Assembly (NCBI GenBank): GCA_045533905.1
Contig: JAZSIR010000008.1
Coordinates: forward strand, 55,623-119,622
Length of the DNA stretch: 64,000 bases
From: Clostridia bacterium
GTDB taxonomy: Bacteria > Bacillota > Clostridia > UMGS1883 > UMGS1540
Reading direction: 5' to 3'
Part shown: positions 1 to 64,000 of the stretch, piece by piece
How the letters are laid out: the number at the start of each line of letters is the position of its first letter
How positions within the stretch are numbered: position 1 is the first letter of the stretch
Translations under genes and position numbers: made by a program
Notes under the pieces: model-generated
Told to the model about the DNA's origin: nothing
Databases searched by the model: none
The model's input: the letters and a program-made list of their open reading frames with translations, nothing else

Positions 1-146
1 GTGCCGGTATTAAACAGATTGAGCGAAATCAGAAAAGCGATGAAAAAAATCAGAATCAGGCCGACAATCGTCCCCATAACCGAAAGTACTTTATTCCCGT
101 TTGCTTTGTCTCTGCCGGCGCTATATGTGCGTCTCTTTTTCTGCAT
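1..146 (-). CDS. 5' part of a membrane-anchored protein (runs off the window)
   Basis: My translation from ATG at 146: MQKKRRTYSAGRDKANGNKVLSVMGTIVGLILIFFIAFLISLNLF, a basic N-terminus plus TM helix; purine-rich RBS-like sequence upstream. Confidence 0.6.
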   Translation of the reverse strand, partial: MQKKRRTYSAGRDKANGNKVLSVMGTIVGLILIFFIAFLISLNLFNTG

Positions 147-175
147 ATGTAAAGTCCATCCCTTCTATGTATTTC

Positions 176-3100
176 TTAGTCTATTTCTATTATACCATTA
201 TTTGCAAATAAGTAAATAACTTTTTGCGAAATTTCTGAAAAATATTTTTGCCCGAGCGCCATCGCGTACGCGTCCAGCTGTGCCTTATATTTTGCGACCA
301 TTTCCGCCTCCGATTTCGGTGCATCTGTCTTGTAGTCAAGAAGCACAATTTTGCCTTTTTCGAAGAAGAAGCAGTCGATAATTCCCTGGACCACGATTTT
401 TTCTGCCGCGTGTGCGGCATCGCCCGTGAGAATCGATGCCGGCACCGTTTCCGTAAACGGCATCTCACGAAAGACCTTTTCCGCGTGGCGGATGCGGCGC
501 CCCATTTCTCCGTCCCAGAAAGCGAAAATGCGCTGTGTATCCACCGCTGCGGCCTCCTCGGGCGAAAGAATTTTTTCTTTCACGAGGCTTCCGATATACG
601 CCGTCACATCCGCGTGGGTGCGGACGGTTTCATACGGAATATTCTGCATCACAAAATGCATAAGCGTGCCGTAGGCTGCCCCGCGGATGCCGCCTTTTGC
701 ACGGAAGCGCGGCTCCTTCAGTTCTATCGCTCTGTACAGCGGCAGGCTGATTTCATCGCCTTCCTCACGAAGGCGTTTGAATTCCGTAACGGAAATTTTG
801 GAAGGTATCGTGCGGAGTTCGGGACGCGGATAGCGGTACTCGAGCACCTCGCGCACCTCTTTTGTCGGCGTAAGCGGCAAAACAGGCTTTCTCTTTTCTT
901 CGTTCACTTCCTCCCCAAGGACCGTTTCAAAAGCTACGGCGACGCCTTCGGCATTGCCGCCGCTTTGCAGAAGCAGAGAAAGCGTGCTTTTCGCGTGCAG
1001 AATTTCTGATCGTGTAAGTGTTTTTCCCAAAAGGGCTACATTTTCTTCTTTTGCACTGCCGGTAATCACGAGGCGTTCTTTTGCGCGTGTGAGCGCTACA
1101 TATAAAACGCGTAGTTCCTCGCCCATTTCATCATTTTGTTTCTGGAGCCGGATAGCCGTTTTAGCCGGCGTATCATAGCGAATCCGTCTTTTCGGATCAA
1201 TGTGCGAAAGGCCTATACCGAGGTCCTTGTGCAGAAGGAATGCCCCCTGTACGGATTTTCGGTTGAAGAGCTTCCCTGTTCCCGCTAAAATCACAACCGG
1301 AAATTCCAGACCTTTGCTTTTATGAATACTCATAAGCCGTACGACATTCTCGCCCTCACCCACGAGCTTTGCTTCGCTCATATCCTCACCGCGCGAAGAT
1401 ACTCTTTCCATATACCGGAGAAAATGGAAAAGCCCACGGAACGAGGTTTTTTCAAACTGATGCGCTTTTTCAAAGAGAAGCTCAAGATTTGCACGTGCAA
1501 TTTCGCCGCCGCGTGTACCGCTTACAAAAAGCAGATATCCCGTTTCATCGAACAGACGAAGAATGAGCGTGTCGGTCGGCAAAAAGGCCGCCTGCCGCCG
1601 CCATTTCCGTATTTTTCGCAGGAATGCTGCGCATTTTTTTCCAAGCTCTGTTTTTTCTTCGGCCGTTTTACACACAGCAAAATAGTAAAGATGCTTTCTG
1701 TCGCGAAGGCGAATCTGTGCAAGTTCATCCTCCGTAAAGCCGAAAAACGGCGCGCGCATGGAAGCGAGCAGCGGAATATCGTCCTCGGGGTTATCAATAG
1801 TCCTGAGGAGCGACAAAAAGACGCTGACTTCCACCGTTTCGAGGTACCCACCGCCGATATCACAGTAGAGGGGAATCCCCGCCGCCTCACAAGCCGCACG
1901 AAGTGGCGCGGCCATATCACGGGCAGAGCGCATAATGACCGCAATATCGCGGTATTCTGCCTTTCGGTATGCACCTTTTTTAAGGTCATACACTTCTTTG
2001 GAAAGTGCCTCGCGGATTTTTTTCGTAATGAGCGCGGCCTCTGCCACAAGTCTCTCCGCCGCCGTATCCTCCGCCTTCGAAAGTGCAAATTCAATTCTGT
2101 TTTCCGTACTCTCCGGGTAATTTGCGCCGGGATTTAAGCGTTCGCTCTCCGTGTAGGCAATGCCGCCGAGAGATCGGTGCATAAGCGTTTCAAACACGGT
2201 GTTTACAAACGAGAGAATCTCCTTACGGCTTCTGAAATTACAGGTAAGTGCTACCTTGCGGTTTTGCCCCTCCTCCAAATACGTATCGTTTTTGCGGATA
2301 AACAGCTCGGGGCTCGTTTTACGGAAGCCGTAAATGCTCTGCTTCATATCCCCTACCATAAACATATTCGGCGCGCCGATGTTTTCGCCGGAAAGAAGCG
2401 TGAAGAGCTGCTCCTGCACATCGTTACTGTCCTGATACTCGTCAATATAAATTTCGTCGTACTTTTCCCTTAGTGCCTCAGCAATCGGCGAGGGCACTAT
2501 ACCTTCCTCCGTTTCCTTCGAAAGGAGGCGGATGGCAAGGTGCTCAAGGTCGCTGTAATCAAGAAGATTCTTCTCCTCTTTGAGGCGCGCATAGATCGCG
2601 GCGTACGTAAGCGTGTAGTCCGTAAGCGCCTTGATATGCGGCGCGGCATTTCGCATACTCTCCGCACATTCCCCTGCCGCAAGCGTGATGCTGCCTCGGA
2701 TATCGGTTATCTTCTTTTTGATATCCTTTCTCTCTTCCTCTGCCAGCTCCGAAAGCGGCGTTTTGGCTTCCTTGCCGCGCTTTGCAGGGGAGAACATCGT
2801 AAAGGCATCCAGAAGGCCGTTCCAGCTGTCCGCGTGTTCTAAAAGTCCCATAAGTGCCGTGCGGTCTTTTTCAAAAGCATCTGCATAGCTCGGGCACGCC
2901 GCATACTCCCTTGCCGCGCGGGCACATCTTTCGGCAAGGTCCCGGATTTCAAGGCGCACATTCTCTAAAATAGTACGCGCATATATGCTTTCGTTAAAAT
3001 CTTTTTCCGTTTTGATATCATACAGTGCCGCCTTCTCGCGAAGCCATCCTTCGGGGTCCGGCATTCCTTCCGCGAAGGCGTAAAGACTCATCGCGTACTC

Positions 3101-3610
3101 ACAAAGCACGCTGTCATCCCGAAGCGTACTGTAAGCACCGGCGAAATCCAGAAATTCTGTTTCCCCGCGCCTGTACATTTCCTCGAGCGCCTCCTGTGCC
3201 GCCTCGGCACGAAGAAGATTTGCCTCCGTGCCGTCTGCAACACGGAATGCACCGTCCACGTCCGCTTCTGCAAAATGGGTGCGCAGAAGCTGCAGGCAAA
3301 AAGAGTCCATTGTGGTAATGGAAGCGGAACCAAGCAGTGCCGCCTGCCTCTGGAGATGTGTGTTTTCAGGTTCCTCCGAAAGGGCCTTTGTGAGATTCTC
3401 GGAAATACGCGCCCGCATTTCTGCGGCAGCGGCTTTTGTGAAAGTTACAACCAGAATGCGGTGAATATCGAGACCTTCCTCTAAAACGCGGCGCAGTATC
3501 CTCCCCGTAAGCACCTGTGTTTTGCCGCTCCCTGCGGCAGCGGAAACGAGGCAGTTGGCCTTTTCGCCGTATACAGCTTTTTTCTGTTCATCTGTCCAAG
3601 AAACGCTCAT
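176..3610 (-). CDS. addA: ATP-dependent helicase/nuclease subunit A
   Basis: Walker A AAAGSGKT, TFTKAAA, DEYQD, VGDMKQSIYGFR, SIHKSKGLEFP, C-terminal RecB-type nuclease GIIDC...DYKT. Confidence 0.97.
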   Translation of the reverse strand: MSVSWTDEQKKAVYGEKANCLVSAAAGSGKTQVLTGRILRRVLEEGLDIHRILVVTFTKAAAAEMRARISENLTKALSEEPENTHLQRQAALLGSASITTMDSFCLQLLRTHFAEADVDGAFRVADGTEANLLRAEAAQEALEEMYRRGETEFLDFAGAYSTLRDDSVLCEYAMSLYAFAEGMPDPEGWLREKAALYDIKTEKDFNESIYARTILENVRLEIRDLAERCARAAREYAACPSYADAFEKDRTALMGLLEHADSWNGLLDAFTMFSPAKRGKEAKTPLSELAEEERKDIKKKITDIRGSITLAAGECAESMRNAAPHIKALTDYTLTYAAIYARLKEEKNLLDYSDLEHLAIRLLSKETEEGIVPSPIAEALREKYDEIYIDEYQDSNDVQEQLFTLLSGENIGAPNMFMVGDMKQSIYGFRKTSPELFIRKNDTYLEEGQNRKVALTCNFRSRKEILSFVNTVFETLMHRSLGGIAYTESERLNPGANYPESTENRIEFALSKAEDTAAERLVAEAALITKKIREALSKEVYDLKKGAYRKAEYRDIAVIMRSARDMAAPLRAACEAAGIPLYCDIGGGYLETVEVSVFLSLLRTIDNPEDDIPLLASMRAPFFGFTEDELAQIRLRDRKHLYYFAVCKTAEEKTELGKKCAAFLRKIRKWRRQAAFLPTDTLILRLFDETGYLLFVSGTRGGEIARANLELLFEKAHQFEKTSFRGLFHFLRYMERVSSRGEDMSEAKLVGEGENVVRLMSIHKSKGLEFPVVILAGTGKLFNRKSVQGAFLLHKDLGIGLSHIDPKRRIRYDTPAKTAIRLQKQNDEMGEELRVLYVALTRAKERLVITGSAKEENVALLGKTLTRSEILHAKSTLSLLLQSGGNAEGVAVAFETVLGEEVNEEKRKPVLPLTPTKEVREVLEYRYPRPELRTIPSKISVTEFKRLREEGDEISLPLYRAIELKEPRFRAKGGIRGAAYGTLMHFVMQNIPYETVRTHADVTAYIGSLVKEKILSPEEAAAVDTQRIFAFWDGEMGRRIRHAEKVFREMPFTETVPASILTGDAAHAAEKIVVQGIIDCFFFEKGKIVLLDYKTDAPKSEAEMVAKYKAQLDAYAMALGQKYFSEISQKVIYLFANNGIIEID

Positions 3611-6600
3611 ACTTCCGCCTCCATTCTGGCCCAGACTTCATCCGGTTTTTCCGGTGCAAGCTCGCGCCAGGCACTACCATCGTGCCGGCAAAGTGCCGCG
3701 AATTTACAAAATGCACAGGCAGATTCCGTCTGCTTCCGGTACGGCGAAATATCTACTCTGCCCTCGGAAAGCGCTGTCAAAAGCGCTGTGACTGTCTTTT
3801 TTACGTGTTTGGAAAGAACCGCAAACTGCGCCGGGCTTGCCACATTTCCGGTAATACCTTTATCGGAAATACCTGCCGGAATAATCTGCGAGGTTCTTTC
3901 GATGCCGTGGTCCATTGCTCTTAAAACCTCTTCATCCTCAAGGAGAAGCCCGTCAAGCTTGAATTCCTTGCGACGAAGCATTTCGATCACCTCGTCTGCC
4001 TCATTCGGAGAAGCATCCACATTCGGGTCGATAAGCCGGAAATACAAAATTCCGGCAGGCTTTGCTTCCCCGCCTATCTTTTCTTCATTTTCAGGCGCGC
4101 AGAGCGCAGAAAGATACACCGCAAGCTGCAGATTCAGGCCCGCGTACACATCACTGAGACGAAAGGTTTTCGCGCCGGATTTATAATCCAGAATCCGGAC
4201 AAGCGCGCCGCCGTCGGGAAGGTGCAGCGCTTCTGCGCGGTCAATCCGCCCGACGAGTTTCACCGCACCTCCGGTGGGAAGCGGAATGGAAAGCGGCATA
4301 AGGTCGCCGTTTTCCGCAAAGGAAAGTTCATAACCGATAGGCGAAAAAGTACATTTTTGCATATGATACGTGAGCGTGCGGACGGCCGTTTTGCAGGCAC
4401 GGCGAAGTCTCGCAAAAAGCTGGGCATACCGCGGCGAAACCTCCAGCATATAGGTACTGAGGCGTCTGTCAAGAAGCGGCACAATTTCGGAGAATTCCTT
4501 GTCGATGTACGCTTCCGTCACGGTTTGCCACGACTCGCCGTTTTCCGAAAGGCGCTTACCGAAAAGTTCCATAAAATCATGCAGAAAACGCCCGGCATCG
4601 GACGCCGCGGGCTTCATAATCTTTCGTTCTTTTGCATCGAGCATATAGGCGGCAAAATGTGAGAACGGGCAAGCCGCCATTTTTTCAAGGCGGGAAACAC
4701 TGCTGTGCCCCACGCCACCCATAAACGCACGCACAGTTTCCGTCGAAAGCCGACCGGCGCGGTTTTGGTAAGATAGGCTCGCGAAAGCCGAGGCCGTTTT
4801 TTCCGGCTCGTTTTCGAGGAGCCAACCGTATGCCGCGCGCATTGCATCGCTCACTGTACCGCGACGGATATCTTCCAGAAGATGGCCTATAACGGCGCCC
4901 GGTGCCGATATTTTTTCCGTATCCGAAAGCCCTAAAAGGAGGTTTCGTTCCTCCATTTCGGGAAAAAGCTCCTCCACGCGCCGCCAGATGCGCGACGGGC
5001 GGATGGACCCTCCTTCCATACTCGCGCACGGATAACTCAATTCCAGTATTTCAGATGGAATGGTAAGACATTTATAGATAAGGTGTTCTTCTTCGAAAAG
5101 TGTCTGATTCTCCGCATTCTTAAAGGCAAGCCCCGCCTCCGAAAGAGACATACGCTCCAGGTCGTTCAAAAGGCCGCCACGTTCGAGCGGTGCGGGAAAA
5201 ACGCCATCCTGCACGCCCAGAACCAAAAGCGCCTTTACGGCATAGCCCTTGATGCGGTCAATACTGCCGACGGAAATGCCGTCCTGTGCGGCGGGAATGA
5301 TACCTGTTTTCACTTCCCCGAGTGCGGTGCAAAGCACCTCGTAAAGACGCGCAATGCCGATTTCTTCGTCACCAAAGGCATCGCAAACGCCGTCAAGCGC
5401 ATCTATAAAATCATTATACACGCCTCTGTACTCTGCGGCAGTGGAGAAATCGCCTGCCTTTTCAAAAAGGCGCGAAAGCGCAAGAATACGGCGTTTCGCA
5501 TGCATTTCCTCAAGGAAACTGTAGATCGCCTCGCACTTTTCTGCGGCCGTTTTCCCGGTTTTGAGGTTATCTTCCAGGCGCAGAAGCGGCGCAATGATCT
5601 TGCGGCGGGTACTGTCTGCAAGAGCTGCATCCTCTGCCACTTCCCCTTCGCGCTCGGAATACGCCTCCGCACGGAGATTCCATTTTTCTTCATTTTTCCA
5701 GATGTCCCCGCGGATGCCGGTGGCAAGCACATAGTTTTCCAGTGCATCCACCGCATCGCTCTGAAGGCGTAAAAAGCCTGATTTTACATAGCGGAACACA
5801 CTTTCATAGGTGTAGCCCTTGGTGATAAGTTCAAGCGCGGAAAGCACAAAAACGGTGAAGGGATGCTCTAAAATGTTGATAGTGCGGTCCATAAAGAACG
5901 GAATGCCGTAGGCCGGAAAAACAGCGTCGATATACCGCTCGTACCCGCTTACATCGCGTGCCGTGACTGCAATATCACGGAATAAATACCTCTTCTCGCG
6001 GCAAAGCTCCAGAATACGGCGTGCGACATTCTGCACCTCTCCGAGGGGATTTTGCGCCGCCACAAGGCGGAGACCTTCCGGCTTTTCGGGATATTCCTTT
6101 GTCGGATATGTAAAGTAATTTTCTTCTAAAAATGCAAGCGGGCGTGTGACCTCCCGCGGCTTATGCAGCACAACCGGATCCTTAATTTCCGTGCCCGCAT
6201 CGCGCGCAATCTGCATCAGCTGCCGCACCATTTTGGCATGCAGTGTGAAGGCCGCGGATTTTTCATCCTCGGGCGCGTAGCAAACGGTTACGGTGATACG
6301 GATGCCTGCCCGGAGCATCGCGCCGATAGCCGCAAATTCGGAAGCATCAAAGCCGTCAAACCTGTCAAGATACACCTCTGTGCCATCTAAAACATCGGTT
6401 TTCGGCAAAACAGCGGCGAAACGATAGAGTTCATCGTCTCTGTCCGAAAATTTGGCCTCTGTCTTTTTTTCATACGCTTCAAATAAAAGCGCAAGGTCGG
6501 AAAGCTTGGCCTTCATATGCGCAAGATTTTCCCCTGCCGCACGAAGATCCGCACCCCCTATGCCATAGCGCTTCATTTCGCCGAAAAGCTTTGCGAGTGC

Positions 6601-6945
6601 ACTCGCAGACCCCTGCTTTTTGGAAAGCGGGCGCAAGACCGTAAGATTTTTGGCGTTATCCACTAAAATTTTCTGAATCAGAATGGCTTTACTGCGGGAA
6701 TCGAGGCGCGGAAGTGCCGCCCCCTCAGCCCCACGTAACACTTTATCGGCAAGACGGGCAAGGCTTAAAACCTCAACACCCCCGAGGCCGTGCACATTCA
6801 CAAGGTCACAAATCCGCTTTTCAGCCGTGAAGGTAAACTGCTCGGGCGTGACAAAAAAAACACGTTTTTCACCTGAAAGCGCTTCCCGTATGCAGAAGTC
6901 GGTTTTTCCGCTTCCGATTTTTCCGTAAATGAGCCTCAGCGACAT
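3607..6945 (-). CDS. addB: ATP-dependent helicase/nuclease subunit B
   Basis: GKIGSGKT, PEQFTF, SVSRLE..ACPF, GRIDR, DYKSG, C-terminal CAFCKFAALC Fe-S staple; ATG 6945 preceded by AGGAGAG; coupled to addA. Confidence 0.96.
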   Translation of the reverse strand: MSLRLIYGKIGSGKTDFCIREALSGEKRVFFVTPEQFTFTAEKRICDLVNVHGLGGVEVLSLARLADKVLRGAEGAALPRLDSRSKAILIQKILVDNAKNLTVLRPLSKKQGSASALAKLFGEMKRYGIGGADLRAAGENLAHMKAKLSDLALLFEAYEKKTEAKFSDRDDELYRFAAVLPKTDVLDGTEVYLDRFDGFDASEFAAIGAMLRAGIRITVTVCYAPEDEKSAAFTLHAKMVRQLMQIARDAGTEIKDPVVLHKPREVTRPLAFLEENYFTYPTKEYPEKPEGLRLVAAQNPLGEVQNVARRILELCREKRYLFRDIAVTARDVSGYERYIDAVFPAYGIPFFMDRTINILEHPFTVFVLSALELITKGYTYESVFRYVKSGFLRLQSDAVDALENYVLATGIRGDIWKNEEKWNLRAEAYSEREGEVAEDAALADSTRRKIIAPLLRLEDNLKTGKTAAEKCEAIYSFLEEMHAKRRILALSRLFEKAGDFSTAAEYRGVYNDFIDALDGVCDAFGDEEIGIARLYEVLCTALGEVKTGIIPAAQDGISVGSIDRIKGYAVKALLVLGVQDGVFPAPLERGGLLNDLERMSLSEAGLAFKNAENQTLFEEEHLIYKCLTIPSEILELSYPCASMEGGSIRPSRIWRRVEELFPEMEERNLLLGLSDTEKISAPGAVIGHLLEDIRRGTVSDAMRAAYGWLLENEPEKTASAFASLSYQNRAGRLSTETVRAFMGGVGHSSVSRLEKMAACPFSHFAAYMLDAKERKIMKPAASDAGRFLHDFMELFGKRLSENGESWQTVTEAYIDKEFSEIVPLLDRRLSTYMLEVSPRYAQLFARLRRACKTAVRTLTYHMQKCTFSPIGYELSFAENGDLMPLSIPLPTGGAVKLVGRIDRAEALHLPDGGALVRILDYKSGAKTFRLSDVYAGLNLQLAVYLSALCAPENEEKIGGEAKPAGILYFRLIDPNVDASPNEADEVIEMLRRKEFKLDGLLLEDEEVLRAMDHGIERTSQIIPAGISDKGITGNVASPAQFAVLSKHVKKTVTALLTALSEGRVDISPYRKQTESACAFCKFAALCRHDGSAWRELAPEKPDEVWARMEAEV

Positions 6946-8282
6946 ACCGTCTCTCCTTGTAAATTCCACGTTTTCGCCTCTGTGATTTTCACATCCAGAA
7001 GGCGCCCTGTAAGAGAAGCATCTCCCTCAAAGTTTACGATTTTTCCGCCTTCGGTGCGCCCGGTCATCTTGCGGACATCCGTTTTACTATTCCCCTCGCA
7101 AAGAATGCGCACGGTTTTCCCGAGCAGCGCCGCATTTTTCTCATAGGAAATGCGGTTTTGCACTTCTAAAAGGCGCTCAAAATTCGCCTTCTTTTCTTCT
7201 TCCGTAAGGACATCCTGCATTTTTTCTGCAGGCGTTCCCTTTCTCGGAGAAAAGATGAAGGAGAAGAGTGCATCATAGCGTACCTCGTCGAGAAGTGAAA
7301 GCGTATCTTCAAATTCCGCTGTTGTTTCCCCCGGAAAGCCTACGATGATATCGGTTGTAATCGCAATGTCAGGCATAAGCTCCCGCGCTTTTGCGATAAT
7401 GGAAAGATACTTTTCGCGCGTGTAGCGGCGGTTCATACTCTCTAAAATGCGGTTGTTCCCTGACTGCACGGGAAGGTGCAGGCATTTGCAAATATTTTCC
7501 CGCTCTGCCATAACCGATAAAACGGCGGGATTTAAATCCTTCGGGTGCGAGGTCATAAAGCGAATACGCGGAATCCCAGTGTCACTCACCCGGCGAAGGA
7601 GATTTGCAAATGCATCCCCGCCACCGCCGTAGGAATTGACATTCTGCCCGAGAAGCATAATTTCCTGATAGCCTTCTCTGCAAAGCGCTTCCACCTCGCG
7701 GAGAATATCTTCTTCTTTGCGGCTTCTTTCCCTGCCGCGCACATAGGGCACAATGCAATACGTGCAGAAATTATTGCACCCGTACATCACCGGCACGCCC
7801 GTTTTGAAGGCCGAGGCGCGATAGGTGGGTAAATCTTCTGTTACGTGCCCTTCGGCATATTCTGTATCGAAAATACGCCCGCCTTCCGTCAGATGCCGAT
7901 AAAGGAGGCGCGGAAGCGCATCGATATTATTGGCGCCAAAAACAATGTCAACGTGGCGGTAGACCGAGCGGAGCTTTTCGATGACGTGCTCCTCCCCCGT
8001 CATACACCCGCTCATTGCCACCACCAGGCCCGGCTTTTTCTCTTTCAGATGCTTGAAAACGCCGATGGTGCCAAAGGTTTTCATTTCCGCATTTTCGCGA
8101 ATGGCGCAGGTGTTAAGAAGCACAAAATCCGCCTCTTCCGGGAAATCAGTCAATGCATATCCCATGGCGTAGAGAAGCCCCAGAAGCTTCTCCCCGTCAT
8201 TTTCATTGAGCTGACATCCGAAAGTGCGGACGTATGCTTTTTTGTTATGTATTATTTTTTTGACTTCCGAAATGTAGTTCAT
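6936..8282 (-). CDS. miaB: tRNA-2-methylthio-N6-dimethylallyladenosine synthase (radical SAM)
   Basis: TFGCQLN, NTCAIRENAE, GCNNFCTYCIVP, C-terminal TRAM domain. Confidence 0.95.
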   Translation of the reverse strand: MNYISEVKKIIHNKKAYVRTFGCQLNENDGEKLLGLLYAMGYALTDFPEEADFVLLNTCAIRENAEMKTFGTIGVFKHLKEKKPGLVVAMSGCMTGEEHVIEKLRSVYRHVDIVFGANNIDALPRLLYRHLTEGGRIFDTEYAEGHVTEDLPTYRASAFKTGVPVMYGCNNFCTYCIVPYVRGRERSRKEEDILREVEALCREGYQEIMLLGQNVNSYGGGGDAFANLLRRVSDTGIPRIRFMTSHPKDLNPAVLSVMAERENICKCLHLPVQSGNNRILESMNRRYTREKYLSIIAKARELMPDIAITTDIIVGFPGETTAEFEDTLSLLDEVRYDALFSFIFSPRKGTPAEKMQDVLTEEEKKANFERLLEVQNRISYEKNAALLGKTVRILCEGNSKTDVRKMTGRTEGGKIVNFEGDASLTGRLLDVKITEAKTWNLQGETVCR

Positions 8283-8878
8283 ACTGTGATTTCTCTCCTG
8301 CCATCCATTGCGCGGGCAAGCGTAATTTTATCTGCATATTCGAGGTCACTGCCCACCGGAATGCCGTGGGCAATTCTTGTGATACGGACGGAAAACGGCT
8401 TCAAAAGCTTTGCAATGTAAAGCGCTGTAGCTTCTCCTTCCACGCTCGGATTTGTGGCCATAATCACTTCTTCCACTTCGCCACCGGCCACGCGGGCGAG
8501 AAGTTCGCGAATTTTAATATCATCGGGCCCGACGCCGTCAATCGGCGAAATGGCACCGTGCAGAACGTGATACACCCCGAAAAATTCATGCGTCTTTTCC
8601 ATCACTTCGATATCCTTCGGATTTTCCACGACGCAGATGAGTTTCCGGTTCCGACGGCTATCTCCGCAGATGCGACAGGGCTGTGTGTCAGTATGCCCCT
8701 GGCAAACGCTGCAAAGCTCTATGTTTTCCTTCACATCCCGAATGGCGGCAATGAAAGCCTCCGCATCCTTATCGGACAAAGACATCACATAGAAAGCAAG
8801 CCGCACGGCGGACTTTCTGCCCACGCCCGGCATACCTGCAAACATATCAATTAAATTTGCGATCGGCGGTGCATACAT
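8279..8878 (-). CDS. recR: Recombination mediator RecR
   Basis: PGVGRKSA HhH, C4 zinc finger, TOPRIM ATNPSVEGEATA. Confidence 0.97.
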   Translation of the reverse strand: MYAPPIANLIDMFAGMPGVGRKSAVRLAFYVMSLSDKDAEAFIAAIRDVKENIELCSVCQGHTDTQPCRICGDSRRNRKLICVVENPKDIEVMEKTHEFFGVYHVLHGAISPIDGVGPDDIKIRELLARVAGGEVEEVIMATNPSVEGEATALYIAKLLKPFSVRITRIAHGIPVGSDLEYADKITLARAMDGRREITV

Positions 8879-8896
8879 CTTTCGTTTCCTCTTTTC

Positions 8897-9247
8897 TTAA
8901 AAAAGACCCGGCAGGTTCATACTGCCCGTGATTTTGCTCATTTCGCTTGAAGCCAGCTGTTCTGCCTTTCGAAGGGCTTCGTTGACAGCCGCAAGCACGA
9001 GATCCTCCAGCATTTCCACATCGTCAGGATCTACAGCTTCAGGCTTGATGCTGATGGCAATAAGCTCTTTCTTGCCGTTGGCAGTTGCCGTTACGCTGCC
9101 GCCGCCCACCGAAGCTTCCACCGTTTTCTCCGCCAGTTCTTCCTGCGCGCGGAGCATATCCTGCTGCATCTTCTGCGCCTGTTTAATCATATTGTTCATA
9201 TTTCCGCCCGGCATACCCGGCATTCTCGGAAAACCACCTTTTGCCAT
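8897..9247 (-). CDS. ybaB: YbaB/EbfC nucleoid-associated protein
   Basis: KQAQKMQ...[18 protein letters not shown]; canonical dnaX-ybaB-recR order. Confidence 0.95.
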
Positions 9248-9260
9248 TTTCTGTTCCTCC

Positions 9261-10835
9261 TTAAAAATTTTCAAGTGTGGAGAGGGGGTCTGCCCCGCCC
9301 GCTTTTTCTACTTGCGATACCATATCAAAATCCACATCAGCCACAACGCCTGCCTTCTCGGAAAGTGCCGCCTTGAAGCCTTCGAGGCTTGCTCCCGTCA
9401 GCATTGCGCGGGCGGAAAGGAGCGAATCCTTGTCCGAATAAAGAAGATACAGCCTCCCGTTTCTGTCCTCTGCCGAGGTCATATCGGAAAGTGCCATCAT
9501 CACCTGCAGGTGATTATTCTTCATGCAGTATGCGAGAATGGCATCTTTATTTTTCAGAAACGCTTCCGCAACGCCTTCGGCCACCTTTTCTGTTTTAGGT
9601 GCCACGGGCACCACTTCCTCTTTCGGCTTCTCTTCTTTTTTAGGAGCCGGTGCGGCCTTTGACGCGGGTGCCGAAGCGACAATGCCGTTTCGCACCTTTT
9701 CCTCAAGCTGACCGATTCTCGCTGCAAGTGCTTCTGTGCCCTCGCCATAGACGGGATTTATCATCTTAATCATCGTAATTTCGAATGCCACGCGCATATC
9801 TTTCAGATACCGCATTTTCGCCGTCATCTCCACAGCCGTTTCCAGACAGAACACAAGATGTTCAGCCGAAATACGTGCCGAAAGACCCCCGAGCGCCTCC
9901 GCCATATCCTCGGTAATATCAAGAGCGAGCGTGGGATCGGGCAGATAGCGGCACATCAAAAGGCTTCTGAGATACGCCGTGAAATCTTCTGCAAGGCGCA
10001 GGAAGGACTTCCCCTCCTCCGCGTACGCTGCAAGTGTGGTGACGGCCGCGCCCACATTTTTGTCGGCAATGGCAGCGGCGAGCTTATACAGAACCTCGCT
10101 ATCCGTCGCGCCGATAAAGTCGGCAACATCGGCATAGGAAAGGCTATTGCCGCCGATGGACATACACTGGTCCAATATACTTAAGGCGTCGCGCATGGAC
10201 CCATCCGCCTTCTCCGCCATAAGACGGATGCCGCGTTCTTCGGCCGCGAAGCCGTCCGCCATCAGAATCTTCTGCATCTGCGCCTCAATATCGGGCGTGC
10301 GGATGCGCTTGAAATCAAAGCGCTGACAGCGCGACAAAATTGTATCGGGCACCTTGTGTGCCTCGGTAGTTGCAAGAATAAAATGTACATGTTCGGGCGG
10401 CTCTTCCAGAATTTTAAGGAGCGCGTTAAAAGCACTCGTGGAGAGCATATGCACTTCGTCGATGATATAAATACGCTTTTTAAGGCGTGTGCCTTCAAAA
10501 CGCGCTTCCTCGCGAAGATCACGGATACTGTCTACGCCGTTATTACTCGCGGCGTCAATCTCCGTAATATCGAGGATTGTGCCATCGAGGATGCCGCGGC
10601 AGTTTTCACATTCGTTACAGGGGTTGCCCTCACGCGGAGAAAGGCAGTTCATCGCACGGCTTAAAATACGCGCCGTGGAGGTTTTACCCGTGCCGCGCGT
10701 GCCGCAGAAAAGATAGGCGTGCCCCACGCGCGCGAGGCGGATTTCATTTTTCAGCGTATTCGTAATATGTGCCTGACCGACCACATCATCAAAAGTCAGC
10801 GGACGCCAGGTTCTGTAAAGCGCTGTATACGCCAT
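9261..10835 (-). CDS. dnaX: DNA polymerase III subunit gamma/tau
   Basis: [37 protein letters not shown]; likely start MAYTALY at 10835. Confidence 0.97.
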
Positions 10836-10899
10836 ACTCTTCCCCTTTCTGAAGTTCCTTCTGTATAAAAAAAGCCGTACGCCCTTTTTTCGAAGCTGC

Positions 10900-11140
10900 A
10901 TTATAAGTGCGGTGATTTTGCAGCCGGCTGATGCCAGGCAACCTCACGGCACACGCAAATGACCGCTTATCGCTGCTTGGTTCCCCACCTGACGAGGTTC
11001 ACGGGTTTGCGTCGCGCAAGACCTGACCGTAAACACCGCTTACAAAAGCCGCCCGGATAACAACAGTCCTCCAAAAGGGCATCATCCCCGCTATAGCGGA
11101 TTGCGGGTACAGGGCACCGCTAACTCCCCGACTTGTACGA
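10900..11140 (-). ncRNA. ffs: Large (Bacillus/Clostridium-type) signal recognition particle RNA
   Basis: Minus strand has Alu-domain GGGGAGTTAGCGGTGCCCTGTACCCGCAATCCGCTATAGCGGG and domain IV GTCAGGTGGGGAACCAAGCAGC; usual position upstream of dnaX; 3' end approximate. Confidence 0.92.
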
Positions 11141-11147
11141 CAGTATT

Positions 11148-11176
11148 ATTATACACGAATTCGCCGAAAAATTCAA
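11148..11176 (-). promoter_or_regulatory. sigma-A promoter for SRP RNA/dnaX
   Basis: TTGAAT-N17-TATAAT on the minus strand immediately before the SRP RNA. Confidence 0.8.
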
Positions 11177-11240
11177 TACTATTTTGAAATTTATTTCCCA
11201 AAGGAAAAGAGCAGGCAGGATTCTCTCCCGTCCGCTCTTT

Positions 11241-12350
11241 TTATACATAGCGAAGCCCGAGCACAAAGCCCGTAAGCAGCACCAAAAATGCGAAATTTAT
11301 GACCGTAAACCGCCCAAGATAATATTTGATTTTCCCCGGTTCGTGTTTGCCGTACTCCCGAAACGTAATAAGGCTTGCAAGAGACGAAATGAGTGTGCCC
11401 ACACCGCCGATATTGACGCCCACGAGAAGGTCTCTGTAATTCTCCGTAAACTGCGAAAGAAGGATTGCGCTCGGCACGTTGCTTATGACCTGACAGGACA
11501 GGATACTAAAGAGAAGCGTGCTCTTTTCAAGAAGGAATGAGAAAAATGCGCGCACGGCCGGAATTCTCGCCATATTCCCCGAGAATATGAAGAAAAATAC
11601 GAATGTTAAAAGAAGCGGATAGTCTACCATTGCAAGCGCTTTTCTATCCATAAAAAGAAGGACGGCGGGAATCACCACAAGACCAATCCAGTACGGAATG
11701 CCGCGAAACACAATCGCGATGGAAAGCGTAAACAGGAGAAGATATATGGTAGTTTTCTTTTTATCCAGTTTCGCCTCTTCCTCAGGAAGCGATAACGGCT
11801 CCGCCTCCACACACCAGAGGCAAAACGCCGTAATGAGAAGCACGGCGGCGATAAAGGGCGGCGCCATAATTTTTACAAATTCCAGATTCGGGATTTCAAA
11901 AAACGAATACAGATACAGGTTTTGCGGATTCCCGAATGGCGTGAGCATACCGCCGAGGTTTGCGGCCACATTCTGCATAATAAACGTAAACGCCATATAT
12001 TTCTTCTTGCCGGTTGCCTCTAAAACGAAGAAGCCGAGCGGCAGAAAGGTTAAAAGCGCCATATCGTTTGCAATGAGCATCGACCCGATAAACGTGATAT
12101 ACACAAGCGCCAAAATGGCGATTTTTGCATTTTTGCAGGTTTCCACGATTTTGCGCGCGAGCATATAGAAAAAGCATATGTTTTTAAGGGCGCAAACCAC
12201 CGCTAAAACACAAAAAAGGCAGGCAAGCGTTTTGTAATCAAAATAGTCAAGGTATGCGGCATCTACGGGCACGAAAACGCTTGTGACAATCGCAGCCAAA
12301 AGCGCGATGCACATAACCGTATTCTTTTTTATGAATTCGATAACCGGCAC
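11241..12350 (-). CDS. SLC13/ArsB/CitMHS-family anion permease
   Basis: Polytopic membrane protein with NDMALLTFLP, ANLGGMLTPFGNPQNLYL, SNVPSA motifs; start uncertain (GTG 12350). Confidence 0.85.
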   Translation of the reverse strand: MPVIEFIKKNTVMCIALLAAIVTSVFVPVDAAYLDYFDYKTLACLFCVLAVVCALKNICFFYMLARKIVETCKNAKIAILALVYITFIGSMLIANDMALLTFLPLGFFVLEATGKKKYMAFTFIMQNVAANLGGMLTPFGNPQNLYLYSFFEIPNLEFVKIMAPPFIAAVLLITAFCLWCVEAEPLSLPEEEAKLDKKKTTIYLLLFTLSIAIVFRGIPYWIGLVVIPAVLLFMDRKALAMVDYPLLLTFVFFFIFSGNMARIPAVRAFFSFLLEKSTLLFSILSCQVISNVPSAILLSQFTENYRDLLVGVNIGGVGTLISSLASLITFREYGKHEPGKIKYYLGRFTVINFAFLVLLTGFVLGLRYV

Positions 12351-12437
12351 GCCTATCCCCCGCTTTCTTTCGCATAAATTCCTAACACAGTATAGCAAAA
12401 CGAAGTAGCAAAGTCAAGGCGTTTTGGAAGAATATTC

Positions 12438-12466
12438 TTGACAACATCCGCATAGTGTGCTATACT
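12438..12466 (+). promoter_or_regulatory. sigma-A promoter of the thiT leader
   Basis: TTGACA-N17-TATACT with TGn extended -10. Confidence 0.85.
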
Positions 12467-12477
12467 GAAGAAAACTG

Positions 12478-12566
12478 AATGCTCGGGGAGCTTCCAAAGA
12501 GGCTGAGAGGGAATTTATCATTCCGACCCGTGAACCTGATACGGATAATGCCGGCGTAGGAAAAGA
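12478..12566 (+). ncRNA. TPP riboswitch aptamer
   Basis: GGGGAGC...GGCTGAGAGG...GACCCGTGAACCTGATACGGATAATGCCGGCGTAGGAA matches the THI-box consensus; upstream of a ThiT-like gene. Confidence 0.96.
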
Positions 12567-12583
12567 GTAAAGTCATGAATTTC

Positions 12584-12619
12584 GGAGATTATCTTTTTAG
12601 GTAATCTCCTTTTTGTTTT
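12584..12619 (+). terminator. Intrinsic terminator (TPP riboswitch expression platform)
   Basis: GGAGATTAT-loop-GTAATCTCC followed by TTTTTGTTTT. Confidence 0.8.
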
Positions 12620-12673
12620 ACATCCAAGATCAAAAGTTCGGTGTTCAGTTAAAACCTATAAGGAGTGTTCTAT

Positions 12674-13228
12674 ATGACGAAAACGAAAAAACTGACTTTG
12701 AGTGCTGTACTCACAGCGCTCGCATTCGCGCTTATGATGGCATCGAAAGCCTTGCCTGCCCCATGGCTACAGGGCGGCTCCATCACGCTCGCGAGCATGG
12801 TTCCCATTATTTTGGTCTCTGTAATTTTAGGCACAAAATGGGGACTTCTCGCAGGGGTTGTATATTCCCTCCTCCAGATGATAACAGGTTTCTACCCTCC
12901 CCCTGCCCCCAGCTTTCTTAGCCTTCTGGCTGTAATCTTTCTCGATTATGTCGGCGCCTTTTCCGTCCTCGGTCTTGCAGACTTCTTCAGCAAACTTTTA
13001 GGCGGAAAACCTTGGACTATCCCCGTAAGCGGCGCGATTGTAACGGGAATCCGCTATATTTTTCATATTCTCTCGGGCATTTTAATCTGGGGCGTGTATG
13101 CCGATGGGCAGTCCGTCTTTCTCTACGCCCTTACCTATAACGGCTCTTACATGATTCCTGAAATTATTATTACCACGGTGGTACTTGCCTTTGTTGGGTC
13201 CAAAATTCGGGGGAAGTTTAATTTGTAA
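12674..13228 (+). CDS. thiT: ECF-type thiamine transporter S component
   Basis: GGSITLASMVPI, LDYVGAF, RYIFHILSG, YNGSYMIPE motifs; under TPP riboswitch; AAGGAG RBS. Confidence 0.92.
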   Translation: MTKTKKLTLSAVLTALAFALMMASKALPAPWLQGGSITLASMVPIILVSVILGTKWGLLAGVVYSLLQMITGFYPPPAPSFLSLLAVIFLDYVGAFSVLGLADFFSKLLGGKPWTIPVSGAIVTGIRYIFHILSGILIWGVYADGQSVFLYALTYNGSYMIPEIIITTVVLAFVGSKIRGKFNL

Positions 13229-13252
13229 TGTCTTACGCCGGCAGAAAGCAAG

Positions 13253-13287
13253 AAAGAAGCGACAGTCAGATGACTGTCGCTTCTTTT
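13253..13287. terminator. Bidirectional intrinsic terminator
   Basis: AAAGAAGCGACAGTCA-GA-TGACTGTCGCTTCTTT perfect inverted repeat between convergent genes. Confidence 0.85.
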
Positions 13288-14545
13288 ATCGTGCACAGGC
13301 CGCCTCGGGTTGTAATTGATTCTTCCCGGCCAGCACAGCTTTGTAAAGTTTTACGCTTACAATGATTTCGAGTACGGAGATTGCAAACAGTATGGAAACA
13401 ACCAAAGCCATCGGGTAGTGCACCAAAAGGGCGGAGAAGCCAAGGCTCGTGCCGGCTCGTGCCAGTTTTACGCCGAGTTCGAGCATGGCGAGTAGCGTCT
13501 GGTGCTGCTCTCGGGGTGTGTTTTCAAACAAAACATCCTGCATACAGAGATTGAACGGGTCTCTGGCAAAAAGAATGATAACGTATCCCACGGCCATTAC
13601 CGAAATTTTAACAAGCACATGCGGAATGTACGCACCAAATAATATACATCCTATGGCGGCGGCAAGTAAAGCCGGTAATGCAATGCCCATTTTCCCCTTG
13701 TATTTTTCATACAGCTTTGCAAAAACGATGTTGGAAAACACACGTATGATGCGCGAGGCACAGATAATGGCACCTATGATGAGCGCTGTCTCCTCTACGT
13801 TGAAATCTAAAAACAGATGCTCTTGGATAAACAGTTTTCCCTCCGATTGTCCGCCATTGATAACAGTATAAAAAATCCCGTACCCCACAATCGCAAGTAT
13901 GATAAACTTACTCCATTGTATTTTAACCTTCTTGCCCCCTTGGGTTTTAGACGAAACCTTGTTATACTCGGAGTAATCTTTCATCATGAGAGAAATGATA
14001 AAACCTATCGCGCAAGTTGTGATGCATCCTAACATCGGTAAATAATGATTTTGATTAAACATGAAACTGGCCACAAAAGAAATGAGCATGGTAATGACGG
14101 AATACACCGTGTTTGCGGAAGTTCGGATGCGCACAAAGTCTCTTCGTCTATTCAGTAGTTCGAGATTATTTTCAAGCGCCACAACGGAAGCACTACGGAA
14201 AAGCACGGAAATATCATGAAAAATTCTGCCGATCAAAACAAGATAATATTGTGCCCCAAAAGTAATACAAATCGCTGATAGCAGCATAAAAAAAGCGCCT
14301 GTCCGGACAGATGTGGTATTCCCGATCTTTTTGATTATAAATAAAACGGGGAACTGGAGCGCGATACAGGCAAACTGGGAAAACGACACGAGGGAAACGA
14401 TTTGTGCCGCCGAAAAGTTTTTTACAACTGTTAAGAACAGAGAATCTATCGCAATATAAAAGAGTAGGTCCGCCGTCAATCCGAAATACCACGGATATGC
14501 CATTATGTATCTGTTTATTTTTTCACGCAACGCAATCTCCTCCAT
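13286..14545 (-). CDS. MFS transporter
   Basis: About 12 hydrophobic segments, IIKKIGNT loop motif; divergent from a LysR gene. Confidence 0.8.
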   Translation of the reverse strand: MEEIALREKINRYIMAYPWYFGLTADLLFYIAIDSLFLTVVKNFSAAQIVSLVSFSQFACIALQFPVLFIIKKIGNTTSVRTGAFFMLLSAICITFGAQYYLVLIGRIFHDISVLFRSASVVALENNLELLNRRRDFVRIRTSANTVYSVITMLISFVASFMFNQNHYLPMLGCITTCAIGFIISLMMKDYSEYNKVSSKTQGGKKVKIQWSKFIILAIVGYGIFYTVINGGQSEGKLFIQEHLFLDFNVEETALIIGAIICASRIIRVFSNIVFAKLYEKYKGKMGIALPALLAAAIGCILFGAYIPHVLVKISVMAVGYVIILFARDPFNLCMQDVLFENTPREQHQTLLAMLELGVKLARAGTSLGFSALLVHYPMALVVSILFAISVLEIIVSVKLYKAVLAGKNQLQPEAACAR

Positions 14546-14640
14546 TTTTAACCTGCCTCTTGATTTTACCACCATTTTAGTGTATACTCAAATACATATA
14601 ATCAAATGAAGTTATAGTACGTATGCTATGGAGGGAAACT

Positions 14641-15594
14641 ATGGAGTTACTTGCACGCTATGCCCATGAGGTGTACAAAAAAGGAAGCTTTACAAAGGCT
14701 GCCAAAGCACTTTACATATCCCAGCCGTCCCTAAGCGCCGCAATTTCAAGACTTGAAAAGGAGTTGGGATTTCGAATATTTGACCGTTCCACCATCCCCT
14801 GTTCCCTGACAGCGGAAGGCAGAATCTATATTGAGAGTATTGAAGAAATCGCCGAAAGTGAAAGTAATATGCAAAAAAGAATACGGGCGCTTTCCGACAC
14901 CTCCCACGGGTCCATAAAGGTTGGCGGTTCCAGTTTTGCATCGTATTTAATTCTTTCTCAGATTTGCGGTGCATTTTATAAAAAATACCCCGAAATAAAT
15001 GTAACGGTTGATATTGGGAATGTGGGAAGCCCGCAGGTTCTGTTCGATAAATTAGATAACAAAGAAATCGATATTTTAATAACGTATAACGACCAACACA
15101 CGAACTACAAGATAGAACCAGTTCTGGAAGAGCGATTAGTGATTGCCCTGCACAAAAAAATGCAAGGCACCGAAAGACTTCAGCATCTTGCTTTGACAAG
15201 AGAGGAAATTCTGACGAAAACGTATGCGCCCGATCGCGAAACCCAAGATATGTCGGTATTTCGTGATATTGAGTTTTTGGAATTCTCCCGTAAATCTGAT
15301 ACCGCAAAACGAATGGCCAAAATGCTTGGAAATTACAAAACCTCCCGTTATAAGATTGAAAACGCCAGGCACAGCGAAATGCATTATAATCTAATGCACG
15401 CAGGACTAGGTGCGGTTGTCACCACGACCTTAGGAATCGCGCAAAAGCCCTATGATGAAGACATATTATTCTTTGTGCCTAGAAGCGAGGAATCCTATCG
15501 AAAAATATTTTTTGCGTACAATTTTTCCGCGAAGAACAACCCGCTTATCCAGAATTTTATAAAAGCAGCCAAAGAGATTTACGCCGACAAGTAG
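14641..15594 (+). CDS. LysR-family transcriptional regulator
   Basis: GSFTKAAKALYISQPSLSAAISRLEKELGFRIFDR HTH. Confidence 0.93.
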   Translation: MELLARYAHEVYKKGSFTKAAKALYISQPSLSAAISRLEKELGFRIFDRSTIPCSLTAEGRIYIESIEEIAESESNMQKRIRALSDTSHGSIKVGGSSFASYLILSQICGAFYKKYPEINVTVDIGNVGSPQVLFDKLDNKEIDILITYNDQHTNYKIEPVLEERLVIALHKKMQGTERLQHLALTREEILTKTYAPDRETQDMSVFRDIEFLEFSRKSDTAKRMAKMLGNYKTSRYKIENARHSEMHYNLMHAGLGAVVTTTLGIAQKPYDEDILFFVPRSEESYRKIFFAYNFSAKNNPLIQNFIKAAKEIYADK

Positions 15595-15624
15595 ACACCA
15601 GGTCATTGACCGCATGCGCAAAAA

Positions 15625-15715
15625 AAGTGTGCAATGAAGTGTGCAATGACTTTGAAAGTGAAGCTTTTCCCGAAAACGAAAAAAACGCTGAAACCCTTGA
15701 AAGGTCAGCGTTTTT
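15625..15715. repeat. 12-bp tandem repeat plus hairpin (possible recombination-site remnant)
   Basis: AAGTGTGCAATG x2 (15625-15648); AAAAACGCTGA...TCAGCGTTTTT inverted repeat (15681-15715). Confidence 0.6.
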
Positions 15716-15758
15716 CCGTGGAAAAGCCGAATAGTTTAGATGCCGTACTTTACCTGAT

Positions 15759-16034
15759 TCAAATCTGTTTGATTATAAAATCTTCTTCTGTTTGCAGAAC
15801 ATATGCTTTTATATTTGACTGACAGTTGATGTTTTTTATTTCAATGTTTCCTTTGGATTTAACTATACATTCTCCATCAAATCCCTCTATACTCATTTCA
15901 TCGATTGAAATCCGCTCATAATTATAAACTCTTATAAATTCACTGACAGAAGCATATTCTCTCACTGAGACAGACACGTTTTTCATTATCAACTCAACAT
16001 TATTTGTTTCAGTATCCTTTTCTTTATTTGCACG
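15759..16034 (-). pseudogene. Orphan C-terminal gene fragment (beta-strand rich)
   Basis: Open frame of about 90 codons with no convincing RBS/start, AT-rich, alternating V/I-x pattern. Confidence 0.4.
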
Positions 16035-16185
16035 TCAAAATAGCACTATTTACACAGTAAGAAAAGTTGACAAAAAATGCACGGCCCTTTCATCCCCATT
16101 CTTTTAAAAAGTCGTTTTTGTCCAATTTAAAGTCTGAATAATATATTGATTTTCCAGATTTTAAATACTAAAATATAATTGTGAG

Positions 16186-17055
16186 GTGAGAGCGTTGAAA
16201 TGTTTTGAATTTAACCTTGAAAAAATCATAAAAGTCGTACTGTCCGGTAAACAGATTTTCACCGCCACAGACTCACACGTAACCAGGGTTAATCCCGAAT
16301 ACATTATGTATTTTCAAATTTCAGGCTATCTCCACATTGAAAATGCAGGCAGCGACATTCTTTTAGAGCCGGGAGATACTTTTCTTTTTAAAAAAGGAGA
16401 TTTTCAAAAGCCGCTTGAGTCTTCTGCGTGTGAATACTATTATGTACACTTTACCACCGAGCCGGTTGCGGAGTTTGATGTTACGGAAGAAGAATACAGG
16501 TCACTTGTATTAAACAAAAAAAATCCGTTTTCCGTTTTTGTAAAACAGAAAAACCACGTAGGAAGTCCGAAGATTCTTTCATACATAACTGATACTTTAA
16601 GAAATAACAAAATATGGAGTGTGAGCAGCACTACAGATGTTTTAAAATGCTTTTCAGCTTTTTCTTCTGTGCTTTTTACATTGGAAAACATGGATTTTCG
16701 TGCAAATGAAAATTACAAAGGATATATTATCGTGAAAAAAATTTCCAATTATTTAGAATCACATTACAGTGAAAATTTCAATTCCGATTTACTTGAAGAA
16801 ATTTTTAATTTAAACTACGACTATGCCAACAGGCTTTTTAAAAAATTCAAGGGTTCAAGCATAATGGCATACAGAAACAAATTACGAATAATCAGGGCAA
16901 AAGAAAAAATAACCGTTTCAGGAAAGTCACTGAGCGAAATTGCAGCAGAAGTAGGCTTTGATGACAGTTGTTATTTCAGCAGATGCTTTAAAAAACTGGA
17001 GAATATTTCTCCCAAGGAATTCCGTGAAAGGTTGAACTCAAATGAAAATTTATGA
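16186..17055 (+). CDS. AraC-family transcriptional regulator
   Basis: N-terminal cupin-like domain; C-terminal SLSEIAAEVGFDDSCYFSRCFKKLENISPKEFR. Confidence 0.93.
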   Translation: MRALKCFEFNLEKIIKVVLSGKQIFTATDSHVTRVNPEYIMYFQISGYLHIENAGSDILLEPGDTFLFKKGDFQKPLESSACEYYYVHFTTEPVAEFDVTEEEYRSLVLNKKNPFSVFVKQKNHVGSPKILSYITDTLRNNKIWSVSSTTDVLKCFSAFSSVLFTLENMDFRANENYKGYIIVKKISNYLESHYSENFNSDLLEEIFNLNYDYANRLFKKFKGSSIMAYRNKLRIIRAKEKITVSGKSLSEIAAEVGFDDSCYFSRCFKKLENISPKEFRERLNSNENL

Positions 17056-18388
17056 TTTGTCCGTCACTCACCTCTATGAAAACGACAGAAAAATTTCGCT
17101 TCTTTCTCTTGCTGTGCCTATTTTTATGGAACATTCTTCAGTCGGGCTTTCCTCTATTATTAACACTCTTCTTGTTTCCGGCTATTCTCAGGATATCGTT
17201 ACAGCAATCGGAGTAGTAGGACAGCTTTCGGGATTTATCGCCAATATTCTTATGATTTCAATCTGTGGAATGCGTGTTATTCTCGGGATTGAATTAGGCA
17301 GAAACAACAGAAAAAATGCCTGCAGTGTCATGGGGACAGCATTCTGGATGTCTCTTGTTTTTTCCTTATTCATCGGCTTTTTCTGCATATATTTTGCCGA
17401 CGAACTGCTTTCCATGATGAATTTGTATGGAACCGTCAAGCAAATTGCATTAGACTATTCCTTTATTATATTCTGTTTTTACTCTATAACCACATGTAAA
17501 AGCCTCTTCGCCGTTGCACTGACGTGTAACGGTTACTCTATGCACACCTCCTTTTCCGTAATAGTGGCACAGGTCATTAATATAATCACAGGATGGTACA
17601 TCCTTTACGGTGGCGTTGAAACACCCTTCAGCAAGGCTACGGGTCTCGCTTTATGTACGTTAATTTCGCAACTTGTTTCGCTTGTGTATATTTTAATTAT
17701 TCTGATGAAAAAGAAGTGCCCTTTAGGCTTTAAATACAGTTTTTTTCAAATGAAAAGAATACTTAAAATAGGCTTGCCTGCCTCGGCAAACGGAATAGGT
17801 TACACCTTCGGGCAGACAGTTACAACAGCAATGATAGCAAGCCTTGGTCCCATTGCCATTACTGCAAAAATCTATATAAGCAGTATAGCTACATATATTT
17901 CCTACTTTAGTTTCTCAATAGGTCAGGCTGCAGCAATTCTGACGGGCCGATTCAGGGGAAAATTGCAACACGAAAAAGAAGACCGTCTGTTTTGGCATAG
18001 TATGCGTCTTGCTATGCTTCTTAACTTTTTTGTTTCCGTTTTCGTATTTATATTCAGGAAGCCTGTCCTTGAAATATTTACAGATTCACCTGAGATAATC
18101 GCATTAGCTGCAAAAGTTATGTTTGTAGATATTTTTGTCCAGCTTGCAAGAGGTTCAACCAATATAGGTGACCAGTTATTAACGGCAAACGGCGATGTTA
18201 AGATTGTTTCTGCCGTATCGCTTTCAGCTTGTTGCGGAGTTACGGTACTTTTTGCGTGGTTACTTGGAATAAATCTCAGTTTAGGTCTTGTCGGATGCTG
18301 GATTGCATTTCTGTTGGAAGAAATCTACAAATCTTCATTTTATGTGCTGAGATGGAAAAATGGAAAATGGAAAAATCAGAAAATATAA
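17042..18388 (+). CDS. MATE-family transporter
   Basis: LAVPIFME, ILKIGLPAS, C-terminal RWKNGKWK, about 12 TM segments. Confidence 0.9.
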   Translation: MKIYDLSVTHLYENDRKISLLSLAVPIFMEHSSVGLSSIINTLLVSGYSQDIVTAIGVVGQLSGFIANILMISICGMRVILGIELGRNNRKNACSVMGTAFWMSLVFSLFIGFFCIYFADELLSMMNLYGTVKQIALDYSFIIFCFYSITTCKSLFAVALTCNGYSMHTSFSVIVAQVINIITGWYILYGGVETPFSKATGLALCTLISQLVSLVYILIILMKKKCPLGFKYSFFQMKRILKIGLPASANGIGYTFGQTVTTAMIASLGPIAITAKIYISSIATYISYFSFSIGQAAAILTGRFRGKLQHEKEDRLFWHSMRLAMLLNFFVSVFVFIFRKPVLEIFTDSPEIIALAAKVMFVDIFVQLARGSTNIGDQLLTANGDVKIVSAVSLSACCGVTVLFAWLLGINLSLGLVGCWIAFLLEEIYKSSFYVLRWKNGKWKNQKI

Positions 18389-18443
18389 TTATTTATAAGT
18401 GCTGATATTTTTATTCAGCAAACAAATTTAAGGAGAGAAAACA

Positions 18444-19457
18444 ATGCGAAAAAATGAAAGTTTTGTAATACCTGATGTTCTCGATAACATCGAACGCTTT
18501 TTCACAAATCCGCTGACCCGTGAAAAAGACAATGCTGACCCATGTATTATTTACTGTGAAAATGAAAAGTGCTACTACGGGATCTCTACCGGCAATACAT
18601 TTCTTACACTGCACCGATGTAATTCCCTTAAAGATATGTTCTGTCGCAGTGAATCCAAGGTTATTTACACGGCAAATCCTGAGGATGACACCTACGGATT
18701 TTTGTGGGCTCCGGAACTTCACCTCATAAAAGGAAAATGGTATGTATATACAAGCACTCATCAGAGTGTAGAAGACAAAGGCTTTAAGCATGTAATAGTT
18801 CTCGAAGCAATAACAGACTCCCCTTTTGACGGATTCAAGCTCTGCGGGCATATCAACCGAAACCTTCTTGCAATAGACCCCACGATTTATCAGGATATGG
18901 AAAATGATAAGCTTTATATCTGCTATTCCTTGGTAAAAGACGGACATCAGAGACTTGTTCTGCAACATCTCAAATCCCCCTGCGAGCCCGTGGGAGAGAT
19001 GGTGGAAATTGCCCGTGCGCAGTACAGTTGGGAAATGGTAGCTCCCTACTGTGGCAACTGGACCATCAACGAGGGTGCTTACTTTATAAAAAGCCCTAAC
19101 GGAAGACTTTTTATCGTCTATTCCGGCAACGGATGCTGGAGCGACGATTATGTGCTGGGGATAATAGAGTATATCGGAGGCGAATTCCTCAGTGCTTCTT
19201 CCTGGAAAAAGTGCGATAAACCACTCTACACAAAGGGCAACGACAACTACGGCCCGGGCCACGCAACTTTCTTCCATTCTCCCGATAAGACCGAGCTCTG
19301 GATATGTCATCACTGTCTCCACGAATCTGACCCCAAGCACAATCCTATGCCCCGCCACTGTCACTGCCAGAAAGTTTATTTTGATGAAACAGGATTTCCC
19401 CATATTGGTTTACCCGTTGCACAGGGAGTGCCGTATCCCCTGCCTTCAGGTGAATAA
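18444..19457 (+). CDS. Glycoside hydrolase family 43 (arabinofuranosidase-like), no signal peptide
   Basis: ADP, WAPELH, AIDPT, INEG, GPGHATF motifs; AAGGAG RBS. Confidence 0.92.
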   Translation: MRKNESFVIPDVLDNIERFFTNPLTREKDNADPCIIYCENEKCYYGISTGNTFLTLHRCNSLKDMFCRSESKVIYTANPEDDTYGFLWAPELHLIKGKWYVYTSTHQSVEDKGFKHVIVLEAITDSPFDGFKLCGHINRNLLAIDPTIYQDMENDKLYICYSLVKDGHQRLVLQHLKSPCEPVGEMVEIARAQYSWEMVAPYCGNWTINEGAYFIKSPNGRLFIVYSGNGCWSDDYVLGIIEYIGGEFLSASSWKKCDKPLYTKGNDNYGPGHATFFHSPDKTELWICHHCLHESDPKHNPMPRHCHCQKVYFDETGFPHIGLPVAQGVPYPLPSGE

Positions 19458-19469
19458 CTGCATAATTCG

Positions 19470-19694
19470 GTATATTTGCATACATCTCCGTCAGAATACA
19501 TCACACAATATCGATTAACTCATGCACAAATAAAATAGAAAAATCGTTTCGAAAATAATATCGATATCGCTCTTTCCTGCGGTTTTAATAGTGAATCATA
19601 TTTTGTACACGCTTTTAAAAAATGTTATGGCATAACCCCTAGTACCTACCGTATTCAGCAATTGAAAATTGGATTAGATGGCACTATATTTTAG
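19470..19694 (+). pseudogene. AraC-family HTH remnant
   Basis: My translation TSPSEYITQYRLTHAQIK*KNRFENNIDIALSCGFNSESYFVHAFKKCYGITPSTYR; in-frame TAG at 19536, no N-terminal domain. Confidence 0.85.
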
Positions 19695-19744
19695 TGAAAT
19701 ATCTCACTTCATTCCGTTACGATATGATATAAATTCCTTTTCTC

Positions 19745-19826
19745 GTTGCCGCAGGCAACATATCGTATCCGTCAGGATATATCGCACCGAAGGTATATCG
19801 CAAATTCCGTCAGGAATTTATATCGC
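19745..19826. repeat. Array of four short hairpins, each followed by ATATCG(C)
   Basis: GTTGCC-GCA-GGCAAC, TATCC-GTCA-GGATA, ACC-GAA-GGT, AAATTCC-GTCA-GGAATTT. Confidence 0.75.
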
Positions 19827-19866
19827 AAAAAAAGACGATTTCTTTGTCGAAATCTGTCTTTTTTTC

Positions 19867-19887
19867 TGGTGATCCATCGGGGATTCG
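19867..19887 (-). repeat. 21-bp duplicate of the tRNA-Lys 3' end
   Basis: TGGTGATCCATCGGGGATTCG identical at 19867-19887 and 20015-20035. Confidence 0.92.
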
Positions 19888-19975
19888 CTTTTCTGCGGAA
19901 AAGCCGGTCGCGGTTCTGACAGTCCACCGGACTGTCATTCATTCCCGCTCCTTCGAATCCCTTACATCTAAAAAT

Positions 19976-20020
19976 CACCAACAAAAAAAGGATGCATAAG
20001 CATCCTTTTTTTGTTGGTGA
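19976..20020 (-). terminator. Terminator of the tRNA operon
   Basis: TCACCAACAAAAAAAGGATGC-loop-GCATCCTTTTTTTGTTGGTGA inverted repeat. Confidence 0.8.
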
Positions 20021-20090
20021 TCCATCGGGGATTCGAACCCCGGACACCTTGATTAAAAGTCAAGTGCTCTGCCAACTGAGCTAATGGATC
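20015..20090 (-). tRNA. tRNA-Lys (TTT)
   Basis: Cloverleaf, anticodon loop CTTTTAA, GTTCGAATCC T-arm, encoded CCA. Confidence 0.96.
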
Positions 20091-20093
20091 ATG

Positions 20094-20169
20094 TGGCTGG
20101 GCTGGCTGGACTCGAACCAACGAATGCAGGAGTCAAAGTCCTGTGCCTTACCGACTTGGCTACAGCCCA
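20094..20169 (-). tRNA. tRNA-Gln (TTG)
   Basis: TGGGCTGTAGCCAAG..., anticodon loop CTTTGAC, encoded CCA. Confidence 0.96.
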
Positions 20170-20174
20170 ATAAG

Positions 20175-20252
20175 TGGGGTGGATAGTCGGATTCGAACCG
20201 ACGGCCTCTAGAGCCACAATCTAGCGCTCTAACCAACTGAGCTATACCCACC
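20175..20252 (-). tRNA. tRNA-His (GTG)
   Basis: Anticodon loop TTGTGGC, G-1 and C73, encoded CCA. Confidence 0.96.
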
Positions 20253-20256
20253 ATAT

Positions 20257-20333
20257 TGGCGCGCCTGAAGAGACTCGAACTCCTGGCCCACTGCTTAGAA
20301 GGCAGTTGCTCTATCCTGCTGAGCTACAGGCGC
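20257..20333 (-). tRNA. tRNA-Arg (TCT)
   Basis: GCGCCTGTAGCTCAG..., anticodon loop CTTCTAA, encoded CCA. Confidence 0.96.
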
Positions 20334-20342
20334 ATGCTATAT

Positions 20343-20416
20343 TGGAGCGGGTGATGGGAATCGAACCCACGCGATCAGCTTGGAAGGCTGAGATTCTACC
20401 ATTGAACTACACCCGC
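20343..20416 (-). tRNA. tRNA-Gly (TCC)
   Basis: GCGGGTGTAGTTCAATGG..., anticodon loop CTTCCAA, encoded CCA. Confidence 0.96.
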
Positions 20417-20434
20417 AGGAACCGGACCTAATAG

Positions 20435-20463
20435 AGTATAGCAAAAAGCGGCGAAATTGTCAA
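20435..20463 (-). promoter_or_regulatory. sigma-A promoter of the tRNA operon
   Basis: TTGACA-N17-TATACT on the minus strand. Confidence 0.85.
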
Positions 20464-20573
20464 GGGTTTTCTTTCAAAATAATGAAAATTATTTATAAAA
20501 CAGATCTTTTGCGCCCTTTATGCATATTTTCTCCTCATCCCTACTATACTATCCACGAAAGAGGTGATTTCGT

Positions 20574-21041
20574 ATGCGGAAAACTACCCGCACTTTCATC
20601 GTGTCCATTTTGATTGCGCTCGCGGTCGGTGCGCTTTCTTCCTTTCTGACGATGGACAGTATGGAAGACTTTGCCCGTCTTGCGCAGCCGCCGCTCTCTC
20701 CTCCCGGCTGGCTCTTCCCCATTGTGTGGACGGTATTATTCATCCTTATGGGTATCGGCGCCGCGATGGTGTATCTTTCAGAAAGTGAACACCGCGAAAA
20801 GGCGCTTCGGGTTTATGCTGCGCAGCTCGCGGTGAACTTTTTATGGTCGATTATCTTTTTTAATCTCGAAGCGCGTCTTTTTGCCTTCTTCTGGCTTCTT
20901 CTCCTCCTGGCGCTCGTCATCCGGATGTTTTTCCTGTTTCGAAAAATCCGGCCACTGGCCGCCTATCTCCAGATTCCGTACCTTCTGTGGCTTCTCTTTG
21001 CCGCGTATCTGAATTTCGGCGTGTGGCTCTTAAACCGCTGA
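20574..21041 (+). CDS. tspO: TspO/MBR family tryptophan-rich sensory protein
   Basis: PPLSPPGWLFPIVWTVL, QLAVNFLWSIIFF, PYLLWLLFAAYLN. Confidence 0.93.
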   Translation: MRKTTRTFIVSILIALAVGALSSFLTMDSMEDFARLAQPPLSPPGWLFPIVWTVLFILMGIGAAMVYLSESEHREKALRVYAAQLAVNFLWSIIFFNLEARLFAFFWLLLLLALVIRMFFLFRKIRPLAAYLQIPYLLWLLFAAYLNFGVWLLNR

Positions 21042-21614
21042 CAGTGCCTCTCTTTTCTGCTGCACCAGGAAATTACGCGCGGCTACGGTGTCGGTATCGA
21101 GCACAGACCCTTTCTGCAGTACGTGCGCGATCGTTTGGTTAATGGACAAAATCAGAGCTTCGTCAATGTCATCCATGGCAATTTGGCGGAGCTTTTCTAC
21201 ATTCGGGACGTTTCTGCCCGGCTCAATGATATCCGACAGATAAATGATTTTTGTAAGGAGCGGCATATCTTCGTGCCCCGTGGTATGATAGTATATGGCC
21301 TCTAAAACCTCGCTATCCGAAACGCCGAATTCTGTTTTGGCAATATGTGCCCCAAGATAGGAATGGACAAGGCCTTTTTCTATGTAACACACAGGCTTTA
21401 GGGAAATGCCTGCCGCATCGCACATACGGAAAGCCTCAGGCTTTGGGATATCCTTCGCGCAGTCATGCAAAATGCCGGCGACGCGCGCCTTTTCGGTATC
21501 TATGCCGTATCTCTCCGCCAAAAGCACAGCGGTGTCCCGAACGCCAAGCGAATGCAAAAAGCGTTTTTCGCTCATCATACCGCGCAGTTTTTCTATCATG
21601 GCCTGTTCTGTCAT
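21030..21614 (-). CDS. yqeK: Ap4A hydrolase YqeK (HD domain)
   Basis: RFLHSLGV, LHDCAK, YHTTG, SDIIEPGR; follows nadD. Confidence 0.92.
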   Translation of the reverse strand: MTEQAMIEKLRGMMSEKRFLHSLGVRDTAVLLAERYGIDTEKARVAGILHDCAKDIPKPEAFRMCDAAGISLKPVCYIEKGLVHSYLGAHIAKTEFGVSDSEVLEAIYYHTTGHEDMPLLTKIIYLSDIIEPGRNVPNVEKLRQIAMDDIDEALILSINQTIAHVLQKGSVLDTDTVAARNFLVQQKREALSAV

Positions 21615-22183
21615 AGTATCCCCCTCAAGCTGTATAATCTGTTTTCTTCTATGTATTCTGCCACACCCGGCGGAAGTAGCGCGCCAACACTTTCGCCCGC
21701 AGCGAGTGCCGCGCGTACATCCGTGGAAGAAATTTGTACTTTCGGTATTTTAACGTACAGGGCATCAATCGGCGGCAGGATTCCCTCGCGGGTGACTACC
21801 ACAAACTCCGCCACTTTTCGGATGCGCTCGGGCATACGCCAGGTGTGAAGCTGTGCATACGCTTCATCCCCGATTAGAAAATACAGCTTTGCCCGCGGGA
21901 AAACCTCGGCAAAATGCTCCACGGTAAGATACGAGTAGCTTGTACCTTCCTTGGTAATTTCATAATCGGAAACTACAAATCTAGGCTCCCCTTCTGTTGC
22001 TTTTTCGAGCATACGAAGCCTATGCGCCCCATCCGCAAAGCAGCCTTTCTTATGCGGCGGAATATGCGCCGGTATGAAAATGACGCGGTCGAGACATAAG
22101 GCATCCGCTACGGATTCCGCAAGGTGCAAATGCCCAATGTGCACGGGGTCGAACATGCCCCCAAATAGTCCTATACGTTCCAT
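21611..22183 (-). CDS. nadD: Nicotinate-nucleotide adenylyltransferase
   Basis: GGMFDPVHIGH, PPHK, ISSTDVR. Confidence 0.95.
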   Translation of the reverse strand: MERIGLFGGMFDPVHIGHLHLAESVADALCLDRVIFIPAHIPPHKKGCFADGAHRLRMLEKATEGEPRFVVSDYEITKEGTSYSYLTVEHFAEVFPRAKLYFLIGDEAYAQLHTWRMPERIRKVAEFVVVTREGILPPIDALYVKIPKVQISSTDVRAALAAGESVGALLPPGVAEYIEENRLYSLRGIL

Positions 22184-22189
22184 TTTTTC

Positions 22190-23449
22190 TTACTCCACAA
22201 AGTCAAATTCCATATCGCCAAACACAACGGTGTTGCCTTCCTGAATACCTTTTTCACGAAGCGCATCGATAATGCCGTGCGCTTTGATGGCACGCTGGAA
22301 GTAGTGCACGGATTCGTCCTCACCAAAGTTAATGCCGCGCAGGAGCTTATCCACATACGGGCCGGAAACGGTGTACACATCGTTTTCCACCGTAATTTCA
22401 TACGCGTTATAATCGATAACCTCTTCCTCGATTTCCTCCGCCTCATAGACGGGCATCGGCGGAAGCGAGTCGAGCATTCCGGCGATATGGTTCATAAGTG
22501 CATCCACACCTTCGCCCGTTGCAGCGCTGATGGGGAAATACGGATAGCCAGATTCTACCGCAAACTGCGCAAATTCTTCCGCTTTTTCACTCGGCAAATC
22601 GCTCTTATTTCCTGCGATGACCTGCGGGCGGAGAAGAAGCTCGGGGTTATACAGTTCAAGTTCGCGGCAAATGGCCTCAAAATCATCGAGCGGGTCACGT
22701 CCTTCAATGCCGGACGCATCCACCACGTGAATAATCACGCGCGTTCTCTCGATATGGCGCAAAAACTCGTGCCCGAGGCCTGCGCCCGTATGAGCGCCCT
22801 CGATAAGACCGGGAACATCTGCGATGACAAATGATTTATCGTGTACCGACACGACACCGAGATTCGGGGTAAGTGTCGTAAAATGATAATTGGCAATTTT
22901 CGGACGTGCGGAACTAACGCGGGAGATAAGCGTCGATTTTCCCACGTTCGGAAAGCCTACAAACGCCACATCGGCAAGAAGCTTAAGCTCGAGTATAATT
23001 TCCCTTTCCTGCCCAAGCTCGCCGGGTTTCGCAATTTTGGGTGCCTGGCGCACAGGTGTGGCAAAATGCACATTGCCCCAACCGCCGTTACCGCCTTTTG
23101 CGGCAATATATGTTTTATTTTCACCCGTCATATCCGCGAGCACTTTACCGGTTTTGGCATCGCGAATAATCGTGCCCTCCGGTACACGCACGAAGGTATC
23201 CTCCCCTGCGCGGCCGCTGCATCTGCGGGCGCGACCGTCCTGCCCGTTCTGGGCATTATACGTTTTACGGTAGCGAAAGTCCATAAGCGTTGTCAGCTTA
23301 TTATCCGCCACGAAAACCACGTTGCCGCCACGGCCGCCGTCACCCCCGTCAGGGCCGCCGGCAGGTACGTATTTTTCACGGTGAAAGGACACGAGGCCGT
23401 TGCCGCCCTTACCTGCCTTTACCGTAATGGTTGCAGTATCTACAAACAT
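22190..23449 (-). CDS. obgE: GTPase ObgE/CgtA
   Basis: Gly-rich Obg domain, GFPNVGKST, YHFTT, DVPGLIEGA, NKSD. Confidence 0.98.
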   Translation of the reverse strand: MFVDTATITVKAGKGGNGLVSFHREKYVPAGGPDGGDGGRGGNVVFVADNKLTTLMDFRYRKTYNAQNGQDGRARRCSGRAGEDTFVRVPEGTIIRDAKTGKVLADMTGENKTYIAAKGGNGGWGNVHFATPVRQAPKIAKPGELGQEREIILELKLLADVAFVGFPNVGKSTLISRVSSARPKIANYHFTTLTPNLGVVSVHDKSFVIADVPGLIEGAHTGAGLGHEFLRHIERTRVIIHVVDASGIEGRDPLDDFEAICRELELYNPELLLRPQVIAGNKSDLPSEKAEEFAQFAVESGYPYFPISAATGEGVDALMNHIAGMLDSLPPMPVYEAEEIEEEVIDYNAYEITVENDVYTVSGPYVDKLLRGINFGEDESVHYFQRAIKAHGIIDALREKGIQEGNTVVFGDMEFDFVE

Positions 23450-23472
23450 ATAAACTCCACTTTCTCGTTAAT

Positions 23473-23510
23473 AAAAAAATCGCAGACATACTTCATATCT
23501 GCGATTTTTT
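23473..23510 (-). terminator. Terminator after rpmA
   Basis: AAAAAATCGCAGA...TCTGCGATTTTTT inverted repeat. Confidence 0.75.
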
Positions 23511-23513
23511 CCA

Positions 23514-23795
23514 CTACTGTACAGGGTATACGCTAACCTTTTTCTTATCCTTACCCATGCGCTCAAACTTAACCTTGCCGGAAACGAGAGCAAAGAGCGT
23601 ATCGTCACCGCCACGACCTACGTTTGTACCGGGATGGATTTTGGTGCCGCGCTGTCTGACCAGAATATTACCGGCCGGAACAACCTGCCCGTCAGCACGC
23701 TTTACGCCAAGACGCTTACTTTCGCTGTCGCGGCCGTTCTTCGTGCTACCCATACCTTTTTTATGTGCAAATAACTGAATATTGAGCGAGAACAT
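23514..23795 (-). CDS. rpmA: 50S ribosomal protein L27 with Prp-cleaved N-terminal extension
   Basis: [24 protein letters not shown]. Confidence 0.98.
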
Positions 23796-23800
23796 TCGGA

Positions 23801-24121
23801 TTACACCTCCATTACTTTCACAAACTCTTGATATTGCTCTGAAAGCGTGTGCATAAATGCCGCCATACTTTCAAGAAGCAAGTCCGCCTTTTCTCTCTCC
23901 TTTTCGGAGAGGGGCGGAAGGACGCAGGACACATATCCGTCACGATTTTCAACTTCTGCCGGAAGCTTTGCTACCTCCAGAAGCCCGTTTACCGTATTCC
24001 ACACAACCGATGAAACAGAAGCGCAGACAATGTCTTCCCCTTCTGCCGCAAAGCCGGTATGGCCAGAAACTGTAAATGCCGTGATTTTTTGCTTGGTCCT
24101 TTTTAATTCTACCGTTGTCAT
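23801..24121 (-). CDS. prp: Ribosomal-processing cysteine protease Prp
   Basis: SGHTG...DIVCASVS; between rplU and rpmA. Confidence 0.95.
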
Positions 24122-24432
24122 TAGCCGTTGATCTTTTCGATCTGAACCTTTGTGTACGGCTGGCGGTGACCCTGTCTTCTTCTATAACCCTTCTTCGGCT
24201 TATACTTGAAGATAAGAACCTTCTTTGCCTTGCCGTTCTTCAGAACCGTGCCGGAAACTGTGGCGCCGCCTACAAAGGGGTTGCCAAGCTTCAGCTCTGC
24301 ACCTTCACCTACGGCGAGAACTTCGTCGAAGGAAACAGATGCGCCTTCTTCAGCGTTCAGCTTTTCGATGTATACAACGTCTCCTTCGGAAACTTTGTAC
24401 TGCTTACCGCCTGTCTGAATAATTGCGTACAT
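24121..24432 (-). CDS. rplU: 50S ribosomal protein L21
   Basis: [14 protein letters not shown]...GHRQPYT. Confidence 0.98.
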
Positions 24433-24454
24433 TCTCAATACACCTCCTATAATA

Positions 24455-24514
24455 CGGACTCGCTATCCTGGGTAAGCGCGCACGCTTTTAAAACCCGTTC
24501 AACGCGGTTACAGT
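24455..24514 (-). promoter_or_regulatory. L21 leader (autoregulatory RNA)
   Basis: Leader ACCGCG...GGGT...ACCC...GCGAGTC between a TTGACA-N17-TATCAT promoter (24517-24545) and the rplU RBS. Confidence 0.65.
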
Positions 24515-24553
24515 TTATGATACCACATTTTTTCTGTGCTGTCAACTCTTTTT

Positions 24554-25210
24554 TTATTTTTTCTCGGTTTCTTCCTCAATGCAGGCGGTAATATGCTGGG
24601 AGAGCGTCATAAGACTGTCGCTGAGGTGGACATTTTCCACACAAATCCCCTCCGGCGCCGCAAGCTCCATAAAAGAAAAGTTCCAAAGGCCACGTATGCC
24701 AAGCCCGGGAAGACGGTTTGCAATTTCTACCGCCGCAGGCTTGGAGGCCGTTAAAATAGCAATCTCGGGTTTTTCGCGCAGGCAGAATTCCTCGATCTTA
24801 TCCATATGGAGAACCTCTATACCGTGCACCTTCGTTCCCACCACATCGGGCGCAATGTCGAAAAGACCGACAACGCGGAAGCCGCGGCGGACAAAACCGG
24901 GGTAATTGGCAAGCGCGTGCCCAAGATTACCTGCGCCGATGATAATCAGCCTGTATCCTTTAGAAAGGCCTAAAATATCGGCAATTGCATCATGCAGCTG
25001 CGCTACATTATACCCGTACCCCTGCTGCCCGAAGCCGCCGAAACAGTTTAAGTCCTGGCGGATCTGGGAAGCGGTAACATTCATTTTTTCGCCCAGCTCC
25101 GTGGAAGAAATGCGCTCTACGCCTCTCTCCATAAGATCGCTTATATATCGGTAATACCGCGGCAAGCGGCGAATGACCATCTGGGAAATTTTCTTCATAG
25201 TTCCTGCCAT
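24554..25210 (-). CDS. rex: Redox-sensing transcriptional repressor Rex
   Basis: RRLPRYYR, SQIRQDL, FGQQGYGY, GAGNLG. Confidence 0.96.
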   Translation of the reverse strand: MAGTMKKISQMVIRRLPRYYRYISDLMERGVERISSTELGEKMNVTASQIRQDLNCFGGFGQQGYGYNVAQLHDAIADILGLSKGYRLIIIGAGNLGHALANYPGFVRRGFRVVGLFDIAPDVVGTKVHGIEVLHMDKIEEFCLREKPEIAILTASKPAAVEIANRLPGLGIRGLWNFSFMELAAPEGICVENVHLSDSLMTLSQHITACIEEETEKK

Positions 25211-25219
25211 CCTGCTACA

Positions 25220-26386
25220 TCAGATTTTTTGGATTGTTTCCATTACATAATCAGCAAACTCTGCGCTTGTTGCGCCGTCTGCCCTGCCTGTCATCACAAG
25301 CTTCTTCTCTTCCAGCATACAGATATCCAGCGCTCTTGTAAGGCGTGCGGCCTTATCGGCATAGCCGATATGCTCTAAAAGCATCGCGGCGGCTCTGATG
25401 ATACTGCACGGGTCTGCATACTGTGCACGGCCTTCTTCCACCATACGCGGTGCAGAGCCGTGAATCGCTTCGAACATTGCATAGCGCTTGCCCATATTAG
25501 AGCTGCCTGCCGTGCCTACGCCGCCCTGAAATTCTGCAGCTTCATCTGTTAAGATATCGCCGTAGAGATTCGGGAGGAGAAGCACCTGGAAGGCTGTGCG
25601 GCGCTTTTCGTCCACAAGCTTCGCCGTCATAATATCAATATACCAGTCATCCATTTCGATGCCCGGATAGTCCTTGGCAACTTCCTTGCAGATATTGAGG
25701 AACTTTCCGTCTGTTGTTTTGATAACGTTTGCCTTAGTGACCACAGAAACGCGCGTCTTCCCTGTTTTCTTTGCATATTCGAAGGCTGCACGGGCGATGC
25801 GCTCGGTACCTTCCGTTGTGGTAACACAGAAATCAAAGGCAAGATCGTCGTCAATATGTACGCCGTTCGAGCCGAGTGCATAGGAGCCTTCCGTATTTTC
25901 TCTGAAGAAGGTCCAGTCGATTCCCTGCTCGGGTACCTTTACGGGGCGGACGTTTGCAAAAAGGTCAAGCGCTTTGCGCATTGCGACATTGGCACTTTCG
26001 ATATTCGGCCACGGGTCGCCTGCGCGCGGGGTGGTTGTAGGCCCTTTCAGAATAACGTGGCAGGCCCGGAGCTCTTCCATAACGTCATCCGGAATTGCCT
26101 TCATAACCTTTACGCGGTTTTCGATGGTGAGCCCGCCAATTACGCGAAACTCCACCTTGCCGCTTTTCACTTCGTCCGCGAGAAGGTATTCAAGGATTCG
26201 CTGTGCCTGTGCGGTGATAGCAGGGCCGATACCGTCGCCCCCTACAACGCCGATAATGATGGTTTCGAGTTTTTCATAGTCGATAAACTCTTTATCAGCC
26301 TTCATACGTTCCACGCGCTGGAGCTGGGAACGGATAAGCGCCGCAAATTTATCGGTTGCTACTTGAATTTTATCCATTTTGTTCAT
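25220..26386 (-). CDS. Isocitrate/isopropylmalate dehydrogenase family protein
   Basis: GDGIGP, KGPTTTP, RENTEGSY, PNLYGDILTDEAA, EAIHGSAP. Confidence 0.92.
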   Translation of the reverse strand: MNKMDKIQVATDKFAALIRSQLQRVERMKADKEFIDYEKLETIIIGVVGGDGIGPAITAQAQRILEYLLADEVKSGKVEFRVIGGLTIENRVKVMKAIPDDVMEELRACHVILKGPTTTPRAGDPWPNIESANVAMRKALDLFANVRPVKVPEQGIDWTFFRENTEGSYALGSNGVHIDDDLAFDFCVTTTEGTERIARAAFEYAKKTGKTRVSVVTKANVIKTTDGKFLNICKEVAKDYPGIEMDDWYIDIMTAKLVDEKRRTAFQVLLLPNLYGDILTDEAAEFQGGVGTAGSSNMGKRYAMFEAIHGSAPRMVEEGRAQYADPCSIIRAAAMLLEHIGYADKAARLTRALDICMLEEKKLVMTGRADGATSAEFADYVMETIQKI

Positions 26387-26400
26387 CCTTCCTTTCTATA

Positions 26401-27837
26401 TCAGCGAAGCGCTTCGAGCGCCTCGCGAAGTTTCGTTTGAATTACACCCGGGTTTGCCTTGCCGCGAGACGCGCGCATGACCTGCCCCGTCAAAAAGCCG
26501 ATGGCTTTATCCTTACCTGCGCGGAAGTCCGCTACCGCCGCTTCATTCTGGCGAAGCACTTCTCCGATCATTTCCATAATGGCGCCTTCATCGCTGATCT
26601 GTGCAAGACCTTTTTCGGAAACAATCGCTGCCGGTCCCTTTTTGCTTTCGAACATTTCGGGAAGAACCTGCTTTGCAATCGTTCCCGTGATTGTGCCCTT
26701 TTCAATAAGGTCGATAAGTTCAAAAAGCGCTTTGCCGTCAAACGGAATTTCCTCGGCAGAAAGCGATGTTTCATTCAGAATCTTACTGATTTCGCCAAGC
26801 AGCCAGTTGGAAGCTGTTTTCGGTGCAGTGCCTGCCGCTACCGCTTCTTCAAAGAGCGTGCCGAGGCCGAGCGAGGCTGCGAGCAGACCTGCATCGTATT
26901 TCGGAATGCCAAACGTTTCAACGTATCTCTTTTTCTTTTCCGAGGGAAGCTCGGGAAGCGACGCGCGGATGGCTTCCACCTCTACCTCTTCAATATAGAT
27001 AGGCATAAGGTCGGGCTCGGGGAAATAGCGGTAATCGTGTGCTTCTTCCTTCGAGCGCATCAAAAAGCTTTCGCCCTTTGCATCGTCCCACCGCCGTGTT
27101 TCCTGCTCGACAGCACCGCCGCTTTCGAGGATGGCAATCTGACGGTCTCTCTCATAACGGATAGCACGGACAGCTGCATGGAAGGAGTTTACATTCTTGC
27201 ACTCACTGCGAACGCCGAATTCCTTCTGCCCTTCGGGACGTACGGAAACGTTGATATCACATCTGAGCGAGCCTTCCTGCATCTTACAGTCAGAAACGCC
27301 GATAGCCTCAAGGGTGGACTTGATGGTCTCTAAAAATGCCATCGCCTCCTCAGGCGAGCGCATATCCGGCTCACTTACAATTTCAATCAGCGGAACACCG
27401 CCGCGGTTATAGTCTACAAGCGAGAAGTTTGCGCCTTCCGCGTGCAGAAGCTTGCCGGCATCTTCTTCGATATGGATGCGGGTGATGCCGATGTTTTTCA
27501 TCCCGTCTTCCGTGTCAATTTCTACAAAGCCGCCTGCACAAAGCGGAATGTCAAACTGGGAAATCTGGTAAGCCTTCGGAAGGTCAGGATAAAAATAATT
27601 CTTTCTGTCCTGCTTGCAATACGGCGCGATGTTGCAGTGCATAGAAAGCCCTGCCCGCACGGCATACTCCACAACCTTCCGGTTCAGAACGGGCAGTGCG
27701 CCCGGAAGACCGATACATACAGGGCAGCAACGCGTATTCGTATCTCCGCCGAAGCTGTTTTCACAGCTGCAGTAAATCTTGGTTTTTGTACTGAGCTCAG
27801 CGTGTACCTCAAGCCCAATAACGGTTTCGTATCTCAT
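26401..27837 (-). CDS. gatB: Asp/Glu-tRNA amidotransferase subunit B
   Basis: IGLEVHAEL, RKNYFYPDLPK, HIEEDAGK, DYRYFPEPDL; start MRYETV at 27837. Confidence 0.97.
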   Translation of the reverse strand: MRYETVIGLEVHAELSTKTKIYCSCENSFGGDTNTRCCPVCIGLPGALPVLNRKVVEYAVRAGLSMHCNIAPYCKQDRKNYFYPDLPKAYQISQFDIPLCAGGFVEIDTEDGMKNIGITRIHIEEDAGKLLHAEGANFSLVDYNRGGVPLIEIVSEPDMRSPEEAMAFLETIKSTLEAIGVSDCKMQEGSLRCDINVSVRPEGQKEFGVRSECKNVNSFHAAVRAIRYERDRQIAILESGGAVEQETRRWDDAKGESFLMRSKEEAHDYRYFPEPDLMPIYIEEVEVEAIRASLPELPSEKKKRYVETFGIPKYDAGLLAASLGLGTLFEEAVAAGTAPKTASNWLLGEISKILNETSLSAEEIPFDGKALFELIDLIEKGTITGTIAKQVLPEMFESKKGPAAIVSEKGLAQISDEGAIMEMIGEVLRQNEAAVADFRAGKDKAIGFLTGQVMRASRGKANPGVIQTKLREALEALR

Positions 27838-27838
27838 C

Positions 27839-29278
27839 CTATCTCCCTCCCTGTTCCAAGGCGTATGCGGCGCGCAGAATATCCGCATCGCGCATACGGC
27901 CGCCGATAAGCTGCACCCCGATGGGAAGGCCGTTTTCATCCTGCCCGTACGGCATAGAAAGCGCCGGAAGGCCTGCAATATTTACGGAAACCGTGCAAAT
28001 ATCCGCAAGGTACATCTGCACCGGATCAGCCGATTTTGCGCCGAACTTCCAGGCCGTGCACGGCGAGGTGGGCGTTAAAATACAGTCCACAGTTTCAAAC
28101 ACACGCGCGAAATCTTCGCAAATCAGCGTACGCGTTTTCTGCGCCTTTTTGTAATAGGCATCATAGTAACCGCTACTCAGAACGAATGTGCCGAGCATAA
28201 TGCGGCGTTTTACTTCTTTACCAAAGCCTTCACTTCTCGTTTTAAGGAAGAGCTCTTCAATATTCTCACAGCCTTCTGCACGGAAGCCGTAGCGCACCCC
28301 ATCGTATCTTGCGAGGTTCGAGCTTGCTTCTGCGGAAGAAATGAGGTAATACGCTTCGAGTGCATAGTCAAGCATCGGGAGCGAACAATCCACCACTTCT
28401 GCGCCCATTGCCGCATACGCTTTGGCGGCAGAAAGCACCGCTTCGCGAACAGCGGGATCGACAGCGTCGCTTAAATATTCTTTCGGAAGACCGATGCGCA
28501 TACCGCGACATTCGCCGGTAAGTGCGCCAAAGAAATCCGGCACCTCGCCTCTGTAGGAAGTGGAATCCTTTTCATCTTTGCCGCAAATGGTCGAAAGCAC
28601 AAGAGCCTGGTCGCGCACGTCCTTCGTAATCGGACCAATCTGGTCAAGTGAAGAGGCAAAAGCCACAAGGCCGTAACGCGATACGAGCCCGTATGTAGGC
28701 TTCATACCCACAACGCCGCAAAACGACGCGGGCTGACGGATAGAGCCGCCCGTATCGGACCCAAGCGCAAACACAGCTTCATCCGCCGCAACAGCGGCCG
28801 CGGAGCCGCCCGAAGAGCCGCCCGGAACGTGCTCGGTGTTTCTCGGGTTCTTTGTCTTTTTAAAATAGGAGTTTTCCGTGGAAGACCCCATCGCAAATTC
28901 GTCCATATTCGCTTTGCCGACCATAACAGCGCCTGCCGCATCCAGCTTTTCATAAGCAGTGGCGCTATACGGCGGCACATAGTTATAAAGCATTTTGGAG
29001 GCGCACGTTGTTAAAACACCCTTCGTGGAAATATTATCTTTAATCGCCACGGGAATACCTGCAAGAGGCGAAAGTTTCTCGCCTGCCGCGATTTTTACAT
29101 CCACTTCCTCGGCCTTTCTGATTGCCTCTTCGGCCGTTACGGTAATATAGCTTTCCACCGCGGGCTCTGTTTCTTCGATATGTGCAAGCTGGGCACGAGT
29201 AAGCTCGGCGGAGGAAATCTCTTTATTTTGTATTTTTTCTGACAGCGCATGCGCCGTAAGAGATAAAAGCGCGTTCAT
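27839..29278 (-). CDS. gatA: Asp/Glu-tRNA amidotransferase subunit A
   Basis: Amidase signature [24 protein letters not shown]. Confidence 0.97.
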
Positions 29279-29293
29279 ATGCGTTCTTCCTTT

Positions 29294-29578
29294 CTATTCG
29301 ACCGTTTTGGGAACAACGAAGCATCCCATATCCTTGTCCGGCGCGTTTTGCAATATGGCGTCCGTGGAAAGCGAGGGGCAAATCTCATCCTCACGGAAAA
29401 CGTTCTTGCCCTCCCCTGCAAACATAGTAGGGTCGGCCGTTGTGGAAAGCGCGGAGAGCTTATCGGCAAATGCCAGTATGCCCTGCATCTCCCCGGTCAG
29501 TCTTTCTTTTTCTTCCTCGCAAAGTTCAAGCTTTGAAAGCTTTGCAAGGTGCTCAATTTCCTGCATTGTAATTGCCAC
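29294..29578 (-). CDS. gatC: Asp/Glu-tRNA amidotransferase subunit C
   Basis: HLAKLSKL...NVFRED...NAP..FVVPK; upstream of gatA. Confidence 0.93.
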   Translation of the reverse strand: MAITMQEIEHLAKLSKLELCEEEKERLTGEMQGILAFADKLSALSTTADPTMFAGEGKNVFREDEICPSLSTDAILQNAPDKDMGCFVVPKTVE

Positions 29579-29595
29579 TTATGGTCCCTCTCTTT

Positions 29596-30270
29596 CTATC
29601 GAACAATACATTTCGGCATAAATTCCAGATAATCAGCCGAAACGAGTAAATCTCTTTCGCTCTGTGCGAATTTATTCCACGCGGTTTTGCCGTGCAGATG
29701 TCCGTACACACAAAATTCCACGTTATATTCCTCTAAAATTTCCTGAAACCCCACATCGGGCGGATAGTGCATCATCACAATTCTCTTTTCGGAAAGCTTT
29801 TTGCCCTCGCCGAGAGAAAGCGCAAGGCGCACCATTTCACGCTCGTAAATTTTTCTGTCTTCCCCCGAAAAATCAGAATCGAACGGAGATTTCCAGCCGC
29901 GGCAGGCACAGATTGCATATCCGTCCGCCAGCACGCTGTTATTATGCAAAAAGGTAATGGTGGAAAGTTCGTTTTCCTCCAAAAAGGCGCGAAGTTTTGC
30001 CGCCGTCACCCACCAGTAATCGTGATTTCCTTTGGAAAGAAGTTTGCGCCCCGGGAGCGCTTCAATAAATCGAAAATCCGGCAACGCTTCTTCAAGATAC
30101 ATTGCCCAAGAAATATCGCCGCCGATCAAAACGGTATCGTTTTCGCCCACCGTTTTCTTCCAGTTTTCAGAAATTCTTTCCACATAGTTTTCCCATCCGC
30201 CGCCAAACACATCCATCGGCTTATTAATGCCGAGCGGCAAATGCAAATCGGACATGGCAAATATAGCCAT
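29596..30270 (-). CDS. Calcineurin-like metallophosphoesterase
   Basis: SDLH, GDISW, GNHD, HYPP, GHLH. Confidence 0.9.
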   Translation of the reverse strand: MAIFAMSDLHLPLGINKPMDVFGGGWENYVERISENWKKTVGENDTVLIGGDISWAMYLEEALPDFRFIEALPGRKLLSKGNHDYWWVTAAKLRAFLEENELSTITFLHNNSVLADGYAICACRGWKSPFDSDFSGEDRKIYEREMVRLALSLGEGKKLSEKRIVMMHYPPDVGFQEILEEYNVEFCVYGHLHGKTAWNKFAQSERDLLVSADYLEFMPKCIVR

Positions 30271-30347
30271 AGACACTCTCCCTTAGTATAACAAACTGTT
30301 TTTTGACACAAGCTATATAGGAATTCAAAAAGAAGGAGGGTATATGT

Positions 30348-30536
30348 ATGCAACCGAATCGAAATGAAAAAGTACTGCGCGATGTAAAGTGCAGTGTGAA
30401 AAGCTGCCACTTTAACGACTCGGACGGTAAGTGCCGCGCAGAAGCCATTGAGGTAAGCCCCTGCTCCGGCACAGGCTGCGAAGGCACGCTCTGCGCCACC
30501 TTCGTAGACCGCGACAAATGCGGGAGCTGTTACTAA
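30348..30536 (+). CDS. Small Cys-rich protein (DUF1540-like)
   Basis: VKCSVKSCHFN...CRAEAIEV...TLCATF; AAGGAGG RBS. Confidence 0.8.
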   Translation: MQPNRNEKVLRDVKCSVKSCHFNDSDGKCRAEAIEVSPCSGTGCEGTLCATFVDRDKCGSCY

Positions 30537-30594
30537 CCCCAAACACGCCGTGCCGCCCTGCACGCAGATTTTCTGCCTACAGGGCGGTACAAAT

Positions 30595-32076
30595 TTATAT
30601 TCTAAGTAACGTTTTCACAGCCTCGCGCATCTTATCCGGTGCGCAGCTTTCCGAAAATCTTTCCTTCTTTTCGCGAAGACTCCGCAGAGCCTCCGGAACG
30701 GGCAGACCGCTTTTTGCAAAAAGGGCGGATAAAATGGCAAAGTCATCTTCCGGCACATCCTCGTCCAAAGCGCCAAGCACGCTCTTCCCGAATTTATACG
30801 GGCTTGCCGTGGAGGCAATCACCGTTTTGGCCGTATCACCCGTTTCCTTCACATACTCTTCATATACGCGGACGGCAACGGCTGTGTGTGTATCAATAAG
30901 ATACCCGTATTTTTCATACGTTTCGCGGATGGTTTCGCAGGTTTCCGCATCGTTGCAGGCCCCTGCCCAGAGGAGCTTCTGCATTTTGGAAAGCGTTTCG
31001 GCATCTACCGAGTAGCCGCCTTCCTCACGGAGTGCCTGCATCCAGGCGCTTACATTTTCCGCATCCTCGCCCGAAATATCATAGAGAAATCTTTCGAGGT
31101 TACTGGAAATGAGAATATCCATCGACGGCGAAATCGTAAGGTGGAAATTACGCTCGCGATTATAGCGGCCTGTGCGGATAAACTCTGTAAGTACATCGTT
31201 TTCATTGGAGGCGCAGATAAGTCGACCTACCGGCACGCCCATCTTCTTTGCATAATACGCCGCCAGAATATTGCCGAAGTTCCCCGTCGGAACTACTACA
31301 TTGAAGGTCTCGCCTTCGGCGAGCTCTCCTTTTTCCCGAAGGGTAACCCAGGAAGAAACATAATATACAATCTGCGGAACGAGTCTGCCCCAGTTGATGG
31401 AGTTTGCAGAAGACAAAACAATGTTGTTTTCTTTCAGAAACGCGTTATATTCGGCATCGGTAAAGATGGCTTTTACGCCGTTTTGCGCATCGTCAAAATT
31501 ACCTTGTACGGCCATAACGCCTACATTGGCGCCTTCCTGTGTGACCATCTGGAACTTCTGGATATTGCTTACGCCGTCCCGCGGGAAGAATACCAAAACG
31601 CGCGTGCCTTCCACATCGCGGAAACCTTCGAGTGCCGCTTTGCCGGTATCGCCGCTTGTAGCTACCAAAATAGCCACCTCATCGGAAATGCCGTTTTTGC
31701 GCATCGAAACTGTCAGAAGATGCGGGAGAATCTGCAGCGCCATATCCTTGAACGCGCAGGTGGGCCCGTGCCAAAGCTCTAAAATGTGTGCTGTGTCCGA
31801 AAGCTTTGTAAGAGGCGCGATTGTATCCGATTCGAACTTTTCCGCCGTGTAAGCCGCCGAAACCGAGGCCTCAACTTCTTCGGGCGTAAAATCCGAAAGA
31901 AAAGCGGATAAAATTACATTGGCCCGTTCCTTATACGAAAGTGGAATCAGCGTTTCCACCTCCGGAAGACGCGGGAACGCCTCGGGCACATACAGACCGC
32001 CATCGGGGGCCAGTCCCTTCACAATTGCCGCCGAAGCGGAGACTGCCGCCGCACCGCGGGTACTTTTGTACATCAT
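30595..32076 (-). CDS. thrC: Threonine synthase
   Basis: GLAPDGGL, HGPTCAFKD, ATSGDTG, NSINWGR, PTGNFG. Confidence 0.96.
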   Translation of the reverse strand: MMYKSTRGAAAVSASAAIVKGLAPDGGLYVPEAFPRLPEVETLIPLSYKERANVILSAFLSDFTPEEVEASVSAAYTAEKFESDTIAPLTKLSDTAHILELWHGPTCAFKDMALQILPHLLTVSMRKNGISDEVAILVATSGDTGKAALEGFRDVEGTRVLVFFPRDGVSNIQKFQMVTQEGANVGVMAVQGNFDDAQNGVKAIFTDAEYNAFLKENNIVLSSANSINWGRLVPQIVYYVSSWVTLREKGELAEGETFNVVVPTGNFGNILAAYYAKKMGVPVGRLICASNENDVLTEFIRTGRYNRERNFHLTISPSMDILISSNLERFLYDISGEDAENVSAWMQALREEGGYSVDAETLSKMQKLLWAGACNDAETCETIRETYEKYGYLIDTHTAVAVRVYEEYVKETGDTAKTVIASTASPYKFGKSVLGALDEDVPEDDFAILSALFAKSGLPVPEALRSLREKKERFSESCAPDKMREAVKTLLRI

Positions 32077-32106
32077 GTAAGTTACATTCCTTTCTGTGTT
32101 GAGGCC

Positions 32107-32514
32107 TTATGCAAATGCTTTAATCTTGTCACTTGCTTCCTCTGCAGACATACTGAGAGAAATTGCCATCTGCACATCAAACTTTGCAGTAAGTGCAGTT
32201 GCCTTTTCGAGGAACTTTTCAAGATCTTCCATACTGCCCTTGGCAATCTTTTTGATGCCGTCTACAAAAATATGGGACACATCATAATTCTGTGCTAAAA
32301 TGCCGCTCAGAAGGCCGTAGAACTCTTCATAGGTTTCTACTGCGAATTCAGAAGTGTCAACAAGGCGAATCTTGTGGCTCACATCAAATATATGGCGGGC
32401 ACCGTTATTGATGAATACCACATTTCCTTTTTCGCTTTCTACTGCAGCGTGTACGCTGTCGAGAAGCATTTTGGTCTTGCCCGTTCCTTTTTCACCGAGA
32501 ATTACTCTAATCAT
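32107..32514 (-). CDS. Small conserved P-loop protein
   Basis: GEKGTGKTK Walker-A-like motif, IFVDG. Confidence 0.75.
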   Translation of the reverse strand: MIRVILGEKGTGKTKMLLDSVHAAVESEKGNVVFINNGARHIFDVSHKIRLVDTSEFAVETYEEFYGLLSGILAQNYDVSHIFVDGIKKIAKGSMEDLEKFLEKATALTAKFDVQMAISLSMSAEEASDKIKAFA

Positions 32515-32572
32515 AGTATTCGCCAACCTTTCATTGTTTATTTACACAGTCCCCCGGACTGTTTTTCACTTT

Positions 32573-33919
32573 TTAGAAATTTTCAAGTCTTTTGCGAAGG
32601 GCCACGCCGGCTTCTTCATAGCCGGGTTTACCGAGCAGTGCAAACATATTCTTCTTGTAGGCTTCTACGCCCGGCTGGTCAAACGGATTTACACCGAGAA
32701 GGTAGCCGCTGATGGCACAAGCCTTTTCGAAGAAGTATACGGCCTTACCGAAGTTATATGCATCAAGACGGTCGATCTCAATTACGAGGCACGGTACGCC
32801 GCCGTCTGTATGCGCAAGAGCCGTTCCCAAAAACGCCTGCTTGTTGACATAATCCACAGTTTTGCCGATGAGGAAATCGAGGCCGTCTGCATTGCCTTCC
32901 ATCTTCGGCACCGCCTCATCACCGCGAACCGTTTCTATATGGAGCACCGTTTCAAAAAGGTTCCGGACACCGTCCTGCAGATACTGCCCCATAGAGTGCA
33001 GATCTGTAGAAAAATCAACTGCAGCCGGGAAAACACCCTTGCCGTCCTTGCCTTCACTTTCGCCGTAGAGCTGCTTCCACCATTCTGCAAAGTAGTGCAG
33101 ATTCGGTTCATAGTTTGCAAGCACCTCTGTGGTCTTGCCTTTTCTGTATAAAACATTTCTCGCAATTGCATAGGAGTAGCAATCGTTCGAAAGCGGATCC
33201 TCTTCGCTATATGTATCCATTGCCTCGCGGGCGCCTTCCATCATAGCATCAATGTCAATGCCGGCTGCGGCAATCGGCAGAAGGCCCACCGGCGTTAAAA
33301 CAGAGTAGCGACCGCCGACATCATCCGGAATTACAAAGCGCTCATAGCCTTCTTCCACGGCAACGCCGTAAAGTGCGCCGCGGCTTTTATCTGTGGTTAC
33401 AAAGATTCTTTCCTTTGCACCTTCCTTGCCATACTTCTTTTCCAGGAGCTCCTTGAAGAAGCGGAAAGCGATGGCCGGTTCCGTGGTTGTGCCCGACTTC
33501 GAAATAACGTTTACAGCGACTTCCTTCCCTTCGATGGCTTCCAGCAGCTCATGAAGGTATGCGCCGCTGAGGTTATGCCCTGCAAAGAAAATCTGCGGGG
33601 CCTGTCTCTTTTCCTTCGGAAGAAGATTGAAGAACGAATGGCCGAGCATCTCGATGGCCGCTTTGGCGCCGAGATAGGAACCGCCGATGCCGATAACAAT
33701 CAAAACATCTGCCGTTTCGCGGATTTTCTGCGCCGCTTTTTTAATGCGGGCAAATTCTTCTTTATCGTATGCAGCGGGAAGATCGAGCCAGCCTGTAAAA
33801 TCGTTCCCCTGCCCTGTTTTCGAATGTAAAAGTGTGTGTGCGGCACGCGCCATGGGTGCGAGTGCTTCCATTTCCTCTTTGCGGATAAAATCGCCAGCGT
33901 ATGCGTACGAAAAATGCAT
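32573..33919 (-). CDS. pgi: Glucose-6-phosphate isomerase
   Basis: [39 protein letters not shown]. Confidence 0.97.
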
Positions 33920-33932
33920 ATTGAATTCTCCT

Positions 33933-34406
33933 TTATACTCTATCTATGAGACACACAGCCTCTGCCGCAATGCCTTCTTCCCTTCCCGTAAAGCCCATCT
34001 TCTCAGTTGTAGTGGCTTTGATGCTGACAGCATCTATATCTGTCTCTAAAATTTCCGCAATCGTCTTTCTCATTTCGTCTATGTACGGTGCAAGCTTCGG
34101 TTTCTGCGCGATGACAGTTACATCTGCATTTATAAGCGTATAGCCATATTCCGAAAGATATTCTTTTACCACTTTCAGAAGAAGCGTGCTGCGGATATCC
34201 TTAAATTCTGCCGACGACGGCGGAAAGAGTTTTCCGATATCGCCAAGTGCCGCGGCACCGAGCATTGCATCCATCAGCGCGTGAATCAGCACATCTGCAT
34301 CCGAATGCCCGAGAAGGCCTTTTTCGTGTGGCACTTCCACGCCGCCTAGATATAGCTTTCTGCCCGTTTCAAATCGATGTGCATCAAATCCGTGCCCTAT
34401 TCGCAT
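33933..34406 (-). CDS. ispF: MECDP synthase
   Basis: [23 protein letters not shown]. Confidence 0.97.
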
Positions 34407-35089
34407 CCCGCATCTCTCCTTTTTGAAAGGATTGTCTCCGCCACCTGAAGGTCAAAAGGGGTTGTGATTTTAATATTCCGGTAATCAGACTCCACCACTT
34501 TGACACGGCCACCGGCGTGTTCTACCGCAGACGCGTCATCCGTTACAGATTCCATATCCGCTTCAAGCGCCGCCTTTATAAGGTCACGCCGGAACACCTG
34601 CGGCGTTTGCGCCTGCCAGAGTGTTTCGCGCGGTGGCGTTTCCAAAATGATTTCTCCGTCCACTTTTTTAACCGTATCCACAGCGCGGACGGCCGCAATG
34701 GCTGCCCCCGTCTCACGGCTGCCGCGGATGACGGCTTCGATAATTTCGGGCGTTATACACGCGCGGGCACCGTCGTGCACGACCACAACGTCTGCATCTT
34801 CTGCTTCCAGAATGCCGTTGTATACGCTTTCAGCGCGGGTTTCGCCGCCGCGGATAATGGCACTGACCTTGCAGATCCCACCACCGGCTACGATCTCCCT
34901 ATATGAAAAGATGTCCTGTTCAGTTGCGACGAGAATCACTTCGTCAACGAGGGGACAACGTTCAAAGGCAGAGAGTGTGTGCGAAAGCACGGGCTTCCCC
35001 GCAACTTCCAAAAGCACTTTATTGATTTCGGCCCCCATCCGCCGACCTCGGCCGGCAGCAGGGATAATGGCTGTAATCTTTTCCTTCAT
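34397..35089 (-). CDS. ispD: MEP cytidylyltransferase
   Basis: [27 protein letters not shown]. Confidence 0.96.
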
Positions 35090-35138
35090 ATGCAAAGAGG
35101 CCGTGTGCAAAAAGCGCGGGCCCTGCCTTTCTGTTATT

Positions 35139-35621
35139 TTATTCTACGGAGAGCGCTTCTTCAAAAAGACGCTCGATTTCTTCGTGTGTACTATTTTTTG
35201 CAAGGACAAGTTCGCTAATAAGGATCTGCTTGGCGTTTGTCAGCATTTTCTTTTCGCCCGTGGAAAGCCCTTTTGTTTTATCGCGACACATCAGCATCTT
35301 TACAACGCCCGCCACTTCGTATACATTGCCGCTTTTGATTTTCAGCATATTTTCTCTGTAGCGTTTGTTCCAGCTGTTTTCGCATTCCGTTTCGAGCGCG
35401 CCGAATTCACCAATGACCTTGTCAGCCTCTTTACAGTCGATTACGTCACGGATACCGATTCGTTCGGCGTTGAGCATAGGAATCATAACCTTCATATCCC
35501 CAAGCGGCATCTTCATGACATAATATTTATTGACTTCGCCATGGAACTCCTGTTCCTCAATGGACTCGATAATCCCTGCACCGTACATAGGGTAAACCAC
35601 CTTGTCGCCGATGCTGTACAT
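35139..35621 (-). CDS. carD: CarD-family transcriptional regulator
   Basis: GDKVVYPMYGAG, WNKRYREN; carD-ispD-ispF order. Confidence 0.93.
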   Translation of the reverse strand: MYSIGDKVVYPMYGAGIIESIEEQEFHGEVNKYYVMKMPLGDMKVMIPMLNAERIGIRDVIDCKEADKVIGEFGALETECENSWNKRYRENMLKIKSGNVYEVAGVVKMLMCRDKTKGLSTGEKKMLTNAKQILISELVLAKNSTHEEIERLFEEALSVE

Positions 35622-35666
35622 ATCTAATTACGCCTCCCGCCTTGTCAAACGACTTCGTATGGTATT

Positions 35667-35695
35667 ATTATACTACATTATGAGTATTTTGTCAA
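35667..35695 (-). promoter_or_regulatory. Consensus sigma-A promoter for carD
   Basis: TTGACA-N17-TATAAT. Confidence 0.85.
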
Positions 35696-35721
35696 ATATC
35701 AATTTCACTTTTTTCTGCATT

Positions 35722-36402
35722 TTAATGCCCCAAATTCGGTATCTGCCAGTCAATTGGACTTTGTACGGTTTCCACTAAAAATGCATTGGTTTTCCGAAAG
35801 TGATCGCAGCCGAAAAAGCCGTTATATGCAGACAGTGGGCTTGGATGCGGCGCCTCGAGACAAAGATGCTTTTTGCGGTCTACGCGTTCCGCCTTTTTGC
35901 GGGCGTTTGCACCCCAGAGAAGAAACACCATCGGCTTTTCGCGCGCAGAAAGAGCATCAATCACAGCGTCTGTGAAAATTTCCCAACCGCGATCCTTATG
36001 GGAGTTCGGTTCGCCCTCGCGAACGGACATTACTGCATTCAGAAGCAGCACACCTTCCTCCGCCCAGGGCATAAGATAGCCGTTATCCGGAATGAAGCCA
36101 CCAGTTTCGCTCACAATTTCTTTATAAATATTTACAAGAGACGGCGGTGCCGGCACCCCAGGGCGCACGGAGAAGCACATACCATGTGCCTGCCCCGGAC
36201 CGTGGTACGGGTCCTGCCCGATAATTACAACCTTCACCTTTTCATACGGGGTTGCACGAAGCGCGGAGAAAAGGTCATACATATCGGGATACACCGTCTT
36301 CGTTTCATATTCTTCTTTCAGAAAAGCACGAAGGGCGGCATAGTACGGCTTCTGAAACTCGCCGCCGATAATCCTGTCCCAATCGTTCCCGATTTTAGGC
36401 AT
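35722..36402 (-). CDS. ung: Uracil-DNA glycosylase
   Basis: GQDPYH, PPSL, GVLLLN, HPSPLS. Confidence 0.97.
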   Translation of the reverse strand: MPKIGNDWDRIIGGEFQKPYYAALRAFLKEEYETKTVYPDMYDLFSALRATPYEKVKVVIIGQDPYHGPGQAHGMCFSVRPGVPAPPSLVNIYKEIVSETGGFIPDNGYLMPWAEEGVLLLNAVMSVREGEPNSHKDRGWEIFTDAVIDALSAREKPMVFLLWGANARKKAERVDRKKHLCLEAPHPSPLSAYNGFFGCDHFRKTNAFLVETVQSPIDWQIPNLGH

Positions 36403-36414
36403 AGCTCCCCCTCC

Positions 36415-37068
36415 TTACAGATACTGCAATATTTCCGTAGGCGTTTCCACAACGGCATCCGCGCCGCCCGAGATAAGCTCCTCACGGTCGCGAAAGCCCC
36501 AAAGCACACCGATGGTGAAAAAACCTGCACGCTTGCCGGTTTCCATATCCACCGCCGTATCACCGGCGTAGAGACATTCTTCGGGTGCGCATCCCATCTT
36601 CGCGGCAATGTCAAGCGCCGCCGTAGGATCCGGCTTGATCGGCACGCCTTCCATGGCGCCGCGCATTTCCACAAAGGTTTCGGCGCCGAAAAAGCTTTTC
36701 AAAATCGGCACGGTTGCTTCGTGCGGCTTATTGGAAAGCACGGAGATTTTCACGCCTTTTTCCGAAAGGCCTTTCAAAAGTTCCGTAATACCGGGGTATA
36801 TTTCTGTTTTGTAAAGTGTGTCACGATTGTAGGCCTCTATGTATGCAGGATACAGCTTCTCAAAATTCTCTTCCGTATCCGCGCCACGGCCGGCAAGCAT
36901 CCGGTGCACAAGGTTTTTGGCGCCATTTCCCACCATATAGCGGTATGCATCCTTTTCGTACGGCGCAAAACCGAAGTCCACAAGTGTTTTATTACAGTAA
37001 TAGGCAAGCGTTTCGAGCGTGTCGAGGAGCGTGCCGTCCAGATCAAAAACGATTCCTTTGTATGCCAT
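36415..37068 (-). CDS. HAD-family phosphatase (phosphoglycolate phosphatase-like)
   Basis: FDLDGTLLD, SNK, KPDP, GDT..D. Confidence 0.9.
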   Translation of the reverse strand: MAYKGIVFDLDGTLLDTLETLAYYCNKTLVDFGFAPYEKDAYRYMVGNGAKNLVHRMLAGRGADTEENFEKLYPAYIEAYNRDTLYKTEIYPGITELLKGLSEKGVKISVLSNKPHEATVPILKSFFGAETFVEMRGAMEGVPIKPDPTAALDIAAKMGCAPEECLYAGDTAVDMETGKRAGFFTIGVLWGFRDREELISGGADAVVETPTEILQYL

Positions 37069-37070
37069 TT

Positions 37071-37787
37071 TTATCCCTCAAATTCGTACAAGATATTGCC
37101 GCAGGTAACAGGGCCTGCCGTTTCGGTTCGTAAAATACGGCTTCCGAGTGTAACAACCAAAAGCCCATTTTCCTCCGCATATGCCTTTTCTTCATCCGCA
37201 AAGCCACCTTCAGGGCCAATGAGGATGGAAACGGTTTTTGCCGTTTTGCCGCGAAGGGCATTTTTCAGGCTATTTTCTTTTTCGCACTCATACGGAAAAA
37301 GCGCAATTTCAGCTTCTTTTGCCGCATCCACCGCTTCCCGGAAGGAAACGGCATCCAAAACCTCGGGCACAATACCGCGTCCCGATTGCTTTGCCGCCTC
37401 AAGCGCGATGCGCATAAGACGCTCGCGTTTCACATCGCCACCGCGCACAACGCGCTCCGTGTGCATAGGCACAATGCAGGAAACACCAATTTCCACGCAT
37501 TTTTGCACAATATAATCGAGTTTTGCGCCTTTCGGCACGCCCTGATAAAGCGTAATATGTACAGGCGGTTCCGCGGCATTCTCCCGCTTTCCTGTAATTT
37601 CTGCCACGACCGTCTTCTTATCGGCAGAAGAAAGCCTGCAAAAATAATCGGTGCACTGCCCGTCGCACACGGTGAAGGTATCCCCTTCCCGCATACGAAG
37701 CACCTTGGTGATATGGGTCACATCTTCACCCGTTATGGTAATCTGATTTCCGTTTATTGCCTCTTTCGGCACAAAAAATCTTGCCAT
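37071..37787 (-). CDS. rsmE: 16S rRNA m3U1498 methyltransferase
   Basis: HITKVLR, EAAKQSGR, IGPEGGF, RILRTETA. Confidence 0.96.
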   Translation of the reverse strand: MARFFVPKEAINGNQITITGEDVTHITKVLRMREGDTFTVCDGQCTDYFCRLSSADKKTVVAEITGKRENAAEPPVHITLYQGVPKGAKLDYIVQKCVEIGVSCIVPMHTERVVRGGDVKRERLMRIALEAAKQSGRGIVPEVLDAVSFREAVDAAKEAEIALFPYECEKENSLKNALRGKTAKTVSILIGPEGGFADEEKAYAEENGLLVVTLGSRILRTETAGPVTCGNILYEFEG

Positions 37788-37789
37788 TT

Positions 37790-38743
37790 TTATCCCCTCT
37801 TTGCAAGGATGGCCCACCATTCGCCGTCCTGTTTCTTTTCAAGTACGGCAAAGCCGTTTTCGGAAAGCGCACGAAGGACATCCTCAACCCTGTCGTGAAT
37901 AATGCCGGAGCAGAGGAATACACCGTCCTCTTTCAGATACTGCGGTACGCGTGCGGAAAGCGGAATGATAACGTCGGCCACAATGTTTGCAACCACCACG
38001 TCAAACTTCTCATCCGTCACCTCTTCTTCGAGGACATTGGCACATTTCACGGTATATGTATCTTCCGAAATACCGGAAAGCGCCGCGTTTTCATAGGCAA
38101 CGCGCGGCGCGGCGGCGTCAATATCCACCGCAAGGGCGTGCTCTGCCCCGAGTAGAAGCGAAAGTATAGAAAGAATACCGCTGCCACAGCCTACGTCAAA
38201 CACGCGCATACCGGGACCTATGCACTTTTCAAGAAGCTCGAGACATAGGCGTGTGGTGTTATGGCTGCCTGTTCCAAAAAGCATACCAGGATTGATGCGA
38301 AGCACCACTCCGTCCGCTTCATAGTCCATCCACGCAGGCACGACGGTGATATTCTCGCCCACCGCAAACGGTTTATAATACTGCTTCCAGCGCTCAAACC
38401 AGTCATTTTCATCAATACTGTCAAGCGTGACTGCGAGCGTGCCGAGTGAATCGTCCTCCCCCTTTATACGCGCAAGATTTTCGCGCAGGAGAAGAAGCGT
38501 TTCGCGGCCGTTTTCATCGTCACGAAGGTACACGCTCACGCGTGTGGGGCCATGTTTTTGTGCTCTTAAGGCATCATCCACATAGTCCCAATAGCGCTTG
38601 TTATTTTCAAGAAAATTCTCAAAGTCAGCCTCGTCCTCAATTTCGGCACCTTCAATGCCCATCGAAAGGAGCATACCGTAAAGCGGCTCGATGCCCTCGC
38701 TTGTGGTTTCTATGCTGACTTTTATCCATTCTGTGTTTAGCAT
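37790..38743 (-). CDS. prmA: Ribosomal protein L11 methyltransferase
   Basis: WKQYYKP, PGMLFGTGSH, DVGCGSGIL, ANIVAD. Confidence 0.95.
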   Translation of the reverse strand: MLNTEWIKVSIETTSEGIEPLYGMLLSMGIEGAEIEDEADFENFLENNKRYWDYVDDALRAQKHGPTRVSVYLRDDENGRETLLLLRENLARIKGEDDSLGTLAVTLDSIDENDWFERWKQYYKPFAVGENITVVPAWMDYEADGVVLRINPGMLFGTGSHNTTRLCLELLEKCIGPGMRVFDVGCGSGILSILSLLLGAEHALAVDIDAAAPRVAYENAALSGISEDTYTVKCANVLEEEVTDEKFDVVVANIVADVIIPLSARVPQYLKEDGVFLCSGIIHDRVEDVLRALSENGFAVLEKKQDGEWWAILAKRG

Positions 38744-39054
38744 AAGCCGTCCAACTTTCCGCGAAGCGAGTCTTCCGGCACAGCACCAATCACTCTTTCC
38801 ACTTCTTCGCCGTTTTTATAGAAAATCATTGTGGGGATGCTCATAATGCCGAGCCCTGCGGCGAGTGCGCCGTCTGTATCCGCATCCACTTTATAAACAT
38901 ACGCCTTTCCTTCATACTCCGCGGCGAGCTTTTCCACGATGGGAAGCATCATTTTGCACGGGCCGCACCAATCTGCATAAAAATCCACAAGCACCGGTTT
39001 ATCGGCGTTTTTTACCTTTGCATCATATTCTTCTGTTTTAATAATTGCTGCCAT
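38737..39054 (-). CDS. trxA: Thioredoxin
   Basis: WCGPC, SIPT; TTGACA-N17-TATACT promoter at 39081-39109. Confidence 0.96.
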   Translation of the reverse strand: MAAIIKTEEYDAKVKNADKPVLVDFYADWCGPCKMMLPIVEKLAAEYEGKAYVYKVDADTDGALAAGLGIMSIPTMIFYKNGEEVERVIGAVPEDSLRGKLDGLC

Positions 39055-39112
39055 AAAAATCATCCTTTCTGTTTGTTTTCAGTATACACTTTTTTGCCTT
39101 TTTTGTCAACAC

Positions 39113-40216
39113 TTACTGAAGGGCGAGGCTGTTATTGAGCAGCGTTGTGCTATATATGAAAAGCACGTCCGCATTTTCAAACTCCACAAAGCTTCCAACA
39201 AAGTTACTCTGGATATAACGGATATCCACAAGTGTAATTTTGGCATATCCTGCCGAAAGAAGCGGTGCGAGGCTTGAAGCAAAGGAATCACGAAACATCA
39301 CGAGCTCTTTTTCGGTTCCGGCTGCAGGATTTTCAATCGTTACAATCGGTGCAGCACCGGAAAGAAACATCTCATACGGATCTTTCCCGAAGGCCTTCTC
39401 CATATTATAAAGCGCACCTTCCACGGGGGCGCCCGTGTCATAATACGTGACCTTCACATTTTCAAGCGCTTCGTTTGTCAGATACAAAATCGTATCCGGT
39501 GAGACCGGAAGCGCTATCTGCCCTACATATACGCCGCGGAAGGGGTTTTCAAGCGTTTTGATCGTATACCCTGCCGCACAAGGCGTATCCATAGCCTCCC
39601 CGATATATTCCGCGATATCCACAATTTTTTCCTGCCGCCAATGTGTATCGGTTGTATAGTAGTCAGAAAGCTCCAAAAAGGGTGTTACGTCGATATACGT
39701 CATCTCCGAAACTTTCTCCTGCATTCTTTCAGCAAACCCCTGGTAGTCAAGCGCCGGATAGCCGTTTTTCCCTGCTAGAAACATATTCTTGTCGGGCACG
39801 ATGGCAAAGTATTGCTTACAGTTTTTGCCTTCAAGATAAGTCTTCCGGATAAATGCAAACCGCTCGGCAGCATGCGCCATCATCGCATCGTTTTCAGGGT
39901 CATCGATTTTGGAAATGTGCCCTTCAGCTGCAAAGAGGCCATTATTATCGAGCTTTCGGAACACCTCGGTTGCGAAGAGCGCCTTCCCCGTGCGAAAGGC
40001 ATCGCGGAAGGGAAACTGCTCCGTCGCATAGGTTTCAAAGTCTTTAGTGAAAGACCCGTCCAAAACCGATGCAAGGCTTACCGCGGGCATCTGCGCCAGC
40101 GGACGCCGCTCCGCTTCCGAAAATGCCTCTTTCGGCCCGAAGGCACAGAAGAGGAATCCTATCAAAAGAAGCGCAGCGAAGGTAACGGTAATTACAATAT
40201 TTTTTATTTTCTCCAT
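39113..40216 (-). CDS. DHHW-family (AlgJ/AlgX-like SGNH) membrane-anchored protein
   Basis: N-terminal TM, YTTDTHW and FRDSFA motifs; follows an MBOAT gene. Confidence 0.85.
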   Translation of the reverse strand: MEKIKNIVITVTFAALLLIGFLFCAFGPKEAFSEAERRPLAQMPAVSLASVLDGSFTKDFETYATEQFPFRDAFRTGKALFATEVFRKLDNNGLFAAEGHISKIDDPENDAMMAHAAERFAFIRKTYLEGKNCKQYFAIVPDKNMFLAGKNGYPALDYQGFAERMQEKVSEMTYIDVTPFLELSDYYTTDTHWRQEKIVDIAEYIGEAMDTPCAAGYTIKTLENPFRGVYVGQIALPVSPDTILYLTNEALENVKVTYYDTGAPVEGALYNMEKAFGKDPYEMFLSGAAPIVTIENPAAGTEKELVMFRDSFASSLAPLLSAGYAKITLVDIRYIQSNFVGSFVEFENADVLFIYSTTLLNNSLALQ

Positions 40217-40228
40217 TTTTGCGCCTCC

Positions 40229-41629
40229 TTAAAACCTAAAATACAAAAACGGGTTGAATGCGCCGTCGACAAGATAGGCAGTGCACGCCAGAAAGAGGAA
40301 AATGAGAAGCGGCAATTCAAGTGCCATTATAGCCGTCCGCGTCTTTCTGTTTTGCAAAAGGAGCTCGGCCGCGCATTTCCCGAGTGGCGTTGCCGCCACG
40401 GCCGCGATAGCGAGAACCACGCCGTAATTCCGGAAGGCATACACAAAGCTTCCGGAGGAAAGCGGAATGTCACCGGCACCGAAAAGTCCGCCGACAAGGC
40501 TCCCCACCTCACCCATACCGTCGGCGCTGAAAATGACGAAGCTGATGGCTACGAAGAAGAGAACGTACAGATGCTTCAGCACTTTCGTCTTTGCAATGTA
40601 TTTGCCAAAGAGAAACTTCTCCGCCATCAGGAATACGGCAAAATACAAGCCCCACACGATAAAGTTCCACGCGGCGCCGTGCCAGAAGCCCGTCAGAAAC
40701 CACACGGTGAGAATATTCAGAACGAGGCGCACCGGTTTCACGCGATTGCCGCCCATCGGGATATAGACATAGTCGCGAAACCACGAGCCAAGCGAAATGT
40801 GCCATCTGCGCCAGAATTCGCTGATGGAGGCGGATATGAAGGGATGGCGGAAGTTTTCAATGAAATCAAACCCGAGCACCTTGCCGAGACCTATCGCCAT
40901 ATCGCTATACCCCGAGAAATCAAAATAGACCTGCAGCATATACACTGCAGCAAAAAGCCAGTAAAAGAGAACGGAGGTATCGGTTGCGGTGTGGAAGGCG
41001 TTTACAAGCTCGCCCAGCGTGTTTGCAAGGAGAATTTTCTTTGAAAGGCCAAGCACAAACCGCCTTGCTCCTTCGGCCGCCTTTTCCATACTGTGTGTGC
41101 GGCTTTTAAGCTGCTTTTCCACATCGCTGTAGCGGACAATTGGCCCTGCGATAAGCTGCGGAAAAAGGGCAATATAGGTGCCGAGTGTGATGATATTCCT
41201 CTGCGCCGCCACATCGCCCCGGTACACATCAATATTATAGCTTAAAATCTGGAACGTATAGAAGCTGATGCCGATGGGAAGGGCAATATGCAAAAGCGGC
41301 ACACTTATACCCGTTATGGCGCTGAAATTCCCGATAAAAAAGTCGGCATACTTAAAATACCCGAGAACGCCAAGAGAAGAAATGATGGCCAGCAGCAAAA
41401 AGAAGCGGCCCCCCTTCTTCCCTCTGTACTTCTCAATGCCGAGGCCAAGAAAATACTGCAGAAGCACCGTGCCGATCATCAGAAAGACATACATCGGCTC
41501 GCCCCATGCATAGAAAAACAGGCTCGACAAAAGCAGCACTGTGTTTTTAAGCCGTTGCGGCGCCAAAAAATACAAAAGCAGTACAATCGGCAGGAAGTAA
41601 TATAGAAACGGAATTCCTGAAAAAAGCAT
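40229..41629 (-). CDS. MBOAT O-acyltransferase (AlgI/DltB-like)
   Basis: LPIGISFYTFQ, FPQLIAGPI, DFSGYSDMAIG, FWRRWHISL, GFWHGA. Confidence 0.95.
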   Translation of the reverse strand: MLFSGIPFLYYFLPIVLLLYFLAPQRLKNTVLLLSSLFFYAWGEPMYVFLMIGTVLLQYFLGLGIEKYRGKKGGRFFLLLAIISSLGVLGYFKYADFFIGNFSAITGISVPLLHIALPIGISFYTFQILSYNIDVYRGDVAAQRNIITLGTYIALFPQLIAGPIVRYSDVEKQLKSRTHSMEKAAEGARRFVLGLSKKILLANTLGELVNAFHTATDTSVLFYWLFAAVYMLQVYFDFSGYSDMAIGLGKVLGFDFIENFRHPFISASISEFWRRWHISLGSWFRDYVYIPMGGNRVKPVRLVLNILTVWFLTGFWHGAAWNFIVWGLYFAVFLMAEKFLFGKYIAKTKVLKHLYVLFFVAISFVIFSADGMGEVGSLVGGLFGAGDIPLSSGSFVYAFRNYGVVLAIAAVAATPLGKCAAELLLQNRKTRTAIMALELPLLIFLFLACTAYLVDGAFNPFLYFRF

Positions 41630-41680
41630 CTCGTATCTCCTTATACAAAAAGGCGGGCACAGGGCCCGCCTCATTCAGTT

Positions 41681-42352
41681 TTATGCTTCGTCAAAGCTTA
41701 TCGGGCTCATTACGAAAAACACTTTGTTTCCCACAGAGCCGGAAACCTTTTCGTCTGCAGAGGTGCAGATATTCCAGCGAAGATCTGCCGCTGCATTGAG
41801 CTTTGCAAGGAAAGCTGCAGCTTCGCCTGCGCTTGCAAGTTCAAACACATAGCCAACGAAGGGAATTGTGCCAATCATCGGTGCAAACATTGCGCCCGAG
41901 GTAAAGCCTGTGATTTCCGTATTGCCAAAGCCTGTAAGAAAACCGGGTTCAACAGGCATTGCGCCGCCCATAAACTGGATAACAGGGTTTGCAACCAGCA
42001 TTTCTGCAAGACCTAAAGCGTCCTTATTTGCAGCATTTGCCCGGAACTCCTCCAAGAGAATGTTTCCTACCGTCTTCGGTGCCGCCGGTGCTTCTGTCGG
42101 TGCCGCAGTCGCTACAGGTGCTTCTGTTTTTTCTGCAGCAGGTGTTTTTTCCGGTTTCGCGCTTTCAGCCGGTTTTGTAACATTGCCTGCGCCTTCTGTG
42201 TCCGGAAGAAGCGTGCCGTCCGGATTTACCGTGGATTCCTCCTGCGGCGTCGGCGACGGTGTGCTCGTTACCGGTTCACTCGGTGCCTTGCCGCAAGCGG
42301 CGAGGGCAAATACAATGGTAAGTGCCATTAAAACAGCAAATATTTTCTTCAT
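41681..42352 (-). CDS. Lipoprotein with Pro/Thr/Ala-rich linker
   Basis: Lipobox LAAC after a signal peptide; TTGACA-N17-TATAGT promoter at 42389-42417. Confidence 0.85.
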   Translation of the reverse strand: MKKIFAVLMALTIVFALAACGKAPSEPVTSTPSPTPQEESTVNPDGTLLPDTEGAGNVTKPAESAKPEKTPAAEKTEAPVATAAPTEAPAAPKTVGNILLEEFRANAANKDALGLAEMLVANPVIQFMGGAMPVEPGFLTGFGNTEITGFTSGAMFAPMIGTIPFVGYVFELASAGEAAAFLAKLNAAADLRWNICTSADEKVSGSVGNKVFFVMSPISFDEA

Positions 42353-42625
42353 TACAGTTTCTCCTTTTCATAGGTGGATTATGTGTTTACTATACCACAA
42401 ATTTGTCCGCTTGTCAAGGGAGATGCCCCCGAAAAACTTTGGTATAAGAATTTGGCACGCACAGATAAAAACGCAATATTTTTCGGGGATTTTTCGGGGC
42501 GCCAAGCAGAAATGCTATCGCAAAAAGTCAGAAGTGAACGCGAGTGGTTGTGTGCACATTCATACGCGCACAAGCGCCGCAAAGCGCGAATTTTTGCGAA
42601 AAAGGAGCCGGGCGTAGCATATGAG

Positions 42626-42795
42626 AAATGACCACTCAAAAGAGTGGTCATTTTGATTGCAGCGTAGTTTGCTCCCGAAGAATTACGGGGGCCCCGAAAA
42701 GCCGTAGGCTTTTTGGGGAGAAGGAGGGGCAAGGAAGCAGGCGAACGTTTTTTCTTGCAAAAGAAAAACGGAGCAAAGCGAACTTTGCTCCGACG
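42626..42795. repeat. Cluster of palindromes (REP-like element plus terminator) downstream of the tRNA-like 3' end
   Basis: Hairpins at 42626-42653, 42692-42718 and 42769-42792. Confidence 0.65.
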
Positions 42796-42825
42796 TGGTG
42801 GAAGCGGCGGGAGTTTTAGCCCGCC
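42796..42825 (-). mobile_element. Putative prophage att junction: isolated tmRNA/tRNA-like 3' end
   Basis: Minus strand GGCGGG-CTAAAACT-CCCGCCGCTTCCACCA: T-stem, acceptor 3' strand and ACCA, with no 5' half and an altered T-loop. Confidence 0.7.
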
Positions 42826-43000
42826 AAAACGCGCAATCATTCCCACACGGTCTGCACGCAAAAAACGCGAAAAAACGGCATTTCTCTGCCTTTCTATTCA
42901 CGCGCGCACAAGCCGAATTTTTCCGTTTTAAAATTTTTCGGGGATTTTTCGGGGATTTTCCCATTATTTGTCACCCCTCTTTGGAAAGGGGGTGCAACAA

Positions 43001-43459
43001 ATGACCTACACGCAAGTTTACCAAAAGCACTACTTCTATGTCCTGAAAATTTGCAGAAGCATTTTGAAGGACCGGGCAAGTTCTGAAGACGCTACGCAGG
43101 AAACTTTCTACAAGCTTCTGCGCCATTGGGATGTCCTCGAGGAGAAAGACGACCTCTCCGCCTGGCTTCGCACGACGGCCACAAACACCTGTATCGACAT
43201 TATCCGAAAGAGAAGCCGCGAGCTCCCCTTCGAGGAAATTCGTCCGACCGAACTTCCCGAAGAGGATCCCGGCAAACTCCTCCTGGAAGAGGCGAAAGAC
43301 ATCGTTTTAACACTTGCCCCCAAGTATCAAGAAATTTTCCACCTATCCTTCATTTGCGGATACACCGGCCAACAAATCGCCGACCGGCTCTGTATCCCTC
43401 TTGGTACGGTCAAAAGCCGCGTCCGCGTCTGTATTCAAAAGATACAGGCTGCGCTTTGA
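43001..43459 (+). CDS. ECF-type RNA polymerase sigma factor
   Basis: Region 2 SEDATQETFYK...AWLRTTATNTCIDIIRK; region 4 QQIADRLCIPLGTVKSRV. Confidence 0.9.
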   Translation: MTYTQVYQKHYFYVLKICRSILKDRASSEDATQETFYKLLRHWDVLEEKDDLSAWLRTTATNTCIDIIRKRSRELPFEEIRPTELPEEDPGKLLLEEAKDIVLTLAPKYQEIFHLSFICGYTGQQIADRLCIPLGTVKSRVRVCIQKIQAAL

Positions 43460-43714
43460 ACGCCAGCGCTCGCTGATGTAGTTATCCACTACATCGTCAA
43501 GGGCAATCGGTGTAATGGTGTGGCCGGCAAGCTTTAAAAGGAGCTTATATGCCTTTTCTACAGAATCCGGGATAAAGCGCACGGCCGTTTCCGCACTGCG
43601 TGTGTCCCGGATTTCAATTCCGCATAAACCTCCCTTCAGCACGAGATAATACTCCAAGCACATTTCTGTGGTTGGCGTTTTCTCGTGCACAGCTTTGATT
43701 TTGATTTTTTGCAT
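43343..43714 (-). CDS. Small conserved Clostridia protein (DUF6514-like)
   Basis: AAAGGAGG RBS; YYL..GIEI...LLKLAGHTITPIALDDVV pattern; C-terminal tail overlaps the sigma gene. Confidence 0.65.
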   Translation of the reverse strand: MQKIKIKAVHEKTPTTEMCLEYYLVLKGGLCGIEIRDTRSAETAVRFIPDSVEKAYKLLLKLAGHTITPIALDDVVDNYISERWRSKRSLYLLNTDADAAFDRTKRDTEPVGDLLAGVSANEG

Positions 43715-43905
43715 TTGTAAACCTCCTTTCGCAGAAAAGCACGCCAAAAGTTAATAAAAGGATTTAAGATACACAAAAATATTAACTTTATTTCGAATTT
43801 TTGCTGTTTAACTCATCTTTTTCGAGTTGTAATTCATAATATACGCTTCTTTTTATGAATTACAAATTGAAAGACGGAGCATCACGCTCCGCCTTTCTTC
43901 TTTTT

Positions 43906-44055
43906 CTATTTCTTGTCAAATTTCCCACGGATCGTATCAGCCAGCATCTCAACCAGCTTTTCGAGCGCTGTCACCTTGCGTGCAAGCGGCCAGGTGATAA
44001 TCGCCGCCGTCGTCGCGCTTACCAGCAGGACCAAAAACCATAAAAACGGTTGCAC
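43906..44055 (-). CDS. Small single-TM protein (49 aa)
   Basis: GGAGGGAG RBS then GTG; hydrophobic N-terminus; hairpin CGGAGC...GCTCCG at about 43875-43891 downstream. Confidence 0.6.
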   Translation of the reverse strand: MQPFLWFLVLLVSATTAAIITWPLARKVTALEKLVEMLADTIRGKFDKK

Positions 44056-44191
44056 ATTTCTCCCTCCTTTCTTTTCTTTCGTTGCATACTCACACACCTC
44101 TCCTCACGTCATCACGTCTGTCAATACTGAAAGGTTTGTTTTCTTGAAAATTTTTTCAAAAAGAAAAAGCAGGGCAATCCGCCCCGCCATT

Positions 44192-44467
44192 TCAAAGCCT
44201 CAAAAATTCCCGATATAGCCCTTCTCTCTCCCCGGCCGTTCTGTTTTCTTCTAAGTACGCGCGGATTCTTTCGATAACTGCCGGCACGTCCTCATCCTCC
44301 GCATATCGTTCCGGATGCTGCAGTCTGCTTTTTAAGCAGTCCAGCTGCCACTTGTAGTCTGACACGAGCGGCACATCCACCACCGGAAACGTACCAACGC
44401 CCACCACCTTCTCCGCGCCAATGACCGCATACTCTCTTTCTCCTATTTTGTAGGTTTTCTTTTGCAT
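44192..44467 (-). CDS. Hypothetical protein (91 aa)
   Basis: AAGGGG RBS, protein-like composition. Confidence 0.7.
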   Translation of the reverse strand: MQKKTYKIGEREYAVIGAEKVVGVGTFPVVDVPLVSDYKWQLDCLKSRLQHPERYAEDEDVPAVIERIRAYLEENRTAGEREGLYREFLRL

Positions 44468-44598
44468 ATTCTACCCCCTTTCTTCCATGTACACGAAATG
44501 CACCCTGCTTACCTCTTGCCCGAAGTACAGGGTGTGTTTTCTTTCCCCCTTTCTTTCTTAAATACACGCGCACAATTTTAAAAAGGTTGCATTTACGC

Positions 44599-44626
44599 AA
44601 AAAGCGGAGCCGAAGCTCCGCTTTTT
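44599..44626. terminator. Intrinsic terminator of the phage late operon
   Basis: AAAAAGCGGAGC-CGAA-GCTCCGCTTTTT directly after the stop codon of the giant ORF. Confidence 0.88.
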
Positions 44627-47600
44627 CTATTCTGCATGTAGCGCATCGTATATTTCCGTACCTATTTCCACATCGTACGGATTGTTTTTCGGCTTCCACG
44701 ACTTATCCGCCAGCTGCCAAAGAACCGCCTTCTGCTTCTTCGTCAGATTCCGGTTTACCCCATCTGCCGTCGGAAGCATATAGCCGCCATGGCCCATAGC
44801 GTCAAGCGCCGCCTGCACCTCAGGCTGCTTGTAACTTCCGTTCTCATCCGCATCATATTTGGGTAATGTTTCGAGATACGCAAAGTACGTCCCCGGCGCA
44901 ACGCCATACGTATTTCCCATCGTAAGCTTCTCATATGCCCCTTCTTCCATCATCGTGGCAAGTGCCGCCATCGTTTCCGCCTCCGGAAGCTTCGCCGCCA
45001 CCACCGTCTTGTATCTCTGCATTCGGCTCACCGTTTCTTCCCCCTCTTCCGGGGTAAGTTTTTCAAGGTCAATCGAGAGGCGTATTGCATTTTCGCTCGT
45101 AAGCCCTGCATCCGTAAACTCTCTGTAGCTTGAAATCACCGTGCCGCCGGCTTCCTGCACGGTGGCAAACGCTTCTTTTCCGGACATACCCGCCGCCGTC
45201 AATTCTTTATAAAGCTCGGTTTCTTTTGCAGAAAGACTCTTGAACCCACTCCGCACCCAGTTTCGAGCCGTCGGGAGCGTCGTCTTGCCGAACAGCATCG
45301 CGCGGCCGCCGTTTAGTGCCGTCTCCCACCATTCTCCGTCGTTGTAAACCGGATACTGCAGAATTTCGTTTCCGTCTGCATCTACCGTGTAGCTGCCGCC
45401 GCGAATCATCGCATCCGCCCCTTCGGCGATTTTCTTGATTTGTCCGCCTGCAGGAAGCATGTAAAGGAGTGGCTTCGAAAGTTCTTTTGCGAGCGTCTGC
45501 CTCTTTTTCTTCCCGTCCCACTTCTCATATAGGAGTGCCTTCCCCATATTAGATACACTTGGTAACGCGCTGCTTATCGGTACACGGCCACCACCGAACA
45601 GGACACCGCCCACAAACGGCAGCTCCTCCCCTATGTTCTTCACAAGGTTGGACGCGCCCTTCCAAAGACTTGGGTTTTCCTCGCGTAAATCTGTCTCCCC
45701 GTCCACAAGATCAGAAAGTGCTGGCAAACGGTACCCCGTAAAATCTCCGGACGCTTCGTTCAAAAGACTCAAAAGGTCCATCGCAGGTCTCCTTCCAAAC
45801 AGAAGCTCGTACAGCTCATCGAAAATCCACGCCCCGAGGAACAGTTTCAAAAGCGCCACCGCAAGCGCCGCTATCCCTCTTTCCCGCATTGCACGCGGCA
45901 TATCCTTGAAAAGGTATCGGTATTGGTTGTTTACCTCAAGCTGGAACTGTGTGAATAACTTCTGCAAGGGATTTGTAGCGTTGAACGCCGTCGGCATTTC
46001 GCCGCGGCTTCGTCCCGCCATCACGCCTCGCGCAAAAGCATCGGCATCCTCCATAGCCGCCGCCTCGCTCATACCTGCGTCGATATTCTGCAGATATTTC
46101 GCGCGCACAATCGAATCCGCCGTAAATGCGTCGATGTATTCCATGCCGCCCGAAAGCTTGTCCACAGCCTTCTGGTATCCGCGCCACGCTTTCCCTATGG
46201 GGTTCTTTTTCTCCGGTCCCTGTTCCCACATCTTCACGAGCGGGTCAGACCCTCTTCTGCTTGTAAGGAATGCGCTCTGCGAAACAAAGTCGTCCGTATG
46301 GTCGAAGTACGCCCTCGCTGTCTCTCCCATACCGCGCAGGAGGTACTTCGAGTCTACAAGGCCCCACGCCTGCGTAAGCGGTATGAAGTTTGTGAGCCAG
46401 GACGGGATGTTGAGCGACACCATCGCTCCGCTCACATTGCTGTTTACGCGCTGCATAATGTTATACATTTTCCGCCCTAAGGTGTACTCCATATCTCTGT
46501 CCTGTCGGCTCTTCTTGTTTGCAAGGAGATTGGTATATTCTTCGAGTTCCACCACGAAATTCGAAAGCGCAAACTTTGCATCCTCGTAGAGCTTCGCAAT
46601 AAGCGTATCCTTTTCGTCTCGCGGCAGATCCTCGCGTTCTTCGATTCTGTCCACCTGCTTCTGCACGCCCTCGTCAGATGCCGCGTATCGGATTTCCTTT
46701 GCAAGCGCGCGAAGCTTCTGTATGTTGTCCGTCTGGTAAATGACGCCCGAAACGCCCTCGATGTACTTATCAAAGCCTTCCACCGCATCATACACCGTGT
46801 TGAACCCGAGACGTTCCTTCGCATTCCCGAACCACTGAATCCCCGGGCGGAATAAATGTGTCATGCCGTTAATGGTAGTCGGCAGTGCCGAAACTGAAGT
46901 ATCAATCCCGAGTGCCCTGCCAAACTGTGCAAGAACGCCCTCTTGCCCCGGCTGAAAATGCGGGAAATACCCTCGTCTGTAATTTACAGGTTCGTACCCG
47001 TTCCTCACGCGCACCGCATTCATTTTTTCAAATAATGTGTCGTAGATTTCGCGGAACGTCTTCACCGCCTCGCGGATCTTCCCTTCGTCAAGGTTCGGGT
47101 TTTCCGCCCAAAGCTTTTTCACATTCCCTTCCCATTCGGAAAGTGTTTGCCCGTCGCGCTTCGCGTCCTTCGGCATTACCCGTAAAACCGTGATATTATC
47201 CTCCGCTTCGCCGAGGAGCTGCACCGCATGCGCTTCGGAAACAAGGTTACCGCTCGCCACCTTTCTCGAAAGCCCGAGCGCGCGTACCTTCTCGCGCATT
47301 TCCTCTTTAAGCTTCACAGCCTCCGCGTTCCCTTTATATACGGGATTCAGATATTTTGCGATAAGCGCCGCCGCATCCTCGCCCATTACGTCCCTGAAGT
47401 TTCTCTCCATCGTTTCTATGGAGTAGCGCAGACCTGCGAGAAACTTCTTGTCTTTCCAATTTTCCATACCGCCAAGGTATTCGCGCGCCTCTGCCGCAAG
47501 CCCTTCCTTGCGTCTTCGGTTCCAGTCGCGGATGCGCTTTGCATACTGCTCGTATTCTTTTTTCGCGTTGTAAACGGCCAGAATGTCTTTCACGTTGTCC

Positions 47601-50600
47601 GTTTCCGTGTTCAAAGACATGGGGTTTATCTCGCCGCGAAGAAGCTGCCCCACGCGCACCGTATCCTCATCGGTCAAAAGCGCCTTGCGCGTCACCTTGT
47701 CAAGGTTTCGCCGCGTCGCCTTGAGGTTCTTGTACGCCTCCTGCACTTCTTCCTTTGTCTCGATGCGTGCCTTCTTTTCTTCTTCCTTTTTCTCTGTCTT
47801 GCGGCCCTGCTCGTCAGAATACCGCTTCACACGCTTGAAATCCACCGCTGCAGAATTCAGCGCCGCATGGAATTCATCCTTTGCCGCCTCTTTGAACACT
47901 TCCGCATCTTCACCATGCGCTTCATCCAGCGTCTGTTCTGTTTTCCGTATGCCGTCTGCAATTTCAAGCATATGCATAAGCTGGTCTGCAGGATGTGTAA
48001 TCTCTACCGGGAAAAGCTCCGGTGCCATTTCCTCAAGCTCCATATACGCCGAGTCCACAGGGAGTCCCCCTTCGTTTACAAGGCGAAGCTTTCCAAAGGC
48101 ACGCTTTCGAAAATCTCCAAAATCCGCAATGCTCGTGCGGTCTTCTTCGGAGATGGTCAGCTGCGTACTGCGGAGGTAGTCGCGGATGTATTTGTATTGT
48201 TTATAGTAATCTTCGTTTACTATAAGCCCCTCTCTCCACGCTGCCTCAAAAAGCTCGTCCGCCTTCGTGCGGTCAATCGCGCCGCGGTCGAGATAATCTT
48301 TCGAAATATCTCGAACAATGCTCTGCAAGGTTTCCCTTTGCGCCTTGCCCGGCACACTTAAAATTTCACCAATGCGCCCAAGCAGATGGCTTTCCGCCTG
48401 CCGAAGCGCCGCTTCTGCTTTCACAGGGAGCTTGTCCTTGGCCATCTCCTCGGCACCTGCTGCAGAGTAGCTTACCTTTATTTTTCCTTCAGCTTCTGAA
48501 GTTTTTTCACCACTTCTTCCTCCGTGTCCGTGGTAGCCACTATTTTTAACGCTTCCAGCGCCAGTTCTTTGCTGATTTGGTCGAAACTCGTAAGCAGACG
48601 AATGGTATCGTCTGAATAGCTCTCCAGCCTCCTGCTGAATGCCTCTCCGCTCACCCTCATAAATTCTCCTCCTTACGTCATCAAGACTTGTTTCGTCATA
48701 TTCGTCTATCTTTATCACGCTTGTGATAACAGGGTTCTCGATAGTGCCTTTTGCAAATACAAGGACGTTATTAACGCCCTCCTGCGATGCATCGTATATA
48801 TTGCTGACGGGTATAATATATTCCCCCGCTTTGGATTTGGGAAATTCCGCCATGCCGCTTACCGCGTCTGCAAATTTGGAACGATAGTCTGTATTTTGCC
48901 CTGCTGTAAGAATATTGTTTGCCCTGGCCCAGCCGTAATCTCTATATTCCTGTTCAGTATAACGCGGCACCGCGGCGTCCTTTTCTCCAAGGTCTGCCTG
49001 CTCTAAACTCTCGGCATTGCCGCCGGCATCCGCACTTTCAGTATACTCCGAAACTTTGTAACTGTCAATAAACTGTTCGTCGCCTTTCCAAAAAGCCTTC
49101 TGCAGCTCCGCAAAAGCGTGGAGGTAATCATAGTCCATATTGGAAAGCACATTTGCCACAAACTCTTCTATAAGAGCCTCCTCGTTGTCTTCGACGATTC
49201 CATTATAATCCGTTGCTAATTTTTCAAGAACCTGCTTTCTTTCCGAAGCTGAAAGGCTGTTTGTTATAATATTTTTGACCTTTTGAACAAGACGAGTGTT
49301 GTATTGGTCATGGATTCTTTCATGGTCATTGATTTGTTCCGGCGTAAACCATTCATTGTCATACTGCACAAGGACAGTTTTTCTTCCATCTTTTCGAACA
49401 TACACACCCCGTGCCATTTTATGGTTGCCCTTACTGTCTTTCTTCGATAGGATTCTTGCCTTTCCGGTTATGAAAATTGTTTCGTCAATACCATTTCGCA
49501 GGTTTTCTGCTTCTATTTTCCGCATACGCGGCGTGTACTGTTCTTTCGGAATAACCTCGCACGCAGTATCGTATACTACTTTTTCCTCGGTAAGCCCAGA
49601 AGCTCTGAGAGTTTCGCAATACTTTCTTCGCTCACGACCGGCTTCTCGCCCCTCTCGATAGCGGCTTGTCCTTCCATCCATTTTTCTAACTGGCTTGCCG
49701 GAACTCGCACTGTGCGTCCGCTCGCCGCTTCCATCTGATAATACACTTCTTCCTTCATTGTTTGTGCTCCCTTCGATAGTTCTAAGTGAATGATTCTCCT
49801 CATTAGAAAACCGGACATAAGGACCAATTTTCCCGTTTTTTCTTGCAATTCCGTAATGACTTAGTACAGACTGTGGCAAAATTTCCGAAAACTTTTCCTT
49901 GACAATATCCAGCAACTTCTTTATACTTATAGTAGCAGGAGCTGATGTGGAATTGGCAGTTTTGCCATCCCCCACCGTTGCCTTATTGGCAAAAGTTCCT
50001 GCTATTTTTTTTGCGTTGCCTGAAGACAAAACACCATACTCTTTTAATTCGTGCTTTCCATCTTGTCTAATGTTAACAATGAAATATGCTGGATAACTTG
50101 CTGAATCTGATTCTCCGTACCCAAGTAAAACGTATGTCCGTACGGCGCCGGCCTCCCTTGGTCTAAGTTCATTTACATAAATTGCATTTTCAATATACTC
50201 ACCAATTTTTGTGTCCACGATGGCGTTGTCCTGATATCTTCGCACTAATCCATGATTGATTCCCTCTGTGCCCACGATAATTTCTGTGTCTGTGTCCTTG
50301 TTATGCACAAAAAAAGTATTGCCATCATTGTGCTCATTTAGCCTGCTTTTCACATTTTCTTTTGCTAACGCTCGAGCTTCTGCCCTGCTAAGAATTTGTG
50401 AATCATCCACGTCTGTAATTGCCATGTCCTTCTTATTGATAAGCGAATCGTAGTCAATTGGATGTAGTGGGTCCTCGCTTAATGCATTTCCGCTGGATAT
50501 GTTAATGGGTTCTTCATCTTGGCCGGAAATTGAATACTTTCGCCCATCGTCATACAGCATGCTTTCTCCCGCCATGCTCGCTTCCGCTTCAAGGATGTCC

Positions 50601-53600
50601 ATCCTCTCATCATATTCCGCTTCCGTTATGTTTTCGTCTGCATACTCTGTAGCCACCGCATTTTTGGCAGCCTGCGTCTCGGTATGTGCCGCATGATTTC
50701 GCGGTAAAAGTTCCTCCGCTGTCGGAAGCACATGCTTTGGGAAAAGCGTATTAACATTTGTTTCTTCCTGCGTATATTTTCCGCCCTTCCGCGCATAATC
50801 ATCATTGACAACAGTATTTTCTTGTGATATACTGGTGTCAGTAGAGGATTTGTCGTTAATAGTTGCCAACCACTTATACAGTTGGGGATTCACTTGCGAC
50901 AGATCCTCTCTTTTATATTTTTCGGTAACACCATCGCTGGAAATTAAGTTCTGCACGTAATTGTTGTCAGAGCTGAATATAGTCACTACTACATTATAAT
51001 CTTTGTTTTTCCCATCAATGTCCTTGGTACTGTTAAGTTCGACGGATACAATCCCATTATTGCCTCTTTCGGTTTCTACCGTGGCAAAAAGATTTAATCT
51101 TCCGCTTGCAAGTTGTATAATCGCATCGGGGCTTTTCAAAAATTCCGGCAGTTTTTTTGCAATATCTGCCCCCAGATTGTGATAGTGCCCCTTAAATACG
51201 CCATCTTTTCTTACCGCAAGATAAAGGGTGTTATAATTAACTATAACCTTCAAGTCTCTCGCATCTTCAACATGATCCAAAATAACTTTCGGCGTATTCG
51301 AGGAAACCTCCACAGCCGTTCTCTTATCTGCCAAATCTTTTGCCACTTCATCCGAAACAGTTAAAATGCTATCTACCGCGCCACTGTAATCTTCTATCAG
51401 CTGCGCGTCTTCTTTTTCTCCTATTGTAACTTCCATTGCGGCGTTCGTCGAACGCGTTCCCTTTGTGACACCCTTTTCCACGAACGGCGCGCTCTGTTGC
51501 ACTTCCGGGGCGGTATTTGTTTTTTCTGCAACATTTGATCTTGCGTCCGTCTGTAATGTCGCCCCTTCAATGTTTAACGCCGAAAAATCTCCTCTTTGCA
51601 CCGCCATAACCTGCGCTTTCAAGGCAGAGTTTTCTCCATAAAGCTTCGCATGCACGTCACTCGTATTTTGAACGGCAGAAGCAAGGATGCCGCGAAGATG
51701 CATCGCCGCTTCCGCGAGGACGTTCGCATTGGTTATTTCCGCCGAAGCCTTGCCCGTCAGCACATAGTCTGTAAGAAGCTGTACGGCATCGGCACCGCCT
51801 TCCGAAAGCATTGTATAAGCAGGTGCCTTTCCTGCTTGCAATACGCCCACAAATGCCTCGGCATATTTTTCTACGTATGCTCTGTCAAACTGACTGTCCG
51901 CAGATTTCAGTACGCCAAGATTCGCCGCGTATACCGCGCTGTATCCACCTCTGCCGCCTGTAATTCCCTCCATTTTATCAGCCGCGGCATCGGTAATTTG
52001 CAGAGCTGCCCCAAAAATATCGGCCGCGCCTCCGGACTCGTTCGTTGTGAGTTCCACATCTCCCGTGGTTTGATACATGCGATTCACAATAGCATTTGCA
52101 TCGCTTTCGCTTACGCCTTTTTCTACAAGAGCGTTTTTTCGAATTATCAGTTCATTTGCTATATTCGCAGCATTTCCCACGGTCAAAATTGTGGTTTCCA
52201 ATTGTTCCGCGTACGCCTGAGCATATTTGATAATTTCCTTTTGTTTCGCTTCGACCTGCTCGACCGTAGCTTTTTTTATGTCCAGTATTTCAATCTTTTG
52301 ATTGTCTGCCAGAAAAGCATTGAAACCTTCGCTGATATCGTTTAAAGCAGAAGCCATATGCCTTACATTACTTTTCTGTATCGGATACGTGGCCGTTTGC
52401 ATAATAAGCGACAGCAGCACGCCTTGTTTGCCGCTTTCCAAAATTTCCGAAAACGTTGCTGCTCGTGCATTTTTGTCAACCCCCGAAATACGTTTTAATT
52501 TCGGTTCTACGCCCCGCATCAGCATTTCCTCTACGCCCTCGCTTCCAAAATTAAGCATTTTGCGCAGTCCCTTGTTTTTAACATTAAACTCAATCAAGGC
52601 ATCCCCGAAATCCGTGCCTGCAAAGCCGCCAAAAATCTTTTCCGTCATTAGTTCGCCGAGACCGGAAAGTGTACCGTAAACCAAGGATTTCCCCGCATCT
52701 TTCGATAACTCGTATCCTTCCTTCGCACTGCCCCCGGCAGCACTTGTGCCAAACACAATGCTGGAAGGAGTGAAAAATTTCTTTGATGCAGCCTTCAAAG
52801 TAGAAAGAGTGGTATTTTGGGCAGCTTTTCGCGCGAGTTCAAGTTCGAGCAGCGGGCTCCCGGTTGCTGTCATTATTTCCGCAACTATCGGAATAACTAA
52901 ATTCCCTGCACTTTGTACCACCCCTCCTAGCTCTCTTACAGCCGGATGCGGAGTCATTCGTTCTTCTGCGTTTCGGCTCATAACGTCAGATATCCCATCC
53001 GCTTCAAGGTTTTGACCTGCAAATCCCAGGACAGAATCGGCGGCCTTATTCGGAGCAACACCTCCAATTTGAAGCCCTTGCCCCACAAGCCAACTGGCCC
53101 CCGCCGTCAAATATCTGCCCGAGTTTTCCACCGTCCCGACTACGCCTGCCGCCGCTTTTGCGGCAAGATATTCGGCATTAACTGCTACCGGCCCCAGCAC
53201 CGGGTGGTTTTTTGCAAATGCCTCTCGGTCGTTTCTGGATGCTTGCGCGTGTAATACATTGAACTCCGCATCGTCCTGCTCCGTTGAGAGTTTCTTCCCA
53301 CTCAGAAACCCGAAAATCTTCTCGCGTTTTGGATCATATATCTTTCTGCCATTTTCGTCGTGGTACCATGTATAATTATGCGCCTCTGCCCATTTGTCCA
53401 AATCGTCGAAAGAAAATTCCTCCGGGTTAATATTATACTTTGCAAAAACAGGGTTGTTTTTTATCCACTCTTGTCTTTCCCTTTCTGCCAGATGCGCTTT
53501 AACCCTCTCCAGAACGCTTCCTTCGTCTTCGTCCACCGGTGCATATGTGTCTAATTTACCGTTTTGCATTGCGTAATACGCCGCCGGGCTGATTTGCACC

Positions 53601-54370
53601 GTGTCTCCTCCGTCCGGCATCACTATGCTGATGCTCTTTTGCCTTGATGCTTGCTCGGCCAACGTAAAAGCTTCTCTGGGGTCCTTCGGTATTCCCTCCA
53701 TTTTGCTCGGCAGTCTCTCCGGAACCCGTATTATTGTTCCCAAAGCAGGGTTTTCGGCCAGCCAGTCCTCCGTAACTTTCTCCTCTTTTTCGTAGTATGT
53801 TTGAAATTCCCCAAGCGTGGAATTGTGGTATTCTATTTCATCTGCATACGTGTCATATGTTTTTTGGTATCCCTTTGCACTTGTATCATAAAGAGATCTT
53901 GTCTTTTCCAAAAGAGAACGATCTGCATCCGAGCCGGTTGTTCTGTATTTGGTTTGTAAATCCTTTGCAAGCGCCCCGAAAATATCTATTTTCTTTTTCA
54001 GCGTTTTTAAGGTGCCCTCGTTTTCTTCTATGCGTTTCTTGGAATCATCCAGGGCGCTTTCGTACCAGCTCGACAAAACTCCGATTTTCGGCGTATAAGG
54101 CTGCCCGTTTTCTTTAGCTTCGCGTCTTCTCGTGTCCTCTTCCATTTGCACTTTTTGCAGCATGGCTTTGCTGCCGTATCTTCTGCGCACGCGGCTGTCG
54201 AAGTCATCTCTCGTTTCCCTTTTGCTGTTGAAAGCAGAGTTTTTTGTCTCCGTCTTTTCTTTGGTCTCTTTCTTTTCCTCCGTTTCCGCTTTTTTGTTGT
54301 TCCGCACACGGCTTTCAAAATCATCGCGTATCTCCCATAAGGTAGCGTGATTGTAATTTTTGTATGCCAT
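44627..54370 (-). CDS. Giant (3247 aa) phage polyvalent / DNA-ejection-type virion protein
   Basis: Last gene of the virion module; Ala/Gly-rich helical N-terminal region, central cassette of compact domains including a HERIH...EE zincin motif, long helical C-terminal region with hydrophobic segments. Confidence 0.88.
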   Translation of the reverse strand: MAYKNYNHATLWEIRDDFESRVRNNKKAETEEKKETKEKTETKNSAFNSKRETRDDFDSRVRRRYGSKAMLQKVQMEEDTRRREAKENGQPYTPKIGVLSSWYESALDDSKKRIEENEGTLKTLKKKIDIFGALAKDLQTKYRTTGSDADRSLLEKTRSLYDTSAKGYQKTYDTYADEIEYHNSTLGEFQTYYEKEEKVTEDWLAENPALGTIIRVPERLPSKMEGIPKDPREAFTLAEQASRQKSISIVMPDGGDTVQISPAAYYAMQNGKLDTYAPVDEDEGSVLERVKAHLAERERQEWIKNNPVFAKYNINPEEFSFDDLDKWAEAHNYTWYHDENGRKIYDPKREKIFGFLSGKKLSTEQDDAEFNVLHAQASRNDREAFAKNHPVLGPVAVNAEYLAAKAAAGVVGTVENSGRYLTAGASWLVGQGLQIGGVAPNKAADSVLGFAGQNLEADGISDVMSRNAEERMTPHPAVRELGGVVQSAGNLVIPIVAEIMTATGSPLLELELARKAAQNTTLSTLKAASKKFFTPSSIVFGTSAAGGSAKEGYELSKDAGKSLVYGTLSGLGELMTEKIFGGFAGTDFGDALIEFNVKNKGLRKMLNFGSEGVEEMLMRGVEPKLKRISGVDKNARAATFSEILESGKQGVLLSLIMQTATYPIQKSNVRHMASALNDISEGFNAFLADNQKIEILDIKKATVEQVEAKQKEIIKYAQAYAEQLETTILTVGNAANIANELIIRKNALVEKGVSESDANAIVNRMYQTTGDVELTTNESGGAADIFGAALQITDAAADKMEGITGGRGGYSAVYAANLGVLKSADSQFDRAYVEKYAEAFVGVLQAGKAPAYTMLSEGGADAVQLLTDYVLTGKASAEITNANVLAEAAMHLRGILASAVQNTSDVHAKLYGENSALKAQVMAVQRGDFSALNIEGATLQTDARSNVAEKTNTAPEVQQSAPFVEKGVTKGTRSTNAAMEVTIGEKEDAQLIEDYSGAVDSILTVSDEVAKDLADKRTAVEVSSNTPKVILDHVEDARDLKVIVNYNTLYLAVRKDGVFKGHYHNLGADIAKKLPEFLKSPDAIIQLASGRLNLFATVETERGNNGIVSVELNSTKDIDGKNKDYNVVVTIFSSDNNYVQNLISSDGVTEKYKREDLSQVNPQLYKWLATINDKSSTDTSISQENTVVNDDYARKGGKYTQEETNVNTLFPKHVLPTAEELLPRNHAAHTETQAAKNAVATEYADENITEAEYDERMDILEAEASMAGESMLYDDGRKYSISGQDEEPINISSGNALSEDPLHPIDYDSLINKKDMAITDVDDSQILSRAEARALAKENVKSRLNEHNDGNTFFVHNKDTDTEIIVGTEGINHGLVRRYQDNAIVDTKIGEYIENAIYVNELRPREAGAVRTYVLLGYGESDSASYPAYFIVNIRQDGKHELKEYGVLSSGNAKKIAGTFANKATVGDGKTANSTSAPATISIKKLLDIVKEKFSEILPQSVLSHYGIARKNGKIGPYVRFSNEENHSLRTIEGSTNNEGRSVLSDGSGERTHSASSGKPVRKMDGRTSRYREGREAGRERRKYCETLRASGLTEEKVVYDTACEVIPKEQYTPRMRKIEAENLRNGIDETIFITGKARILSKKDSKGNHKMARGVYVRKDGRKTVLVQYDNEWFTPEQINDHERIHDQYNTRLVQKVKNIITNSLSASERKQVLEKLATDYNGIVEDNEEALIEEFVANVLSNMDYDYLHAFAELQKAFWKGDEQFIDSYKVSEYTESADAGGNAESLEQADLGEKDAAVPRYTEQEYRDYGWARANNILTAGQNTDYRSKFADAVSGMAEFPKSKAGEYIIPVSNIYDASQEGVNNVLVFAKGTIENPVITSVIKIDEYDETSLDDVRRRIYEGERRGIQQEAGELFRRYHSSAYEFRPNQQRTGAGSVKNSGYHGHGGRSGEKTSEAEGKIKVSYSAAGAEEMAKDKLPVKAEAALRQAESHLLGRIGEILSVPGKAQRETLQSIVRDISKDYLDRGAIDRTKADELFEAAWREGLIVNEDYYKQYKYIRDYLRSTQLTISEEDRTSIADFGDFRKRAFGKLRLVNEGGLPVDSAYMELEEMAPELFPVEITHPADQLMHMLEIADGIRKTEQTLDEAHGEDAEVFKEAAKDEFHAALNSAAVDFKRVKRYSDEQGRKTEKKEEEKKARIETKEEVQEAYKNLKATRRNLDKVTRKALLTDEDTVRVGQLLRGEINPMSLNTETDNVKDILAVYNAKKEYEQYAKRIRDWNRRRKEGLAAEAREYLGGMENWKDKKFLAGLRYSIETMERNFRDVMGEDAAALIAKYLNPVYKGNAEAVKLKEEMREKVRALGLSRKVASGNLVSEAHAVQLLGEAEDNITVLRVMPKDAKRDGQTLSEWEGNVKKLWAENPNLDEGKIREAVKTFREIYDTLFEKMNAVRVRNGYEPVNYRRGYFPHFQPGQEGVLAQFGRALGIDTSVSALPTTINGMTHLFRPGIQWFGNAKERLGFNTVYDAVEGFDKYIEGVSGVIYQTDNIQKLRALAKEIRYAASDEGVQKQVDRIEEREDLPRDEKDTLIAKLYEDAKFALSNFVVELEEYTNLLANKKSRQDRDMEYTLGRKMYNIMQRVNSNVSGAMVSLNIPSWLTNFIPLTQAWGLVDSKYLLRGMGETARAYFDHTDDFVSQSAFLTSRRGSDPLVKMWEQGPEKKNPIGKAWRGYQKAVDKLSGGMEYIDAFTADSIVRAKYLQNIDAGMSEAAAMEDADAFARGVMAGRSRGEMPTAFNATNPLQKLFTQFQLEVNNQYRYLFKDMPRAMRERGIAALAVALLKLFLGAWIFDELYELLFGRRPAMDLLSLLNEASGDFTGYRLPALSDLVDGETDLREENPSLWKGASNLVKNIGEELPFVGGVLFGGGRVPISSALPSVSNMGKALLYEKWDGKKKRQTLAKELSKPLLYMLPAGGQIKKIAEGADAMIRGGSYTVDADGNEILQYPVYNDGEWWETALNGGRAMLFGKTTLPTARNWVRSGFKSLSAKETELYKELTAAGMSGKEAFATVQEAGGTVISSYREFTDAGLTSENAIRLSIDLEKLTPEEGEETVSRMQRYKTVVAAKLPEAETMAALATMMEEGAYEKLTMGNTYGVAPGTYFAYLETLPKYDADENGSYKQPEVQAALDAMGHGGYMLPTADGVNRNLTKKQKAVLWQLADKSWKPKNNPYDVEIGTEIYDALHAE
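48478..48660 (-). CDS. Nested +1-frame small gene (60 aa) inside the giant ORF
   Basis: TAAGGAGG-AGAATTT-ATG; amphipathic helical product MRVSGEAF...EEEVVKKLQKLKEK; the host frame is a disordered-looking linker here. Confidence 0.65.
   Translation of the reverse strand: MRVSGEAFSRRLESYSDDTIRLLTSFDQISKELALEALKIVATTDTEEEVVKKLQKLKEK
49576..49758 (-). CDS. Nested +1-frame small gene (60 aa) inside the giant ORF
   Basis: AAGGGAG-CACAAACA-ATG; product MKEEVYYQMEAASGRTVRVPASQLEKWMEGQ...; the host frame is an R/G/S-rich linker here. Confidence 0.65.
   Translation of the reverse strand: MKEEVYYQMEAASGRTVRVPASQLEKWMEGQAAIERGEKPVVSEESIAKLSELLGLPRKK
49899..49927 (+). promoter_or_regulatory. Antisense sigma-A promoter inside the giant ORF
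   Basis: TTGACA(49899-49904)-N17-TATACT(49922-49927). Confidence 0.8.
49933..50012 (+). ncRNA. Candidate antisense small RNA A (three-way junction, T8 tail)
   Basis: TAGCAGGAGCT pairs with AGTTCCTGCTA; inner hairpins TGGCA/TGCCA (within GTGG/CCAC) and TTGCC/GGCAA; T8 tract. Confidence 0.65.
50805..50833 (+). promoter_or_regulatory. Antisense sigma-A promoter inside the giant ORF
   Basis: TTGACA(50805-50810)-N17-TATACT(50828-50833) with TGn extension. Confidence 0.8.
50840..50922 (+). ncRNA. Candidate antisense small RNA B (long stem-loop, U-rich tail)
   Basis: AGAGGATTTGTCG pairs with CGACAGATCCTCT (13 bp, one G-U); inner CCAAC/GTTGG; followed by CTTTTATATTTTT. Confidence 0.65.
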
Positions 54371-54387
54371 ATATTAGCCCTTCTTTC

Positions 54388-55749
54388 TTAAAACCCTTTT
54401 TTGAAACCTACCTCTAGCATTGTATCTTCACCGAGTGCCCCTGCCAAAGTATCCCATTCCTCCGAAGTAGGTATAACCATATCCGGGTACATCGACTTTA
54501 TATTCCCCCACGGCTCCGTCTGTGGTTCTGCCTGCGGCTGCGTCTGCGGCTCCGGGATCGGAAGCGTCTCCCCGCCGCCACCGTTTCCGTTTATAACCGC
54601 CTGCAGAAGGCTGTTGTTCCCTGTTGCGTCATACACGTCTTTGGCGTAGTCAAGCTCTGCGCCCTTCACTTCAAGCCCCAAAAGCTTTTTGATATAGCTC
54701 GCATCATACCCGAGCGCCTCAAATTCGCTGGTATCCCCCGTAGCATTTGCCACATTCATAGCGTGCGAAAGCTTCGCCGCTGCTTCCTCTCGTCCGTACT
54801 CTGCTTCAAGACGGCTTGTGTCAATCCCGAGCCTCTGTAAAGGTTTCAAGTCCCCAGCTTCCAATGCCTTATATGCCATCTCAACAGTGTCCTTAAACCG
54901 ATCGTATTTACTGTCATCTATGGTCTTCAGAATATCCGCATCGCTGACAAGTCTGTCGCGCTCGCCCGCCCAAACATCGTACGCGAAGTTACGTCCATCC
55001 CTGTAGTCCTGGACTTTATCGCGGTGCTTTTGATAGTCGCTTTCTTCGAGCGCCCGCAATACATCCAAATCCTGTATTTTCATCGCGTGCTCGTTCATAT
55101 ACTGGTTGTACGCCGCCTCGTAAAGCTCCGGAATTTTATCCGAAAGCGCCGCCGCATATTGATTCCCCGCCTGTGCCGCGGCCGTCATTGCGTAGGAAGA
55201 AGGAATGCCGCCCGTCATGGCTGCCGCTATCCCCATGGTATCCTCTGTCGCGCGCCGTCCTTCGCGTGTATACTGCTTTTTATACTGCGCAAAGCGCGGG
55301 TCCGTCTCCGCATCATAGGTAAACGGATCACGGTTTAAAATCTCGTTGCGGATTTTCCGCATGTCGCGGTCGTTTCGGCTCACATATGTCGGCGCCTCCT
55401 CGTCGTATGTAAACGGCTCATAGTTTGCCACTTTATCTACCGCACTCTGTACCTTGCCCGATACTGTCGGGAAGGAAGACGTCGCATCGCTCACCGGTTC
55501 CTTGTAGTACCAGTCTCCCGCGGCGCCGCCTGTATACCCGCCATACTTTTTGCGGACTGCCTCCGCGCCCTGGTTTGCCATGGCTCTTGCCTCGTCCGTT
55601 TCCGCGGCGTAGTATTCCGTCTTATAGTTTAGAATCTGCATCCCTGCGTCCGGATTTTCCCTCGCAAGCTTCAAGTCAAAATCCGAAAACCGCTCAAATA
55701 ATCCTCTGCCCTTTGCCGCTTTTTCAAAATCCTCGTACGTGATATTCAT
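54388..55749 (-). CDS. Phage protein, probable internal virion/ejection protein (453 aa)
   Basis: Helical Ala/Gln/Tyr-rich protein with AAAMTGGIPSSYA segment; between the tail-hub-like gene and the giant ORF. Confidence 0.7.
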   Translation of the reverse strand: MNITYEDFEKAAKGRGLFERFSDFDLKLARENPDAGMQILNYKTEYYAAETDEARAMANQGAEAVRKKYGGYTGGAAGDWYYKEPVSDATSSFPTVSGKVQSAVDKVANYEPFTYDEEAPTYVSRNDRDMRKIRNEILNRDPFTYDAETDPRFAQYKKQYTREGRRATEDTMGIAAAMTGGIPSSYAMTAAAQAGNQYAAALSDKIPELYEAAYNQYMNEHAMKIQDLDVLRALEESDYQKHRDKVQDYRDGRNFAYDVWAGERDRLVSDADILKTIDDSKYDRFKDTVEMAYKALEAGDLKPLQRLGIDTSRLEAEYGREEAAAKLSHAMNVANATGDTSEFEALGYDASYIKKLLGLEVKGAELDYAKDVYDATGNNSLLQAVINGNGGGGETLPIPEPQTQPQAEPQTEPWGNIKSMYPDMVIPTSEEWDTLAGALGEDTMLEVGFKKGF

Positions 55750-55761
55750 CTAAAACCCTCC

Positions 55762-57360
55762 TTATAATTCGCTCCCCGCGTATATTTCCTGTGTTATAGA
55801 ATAGATCTTCCACATCCCCACGCCCTCAATGCGAAGCCGGAAATGGTCGCACCGGCGCGGAATGATGGGAAGATAAAAGCTCCGCTTTTTCTCGGCACGC
55901 ACCGTCTTCACCTCGCGCCACACGCCGTCAGAATCAAACTGCGCGAGAACCCGCAAAGAAGCCCCTTCCGAAAGCTCCGCGCGCATCTGCAGCTTTGCCA
56001 CGCCTTTTTTGTCCGGGGCGCCTCCCGTAAAATCGCCAAACTCTGCAAAGCTTTCCACAAAGCGCTCGCCGTCCTCGCCGTCCGTCTCCCCGTCGCACCA
56101 AGCGCCGTCCGCCCGAAGTCGAATAAGTCTCTGCCCGTCCCATGCAAAGGCGAGCACCCTCTCCCCGTCCTCACGGTGCCACATTCTTTTTTGCGTGTCA
56201 TACGAAAAGGTGTGGTACTTTCCCTGCATATCCTCCATCGAAATATAGTATTTGATGCCGTCGCTGCCGCCGACGGCATTTTTGTATTTCTCCATCCCGA
56301 AAGGCGCAGAGATGAGCTGCGGCGCACCGCCTGTGTATACCGCCACGCCGCCACGCGAAAGATAGAAGAGCATCTCGCCCGCAATCGCCGCGCTTTTTTC
56401 GCTTCCCTTTGCGATGCCCATCGTCGCGCTTCCGAGTATCTGAAAGTTTTGCGCCCTGTCGCCGTATACCTTGTAGACATGCTCCTCTTTGAAAAAGCAA
56501 GGGTACCCGAGAAGGCTCGCGCATCCCGTAAAGTTTCCAAAGCTTCCCGTGTCGGCGGCAAAGCTGTCGGTGGAAATCCCGTCAAACACATTCCAGTTGA
56601 AAGGGTCTCCGGGCTTCGAAGCGTAAATGGTATCGCCGCGGCAACCCCAAACGCGGTTTTCATTTGTGCACATAAAGTCCATATCGGGCACATTTCTTCG
56701 GAGCGTAATCGCCGCCTCCGCGTCTCCCCCTTCTCCTATCGTAAAGCTGTTTTCGTAAAACCGAAGCGTATCGCCCTCTATCTCGCGCACGATAATCTGC
56801 ACGTTGTTCTCTCGGTGCGCCGCACAGCCCGAAATCTCTACCGCATCGCCTACGCGAAAAAGACTGCCCCAGTCCGCGCCTTCTGCATATATCGTGTTGG
56901 CTGCAGCCTTCTCGCCTTCATAGGTGCCGTCTTGAATCTTAGCCGCGCCCTTCCACTCTGCCTCAAGACTTCCGCTCTCGCCCGTTTTTGCATTGTAGTA
57001 TTTTTTGTCGGGAAAAAGTAAAATGTACGCACCAAACGCCGTGCACACCTTCTCCCCCTCCGAAAGCGATACGAGCATGACGCGCTGCCCCCCTCCGGGA
57101 AAGTATTCGCAAAACGCATCCTTCCCTATGAGATAGTAGCGCCCGTCAAAGGCATATAACGCCTGCACATCCGCATCCTCTTCCAAAAAGCGCTTTCTCG
57201 GCTTTCTCGGGGAAAGGATGGGATATAAATCGCTCGTAAGATTTTCCATATCCCATATTTCCCCTTCCGCGCAGGCGGTTGTGTGGTTGTATCCCCCAAA
57301 CTGCACCTGCGTCGTTTTCCCGAGGCCGTCGCCGTACAGCATAGAAGGCAGTCCGTTCAT
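55762..57360 (-). CDS. Phage tail hub / packaged-DNA stabilization-like protein (532 aa)
   Basis: Beta-rich with DMENL.S...LSPR start, NRVWG..IYASK.GDPFNW, FFKE, FYLSRGGV; position typical of P22 gp10-like genes (inferred). Confidence 0.7.
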   Translation of the reverse strand: MNGLPSMLYGDGLGKTTQVQFGGYNHTTACAEGEIWDMENLTSDLYPILSPRKPRKRFLEEDADVQALYAFDGRYYLIGKDAFCEYFPGGGQRVMLVSLSEGEKVCTAFGAYILLFPDKKYYNAKTGESGSLEAEWKGAAKIQDGTYEGEKAAANTIYAEGADWGSLFRVGDAVEISGCAAHRENNVQIIVREIEGDTLRFYENSFTIGEGGDAEAAITLRRNVPDMDFMCTNENRVWGCRGDTIYASKPGDPFNWNVFDGISTDSFAADTGSFGNFTGCASLLGYPCFFKEEHVYKVYGDRAQNFQILGSATMGIAKGSEKSAAIAGEMLFYLSRGGVAVYTGGAPQLISAPFGMEKYKNAVGGSDGIKYYISMEDMQGKYHTFSYDTQKRMWHREDGERVLAFAWDGQRLIRLRADGAWCDGETDGEDGERFVESFAEFGDFTGGAPDKKGVAKLQMRAELSEGASLRVLAQFDSDGVWREVKTVRAEKKRSFYLPIIPRRCDHFRLRIEGVGMWKIYSITQEIYAGSEL

Positions 57361-57752
57361 ATCGCATCCTCCTCAAATATCAAAAATCCCTCCAGTGCCA
57401 AAAGCACCGCCGGGCGTATCTCCTTCGGTTGCTTGCCGCGAAACGTCGGTATGTCCGAAACCTCCACCATGCCGAGCTCTTTATGCTGTTTTCGAAACTC
57501 TTCGCATTTGGAAGGCTCGCGAAATACGAACTTTCCTTCTCCCTCCCAAAGGATTTCTCCGTTTTCACCCCTCGCAGCATATTCCTCAAGTAGCGCCCGC
57601 TCCGCCTCTTTGAAAAATGCCACGTGCTCGGAAAGCGCACGCCGAAGTCCCAAAACGGCGTACGCCGTCTGGTAGTCAAGCTCCTTGTCCATAAGCGCCG
57701 AAAGCGCAAGGTGCGCGTTCACGCATTCTATAAGATGCCGTTTTTCTTTCAC
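57357..57752 (-). CDS. Phage hypothetical protein (131 aa)
   Basis: Translationally coupled in the operon; helical, acidic. Confidence 0.75.
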   Translation of the reverse strand: MKEKRHLIECVNAHLALSALMDKELDYQTAYAVLGLRRALSEHVAFFKEAERALLEEYAARGENGEILWEGEGKFVFREPSKCEEFRKQHKELGMVEVSDIPTFRGKQPKEIRPAVLLALEGFLIFEEDAI

Positions 57753-58519
57753 TCTGTACCTCCCCCTATTCTTTGCCCGTTCACCGTAAGGCTCCCCGTA
57801 ATTTCCACATTGCCCGTAAGGTTGATTTTCGGTGCCGCAATCGATGCCGCCTCCGCGCCCGCCATGTACACAAGCCCGCCCGCCTCTATACTAAGATTAG
57901 AAGTACTGTCAAGCTTTAATGCTACGCCGTTCTGCGCATACAATATAATTCGTCTTCTGGTTTCCCACGTGCCGCCCTCTCCTTCATCGTCAATTCGAAG
58001 GCCGCCCGCCACGTACGCCTTCTCCCCCTCTTCCTTATGCAAAAGAATAATCTCGCCTTCGTGTCGACCGCTCGTCTCGCCATCTCGGATAAGCGTACAG
58101 TAAAAAGTGTTTCCGCGCATCTCTATGCCGGAAATTGTGCCCGTTTTTATATTGCCGCCATCTATGACCGTTTCTCCGTCGAGCAAACTTTTAAATGTGA
58201 CCACGCCGAGAAATTCTATGTTTTTCGCCTCAGCCTCTATCCCGTCACCCGTAAGCCTGATGCTTGCGCTGGTCTCGCCGTTCGTCACCTCAAGGTCAAG
58301 GCTCTGTATGGTCTTCTTTACAGGTCCCGTGATCTCGTCCGAAATCTCGGAAAACGCCGCTTCGTTAAAATTCTCTTTCCCGACATTCGCAAGCGTATAC
58401 CGAAGCTCCTCAAGGAGCATATAGAGATAGCTTTGCATGCTGTAAAGCTTTTCTTCTGTGCTTTGTCCGTCCGAAAAATGCGGAAAATTTGTGTCCGCCG
58501 CCATAATTCCGTTTGGCAT
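57749..58519 (-). CDS. Phage minor structural protein (coiled coil plus beta-rich C-terminus)
   Basis: SYLYMLLEELRYTL coiled coil, IDGGNIKTGTI repeat-like motif, C-terminal NLTGNVEITGSLTVNG; GAGGTG RBS. Confidence 0.7.
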   Translation of the reverse strand: MPNGIMAADTNFPHFSDGQSTEEKLYSMQSYLYMLLEELRYTLANVGKENFNEAAFSEISDEITGPVKKTIQSLDLEVTNGETSASIRLTGDGIEAEAKNIEFLGVVTFKSLLDGETVIDGGNIKTGTISGIEMRGNTFYCTLIRDGETSGRHEGEIILLHKEEGEKAYVAGGLRIDDEGEGGTWETRRRIILYAQNGVALKLDSTSNLSIEAGGLVYMAGAEAASIAAPKINLTGNVEITGSLTVNGQRIGGGTE

Positions 58520-58604
58520 TTTGTATCACCTCTTTCATAAGCGTATCATAAAAGCCGTGCTTTGACGCGTCATTCCATATAAGAAAAGCGAGGCGCCGCC
58601 ATTC

Positions 58605-60110
58605 TCACTTTTTCGGCGTGCCCCACTTTTGTATCAAATATTTTCTGCCCTCGGTATCCGCGTTTTCATAGTCCTCCCACATATCGCGCGTCCACGTCTT
58701 TTCCGCACCATTTTTCGCTTCGCAGGTGTATCTCTGCTGTGGTCGTATGCCGTGTGCAATGGCGAGCGCCATCACGCAGTCGTCGTGCGCCCCTGCTTCC
58801 GCCTCAGGTTTCCAGTCCTCACCGCGCACAAAGGTCAGCATTTCCTCGAGCGTCGTCTCGTCGCACACTATGCGCACGTCCTCGCGCACCGCGCGGATAA
58901 GCTCCGACAAAATAACAGGCCGCGTCTTGGTGCCCGTCCAAAAGCCAAAACTGTGCTTTGGTTTCTGCGTAAAGTCATCCACCGTCTCGCGCACATATTG
59001 CTTCGGGTAGGAAAGCCTCTGTAGCTCCATCACGGGATATGTGGAGAAGTTTGTTTCGATGCCGACGAGCGCGGTGTTATAGTACATCCCGAGGCAGTAT
59101 ACCTGCCGCGCATAAACGTCCTCATCAAAGGAATGGCGAAGGATGGCCACCTGCTCGCCGGTGCGGTTATCAATCACCTGTGCCACAAACTTGTCGCTTC
59201 CGTTTCCGGCCGTGTCACCGCCGATAACATACGGCACGCCTTCCTCGGGCTCCTTGTATATTTTAATAAAGCCGTCGCGGTCATCTAAAAATCGTATATT
59301 CGATATGCGAAGTCCGTCGTACCCGAAATCGAACATGCCCACCTTCTTCGGCTGTATCTTTTCCGAAAGGCGCGCCGATACCTTCTTACTGTCAAACACG
59401 CTCTTCCCGGTTGCGCCCCACATGCCGAGGCAGTATACCGTGTAGTAGTATTCGTCAATATCCCGAAAGGCTTCGAGCGTTCGCCGGTCCTCCTCCGGAA
59501 GAAACCGATTGTCACGGTACGTGGATTCGTGTGTACGTACACGTGCATCCTTTCTGTCAAAAAAGCGCGCCTTCAGCCAGTGCTTGAGGCTCACGGGGTT
59601 GAATGTCAGTATAATCTGTTTGTAAAATTCCGTCTCGCCGCGAAGACGGATGTCGAGCTGATTAAAGTCCGCCTCCGAAATTTCGCTCGCTTCCTCCACC
59701 CATATGCCCGTGATATTGTAAATGGATTTGAGCTTTTCCACATCATCAAGGCCTGCAAATAAAATTTCGCTCCCGTTTCCAAAGCGCATCCGCATATCCC
59801 CGCGGTGGATGCGGCATCCGCTCTCGGGGTAAAACTCCGCCGCCTGCCCCGAAAGCTGGGTAAAACAGCTCTCGCGTATGGTACGTGCTACCTTTCGGCA
59901 TACCAAAAAGCGGTGACCCGCTTCGCACGTGCACCGCTCCAAAACCTTCCGTCCGGCAAAAATGCTCTTGCCGCTGCCGCCGCCACCCTTTAGAATAAGG
60001 TGCCGGTGCTCATCGCCAAAAAGCGGCATGAAGGTATCGTTATTCGTTTTCCGAAGCTCGTTGTACCAAACGGCAAGCGCCGCCGATTCCTCAATCTTCT
60101 TTCTGTCCAT
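58605..60110 (-). CDS. Terminase large subunit (PBSX-like)
   Basis: Walker A KGGGGSGKS, GLDDVEKLKS, WVEEASE, TFNP, nuclease GGDTA...HDDCVMALAI. Confidence 0.95.
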   Translation of the reverse strand: MDRKKIEESAALAVWYNELRKTNNDTFMPLFGDEHRHLILKGGGGSGKSIFAGRKVLERCTCEAGHRFLVCRKVARTIRESCFTQLSGQAAEFYPESGCRIHRGDMRMRFGNGSEILFAGLDDVEKLKSIYNITGIWVEEASEISEADFNQLDIRLRGETEFYKQIILTFNPVSLKHWLKARFFDRKDARVRTHESTYRDNRFLPEEDRRTLEAFRDIDEYYYTVYCLGMWGATGKSVFDSKKVSARLSEKIQPKKVGMFDFGYDGLRISNIRFLDDRDGFIKIYKEPEEGVPYVIGGDTAGNGSDKFVAQVIDNRTGEQVAILRHSFDEDVYARQVYCLGMYYNTALVGIETNFSTYPVMELQRLSYPKQYVRETVDDFTQKPKHSFGFWTGTKTRPVILSELIRAVREDVRIVCDETTLEEMLTFVRGEDWKPEAEAGAHDDCVMALAIAHGIRPQQRYTCEAKNGAEKTWTRDMWEDYENADTEGRKYLIQKWGTPKK

Positions 60111-60594
60111 CCTCGTCCTCTTTGAATGTTTTTGCAAGCTCGCGGCAGGCTTCATACTTTTCGGAAAGGCTCATATTTCGCGCCACGCTCTTCCGCGTCT
60201 CGGTGCCGAATTCTATTTCCTGCTTCTGCCGCCATCCGTAATTGTTTTGAAGATTAAATATGATGCCCTGCACGCTTTTCTCCCGAAGGAGGAGCTGCTC
60301 CTCCAGATACGCCTCAATCCGTGCCTTCGCCTTTTTTATTACCCCGCAAAGCTGCGGATTTTCTTCCTCGTCCTGATAATTTTGCCACGTGGAGCGGTCT
60401 ATGCCAAGATACAGGCATAGGCCGCTTACTGTGGGCGGCACGGCGTATTCTGTCACCATAATCACTTCTCCATCCGCGTTTTGTAAGGCACGCCCGTTTT
60501 TATCCCTCGCCTCGCGAAAGGCGCTTATGGAGCGAAAGTATTTCTCGATCGCCTCTTCGAGCTCTTTTTTCGAATATTTCTTCGGTCTCGCCAA
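60091..60594 (-). CDS. Terminase small subunit / DNA-packaging protein
   Basis: ARPKKY, PPTVSGLCLYLGIDRSTWQNY HTH, GIIFNLQNNYGW; directly upstream of TerL. Confidence 0.88.
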   Translation of the reverse strand: MARPKKYSKKELEEAIEKYFRSISAFREARDKNGRALQNADGEVIMVTEYAVPPTVSGLCLYLGIDRSTWQNYQDEEENPQLCGVIKKAKARIEAYLEEQLLLREKSVQGIIFNLQNNYGWRQKQEIEFGTETRKSVARNMSLSEKYEACRELAKTFKEDEDGQKED

Positions 60595-60609
60595 GCCGCC
60601 ATCTCCTTT

Positions 60610-62682
60610 TTACATAAGCGCACGCGCCGCATCTTCTCTTGCCCTTTGCACCGTGTCCGCCATAATCGCTTCCGCCTCCTGCCTTTGCATGGCGTCTTCC
60701 TCCGCCATTTTCTGTTGTTCCTGCGCCGCCTTCTGCTGCTCCATCGCCGCCATTTGTGCCATCTGCTGTGCTTTTTGCATGGCCGCTTCTTTTTCTGCAG
60801 CAGCGCGCATCTCTTCTTCCAGATACCGTTTCGTTTCCCCTGCACCCGGATAGTGGAGCATCTCCATCTTCGTCCAGAAGAGAATTAACGTCTTCGGGTT
60901 TGCAGGGTCCCCAAAGGCGCCTGTCTGCAGATTCATGCGCGTCTCCTGCCACATCGCCTCGCGGTTTGCCGCAAGCGGCGCGGTGGTGTCACAGCTGAAA
61001 AGGAATCGGTCGTTCCAGTGCCATTCGCCTGCCTCATCCATCTCCAAAAAGTCGTACCGGCTGAAGGTGCGGTATGTGGGGTTTCCGCTTATGTCCTTCG
61101 ATACCACAGGACGCGGCTCGTCCGTGTAGGCAAGCTTGAATTTGAACATCGCCTCAAATAGCGCGGCATACGCGGCGTTTTTCATCACACGCTTCGATTC
61201 GAGCCTGCCGGCACTTTGCGCCGCGGCAAATTCCTTCGCCTTGCCGCTCGTGGCAGTCCTGTCCGCTCTCCCCTGGAAGGAATCCGTAATGCCGATAATC
61301 TGACGCGCCTCTTCGTATACGTTTTTAAGGTACGCAATGTCCTGGCTGATATCTCCCTCCATCGTATGTACGCCAATCATGGAGGCATCCGCCGCATTTC
61401 CCGGGCGAATGATTTTCATGTCCTCATCGTTTGCCTCAATGCTCGCCGTATCCGGAAGCGTAATATAGCTGCCGCTTTTTACGAGCTTTTCAATAATCTT
61501 TGCCTCAAGGCGATTCGTGGTATTTTGCTGATCGCAAATCTTGTCAATATCGCTGTCCCCGAGAAAAGAACCATGTATACTTACATTTTTCTGGAGAATT
61601 ACGGGAAAAATGTCCGGCTTGTAGTATGGAATTTTCGTCGGCTCCTCACGGATTTCGAGGATAGGCATTCCGTTTTCGTCCATCTCCGTCTCCGAAGCCA
61701 CCTGCCGTTTTACAGCACCGGGAATGTCCCCGCCATATGCGCGTGCAATCGGCACGTATACTTCCTCGAATTCCTCCTCCGTTTCTTCCCACGCCGCACT
61801 CTTGCAGTACGGGCATACCTTCTTCTCCGCGTGCAGCTTCCCTTTTTCTCTTTCAGCGCCTGCGTACGGCATGCTCCCGTCTATGCTCGGCGCATCGAGC
61901 GGAATACTGTCAAGAGGCTCCACCGTGCCGCACTTTTGGCACCGGCGCAGCCTTCTCGCCTGATAATCCGAAAGGTCTATAAGTTCGGTGTCTCCTGCCC
62001 AGGAATACAGCCCAATGCCGCCCGCGTCGTTTCTGTAGTATGCGAGATACTGCGTCACCAGATCCTCGGCAGCACTCTCGCCGCCGCGCACCTCGGGTGC
62101 TTCCTCACTCTCGTCCTCTACGCTCACGCCGTATCTGCGGCGCAAATATTCCTTCGTCTGCGGCACCTTGAGGATGATGTAGTCCATATCCTCAATCCCT
62201 GTATATACGCCGTCCTGCGGCACAATCTGCTTGGGATGCACCGCGGAAACGGAAAGCTCGCCCACCGTAAAATGGGTGCGGCGCGTATTGTCCCACTCGA
62301 GAAGAAAGGCACCGCCGCCCTGAATCGGCACCGTGCGCTCCATCATATCGTTTATTTCCTCGAAATGGCCCCTGTCAATTTCATTTCGAAGCATGTCCTC
62401 TATAAGGCGCGCCTTGTCCTCGTCCTCAGGGCGCTGCGCCGTCACCTTCGGCATGGGAATACTCGAGGATACCTGCGCCTCTATAGTTTCCGCGCAGATG
62501 TTTCGAACATGCGGCGTCTTCTTTTTTCTTTCGCCGTCCACAAGCTTTCGAAGGCTTCGGTCGCCGCGGTAAAGCGCCTCGCGCTCGTCCATCTTCGCTT
62601 CCTCTGCACTATATGCGCTTTCATTTCTTGAAAGCCGCTCCTGCCAAAGGCGGAGCTTTTGCTTATCCGCTTTTTTCCCCAT
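60610..62682 (-). CDS. Portal protein (P22-like size, C-terminal coiled-coil barrel)
   Basis: 690 aa next to terminase; NICAETIEAQV, GDSDIDKICDQQ, IIGITDSFQG..ATSG, Gln/Ala/Met-rich tail. Confidence 0.8.
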   Translation of the reverse strand: MGKKADKQKLRLWQERLSRNESAYSAEEAKMDEREALYRGDRSLRKLVDGERKKKTPHVRNICAETIEAQVSSSIPMPKVTAQRPEDEDKARLIEDMLRNEIDRGHFEEINDMMERTVPIQGGGAFLLEWDNTRRTHFTVGELSVSAVHPKQIVPQDGVYTGIEDMDYIILKVPQTKEYLRRRYGVSVEDESEEAPEVRGGESAAEDLVTQYLAYYRNDAGGIGLYSWAGDTELIDLSDYQARRLRRCQKCGTVEPLDSIPLDAPSIDGSMPYAGAEREKGKLHAEKKVCPYCKSAAWEETEEEFEEVYVPIARAYGGDIPGAVKRQVASETEMDENGMPILEIREEPTKIPYYKPDIFPVILQKNVSIHGSFLGDSDIDKICDQQNTTNRLEAKIIEKLVKSGSYITLPDTASIEANDEDMKIIRPGNAADASMIGVHTMEGDISQDIAYLKNVYEEARQIIGITDSFQGRADRTATSGKAKEFAAAQSAGRLESKRVMKNAAYAALFEAMFKFKLAYTDEPRPVVSKDISGNPTYRTFSRYDFLEMDEAGEWHWNDRFLFSCDTTAPLAANREAMWQETRMNLQTGAFGDPANPKTLILFWTKMEMLHYPGAGETKRYLEEEMRAAAEKEAAMQKAQQMAQMAAMEQQKAAQEQQKMAEEDAMQRQEAEAIMADTVQRAREDAARALM

Positions 62683-62684
62683 CG

Positions 62685-63326
62685 CTACACCCTCTTTTCC
62701 CTGAGATACTGCACGATCTTTCGCGCCAGCCAGTATGTGTTCACGTCCTCATTCAGCTTCTGCATCCAAAGATGCGGATCGCCTATGACCTTCTCGCCAC
62801 TCGAGAGTGCACGCTCCGAAAGCTCCCACACAATATCGTTTACGGAAGTTAAAACCGGCAGGCGCACCTCATCCACCATTCGCAGAAAGCGGTACCACGC
62901 CGCCCAGCCATCCCCCGCAAATTCCGCAGGGCACATTTTACCGGAGGCGTCATAGTGCCGCACCACGTTTTCTATACCCGTTTCCGCCTTCAGCTTTCGC
63001 ACAAGCTCCGCCGCATTCTCCACGGCCTTGTCAAAATCGCCGCCGCGGTTTACACAGATTTCAATGCCGATGGAATTGGCGTTCGTAATGCCGTTTTTCC
63101 CCTTACCGTCGCCGCAATGCCATGTATAATACTTGGTATAGTCGTTAATCTGAAGCGCTTCTTTGTCGTCTACCACAAAGTCCGCACTCTGTCCCGCATA
63201 CTGCCTGTCCCAGTATTCGTAGTGCGCCCTTGCATCCGCGCTTTGGCTGTAGTTTCCCGTCGTGTGCACCACTATGTATTTTGCCTTTTCTGTCCTCGCC
63301 GTCTTGTTGCAAGTAATCTGCAGCAT
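62685..63326 (-). CDS. N-acetylmuramoyl-L-alanine amidase (Amidase_2) endolysin
   Basis: IVVHTT, WHCG, NSIGIEIC, VRHYDASGKMCP. Confidence 0.93.
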   Translation of the reverse strand: MLQITCNKTARTEKAKYIVVHTTGNYSQSADARAHYEYWDRQYAGQSADFVVDDKEALQINDYTKYYTWHCGDGKGKNGITNANSIGIEICVNRGGDFDKAVENAAELVRKLKAETGIENVVRHYDASGKMCPAEFAGDGWAAWYRFLRMVDEVRLPVLTSVNDIVWELSERALSSGEKVIGDPHLWMQKLNEDVNTYWLARKIVQYLREKRV

Positions 63327-63338
63327 ATATGTGCCTCC

Positions 63339-63518
63339 TTAAAACCCGCTCCGGTCCGTGGGGTTGTTCACCACGCCAAACGCCACCAAGACCGCAAGCA
63401 GAAGCTCTGTAAATTCATCGAATTTCGGTATTTCCCATCCAAGCCAATTCTTCGTGATAAATGCAAAAAGTGCCGCCATCGAAATCCAGAGCACAGGGCT
63501 CTTTATTCTTTCCTTCAT
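63339..63518 (-). CDS. Phage holin (59 aa, not in the ORF track)
   Basis: My translation MKERIKSPVLWISMAALFAFITKNWLGWEIPKFDEFTELLLAVLVAFGVVNNPTDRSGF; two TM segments, NNPT motif, AAGGAG RBS, adjacent to the lysin. Confidence 0.85.
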   Translation of the reverse strand: MKERIKSPVLWISMAALFAFITKNWLGWEIPKFDEFTELLLAVLVAFGVVNNPTDRSGF

Positions 63519-63530
63519 CTTGTTCTCCTT

Positions 63531-63815
63531 TCATCTTTCCATCTCTTTTACATGCAGCTCCTCCACCGCATATTTCTTCACATCGCCGTTCCCGCCATAC
63601 TTAATATACTTTTCTGCCGCAAGGATTCGCTCGCCGAGCGGCATGTGCGGATCCATAATCGTAATGCGGAGAATCGACATGTAGTTTTCAAACGTGTGCC
63701 GGTGCATATCCCGAAAATACGAAGGGATCCGAAAAAGCTTTTGCAGAAACCGGAAAATGCCGTAAGCCGCCGTAAGGCCGGCGCCTATTTTAATTATCCA
63801 CTCCAGTACCGCCAT
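63531..63815 (-). CDS. Small phage membrane protein of the lysis module
   Basis: N-terminal TM, YIKYGGNG motif; GAGGAG RBS before ATG 63815. Confidence 0.75.
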   Translation of the reverse strand: MAVLEWIIKIGAGLTAAYGIFRFLQKLFRIPSYFRDMHRHTFENYMSILRITIMDPHMPLGERILAAEKYIKYGGNGDVKKYAVEELHVKEMER

Positions 63816-64000
63816 CCGCTTCTCCTCTTCTTTCCTCCGCCTTAACCTTTTCAACGAAGGAATTGTATTCCTCAAATTCTTCCGGTTTCGTGTCTCTCTG
63901 CCGCAATATTGCCAGCTCGTCATTTACAGAATATTTTTCTCTTATTCGATTTACTATTCTTTCCTTGTAAGGAACGGCAGGAGCTTTTATTTGCATATCT
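63790..64000 (-). CDS. 3' part of a small phage protein (runs off the window)
   Basis: IREKYSVNDELAILRQRD...EFEEYNSFVEKVK, resembling small tail-fibre-associated proteins. Confidence 0.6.
   Translation of the reverse strand, partial: DMQIKAPAVPYKERIVNRIREKYSVNDELAILRQRDTKPEEFEEYNSFVEKVKAEERRGEADGGTGVDN

Follow-up and report, generated by a model that had tools for sequence, protein, structure and literature searches.

On the prevailing view, polyvalent proteins are what a phage or plasmid delivers into a cell first, as weapons. Among the small elements that phages write into or against larger genes, OOP of lambda and sar of P22 are transcribed from strong promoters of their own into RNAs of about 70-80 nt, which comprise little beyond a terminator and are fully complementary to a phage mRNA. 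Rz1 of lambda is a small gene embedded entirely in the +1 frame of the larger gene Rz, with its own start. In the HigBA type II pairs, the toxin gene comes first. In type I toxin-antitoxin systems the antitoxin is an antisense RNA, according to the available part of PMC11980606. Polyvalent proteins themselves are described, in the available part of Iyer et al. (2017, PMC5512222), as giant polypeptides that join MuF_C/PBECR, LPD and metallopeptidase domains, adjoin virion genes and have heavily shuffled domains. The terms 'overlapping', 'antisense' and 'small RNA' are absent from that paper, and our literature searches returned no account of nested or antisense elements in polyvalent proteins.

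The window analysed here, i.e. the whole stretch of DNA under study, comprises 64,000 nt of a Clostridia bacterium (GCA_045533905.1, JAZSIR010000008.1 positions 55,623 to 119,622, forward strand). It contains a prophage with one giant gene:

44627..54370, minus strand: giant ORF, 3247 aa with no interruption, polyvalent-type virion protein of the prophage

Genes for the terminase large subunit, a P22-like portal and an amidase lie within 10 kb upstream of the giant ORF, and host genes lie below about 42 kb of the window. An earlier note on this DNA had described one uninterrupted ORF of 3247 codons holding an AT-richer stretch of 3 kb, and both the ORF and the GC profile agree with it (GC of 0.39-0.48 at 48.4-51.5 kb, against 0.51-0.58 at 44.6-48.4 kb). 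AT-richer patches are also found at 52.0-52.8 and 53.2-54.4 kb, so that the 3-kb stretch is not unique. Four domains lie in the stretch:

50933..51190, minus strand: domain 1, MuF_C (PBECR-type), residues 1061-1146, Pfam PF18819
50010..50395, minus strand: domain 2, LPD3-like, sub-threshold Pfam match
49090..49560, minus strand: HExxH (zincin-like) domain, HERIH at 49310-49324
48662..48973, minus strand: domain 4, unnamed, alpha-alpha-beta-beta-beta-alpha-beta order, weak RelE/ParE-type likeness

Of the two identities proposed beforehand for domains 1 and 2, the first held and the second stayed below threshold. Domain 1 matched Pfam MuF_C with an E value of 6.1e-9 and 36.4 bits on the cut-out segment, above the gathering cut-off of 27.6; its C-terminal conserved motif extends to about 50840 in the motif alignment, and 263 relatives were found among 1.84 billion representatives. 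Domain 2 (4 homologues, 37-45% identity) reached only 18.6 bits against LPD3 (PF18798, E 0.0022), under the gathering cut-off of 27, which amounts to a likeness only. The HERIH motif is present as had been reported, and the HExxH pattern is common to three distant homologues (HEYIH in G013, HEMVH in G009); this domain had no Pfam match and gave a weak LPD23 lead in the Atlas. For domain 4, Pfam gave no family and Foldseek no match. It has 29 relatives and a predicted structure with a pLDDT of 89.9; RelE, ParE, HigB, YoeB and microbial RNases make up most of its top fold matches, with Z at most 4.0, under the tool's noise level, and the domain is possibly RelE/ParE-like.

The giant protein thus joins MuF_C to at least three further conserved domains, and its gene sits among virion genes in a prophage, as expected from the earlier description of it as a polyvalent-type phage protein. 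It has in common with the polyvalent proteins described in the available part of PMC5512222 the MuF_C/PBECR domain accompanied by others, the virion-gene neighbourhood and the shuffling, and differs from what is published there in that its linkers carry second genes. Relatives of the giant ORF keep a common backbone and have different inserts, which supports reading the 3-kb stretch as a set of swappable cassettes, as had been suggested. Comparison of these genes further indicates that cassettes pass from one giant gene to another to which it is otherwise unrelated.

Two of the second elements are small genes in the +1 frame:

49576..49758, minus strand: nested gene A, 60 codons, ATG start, +1 frame, GGGAG 8 nt upstream of the ATG
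48478..48660, minus strand: nested gene B, 60 codons, ATG start, +1 frame, AAGGAGG 7 nt upstream of the ATG

A scan of the giant gene for alternative-frame ORFs of at least 40 aa with a strong ribosome-binding site returned these two and one junk ORF. They are hosted by low-complexity linkers whose main frame is poorly conserved. An open +1 frame in the purine-rich linkers of the giant gene is not in itself unusual (P 0.04-0.63). At these genes, two frames are open beyond chance once the nested protein is taken as given.

Nested gene B has 11 homologues of 61-72 aa (59-84% identity). Two other genomes carry it as well, again in the +1 frame of a longer ORF, one of 2755 aa (G079) and one of 750 aa that is open-ended (G069); what these ORFs have in common with the 3247-aa protein is limited to residues 1804-1972. 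The start of the gene overlaps the last codons of domain 4, and AGGAG and the ATG are retained, in all three DNA copies. When the three copies were compared in pairs, substitutions in domain 4 peaked at main-frame position 3 (59/97, 62/104 and 45/82), and within the overlap the peak moved to position 3 of the nested frame (34/70, 36/80 and 21/44). Main-frame position 3 became the lowest there, except in G079 versus G069, where it was second-lowest (12 against 11). With the nested protein taken as given, the main frame would remain open by chance with P 0.002, 0.0004 and 0.0016; stops number 6-8 in the third frame, and the main-frame alignment continues through the overlap in 23 of the 29 domain 4 relatives. 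The embedded frame is thus under purifying selection, and the gene proposed earlier at 48660-48478 is borne out by the codon-position switch, the retained ribosome-binding site and start, and the 11 homologues.

Nested gene A overlaps the low-complexity main-frame linker where the HExxH cassette begins. Four close homologues (76-85% identity, 77-85% as aligned) have start and end at identical positions. In G013, a +1-frame copy of its first 33 residues (E 8.3e-5) stands directly before the HExxH domain, where main-frame identity is 28% only. The proposed gene is therefore seen again in the same place and frame; its apparent conservation is drawn from proteins without their DNA and from one distant copy, and, for a fixed nested protein, the main frame would remain open by chance with P 0.05-0.08. 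Both nested genes resemble Rz1 in their +1-frame embedding and own start, and differ from Rz/Rz1 in their unrelated function, in having a disordered linker as host frame and in belonging to one of several cassettes.

On the other strand, two candidate antisense RNA modules follow domains 1 and 2:

50805..50922, plus strand: antisense module B, promoter TTGACA-17(TG)-TATACT at 50805-50833, predicted RNA from about 50840
49899..50012, plus strand: antisense module A, promoter TTGACA-17-TATACT at 49899-49927, predicted RNA from about 49934

Predicted RNA B (about 80 nt) is closed by a 14-bp stem, has an inner hairpin and ends in a U-run (fold z -6.5), and predicted RNA A (about 75 nt) forms a three-way junction and has a T8 run (fold z -5.4). 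Both promoters are near-consensus (11/12) and agree with the host's own consensus, so that the host-type antisense promoters claimed before were found. Sites of at least 11/12 number nine in the window, three of them inside the 3-kb stretch; synonymous-codon shuffles gave 0.19 sites on average, and none of 1000 reached three.

Conservation of the modules was then measured. Domain 2 homologues were sought with a peptide pattern in which the promoter codons were unconstrained, which yielded 22 loci and 3 true homologues; module A is present in 5/5 domain 2 homologues having DNA, the window included. An RNA model built from three module A copies, the window excluded, gave 67 bits for L017 and 58 bits (E 1e-9) for the window. 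Module B was found at 17 viral loci representing 7 distinct sequences, and its core is unchanged in 4 gut runs although the flanks differ. Its -10 hexamer varies and stays promoter-like (TATACT, TACAAT, TATAAT, TACATT, TACCTT), while the residues encoded there change (SI, IV, II, NV, KV). Across its 23 pairs, 99.5% of cells are paired, and in 5 of the pairs both partners have changed; none of 500 shuffles did as well, and slid controls gave 39-48%. Further modules were detected, five in other giant genes and five in 4 more genomes of the order, all 10 opposite an open frame; across modules, 8/8 pairs of the outer stem are changed on both sides, in an alignment fitted to the model. The modules accordingly combine a conserved promoter and intrinsic terminator with a conserved secondary structure showing compensatory changes, and the two antisense sRNAs of the earlier note are supported as predictions by promoter, structured RNA, U-run and comparison.

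Modules A and B are like OOP and sar in their own strong promoter, their short terminator-like predicted RNA and its full complementarity to phage mRNA. They are unlike them in lying inside a structural/effector coding region, several per gene, each tied to one cassette. Neither a sequence relation nor an Rfam relation to OOP or sar was found, and Rfam covariance models run over 44000-55000 gave 0 matches at E up to 1. As in type I systems, insofar as the available part of their description goes, a predicted, constitutive antisense RNA lies across the 3' part of the coding region of a toxin-like (BECR RNase-type) module; here, unlike there, the 'toxin' is a domain in a 3247-aa protein, with no small hydrophobic membrane peptide and no separate toxin mRNA.

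All four hidden elements are kept alongside their neighbouring domain in other phages, in line with the co-occurrence that had been anticipated; the link is not universal, as G009, a standalone HExxH homologue, is without nested gene A. The reading that we prefer, with a probability of roughly 45%, is that the inter-domain stretches are read twice, and that the partners so encoded are inherited together with the adjacent domain and probably serve it as regulators or antidotes specific to the cassette. Translation of the 60-aa proteins would begin on the giant mRNA at ribosome-binding sites of their own, and each protein would bind the neighbouring domain (domain 4, or the HExxH peptidase) in the manner of antitoxins or immunity proteins. 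The host-type promoters would give antisense RNAs of about 75-80 nt that pair with the giant mRNA directly after the MuF_C and LPD3-like domains, and pairing would shut down or cut the message, as do OOP, sar or type I antitoxin RNAs; the lysogen is one plausible setting for this. The domain 4 cassette resembles HigBA pairs and polymorphic toxin-immunity cassettes (PMC3482391): a gene for a small helical protein comes immediately after a RelE/ParE-like domain (so called on weak fold evidence), its start overlaps the domain end, and the two move as one cassette. It departs from type II pairs in that the read-through frame of the giant ORF covers nested gene B from end to end, and nested gene B has no family match.

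A stronger form of this reading, which we consider doubtful, is that each effector cassette is an autonomous toxin-antidote unit, with an antisense RNA or a small protein as the antidote in the linker DNA, and that this grammar is widespread in phages of gut Clostridia. The antidote would then share its DNA with the linker of the giant ORF, so that recombination would never separate effector from antidote. Against an antidote, in the preferred reading too, a virion protein made late in a lytic cycle may need no neutralisation. Moreover a single antisense RNA would silence the whole mRNA, and one RNA per cassette is therefore not explained by silencing alone.

The elements might also be real genes that are not domain-specific antidotes, an explanation to which we give something under one chance in three. 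The RNAs would be general brakes of the OOP/sar kind on late genes or on read-through in the lysogen, and the 60-aa proteins accessory, moron-like or assembly factors whose genes had simply settled where disordered linkers tolerate them. Conservation proves function and not which function, low-complexity and poorly conserved linkers are cheap hosts for a second reading, modules of one grammar come after many different domains, and neither protein A nor protein B matches any of the known antitoxin and immunity families searched. Yet in giant genes that are otherwise unrelated, each element accompanies the same particular domain, and nested gene B begins inside domain 4's last codons in each DNA copy.

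The hairpins and hexamers could instead act as DNA or as sense mRNA, e.g. as recombination sites at cassette junctions or mRNA processing sites, with no antisense RNA made. The elements do lie at cassette borders, their hexamers fall within a recurring peptide, ISIxxLLxxV[KN], and the sense-strand fold is equal or better in 5 of 18 modules. We nevertheless judge this improbable: the antisense fold is the better one in the other 13, by 3.9 kcal/mol on average, the U-run follows the stem on the antisense strand only, pairs that are invariably G-U would turn into A-C mismatches in the sense strand, and the promoter parts (-35, 17-bp spacing, TG and -10) survive the amino-acid changes.

As for the nested genes, frameshifting is known to be stimulated by Shine-Dalgarno-like sequences placed a few bases upstream, e.g. 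in prfB and dnaX, and the conserved AGGAG might be such a stimulator of programmed +1 frameshifting, giving truncated isoforms with 60-residue tails and no internal initiation. This is highly improbable, as the ATG stands at the same column in the three DNA copies of B, with the G017 start placed alike, and at normal initiation spacing (7-9 nt); all 15 database homologues of A and B begin at that column, and no slippery or rare-codon site was identified. That the whole is due to chance in DNA rich in AT and purines, or to artefacts of assembly, is hardly credible: the open +1 frame is not rare here and such DNA does yield promoter-like sites, but the shuffles and fold z-scores given above, and the conservation, covariation and codon-position switch across independent assemblies, contradict it.

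If the linkers of polyvalent-protein genes are read twice, as we propose, this would be a second coding layer, of which none is described in the literature searched. Elements of this sort would escape standard gene callers, and with them thousands of phage genomes would gain small proteins and small RNAs of a hidden class. They would show how an essential virion gene can carry dangerous domains, and provide a compact natural case of dual coding with selection on both readings. More of them could be sought with the promoter-stem-U-run grammar and the peptide footprint cited above.

Finally, the 3-kb stretch contains a promoter-like site on the sense strand, which is not kept in two relatives having domain 4, and a possible third, weaker antisense module:

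49040..49068, minus strand: promoter-like site, 11/12
51340..51428, plus strand: possible antisense module, 10/12 promoter, small hairpin and U-rich tail, z -3.5

Host genes fill the window up to ~42 kb (threonine synthase, PGI, IspD/IspF, CarD, PrmA, thioredoxin and others), and phage genes follow from ~44.6 kb on. They include an ORF of 3247 codons without interruption, whose giant protein matched no family in PHROGs. The source assembly counts 1.57 Mb in 23 contigs, and its nearest relatives in the databases come from gut samples and carry the label Clostridia MAG. The earlier note had pointed, inside the giant gene, to an AT-richer stretch of ~3 kb, and the measured composition agrees with this, GC being 0.39-0.48 at 48.4-51.5 kb versus 0.51-0.58 in the 3.8 kb below. 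Two further AT-richer patches are found higher up in the gene. The features under study are the following:

44627..54370, minus strand: giant ORF
50805..50922, plus strand: antisense module B, behind domain 1
49899..50012, plus strand: antisense module A, behind domain 2
49576..49758, minus strand: nested gene A, before the HExxH domain
48662..48973, minus strand: domain 4
48478..48660, minus strand: nested gene B, behind domain 4
58605-60155, minus strand: large terminase
60610-62682, minus strand: P22-like portal
phage region of the window, minus strand: amidase

Comparison with giant ORFs of related genomes indicates that the 3-kb stretch is a set of cassettes. These ORFs have in common backbone residues 1975-2421 and a linker motif of ~60 residues (residues 1228-1290, window 50501-50689, minus strand), with other inserts between the two. 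Inside the stretch, this motif is the part most often in common, present at 10 of the 14 non-self places among those listed, which spread over 7 of the 11 other matching genomes; one gene of genome G006 has it twice (L003/L013). The motif may mark cassette borders or recombination points. A genome-contig scan gave one locus, with only a linker motif in common. The giant ORFs of genomes G079 and G069 have only residues 1804-1972 in common with the window protein, i.e. domain 4 and the nested gene B overlap. In database protein P0183, the domain-4 cassette runs directly into a nested-A-type linker. Protein-guided scans of viral contigs and two metagenome scans gave no relatives, and the search of a phage collection gave a single record, MT838554.1.

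A short motif, K[VF]x[YF]S[LA](K), recurs at cassette ends, at window 49805-49816 and 48464-48478 (minus strand) and in many related proteins. Peptidases of the HExxH kind are proposed, in passages of Iyer et al. 2017 (PMC5512222), to cut polyvalent proteins into units, and the motif is a candidate cleavage site for such a peptidase. Because it marks cassette borders, gene B goes with the domain-4 unit and gene A with the HExxH unit, which is the pairing initially suggested. In gut run X5, a 152-base contig fuses the end of nested gene A (49575) to the C-terminal part of domain 4 (48757), skipping 817 bases; as its short side has only 38 letters, we take it as no more than a sign that some relative may have its cassettes in a different order.

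Both nested ORFs are as first described, with 60 codons, an ATG and the +1 frame, and the ATG is preceded by GGGAG at 8 nt in one and by AAGGAGG at 7 nt in the other. Together with a single junk ORF, they are the only alternative-frame ORFs of at least 40 codons with a strong ribosome-binding site in the 9.7-kb gene. For gene B, a search of 5.8 billion proteins yielded 11 small proteins (61-72 aa, 59-84% identical), with the same start column in all. Two of the 86 other genomes of the order carry a DNA copy, each in the +1 frame of a giant ORF and directly 3′ of a domain-4 homologue. Gene B and domain 4 sequences from three genomes were then compared pairwise by codon position. In domain 4, differences were concentrated at main-frame position 3 (59/97, 62/104 and 45/82 for the three pairs), the pattern that main-frame reading predicts. 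Within the overlap, they were concentrated at nested position 3, corresponding to position 1 of the main frame (34/70, 36/80 and 21/44), and were lowest at main-frame position 3, or second-lowest in G079 versus G069 (12 vs 11). Selection in the overlap follows the nested frame, and this comparison is the decisive one. Upon random synonymous recoding of gene B, the main frame was open in only 0.04-0.2% of the trials; 6-8 stops interrupt the third frame. Among domain-4 relatives of the protein database, the main-frame alignment spans the overlap in 23 of 29; the main-frame product there is of low complexity and diverges rapidly past a short motif conserved in both frames. Since the nested frame is under selection and the main frame is held open, the comparison argues for true dual coding, and for nested gene B as a real gene.

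Genome G017 has a standalone, distant domain-4-like gene with, at the equivalent place, a 59-codon +1 ORF (L027 1311-1487, minus strand) preceded by AAGGAG, and the same IY[DE] codons supply its ATG. The likeness of this ORF to family B is not significant (1.5 bits), so that it was dropped as a member and is a positional hint only.

Nested gene A is very probably a real gene too, on thinner evidence than gene B. Four small proteins are known (61-63 aa, 76-85% identical), with start, end and conservative substitutions in common. A single distant DNA copy was found, in genome G013, where an ORF in the +1 frame aligns with residues 1-33 (E 8.3×10−5 in that genome). It lies immediately 5′ of an HExxH domain only 28% identical to that of the window, and the main-frame sequence that it overlaps is unrelated. 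The chance probabilities of an open main frame are 0.05 and 0.08. A standalone HExxH homologue in G009 lacks an ORF of this type. Ten homologues of the nested genes gave nothing above cut-off in Pfam.

The antisense modules A and B both start with the promoter TTGACA-17-TATACT, and their RNAs are predicted to begin 6-7 nt behind the −10 elements. Sites matching at least 11 of 12 positions number only 9 in 64 kb, 3 of them inside the 3-kb stretch. The remaining six are listed below.

Remaining promoter sites with 11-12 of 12 matches
35695, minus strand: ~75 bases upstream of the carD-like ORF 35139-35621, by coordinates
39109, minus strand: ~45 bases upstream of the thioredoxin ORF 38737-39063, by coordinates
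42417, minus strand: within ORF 42379-42861
24545, minus strand
20463, minus strand
12438, plus strand

Since two such sites precede host genes, TTGACA-17-TATACT is supported as a working consensus of the host, in keeping with the host-type promoters that had been claimed for both modules.

The predicted folds are a three-way junction for module A (z −5.4) and a long bulged stem for module B (z −6.5), both closing at the first transcribed bases and stopping just short of the U-run; Rfam gave no match for the modules or the stretch. The gut-phage record MT838554.1 encodes a domain-2 homologue (43% identity) and, antisense to the same linker, TTGACT-17-TATACT, a three-way junction of different sequence and T8. 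Viral contigs were scanned with a fully degenerate back-translation of the peptide flanking module A, leaving the promoter codons free. Only 3 of the 22 loci found have true domain-2 homologues (37-41% identity), and module A is present in all three; a covariance model built from them recovered MT838554.1 with 67 bits and the window with 58. These comparisons indicate that module A is conserved.

For module B, the DNA of 17 viral loci, amounting to 7 distinct sequences, was compared. The −35 element and the 17-nt spacer with its TG are retained, and the −10 element varies among good variants as the encoded residues vary. The stems show compensatory changes, among them synonymous changes that pair up across two different codons: over 23 pairs, 99.5% of the cells are paired and 5 pairs have changed on both sides. 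None of 500 shuffles reached the observed covariation, and slid controls paired at 39-48%. The RNA core (50840-50919) occurs with differing flanks in contigs of four gut runs, contigs that span the 3-kb stretch only in part; TATACT adjoins it in all 5 loose ends at the core start (50840-50854), and is missing from a sixth, at 50855 in X5. At the protein level, V[NK] at the −35 place is retained in 73 of 99 usable domain-1 relatives. Of the 26 relatives missing V[NK], many show xS[NTQ], which would be compatible with the same GTCAA in a shifted phase. Module B is conserved.

Every weaker match of the module A model proved to be a complete module lying antisense to another giant gene: five in loci already collected, and five more in 4 further genomes of the order, where 5 of the 87 genomes searched matched, counting that of the window. 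All 8 outer-stem pairs have changed on both sides in the fitted alignment, and 13 of 18 modules are more stable as antisense than as sense RNA. The grammar of promoter, stem and U-run thus seems to be general.

The names first suggested for the domains were borne out in part. Domain 1 is MuF_C (residues 1061-1146, above the curated cut-off; 36.4 bits when the segment is scored by itself, with a faint PBECR2 signal besides), and LPD3 stayed below threshold for domain 2 (E 0.0022), whose structure model was set aside (pLDDT 43.8). MuF_C is a predicted BECR-fold RNase domain according to passages of Iyer et al. 2017 (PMC5512222). A search of 1.84 billion representatives gave 263 relatives of domain 1, whose C-terminal motif is strikingly conserved together with the residues after it; across the order, domain 1 had a single distant match. 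The HERIH domain and domain 4 had no match in Pfam, and the ESM Atlas was uninformative for the former, whose HExxH motif is retained in three distant homologues. Domain 4 was modelled well (pLDDT 89.9; alpha-alpha-beta-beta-beta-alpha-beta). Foldseek found nothing for this model in PDB or BFVD at E up to 0.001, and an exhaustive aligner gave Z of at most 4.0, with top rows mostly of RelE, ParE, HigB, YoeB, YafQ or microbial RNases. The likeness of the model to RelE/ParE-type toxins and RNases is a lead and no assignment. When the class was searched for domain 4, 2 of 399 genomes scored, G000 included, and G017 was the only find; profile searches of PDB sequences gave nothing meaningful for queries A1, A2 or A9.

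Four embedded elements, each under selection, are each inherited with one domain. We favour, with a probability of about 0.45, cassette-specific regulators or antidotes. Translation of the small proteins would begin at their own starts within the giant mRNA, and each would act upon the domain next to it. In their arrangement, domain 4 and gene B mimic a type II pair with the toxin first, or a cassette of toxin and immunity gene. OOP, sar and type I antitoxin RNAs are models for antisense action on a message; the antisense RNAs, from host-type promoters, would likewise base-pair with the giant mRNA downstream of the RNase-type domains, plausibly in the lysogen.

Real genes with general, non-cognate roles are a rather unlikely second explanation. 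Hairpins acting at the DNA or sense-RNA level are improbable: two invariant U-G pairs of module B would be mismatches on the sense strand. Access to the nested frames by frameshift is still less probable, the ATG being retained in all three gene B sequences at 7-9 nt from an AGGAG that is itself conserved. Chance features are scarcely credible, as synonymous-codon shuffles of the stretch gave a mean of 0.19 promoter sites and none of 1000 reached three.

Cis-antisense RNAs, overprinted genes and polyvalent proteins are known kinds, taken singly. In the literature searched, bioRxiv supplements and subscription journals excepted, no description was found of nested genes, or of genes for antisense RNAs, within the genes of polyvalent proteins, and the words 'overlapping', 'antisense' and 'small RNA' are absent from the founding paper (Iyer et al. 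2017, PMC5512222). Within the range of these searches, it is new to see the three kinds systematically combined and linked to cassettes.

A few other promoter-like sites were noted. A sense-strand TTGACA-17-TATACT just before domain 4 (49040-49068, minus strand) was dropped, being conserved in neither G079 nor G069 and followed by an unremarkable RNA (z −1.6), as was a 10/12 site at 50172 that no structure follows (z +0.8). A possible third antisense module (51340-51428, plus strand) precedes domain 1; its promoter TTGCCA-16-TAAAAT is followed by a small hairpin (z −3.5) and a tail rich in U, and the peptide encoded over it has the same SI...V footprint.

Follow-up and report, generated by a model that had tools for sequence, protein, structure and literature searches.

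A predicted RNA-coding unit on the opposite strand of a giant polyvalent gene

Polyvalent proteins rank with the largest and most poorly understood proteins of phages and conjugative elements. The window (the whole 64-kb stretch of DNA analysed here) holds a prophage gene for one such injected protein of 3247 aa, with portal, terminase and internal virion protein genes as its neighbours. Homologues of this protein span 2400-4400 aa and are encoded on phage-sized contigs of ~40 kb. Within the gene, we distinguish an LPD3-like module and a MuF_C domain and, on the other strand, two predicted small-RNA genes, which we refer to as sRNA A and sRNA B:

44627..54370, minus strand: gene for the giant 3247-aa polyvalent protein of the prophage, host gene of the nested RNA genes
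49751..50473, minus strand: LPD3-like module, aa 1300-1540 (weak Pfam LPD3 match, AF2 model)
50933..51190, minus strand: MuF_C domain (PBECR-type, predicted RNase), aa 1061-1146 (PF18819, E 2.2e-7)
49899-49904, plus strand: -35 hexamer of sRNA A, TTGACA; the sense strand reads xxT-GTC-AA, for I-V-K of the protein motif ISIxxLLxxV(N/K)
49922-49927, plus strand: -10 hexamer of sRNA A, TATACT; the sense strand reads AGT-ATA, for S-I of the same motif
49933-50004, plus strand: body of sRNA A, ~72 nt, predicted three-way junction (RNAfold, IMG/VR homologues)
49933-49943 (TAGCAGGAGCT) with 49994-50004 (AGTTCCTGCTA), plus strand: closing stem P1 of sRNA A, 11 pairs including 1 G-U
49947-49950 with 49972-49975, plus strand: P2 of sRNA A, enclosing P2a
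49954-49958 with 49963-49967, plus strand: P2a of sRNA A, nested in the hairpin 49947-49975
49978-49982 with 49988-49992, plus strand: P3 of sRNA A, hairpin 49978-49992
50005-50012, plus strand: U8 tract (T8) of sRNA A, with P1 the predicted intrinsic terminator; the sense strand reads AAA AAA, codons of the conserved AKK
50805..50833, plus strand: promoter of sRNA B, TTGACA-N17-TATACT with a TG extension (promoter scan)
50840..50924, plus strand: predicted sRNA B; a long stem (AGAGGAUUUGUCG paired with CGACAGAUCCUCU) encloses a hairpin and is followed by a T-rich tail

The two protein modules differ in how firmly they can be assigned. MuF-C is a PBECR domain in the terms of Iyer et al. (2017), who describe it as a predicted BECR RNase. 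The LPD3 assignment (PF18798) is weak in the window itself (E 0.0027, 18.3 bits against a gathering cut-off of 27); the same family matches 5 of 7 aligned homologues with a best E of 1.5e-6, and the protein P0052 scores 84 bits. An AF2 model of the LPD3-like module has a pLDDT of 80.3, falling below 50 at residues 162-178, with a helix at residues 184-191. The body of sRNA A lies opposite a predicted disordered loop of the module, and its promoter lies opposite a conserved helix. Using VIA-align in its wide mode, the weak fold matches of this model are BECR/RelE-like, mostly to RelE, CdiA-CT, BrnT and colicin D, with a best Z of 4.5 and all values below 5, a range that according to the tool may reflect only a common arrangement. 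Foldseek against the PDB returned no match to the module at E up to 0.001. Furthermore, comparing the LPD3-like alignment with the MuF_C region by hhalign revealed no link (probability ~0.1), and we therefore do not claim that the two modules are homologous.

A sequence-only reading of this DNA had proposed the antisense unit at the C-terminal edge of the LPD3-like domain, and its anatomy is confirmed here: TTGACA-N17-TATACT at 49899-49927, an 11-bp stem, two inner hairpins and the T8 are each in their place, and the protein frame AKKIAGTF...APATISIKKLLDIVK corresponds to aa 1453-1491 of the 3247-aa ORF. The promoter, with a 17-nt spacer between its hexamers, matches the consensus at 11 of 12 positions; it is one of three sites that share this top score of 11/12 in a scan of 12 kb. 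The reading had also pointed to a resemblance between this promoter and those of other genes in the window, and indeed the exact pattern TTGACA-N17-TATACT occurs six times in the window versus 0 expected, with none of 100 shuffles reaching six. Three of these sites lie inside the giant ORF, and the other three share hexamers and spacing with sRNA A at the following positions:

12438: upstream of a TPP riboswitch
20463: upstream of a tRNA operon
39109: upstream of a thioredoxin ORF with WCGPC (trxA)

The predicted 5′ end of sRNA A falls at 49933-49935. Using RNAfold on the antisense body, we recover the three-way junction as both the minimum free energy and the centroid structure, at -33.8 kcal/mol (z -5.26), and only 1 of 200 shuffles folds as well. 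Because P1 closes this three-way junction non-locally rather than forming a local stem, we can only infer how efficiently the RNA terminates. Together, these features predict a complete small-RNA gene, with a consensus sigma-A promoter, a three-way-junction body with paired ends and a U8 terminator.

The second unit (50805-50924) lies directly after the MuF_C domain, and its RNA folds at -31.6 kcal/mol. At two related loci, L036 and L037, the corresponding promoter reads TTGACA-N17-TATAAT. In two homologues with 78% amino acid identity, all three stem pairs that have changed still pair, through one G-C to A-U replacement and two U-A/U-G swaps. Contigs from four gut metagenome runs carry a match to 50842-50919 set within different flanks. 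A pattern search of IMG/VR for sRNA B gave 0 matches, and the loop CAATTGSAG typical of other MuF_C-associated RNAs (see below) is absent from the window.

Several known classes of element fail to match these units. Rfam 15 has no relevant match to 48800-51200 at E up to 10, nothing for sRNA A or B at the gathering score across the window, and no match at 20 related loci at E up to 0.1. ARAGORN and Rfam find only five tRNAs, at 20015-20416, and none at the unit, leaving the suggested 'loosely tRNA-like' shape unsupported. Tandem Repeats Finder, run on 49700-51100 for ToxI-like repeats, gives only an unrelated 15-nt, 2-copy row at 50558-50587; nor does the arrangement resemble that of ToxI (same strand, upstream of the toxin and set off from it by a terminator), sRNA A being antisense and nested in coding sequence. 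A type I toxin, which would be a small hydrophobic peptide, does not fit either, as the target here is a module of a 3247-aa protein or, in solo forms, a protein of 317-413 aa. We also reject a peptide gene because the sole plus-strand ORF over the unit (49899-50096) starts within the -35 hexamer and runs through the terminator. A hammerhead-like CUGAUG occurs in single sequences only and has no Rfam match.

Promoter codons and RNA base pairs are conserved in distant homologues

We collected 30 IMG/VR loci with a domain alignment and inspected the antisense strand at the equivalent site. In 28 of these 30 distant loci (28-43% amino acid identity), TTGAC(A/T)-N17-TA(T/C)ACT is followed by a closing stem and a T-run at the same position. 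One locus (L021) carries the cassette with an extra hairpin, and at another of the 30 (L031) no cassette was found. In 25 of 29 rows the hexamers are TTGACA and TATACT without deviation; the other 4 rows match at 10 of 12 positions.

This conservation extends to codon positions that the protein leaves free. The Ser of the motif is encoded by AGT in 29/29 sequences against a background of 14.6% of 2193 codons, the Ile by ATA in 28/28 (background 20.0% of 1856) and the Val by GTC in 29/29 (background 15.0% of 2317). Leu, Asp and Asn codons between or beside the hexamers show synonymous variation. Opposite the RNA body, the amino acids of the loop vary among homologues while the stems covary.

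Across 21 distinct sequences, in an alignment that was fitted to the model and so leans towards structure, 84.1% of cells pair versus 70.8% in shuffles, with none of 500 shuffles reaching the observed value, and 18 of 23 pairs show changes on both sides. Covariation is seen in P1 and P3. P1 is 97% paired, with 7 of its 9 pairs covarying, whereas slid controls reach 38-51%. At the junction end of P1, a U-G pair is kept in 18 of 21 sequences of the main LPD3 group. The sequence-only reading had named amino acids kept with hexamers and pairing lost as the pattern that would speak against the unit; we find the converse, with loop residues lost while the hexamers, their fixed synonymous codons and compensated pairing are retained.

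Could the conserved element act on the sense strand instead, with A8 and mRNA structure forming a -1 frameshifting or pausing signal, or be a mere by-product of the conserved S-I and V-N residues? The sense strand of the window does fold well (-31.8 kcal/mol, z -4.69), GCA AAA AAA is formally a slippery heptamer, and the hexamers do fall within a conserved protein motif. Against this, homologues do not retain the A-run as a heptamer (at L014, for instance, AAAAACAG stands on the sense strand), and the antisense strand folds better in 24 of 26 distinct bodies. G-U pairs number 73 on the antisense strand versus 19 on the sense strand of these 26 bodies, and each antisense G-U pair is an A-C mismatch in the mRNA. 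Codon choice at the hexamers is also fixed far beyond usage. We regard a sense-strand or by-product origin as scarcely credible, and consider it largely refuted by the codon and strand evidence.

As judged from these sequence comparisons, the antisense unit is not a product of chance, and its proposed organization of promoter, body and terminator at the C-terminal edge of the LPD3-like domain is strongly supported.

The interiors of the RNAs differ widely between subfamilies, with one to three inner hairpins. A covariance model built from the main group (R1) fails to match the copy in the window with an E-value cut-off of 1 and, at the same threshold, misses a short group of loci (L004, L007, L008 and L010). 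The RNA in the window therefore shares architecture and position, rather than alignable sequence, with most of its relatives. We found no close relatives of the window's own copy in single-protein scans of genome and viral contigs or in the genomes of 60 relatives, and no DNA in genome or metagenome contigs for P0002, a protein 68% identical to that of the window. Among annotated collections, those of phages yielded one unannotated record and those of plasmids none.

Most sampled LPD3 and MuF_C modules carry an antisense cassette, one per module

We then considered how general this arrangement is among LPD3 and MuF_C loci drawn from 300 sampled genomes of the host's class. An antisense cassette is present at 13 of 17 LPD3 loci, 122-176 nt after the domain end (0.4 in shuffles), and at 17 of 19 MuF_C loci, 89-128 nt after the domain end (0.3 in shuffles); the sampled loci are not all independent. 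Antisense matches outnumber sense matches by 25:1 for LPD3 and by 30:2 for MuF_C. Because we wrote the scanner with the pattern already in view, its fold z-scores are biased upward. In five phage records, the exact pattern occurs five times, always at cassettes, and its reversed control does not occur. Within the 1.57-Mb genome, only four units combine an 11/12 promoter with a 70-83-nt body: sRNA A, sRNA B and a pair belonging to a second LPD3 locus, on contig C11.

These cassettes, of 55-90 nt, come one per module, in tandem and solo modules alike and in two different domain families. Where modules stand in tandem, each has a separate cassette whose consensus promoter is intact; in solo LPD3 or MuF_C ORFs, of 317-413 aa, the cassette lies over the 3′ portion of the gene. 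P1 begins 6 nt after the -10 hexamer in 37 of 75 distinct cassettes. In the MuF_C-type RNAs, the apical loop GCAAUUG(G/C)AGC is invariant at synonymous sites (Gln CAA in 12/12, Leu TTG in 12/12). Cassette bodies also stand out as islands of identical nucleotides in phages that otherwise differ. At the level of sequence, the survey shows that two recurrent polyvalent modules, LPD3 and MuF_C, carry a second, predicted RNA-coding layer on the opposite strand.

One explanation would dispense with the RNA itself. If the act of transcription alone mattered, a strong convergent promoter with an immediate terminator could serve as a roadblock or insulator that lowers late-operon read-through across toxic modules, in keeping with the strict conservation of promoter and terminator next to variable interiors. 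A simple local hairpin would terminate equally well, however, and the first transcribed bases pair with the last, as the 6-nt start of P1 in about half of the cassettes illustrates. The paired ends, the covarying inner helices and the identity islands together indicate selection on the RNA product, and we accordingly hold the roadblock to be very improbable.

A different possibility is that the RNA acts in trans against the host or its defences, for example as a nuclease decoy, CRISPR-repeat mimic or regulator of host mRNAs, with the giant gene merely providing a convenient, always-inherited slot. The strong host-type promoter would place such an RNA among the first and most abundant phage transcripts, and the conserved MuF_C-type loop could serve as a seed in trans. 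However, apart from the cis target, the genome offers sRNA A or B no extended complementarity, the best other matches being 12-16 nt and at chance level. A k-mer scan found no CRISPR array, and no Cas1 is present in this 95.5%-complete genome, though arrays are often left unassembled. The lack of any tRNA or Rfam match to the unit and the sequence diversity among cassettes, which argues against one conserved host target, also weigh against a trans-acting role. We consider it improbable.

Candidate functions of the predicted nested RNAs

Our best reading, to which we give an even chance of being right, is that these are stable cis-antisense RNAs that silence the mRNA of their module, serving as a lock on lysogeny and as a means of superinfection exclusion, like STnc6030. 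sRNA A falls entirely within the limits of the giant ORF, on the opposite strand, and is fully complementary to its predicted target. In such a mechanism, host RNA polymerase would transcribe the unit constitutively, both in the lysogen and straight after DNA entry, and the RNA would owe a long lifetime to its paired 5′ and 3′ ends. Beginning from loop-loop contacts, it would anneal to the stretch of late mRNA that it matches perfectly, and the resulting duplex would trigger cleavage or block translation. Silencing may thus keep a probably toxic RNase-like module off in the carrier cell, and the same RNA could also hit that module in superinfecting relatives that share the cassette.

By analogy, STnc6030 offers a precedent, as an RNA antisense to a DNA-injection gene that brings about superinfection exclusion, and the start of P1 6 nt after the -10 hexamer has the appearance of a design for a stable RNA. 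Other features fit silencing less well. For a terminator, a closing stem that spans ~60 nt is unusual. Silencing also does not explain how the phage makes its giant protein late in infection despite its own RNA, a gap noted for STnc6030 as well. Furthermore, a pure cis-antisense role does not account for each tandem module having its own cassette or for the invariant MuF_C-type loop; per-module intact promoters and this loop both fit a sequence-specific partner.

The sequence-only reading had preferred such a partner, a protein-binding RNA, over a simple antisense silencer. Here, the structured RNA would bind the LPD3-like or MuF_C domain as an inhibitor or pseudo-substrate. It would neutralize the effector in the cell that makes it or in a lysogen, or shut down an injected effector when transcription of the incoming genome sets in. 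Nesting within the domain's own coding sequence would keep toxin and antidote inseparable under module shuffling. Consistent with this idea, there is one cassette per module across tandem and solo forms and two domain families, MuF-C is a predicted BECR RNase according to Iyer et al. (2017), and many of the weak fold matches of the LPD3-like module are to RelE/ParE, CdiA-CT, BrnT and colicin D. The MuF_C-type loop and the U-G pair retained at the junction end of P1 would also suit protein recognition, and paired ends suit a component of a long-lived ribonucleoprotein.

These points are offset by several others. Every fold match stays below Z 5, hhalign gives the two modules next to no probability of a link, the RNA interiors vary widely between subfamilies, and the hallmarks of type III systems are absent. 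We know of no RNA antitoxin that is encoded antisense inside its toxin gene. The earlier preference for protein binding thus retains the per-module cassettes, the weak RNase-like folds and the invariant MuF_C-type loop in its favour, and has against it the unmet type III features, the variable interiors and the STnc6030 precedent. That the nested RNAs are RNA immunity factors, with each BECR-type or LPD3 effector module bound and neutralized by its opposite-strand RNA, therefore strikes us as doubtful, though a better prospect than either the trans-acting or the roadblock explanation.

Significance of a predicted nested RNA layer

No description of such antisense RNAs turned up in the papers searched, and the words antisense, noncoding, small RNA and promoter are absent from the paper defining polyvalent proteins. 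The units have been missed by gene callers and RNA-family libraries, yet they are common: in one bacterial class we count them at 30 of the 36 module loci sampled. In these modules, the RNA layer appears to shape the protein: the conserved AKK and SIxxLLxxVN motifs double as predicted terminator and promoter, and the variable loop corresponds to the RNA body. With synonymous codons frozen by a promoter, this would be a clear natural case of dual coding.

The cassettes also provide a testable handle on how temperate gut phages silence toxic injected effectors or exclude rivals. If the RNA binds its module, it would represent a new kind of toxin-immunity pairing. Were the immunity-factor reading true, module and RNA would make up a toxin and an antidote that recombination is unable to part, and the RNA would also act as a timer, ending the activity of the injected effector upon transcription of the incoming genome.

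Comparison with known RNA regulators

Several kinds of known RNA come close to what is described here. In ToxI-type type III antitoxins, a structured RNA binds and neutralizes an endoribonuclease toxin, which is what the antidote explanation proposes for sRNA A. ToxI-type RNAs are tandem repeats on the same strand upstream of the toxin and are processed by it. By contrast, sRNA A is a single unit, antisense and nested.

The antisense RNAs of type I toxin-antitoxin systems in Gram-positive prophages, such as txpA/RatA and bsrG/SR4, offer a second comparison. Prophages of C. difficile have type I systems (PMC7699646). Like the solo LPD3 and MuF_C cassettes, these involve a cis-antisense RNA with its own promoter over the 3′ part of a mobile-element gene. 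Type I toxins, however, are small hydrophobic peptides, whereas the predicted target here is a 200-aa RNase-like module, often within a protein of >3000 aa.

Lambda OOP, P22 sar and P1/P7 c4 are RNAs of ~70-80 nt, each with a dedicated promoter and an intrinsic terminator, that are fully complementary to a phage mRNA and act by pairing. As short phage cis-antisense RNAs, they have the size and anatomy predicted for sRNA A. They are found across the ends of regulatory genes or in the intergenic regions beside them; to our knowledge, none has its promoter and terminator in the conserved codons of a structural or effector module, or occurs once per domain.

Lambda OOP is also named in the report of STnc6030, a non-coding RNA of the Salmonella prophage BTP1 that is expressed in lysogens and is antisense to a late-operon DNA-injection gene of this P22-like phage (Owen et al. 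2020, PMC7067206). Expressed alone, STnc6030 excludes superinfecting phage of the same kind (PMC7067206). Of the prophage RNAs opposite an injection-protein gene, it is the one known experimental precedent; sRNA A is predicted to lie opposite the gene of an injected protein. The two differ in scale and layout: STnc6030 is ~786 nt long and extends over two genes without a compact promoter-to-terminator unit, whereas the predicted cassettes described here measure 55-90 nt, cover one protein loop and occur once per module. The parts of that report on which we draw describe no module linkage, codon-embedded promoter or family-wide conservation for STnc6030.

An antisense unit inside the giant prophage gene

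The predicted antisense RNA sRNA A lies within the open reading frame (ORF) 44627..54370 (-, 3247 aa), the prophage's last large gene. Upstream on the same strand are genes for an amidase, a P22-like portal, the large terminase and an 'internal virion protein', and host genes start below ~43.5 kb in the window. The giant protein has 68 relatives in a large protein collection, most of 2400-4400 aa and on phage-sized contigs of ~40 kb, and many carry PBECR5, MuF_C or LPD3 domains. Pfam places MuF_C at aa 1061-1146; the LPD3 match around sRNA A is weak (E 0.0027 for the window; five of seven aligned homologues match, best E 1.5e-6). A second unit, sRNA B, lies nearby.

49899 (+), start of the sRNA A promoter: -35 TTGACA, N17, -10 TATACT, read directly from the sequence
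49933-49943 (+), 5′ strand of the sRNA A closing stem P1, TAGCAGGAGCT, starting after 5 bases past the -10
49994-50004 (+), 3′ strand of P1, AGTTCCTGCTA, pairing with TAGCAGGAGCT
50005-50012 (+), T8 tract of sRNA A, abutting the 3′ strand of P1
50805-50833 (+), sRNA B promoter: exact TTGACA-N17-TATACT with a TG extension
~50840-50924 (+), sRNA B body, immediately past the MuF_C domain; closing stem of 13-14 bp, T-rich tail

The promoter, stem, enclosed hairpins and T8 of sRNA A are thus all present as the sequence-only reading described them. P1 has 11 pairs, one of them G-U, and encloses two hairpins. RNAfold, proposed in that reading as a check, recovers the three-way junction as both minimum-free-energy (MFE) and centroid structure (-33.8 kcal/mol, z -5.26, equalled by 1/200 shuffles). 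The promoter is one of three sites matching at 11/12 positions in 44000-56000. Its exact pattern occurs at six sites in the window, with none expected (0/100 shuffles): 49899 (+), 50805 (+) and 49068 (-) in the giant ORF, the others 5′ of a TPP riboswitch, a five-tRNA operon and a 108-aa WCGPC thioredoxin ORF, so that the earlier likening to host promoters was correct.

The third site within the giant ORF, 49068-49040 (-), reads in the sense direction, at aa 1768-1777 (FIDSYKVSEYTE), with a GC-rich stem and no T-run downstream; it may drive the gene's distal third as an internal promoter, or be chance. Elsewhere in the assembly, exact promoters at C15:103463 and C19:79689 (+) are each followed by a ~132-nt structured stretch ending in a T-run (-43.7 and -43.8 kcal/mol). 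The tRNA operon in the window is immediately preceded by a stretch (14000-20000) with G+C of 0.36-0.41, versus ~0.50 in the rest of the window, which may be a foreign island.

Conservation and codon-level selection in distant phages

Single-protein scans found no close relatives with DNA. With a 7-row domain alignment as the query, we obtained 30 IMG/VR loci of 28-43% identity. A script that required a promoter and then a stem of 7 bp or more, with a T-run abutting its 3′ strand, located the unit at the corresponding position in 28 of the 30 loci; L021 has it with an additional hairpin and L031 lacks it. Four loci (L005, L006, L007, L013) have another unit ~640 nt off, behind a further module copy. 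The motif can be recognised in 29 rows (the window and 28 loci, the pattern having missed L004 and L031); 25 of them have the exact hexamers at 17-nt spacing, and the remaining four match at 10/12 positions. The closing stems vary in sequence yet pair: GAACCGG/CCGGTTC, TAGTAGAAG/CTTCTACTA, GTCGGGAG/CTCCCGAT.

In the protein alignment, sRNA A sits between conserved LYSxxAKK and TISIxxLLDxV(N/K), and the intervening stretch varies in length and sequence. On the sense strand, T8 encodes AAA AAA of AKK, the -10 is AGT ATA (S-I) and the -35 is xxT GTC AA (x-V-N/K). In an AlphaFold model of the LPD3-like module (26-row alignment, mean pLDDT 80.3), residues 162-178 (pLDDT <50) face the sRNA A body and a confident helix (residues 184-191) faces its promoter.

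Codon choice under the hexamers is fixed. Leaving out L004 and L031, the Ser codon is AGT in 29/29 rows (background in the same ORFs, 14.6% of 2193), the Ile codon ATA in 28/28 (20.0% of 1856; L032 has Val instead) and the Val codon GTC in 29/29 (15.0% of 2317), whereas Leu, Asp, Asn and first Ile codons between or beside the hexamers vary synonymously. The rows are related (~18 distinct sequences) and these counts overstate independence; the contrast with adjacent codons is still plain. These patterns show selection on the hexamers at the nucleotide level, not protein conservation. The outcome named earlier as counting against an RNA, amino acids kept while hexamers and pairing are lost, was not seen: hexamer codons are fixed and varied stems still pair.

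RNA structure and strand

Trained on 15 of the 28 sequences, all from the main group, a covariance model finds sequences outside its training set (L023/L025, 6e-8; L028/L029, 4e-7; L021, 3e-5; second copies of L005/L006, 0.012). Up to E = 1 it matches neither the copy in the window nor L004, L007, L008 and L010, which form a short group. In the model-fitted alignment of 21 distinct rows, which is biased toward the model's own structure, 84.1% of cells are paired versus 70.8% in shuffles (reached by 0/500), and 38-51% when partners are slid by 1-3 columns. Both sides change in 18 of 23 pairs. P1 is 97% paired, with 7/9 pairs covarying, and P3 90%; the inner helices P2 and P2a are paired in only 65-81% of cells, register shifts being partly responsible. 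RNAalifold, run on a plain MAFFT alignment, gives independent support for P1 and P3, with compensatory changes in 11/15 predicted pairs.

The antisense strand has the more stable fold in 24 of 26 distinct bodies, and the antisense MFE structures hold 73 G-U pairs, the sense ones 19. Where P1 meets the junction, 18/21 rows retain a U-G pair, which would be an A-C mismatch in the mRNA. We rejected a sense-strand reading of A8 plus structure: homologues do not preserve the A-run as a heptamer, and structure favours the antisense strand.

Cassettes accompany LPD3 and MuF_C modules

Five IMG/VR records, of which three are 98-100% complete, contain five copies of the exact pattern, every one at a unit, versus 0 in the reversed control. 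Units per giant gene number two in the window, three (630 nt apart) in G062, one in G061 and two in G063. The 1.57-Mb assembly yields 13 scanner matches, of which only four pair an 11/12 promoter with a 70-83-nt body: sRNA A, sRNA B and two at a second LPD3-bearing ORF (1368 aa; contig C11, ~31.5-33.4 kb; L043), which also has a weaker cassette at L043:1370.

C11:32154, antisense cassette, 11/12 promoter, 80-nt body
C11:33396, antisense cassette, 11/12 promoter, 83-nt body

We then sampled 300 genomes from the class to which the host belongs and surveyed both Pfam families in them.

Antisense cassettes past the domain end. The scanner was designed after the pattern was known; shuffle values are expectations from 10 approximate dinucleotide-preserving shuffles. 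Loci are partly dependent (L040/L054 and L061/L072 overlap; L071 is nearly identical to L073) and include the window (L069) and the same genome again (L043). The A-rich sense strand favours antisense T-runs.
LPD3 (PF18798): 16/300 genomes, 17 loci; cassette at 13/17 (shuffles, 0.4 loci); domain end to -35, 122-176 nt; antisense:sense matches 25:1
MuF_C (PF18819): 17/300 genomes, 19 loci; cassette at 17/19 (shuffles, 0.3 loci); domain end to -35, 89-128 nt; antisense:sense matches 30:2

Solo ORFs of 317-413 aa have the cassette too, which is therefore tied to the module and not to giant genes per se. Overall, 75 distinct cassettes have a median body of 65 nt, and P1 begins 6 nt past the -10 in 37 of them; their fold z-scores are biased, a stem being required by construction. 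In genome G230, two cassette-bearing solo LPD3 ORFs in tandem have a tRNA gene (L040:2555-2626, -) ~600 nt away, which may be that element's integration site.

sRNA B (-31.6 kcal/mol) is retained in two IMG/VR homologues of 78% aa identity (L036, L037) with a perfect TTGACA-N17-TATAAT and TG extension; three stem pairs differ and all pair (one G-C to A-U, two U-A/U-G swaps). Four gut-metagenome DNA runs have contigs that match 50842-50919 between unlike flanks, with TATACT visible in the unmatched upstream ends. Unit A and its promoter are matched by one contig (49866-50011; 1 mismatch, 1 deletion), which diverges right past the T-run. At module borders, the units thus form islands of nucleotide identity. 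In a contig from run X4, 48757 is followed directly by 49575, with 817 nt missing. This join and the divergence after the unit A T-run suggest mosaicism at the level of modules, with breaks where cassettes end.

At 12/19 MuF_C loci the predicted RNA has GCAAUUG(G/C)AGC as its apical hairpin. The protein motif encoded opposite is LQL(P/L), where Gln is CAA in 12/12 and the second Leu TTG in 12/12. The hairpin contains the palindrome CAAUUG and tops covarying lower stems; among 14 distinct RNAs from all loci, chosen for this motif, all but one of its 11 columns are invariant. The motif is absent from the window. Such RNAs also occur beyond the MuF_C loci of the sampled genomes (L055-L073):

L036:2626-2700, MuF_C-type hairpin RNA
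L047:3091-3163, MuF_C-type hairpin RNA
L051:2068-2150, MuF_C-type hairpin RNA

Proposed roles: silencing or binding

The antisense strand thus carries a conserved promoter-body-terminator unit under nucleotide-level selection, one per module. We found no Rfam family match, no tRNA or tandem repeats at the sRNA A locus, no CRISPR array or Cas1 in this assembly, and no extended trans complementarity of the units. Host sigma-A polymerase would transcribe the RNA, and the pairing of its two ends would make it long-lived; 5′-end-dependent decay in Gram-positive bacteria requires an unpaired 5′ end.

Our best reading, in which we place roughly half our confidence, is that the RNA silences the mRNA of the module as a cis-antisense RNA, since it is fully complementary to that target, the cassette in solo genes overlaps their 3′ portion, and the islands of identity are shared. 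Silencing would act as a lysogen lock and exclude superinfecting relatives with the same cassette. The main rival, which we consider rather improbable, sharpens the earlier proposal of a protein-binding RNA: the RNA would bind the RNase-like module. A specific partner fits the one-per-module rule and the loop of MuF_C-type RNAs, invariant at synonymous sites, and MuF-C is a predicted BECR RNase according to Iyer et al. 2017. Weak fold matches of the LPD3-like model, all Z <5, are mostly to RelE, CdiA-CT, BrnT and colicin D.

Iyer et al. 2017, supplements apart, makes no mention of antisense, noncoding or small RNA or promoter; a 2026 preprint on the BECR fold makes none of antisense or polyvalent, and the available part of the MuF polymorphic-toxin paper has no match to 'antisense RNA'. 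We found no report of such units in the literature searched. The silencing reading has a tested precedent in STnc6030, a BTP1 prophage RNA that is antisense to a DNA-injection gene and excludes BTP1 (PMC7067206). We rate the design described here, nested, module-linked and codon-embedded, as unusual for a cis-antisense small-RNA gene.

Follow-up and report, generated by a model that had tools for sequence, protein, structure and literature searches.

A predicted antisense small RNA gene embedded at a domain boundary of a giant prophage gene in a Clostridia bacterium

Why would a giant prophage gene carry, opposite its own reading frame and at the end of a domain module, a near-consensus promoter followed by a closed hairpin and a U-rich tail? 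The locus that raises this question lies in a 64,000-nucleotide stretch of DNA (the window) from a Clostridia bacterium (GenBank assembly GCA_045533905.1, contig JAZSIR010000008.1, positions 55,623 to 119,622). We read it, with moderate confidence, as a small RNA gene opposite a giant prophage virion-protein gene, whose product, a stable hairpin RNA of about 80 nt termed RNA B, would serve as a cis-antisense limit on expression. The prophage neighbours of the giant gene include a terminase, a P22-like portal and an internal virion protein. The features concerned are listed below, with positions in the window.

44627..54370, minus strand: giant polyvalent-type prophage gene, 3247 aa, which hosts the units (ORF and Pfam domains).
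50933..51190, minus strand: coding region of the MuF_C domain, aa 1061-1146 (Pfam E = 2.2e-7; a genome search gave the same place).
50805..50810, plus strand: -35 hexamer TTGACA of the RNA B antisense promoter (sequence and promoter scan).
50825..50833, plus strand: extended -10 TGaTATACT of the same promoter (TG at 50825-50826, TATACT at 50828-50833).
50840..50922, plus strand: antisense RNA B as predicted, about 80 nt (A50840 is the expected start, and the expected end lies in the U-tract).
50843..50856, plus strand: 5' arm of the RNA B closing stem (RNAfold).
50866..50885, plus strand: inner hairpin CCAAC / 10-nt loop / GTTGG (arms 50866-70 and 50881-85, RNAfold).
50896..50909, plus strand: 3' arm of the RNA B closing stem (RNAfold).
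50910..50922, plus strand: U-rich tail CTTTTATATTTTT, a putative intrinsic terminator tail (sequence; kept in homologs).
49899..50012, plus strand: sister unit RNA A, with TTGACA-N17-TATACT, a closed multi-hairpin RNA and a T8 tail (promoter scan and fold).

The key elements that a sequence-only reading had proposed for RNA B are all present. Its TTGACA-N17-TATACT promoter with an extended -10 was confirmed at 50805-50833, where it is listed by the promoter scan, matches the consensus at 11/12 positions (6/6 in the -35, 5/6 in the -10) with a 17-nt spacer and carries the upstream TG (tgTGaTATACT). The TRTG extended -10 motif is common in Firmicutes. The candidate start, A50840, lies 7 nt 3' of the -10, and RNA B is likely to be made, as a predicted antisense RNA of this size, from a host sigma-A/sigma-70-type promoter. 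The 13-bp stem described earlier is part of a 14-bp closing stem, three pairs of which are G.U (RNAfold, 50838-50925), with two extra pairs below it (50840-41 with 50910-11), and the CCAAC/GTTGG hairpin and U-tract are as reported. The fold energy is -31.6 kcal/mol compared with -14.7 +/- 2.7 in 200 dinucleotide shuffles (z = -6.3), none of which was as low. Since the stem encloses 39 nt, including the inner hairpin, before reaching CTTTTATATTTTT, it does not have the canonical terminator shape, and it is absent from the calls of our terminator scan because that scan is limited to loops of 3-8 nt. RNA B is a single unit and the sole copy in the genome. A search of Rfam 15 gave no relevant match at E up to 10 within 48800-51500, the 7 matches in the window that reach the gathering score (an SRP RNA, five tRNAs and a TPP riboswitch) are all located away from RNA B, and 11 related loci were also without a match. 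Other identities were considered and rejected: the defining parts of an integron attC site are missing, the RNA B hexamers lie outside the hairpin rather than within it as in a single-strand origin or Frpo-type hairpin promoter, and there is no reverse transcriptase nearby as would be expected of a retron or DGR element.

RNA B overlaps codons aa 1149-1177 of the giant gene, 3.4 kb past the start codon of the 9.7-kb ORF. Its -35 lies +128 nt from the end of the MuF_C match, the last aligned profile position of which is 91 of 103, and its promoter lies in reading phase 0, the sense strand under the -35 reading xxT GTC AAx (Val-Asn). The earlier placement of the unit at the end of a nuclease-like domain agrees with the identification of MuF_C as a PBECR (BECR-fold) domain, predicted (Iyer 2017) to be an RNase or RNA-binding domain. 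Likewise, the second unit of the same build, RNA A, does follow the next domain, a weak LPD3-like match (E = 0.0028, below our cut-off), and it folds at -34.7 kcal/mol (z = -5.4). RNA A had no DNA match among 21 genomes of the same family, and a viral-contig search with its domain gave no relative. The view that the two units share no sequence and did not arise by duplication can be kept for the RNA bodies, which have no sequence in common, but not for the promoters, which lie in the same reading phase in A, in B and in all 53 units found in a clear ORF (see below); the shared phase suggests that the promoter-linker parts descend from one ancestor and are not fully independent. A second polyvalent gene of the same genome carries 3 units.

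The promoter scan also found a sense-strand internal promoter-like site, TTGACA-N17-TATACT at 49040..49068 on the minus strand; a sense match of this type arose in only 0.7% of 300 codon shuffles.

Could such units be functionless chance likenesses of promoters and hairpins in foreign DNA of lower G+C content? Spurious intragenic promoters are known in foreign DNA, and the G+C content around RNA B (0.45-0.47) is below that of its neighbours. However, the giant gene contains 2 antisense promoters of at least 11/12, whereas 300 synonymous-codon shuffles of the whole gene averaged 0.09 and none of them gave 2. Across the 1.57-Mb genome, 177 of the 212 promoter matches of at least 11/12 were intergenic, as sorted by crude longest-ORF gene calls, so the pattern marks real promoters in the source organism; five of the "antisense intragenic" matches actually precede a ribosome-binding site and an ATG, and the overlapping ORFs were therefore mis-called. 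A complete promoter-hairpin-U-tract unit was found in 10 of 2000 random antisense windows and after none of 30 terminase domain ends. Together with the conservation, synonymous constraint and wider-family covariation discussed below, these controls contradict the chance reading and make it extremely improbable. The original argument from chance thus holds in its conclusion, although its figure was more than tenfold too small, having been computed for an exact 12-mer when the match is 11/12.

Within its own lineage, RNA B was present in 25 of 26 metagenome loci, which had been picked with peptide patterns taken from beyond the RNA segment. TTGACA, the 17-nt spacer and TG with a good -10 (TGaTATAAT or TGaTACAAT) recur in each of the 18 distinct homologous sequences, and some of these promoters reach 12/12. 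Across the three close lineages the CCAAC/GTTGG inner hairpin is unchanged. The stem is preserved in homologs through one G-C to A-U compensation and a G.U wobble that moves or vanishes. At conserved degenerate residues, identical codons were more frequent in RNA B and its promoter than in the adjoining domain in each of three comparisons (27/32 vs 59/117, p = 4e-4; 27/30 vs 50/111, p = 5e-6; 29/31 vs 72/124, p = 7e-5). Judged by this codon measure, promoter, hairpin and U-tract are kept beyond protein-coding needs. The protein does account for part of the sequence conservation, through a Q-L motif under the apical loop, and the distant members L032 and L037 align poorly, notably on the 3' side. 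DNA and protein searches of GenBank phages with the window's own segment gave no match, and a more typical MuF_C query had to be used instead.

In polyvalent phage proteins, the majority of MuF_C and LPD3 modules are followed by a unit of the same kind. Within the bacterial order of the host, 20 of 22 MuF_C domains end with an antisense promoter-hairpin-U-tract unit (18 by script and 2 added by eye), as do 20 of 26 LPD3 domains, a count that covers 26 of 27 places (L090 left out) and includes one unit, at L071, that is probably false. Elsewhere in the phylum, all 3 MuF_C matches have a unit. By accepting only units with 7 or more consecutive closing pairs and a promoter of 9/12 or better, the unit finder passed over two real units with 6 closing pairs as well as an E. 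coli unit at 8/12. With terminase ends as the unit-free control, these counts uphold the earlier claim that the units are tied to particular domain families. The proposed link to nuclease domains did not survive them: LPD3, a domain of unknown function, has units as often as the RNase-fold domain, and the link is therefore with domain modules in general.

The reading phase is the same, and the encoded peptide pattern similar, in all 53 units that lie in a clear ORF, and homology to other giant genes breaks 6 codons past the RNA B -35. Both features would be expected if the segment were a linker, a recombination joint or a peptide motif (x-S-I-S-Q-x4-V-N) serving domain shuffling or proteolytic processing, with the promoter likeness a mere by-product. 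Yet the residues under the -10 differ among the units (S, N, I, T, K, M or R, then I, V or L) while the second codon there is always NTA and the Val is always GTC, which indicates selection on DNA and not on the peptide. Four promoter bases that fall on synonymous sites, namely T-12, A-11, T-7 and the TTGACA G, do not vary among the 53 units read in frame. A peptide motif accounts for neither the U-tract nor the stem, and a primary transcription start has been mapped at the E. coli counterpart described below. We consider this reading very improbable.

The hairpin itself was examined in 18 MuF_C-linked RNAs, RNA B left out, of which the RNA part alone was aligned; a whole-unit MAFFT alignment from promoter to tail misaligned the closing stems, and RNAalifold then gave only 3 pairs. 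The consensus has 15 pairs, 12 of them with compensatory change. Paired cells make up 88% of the alignment's pair positions compared with 74 +/- 1.6% in shuffles, 0/500 of which were as high, and slid controls reached at most 57%. Because G.U cells far exceed A.C cells (29 vs 6), the fold is placed on the antisense transcript, and the structure is under selection on the antisense strand. The covariation that had been suggested as a check is thus found in the wider family, but it is thin in the RNA B sublineage, with 3 doubly changed pairs among 6 sequences.

This bears on the possibility that what matters is the DNA or the act of transcription, the units being strong antisense promoters with immediate terminators that form polymerase roadblocks or interference points damping sense transcription, the RNA being incidental. 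The promoters are indeed the most strictly conserved part of the 53 in-frame units, and there may be several units per gene, as in the second polyvalent gene of this genome or at locus L001, where 5 occur within 3.3 kb. But the hairpin is selected as an antisense-strand RNA, a mere terminator would need neither a closing stem of up to 14 bp nor a conserved inner hairpin, and an RNA accumulates in E. coli; we regard a roadblock role as quite unlikely.

An apical G+C stem with the 7-nt loop AAUUGGA is a hallmark of the MuF_C-linked RNA family. RNA B instead has CCAAC / 10-nt loop / GUUGG and lacks the AAUUGGA apical loop. A covariance model built from the 18 MuF_C-linked members (R1) detects L044, L050/L004, L093 and a locus in E. 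coli Sakai (E = 0.014), and it gives no match at 50840-50922 at E up to 1. RNA B is a divergent sublineage beyond the reach of the family model, and it occupies the family's position, being antisense, in phase 0 and located in the range of about 90-130 nt past the domain end.

That MuF_C is a predicted RNase or RNA-binding domain of the BECR fold (Iyer 2017), that the units attach to certain domain families, each with RNA bodies of its own, and that a covarying apical stem with a 7-nt loop is common to the MuF_C-linked RNAs would all suit an RNA that binds the adjacent domain as decoy, inhibitor or chaperone, much like a type III antitoxin, in line with the earlier idea of an RNA partner that neutralises its domain. 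LPD3, which has no known RNA link, carries units equally often, however, and under the conserved apical loop the first Leu is retained although the third base of its codon changes, which means that coding constraint accounts for much of the apical-loop conservation. There are also no tandem repeats or processing sites: RNA B is single and on the opposite strand, unlike ToxI, which consists of tandem repeats on the same strand, upstream. Such binding seems improbable to us.

The Sakai locus detected by model R1 is EcOnc36, a predicted Hfq-bound small RNA of the Stx2 prophage Sp5 of E. coli O157:H7 Sakai (Tree 2014). It lies antisense within ECs1242, a giant polyvalent virion-protein gene of 2793 aa, directly after MuF_C (aa 1750-1839), and it resembles RNA B in its reading phase and in the succession of promoter, 7 nt, closing stem, apical hairpin and U-rich tail. 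Its promoter is weak (8/12) and its closing stem has 11-12 bp; its apical hairpin, GGGC / 7-nt loop / GCCC, is of the kind common to most Clostridial MuF_C units and differs from that of RNA B. An antisense primary start was mapped in ECs1242 with an enrichment of 24 (Sy 2020, Dataset S1), and it is an A 7 nt after the -10, exactly where the predicted promoter would place it; a second antisense start in the gene was published at 1300538. The EcOnc36 Hfq peak coincides with the antisense start (Tree 2014, Table S2), and antisense reads greatly exceed sense reads at the locus in 5/5 samples (Table S1A). As model R1 detects EcOnc36 and misses RNA B, the transfer from one to the other rests on position, reading phase and architecture and not on detectable RNA homology. 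Furthermore, Hfq was not found in the host genome (95.5% complete), so the Hfq link of the E. coli RNA may not transfer.

Hfq binding of EcOnc36 would favour an RNA that acts in trans on host or other phage transcripts, with the giant gene as a convenient mobile parking place, as would the action in trans of other Stx-phage small RNAs (Tree 2014, Sy 2020). An orphan unit whose promoter is intact and whose fold is strong (z = -7.1), located inside a gene remnant without a start codon, also hints at a use independent of the host gene. The apparent lack of Hfq in this host speaks against it, and the RNA bodies are wholly different between domain families and between lineages, for which a cis target is a better fit than a shared trans target. 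We consider a role in trans rather unlikely.

For a cis-antisense role, the following course can be envisaged. Constitutive synthesis in the lysogen would let RNA B form a perfect duplex with any giant-gene transcript at the domain boundary. RNase III, which the host genome encodes, would cleave this duplex, or ribosomes would be blocked. Leaky expression of a large, probably toxic effector protein would thereby be held below threshold, and late lytic transcription would out-titrate RNA B. Being embedded at the end of its domain module, each unit would travel with that module when phages shuffle domains. One point does count against cis-silencing: an antisense RNA 3.4 kb past the start codon cannot block initiation, and, as one RNA at the 5' end would suffice, silencing does not obviously explain an array of units.

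Several known systems offer partial parallels. Among phage cis-antisense RNAs, OOP of phage lambda is short (about 77 nt) and constitutively made, has a promoter and a terminator to itself, lies opposite the 3' part of a phage gene and works via duplex cleavage. Unlike OOP, a single unit at a regulatory gene, the units described here form arrays in which each domain module of a structural or effector gene has one unit, embedded in frame. Type I toxin-antitoxin systems also employ antisense RNAs, including against nuclease toxins (SymR/SymE, RalA/RalR). RNA B resembles such antitoxins as a small structured antisense RNA on a mobile element, opposite a gene that is probably harmful to its carrier; it differs in that it lies opposite an ORF of 3247 aa instead of the gene of a small, usually hydrophobic toxin, and in that it does not cover a ribosome-binding site. 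Polymorphic-toxin/immunity cassettes and polyvalent proteins alike shuffle effector domains in modular fashion (Iyer 2017); the unit would move with its module. In polymorphic-toxin cassettes the companion is a downstream immunity protein, whereas here it would be an opposite-strand RNA gene inside the same ORF.

This last parallel suggests a broader, decidedly tentative proposal, which we hold to be possible but doubtful: polyvalent proteins of phages and mobile elements may be made of self-contained cassettes in which each effector domain brings its own opposite-strand small RNA at its 3' end as a safety or immunity gene. Full-text literature searches gave no description of antisense small RNA units in polyvalent phage proteins, and the main text of Iyer 2017 contains neither the word "antisense" nor the word "promoter". 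For EcOnc36 they yielded only a 2021 review, the relevant part of which lists it as an orphan Hfq site with unknown target; in its published descriptions, as far as these cover the locus, EcOnc36 is linked neither to domains nor to an RNA family.

Among the proteins of phages and conjugative elements, the polyvalent ones are the largest and most mosaic, and the question is how carriers tolerate and time such multi-effector proteins. In-frame antisense RNA genes after most modules would be an unnoticed regulatory layer. If the cassette proposal is true, they would be the RNA counterpart of toxin-immunity pairs, shuffling with the domain and ranging from phages of gut Clostridia to Shiga-toxin phages of E. 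coli. The units would also suggest a function to seek for EcOnc36, an orphan RNA of the latter phages. Finally, their simple signature, in which a phase-0 consensus antisense promoter precedes a closed hairpin with its U-tract, could guide the search for further RNAs of this kind and could also mark domain boundaries in giant phage genes.

RNA B is a predicted antisense RNA on the plus strand, opposite a giant gene, which belongs to the prophage occupying the right third of the window (large terminase, P22-like portal, amidase, internal virion protein). The sole Pfam match in the 3247-aa open reading frame is MuF_C (aa 1061-1146), and the RNA B unit lies directly past it, antisense to aa 1149-1188. 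MuF_C has the BECR fold in its phage form (PBECR), occurs in "polyvalent proteins" and is predicted to be an RNase or to bind RNA (Iyer et al. 2017).

Features (window coordinates unless a contig is named)
44627-54370, minus strand: giant open reading frame, 3247 aa, within the prophage
50805-50810, plus strand: -35 TTGACA of RNA B (sequence), followed by a 17-nt spacer
50825-26, plus strand: TG of the extended -10 (sequence)
50828-33, plus strand: -10 TATACT (sequence)
50843-56 with 50896-909, plus strand: 14-bp closing stem of RNA B (predicted fold)
49899-50012, plus strand: RNA A, the sister unit, TTGACA-N17-TATACT, closed three-hairpin RNA and T8 tail, fold z = -5.4
10875-11140, 12474-12580 and 20018-20416: ordinary RNA genes, namely SRP RNA, TPP riboswitch and five tRNAs
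L034 (G000:C11:24000-42000, same genome) 7086-11183, minus strand: second polyvalent-type gene, 1365 aa, with PBECR3 and LPD3

A50840 is located 7 nt 3' of the -10, and the 83 nt from there constitute one closed predicted structure (-31.6 kcal/mol, z = -6.3; an equally good fold in 0/200 shuffles), in which the closing stem encloses a CCAAC/GTTGG hairpin and is followed by CTTTTATATTTTT. Thus, the promoter with its extended -10, the stem-closed hairpin and the tail described by the sequence-only reading were all found in place by sequence and fold. RNA B is single-copy in the 1.57-Mb genome and no Rfam family matches it.

The promoter pattern itself is informative. The genome contains 212 matches of at least 11/12 hexamer bases, and as these are mostly intergenic (177), with a 17-nt spacer (167) and frequently a TG (96), the pattern marks real promoters here. 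Other matches in the window precede the TPP riboswitch, the tRNA cluster and ordinary genes, and the 11/12 matches just upstream of the riboswitch and the tRNA cluster likewise show that it has predictive value in this genome. When the codons of the giant gene were shuffled synonymously (n = 300), antisense matches averaged 0.09 and never reached the observed two (0/300), which upholds the earlier conclusion that chance is an unlikely source of the pair. Once five mis-called ORFs are excluded, the four best-built antisense intragenic units of the genome all fall within two polyvalent-type genes, while three weaker antisense matches in other genes (-10 TATAAG or AATAAT) lack such a closed unit. 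One of the two is the giant gene with RNA A and RNA B; the other, the 1365-aa gene on another contig, adjoins three serine recombinases and has three antisense units, after PBECR3, LPD3 and an unnamed segment, with two promoters of 11/12 and one of 9/12 plus TG.

Units were defined by an antisense promoter of at least 9/12 near a domain end, together with a U-rich tail and a closed stem of 7 bp or more whose span is 40-129 nt. Among 87 genomes of the same order, MuF_C was matched 22 times in 18 genomes, and at 18/22 ends the script detected a unit, each time with a promoter of 10/12 or better. Two of the four misses have a unit with a 6-bp closing stem; for the remaining two, the contig stops 28 nt past the domain or the gene is broken and below the cut-off. 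MuF_C also occurs in 3/400 sampled other genomes of the phylum, with a unit in 3/3. For LPD3, units were present at 20/26 ends examined (one doubtful, and one listed place left out of the count). RNA A itself comes after an LPD3-like match too weak for the cut-off (E = 0.0028), and no homolog of it was found by DNA matching in 21 genomes of the family or among viral contigs searched for its domain. As controls, units occurred in 10/2000 random antisense windows of this genome's genes (0 at 11/12 or better) and, in prophages of this order, at 0/30 ends of terminase domains. The viral contig L001 packs five antisense units, and no sense-strand unit, into a 3.3-kb stretch of one giant gene (3500-6900, minus strand), and four antisense promoters of this type occur in locus L004. 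Separately, a near-consensus sense-strand promoter exists inside the giant gene (window 49040-49068, minus strand), the second polyvalent gene has a like site (G000:C11 33354, minus strand) that is paired back to back with one of its antisense units, and locus L008 contains two repeated sense sites (4095 and 4392). Giant ORFs may be transcribed in segments as well.

Structural alignment of the RNA part alone of 18 MuF_C-linked RNAs gave a consensus of 15 pairs, with compensatory changes in 12. Paired cells reached 88.1% vs 74.3 +/- 1.6% in shuffles (0/500 as high), the covariation score was 0.52 vs 0.27 (0/500), and slid registers were at most 57% paired. The 29 G.U cells vs 6 A.C cells, counts that are not independent as the sequences are related, place selection for the fold on the antisense transcript rather than on the mRNA or a DNA cruciform. 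Of 59 distinct units, 53 fall within a single open frame, and these share one phase without exception. In this phase the complement of the -10 makes up the codon pair Axx, NTA, while the extended -10 contributes S-Q through its TGTGA and the -35 reads xxT-GTC-AAx. Their linker peptide, like x-S-I-S-Q-x4-V-N/K, is the translated extended -10 and -35. Residues vary among units, but the final A of NTA and the codon GTC are invariant, so it is the DNA motif that is under selection. The common phase suggests that the promoter-linker part arose once.

Relatives of RNA B were gathered by protein patterns outside the RNA region. The segment is kept in 25/26 metagenome loci (the 26th stops short of it) and a viral contig at 84-87% nucleotide identity, and outside the MuF_C module protein identity is 36% or undetectable. 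TTGACA, N17 and TG are kept in 18/18 distinct sequences, which represent three lineages only, and the -10 is TATAAT, TACAAT or TATACT. Among these lineages, the stem remains paired despite four changed positions (G-C to A-U; the G.U wobble shifts or vanishes). Restricted to conserved, degenerate residues, identical codons in RNA B and its promoter vs the adjoining domain were 27/32 vs 59/117, 27/30 vs 50/111 and 29/31 vs 72/124 (p from 4e-4 to 5e-6). Homology with other giant genes ends 6 codons past the -35. Single-base insertions or deletions in the T-run of the RNA B homolog in loci L028 and L030 would put the giant gene out of frame, and L030 aligns with the protein in several frames; assembly errors or gene decay may be the cause.

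A covariance model of the 18 RNAs recovers unseen members and the E. coli O157:H7 Sakai locus (E = 0.014), and it does not match RNA B, whose sublineage has a different inner hairpin from other MuF_C-linked RNAs. RNA B, its close homologs and two more distant units of another genus, L032 and L037, form a divergent sublineage. The L032 unit (L032/L035, G002:C14, about L032:1500-1630) is an orphan flanked by two host genes. Its TTGACA-N17-TGaTATAGT promoter is intact and its hairpin has z = -7.1; on the opposite strand, the remnant of a domain end runs for 139 codons with no stop and with no start codon until late. Here, the RNA gene seems to have outlived its host gene.

Among GenBank phages, a typical MuF_C query returned 186 records, all Stx-type E. 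coli or Shigella phages. In VT2-Sakai/Sp5, ECs1242 carries the domain at aa 1750-1839. This 2793-aa protein, which also has LPD38, LPD5 and LPD1, is reported as required for infectious particles (Mondal 2016). At the homologous place and phase is a unit with a weak promoter (8/12), 7 nt, an 11-12-bp closing stem and a U-rich tail, its apical hairpin being that of most Clostridial MuF_C units. For this gene, a primary start on the antisense strand is recorded at 1301472 (-), enrichment 24.07, in Dataset S1 of Sy et al. 2020, and the 50 nt printed upstream are exactly the predicted promoter; further starts in ECs1242 are antisense 1300538 (enrichment 9.4) and internal sense 1296421 and 1300637. 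The small RNA EcOnc36 appears in Table S2 of Tree et al. 2014 as an orphan Hfq site (1301433-1301515, minus strand) that passed in 5 experiments and has no entry under Northern. ECs1242 is the 17th-ranked Hfq-bound CDS in their Table S1A, and its antisense reads greatly outnumber its sense reads in 5/5 samples. A 2021 review gives the EcOnc36 target as unknown. Because the model misses RNA B and its sublineage is divergent, RNA B is linked to EcOnc36 by domain, position, phase and architecture.

Phage cis-antisense RNAs are a known kind, and one member has already been seen in screens. The RNA family, its tie to polyvalent-protein domains, its in-frame embedding and its arrays are apparently new: a full-text literature search, covering bioRxiv preprints without their supplements, found no description of them, and the main text of Iyer et al. 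2017 has no match for "antisense" or "promoter".

It is evident that this small-RNA gene anatomy is conserved, strand-specific and tied to domain modules, and that one counterpart is transcribed. We infer that RNA B is a cis-antisense RNA on the giant mRNA. An array of units is unnecessary for simple silencing, which leaves room for rivals and for a cassette reading, "RNA immunity per domain", that we consider rather unlikely. As a cis-antisense RNA, RNA B would pair with the giant mRNA, leading to RNase III cleavage or ribosome stalling; RNase III is present in the host genome and Hfq was not found there. A large, probably harmful effector protein would thus be kept off in lysogens, until late transcription out-titrates the antisense RNA.
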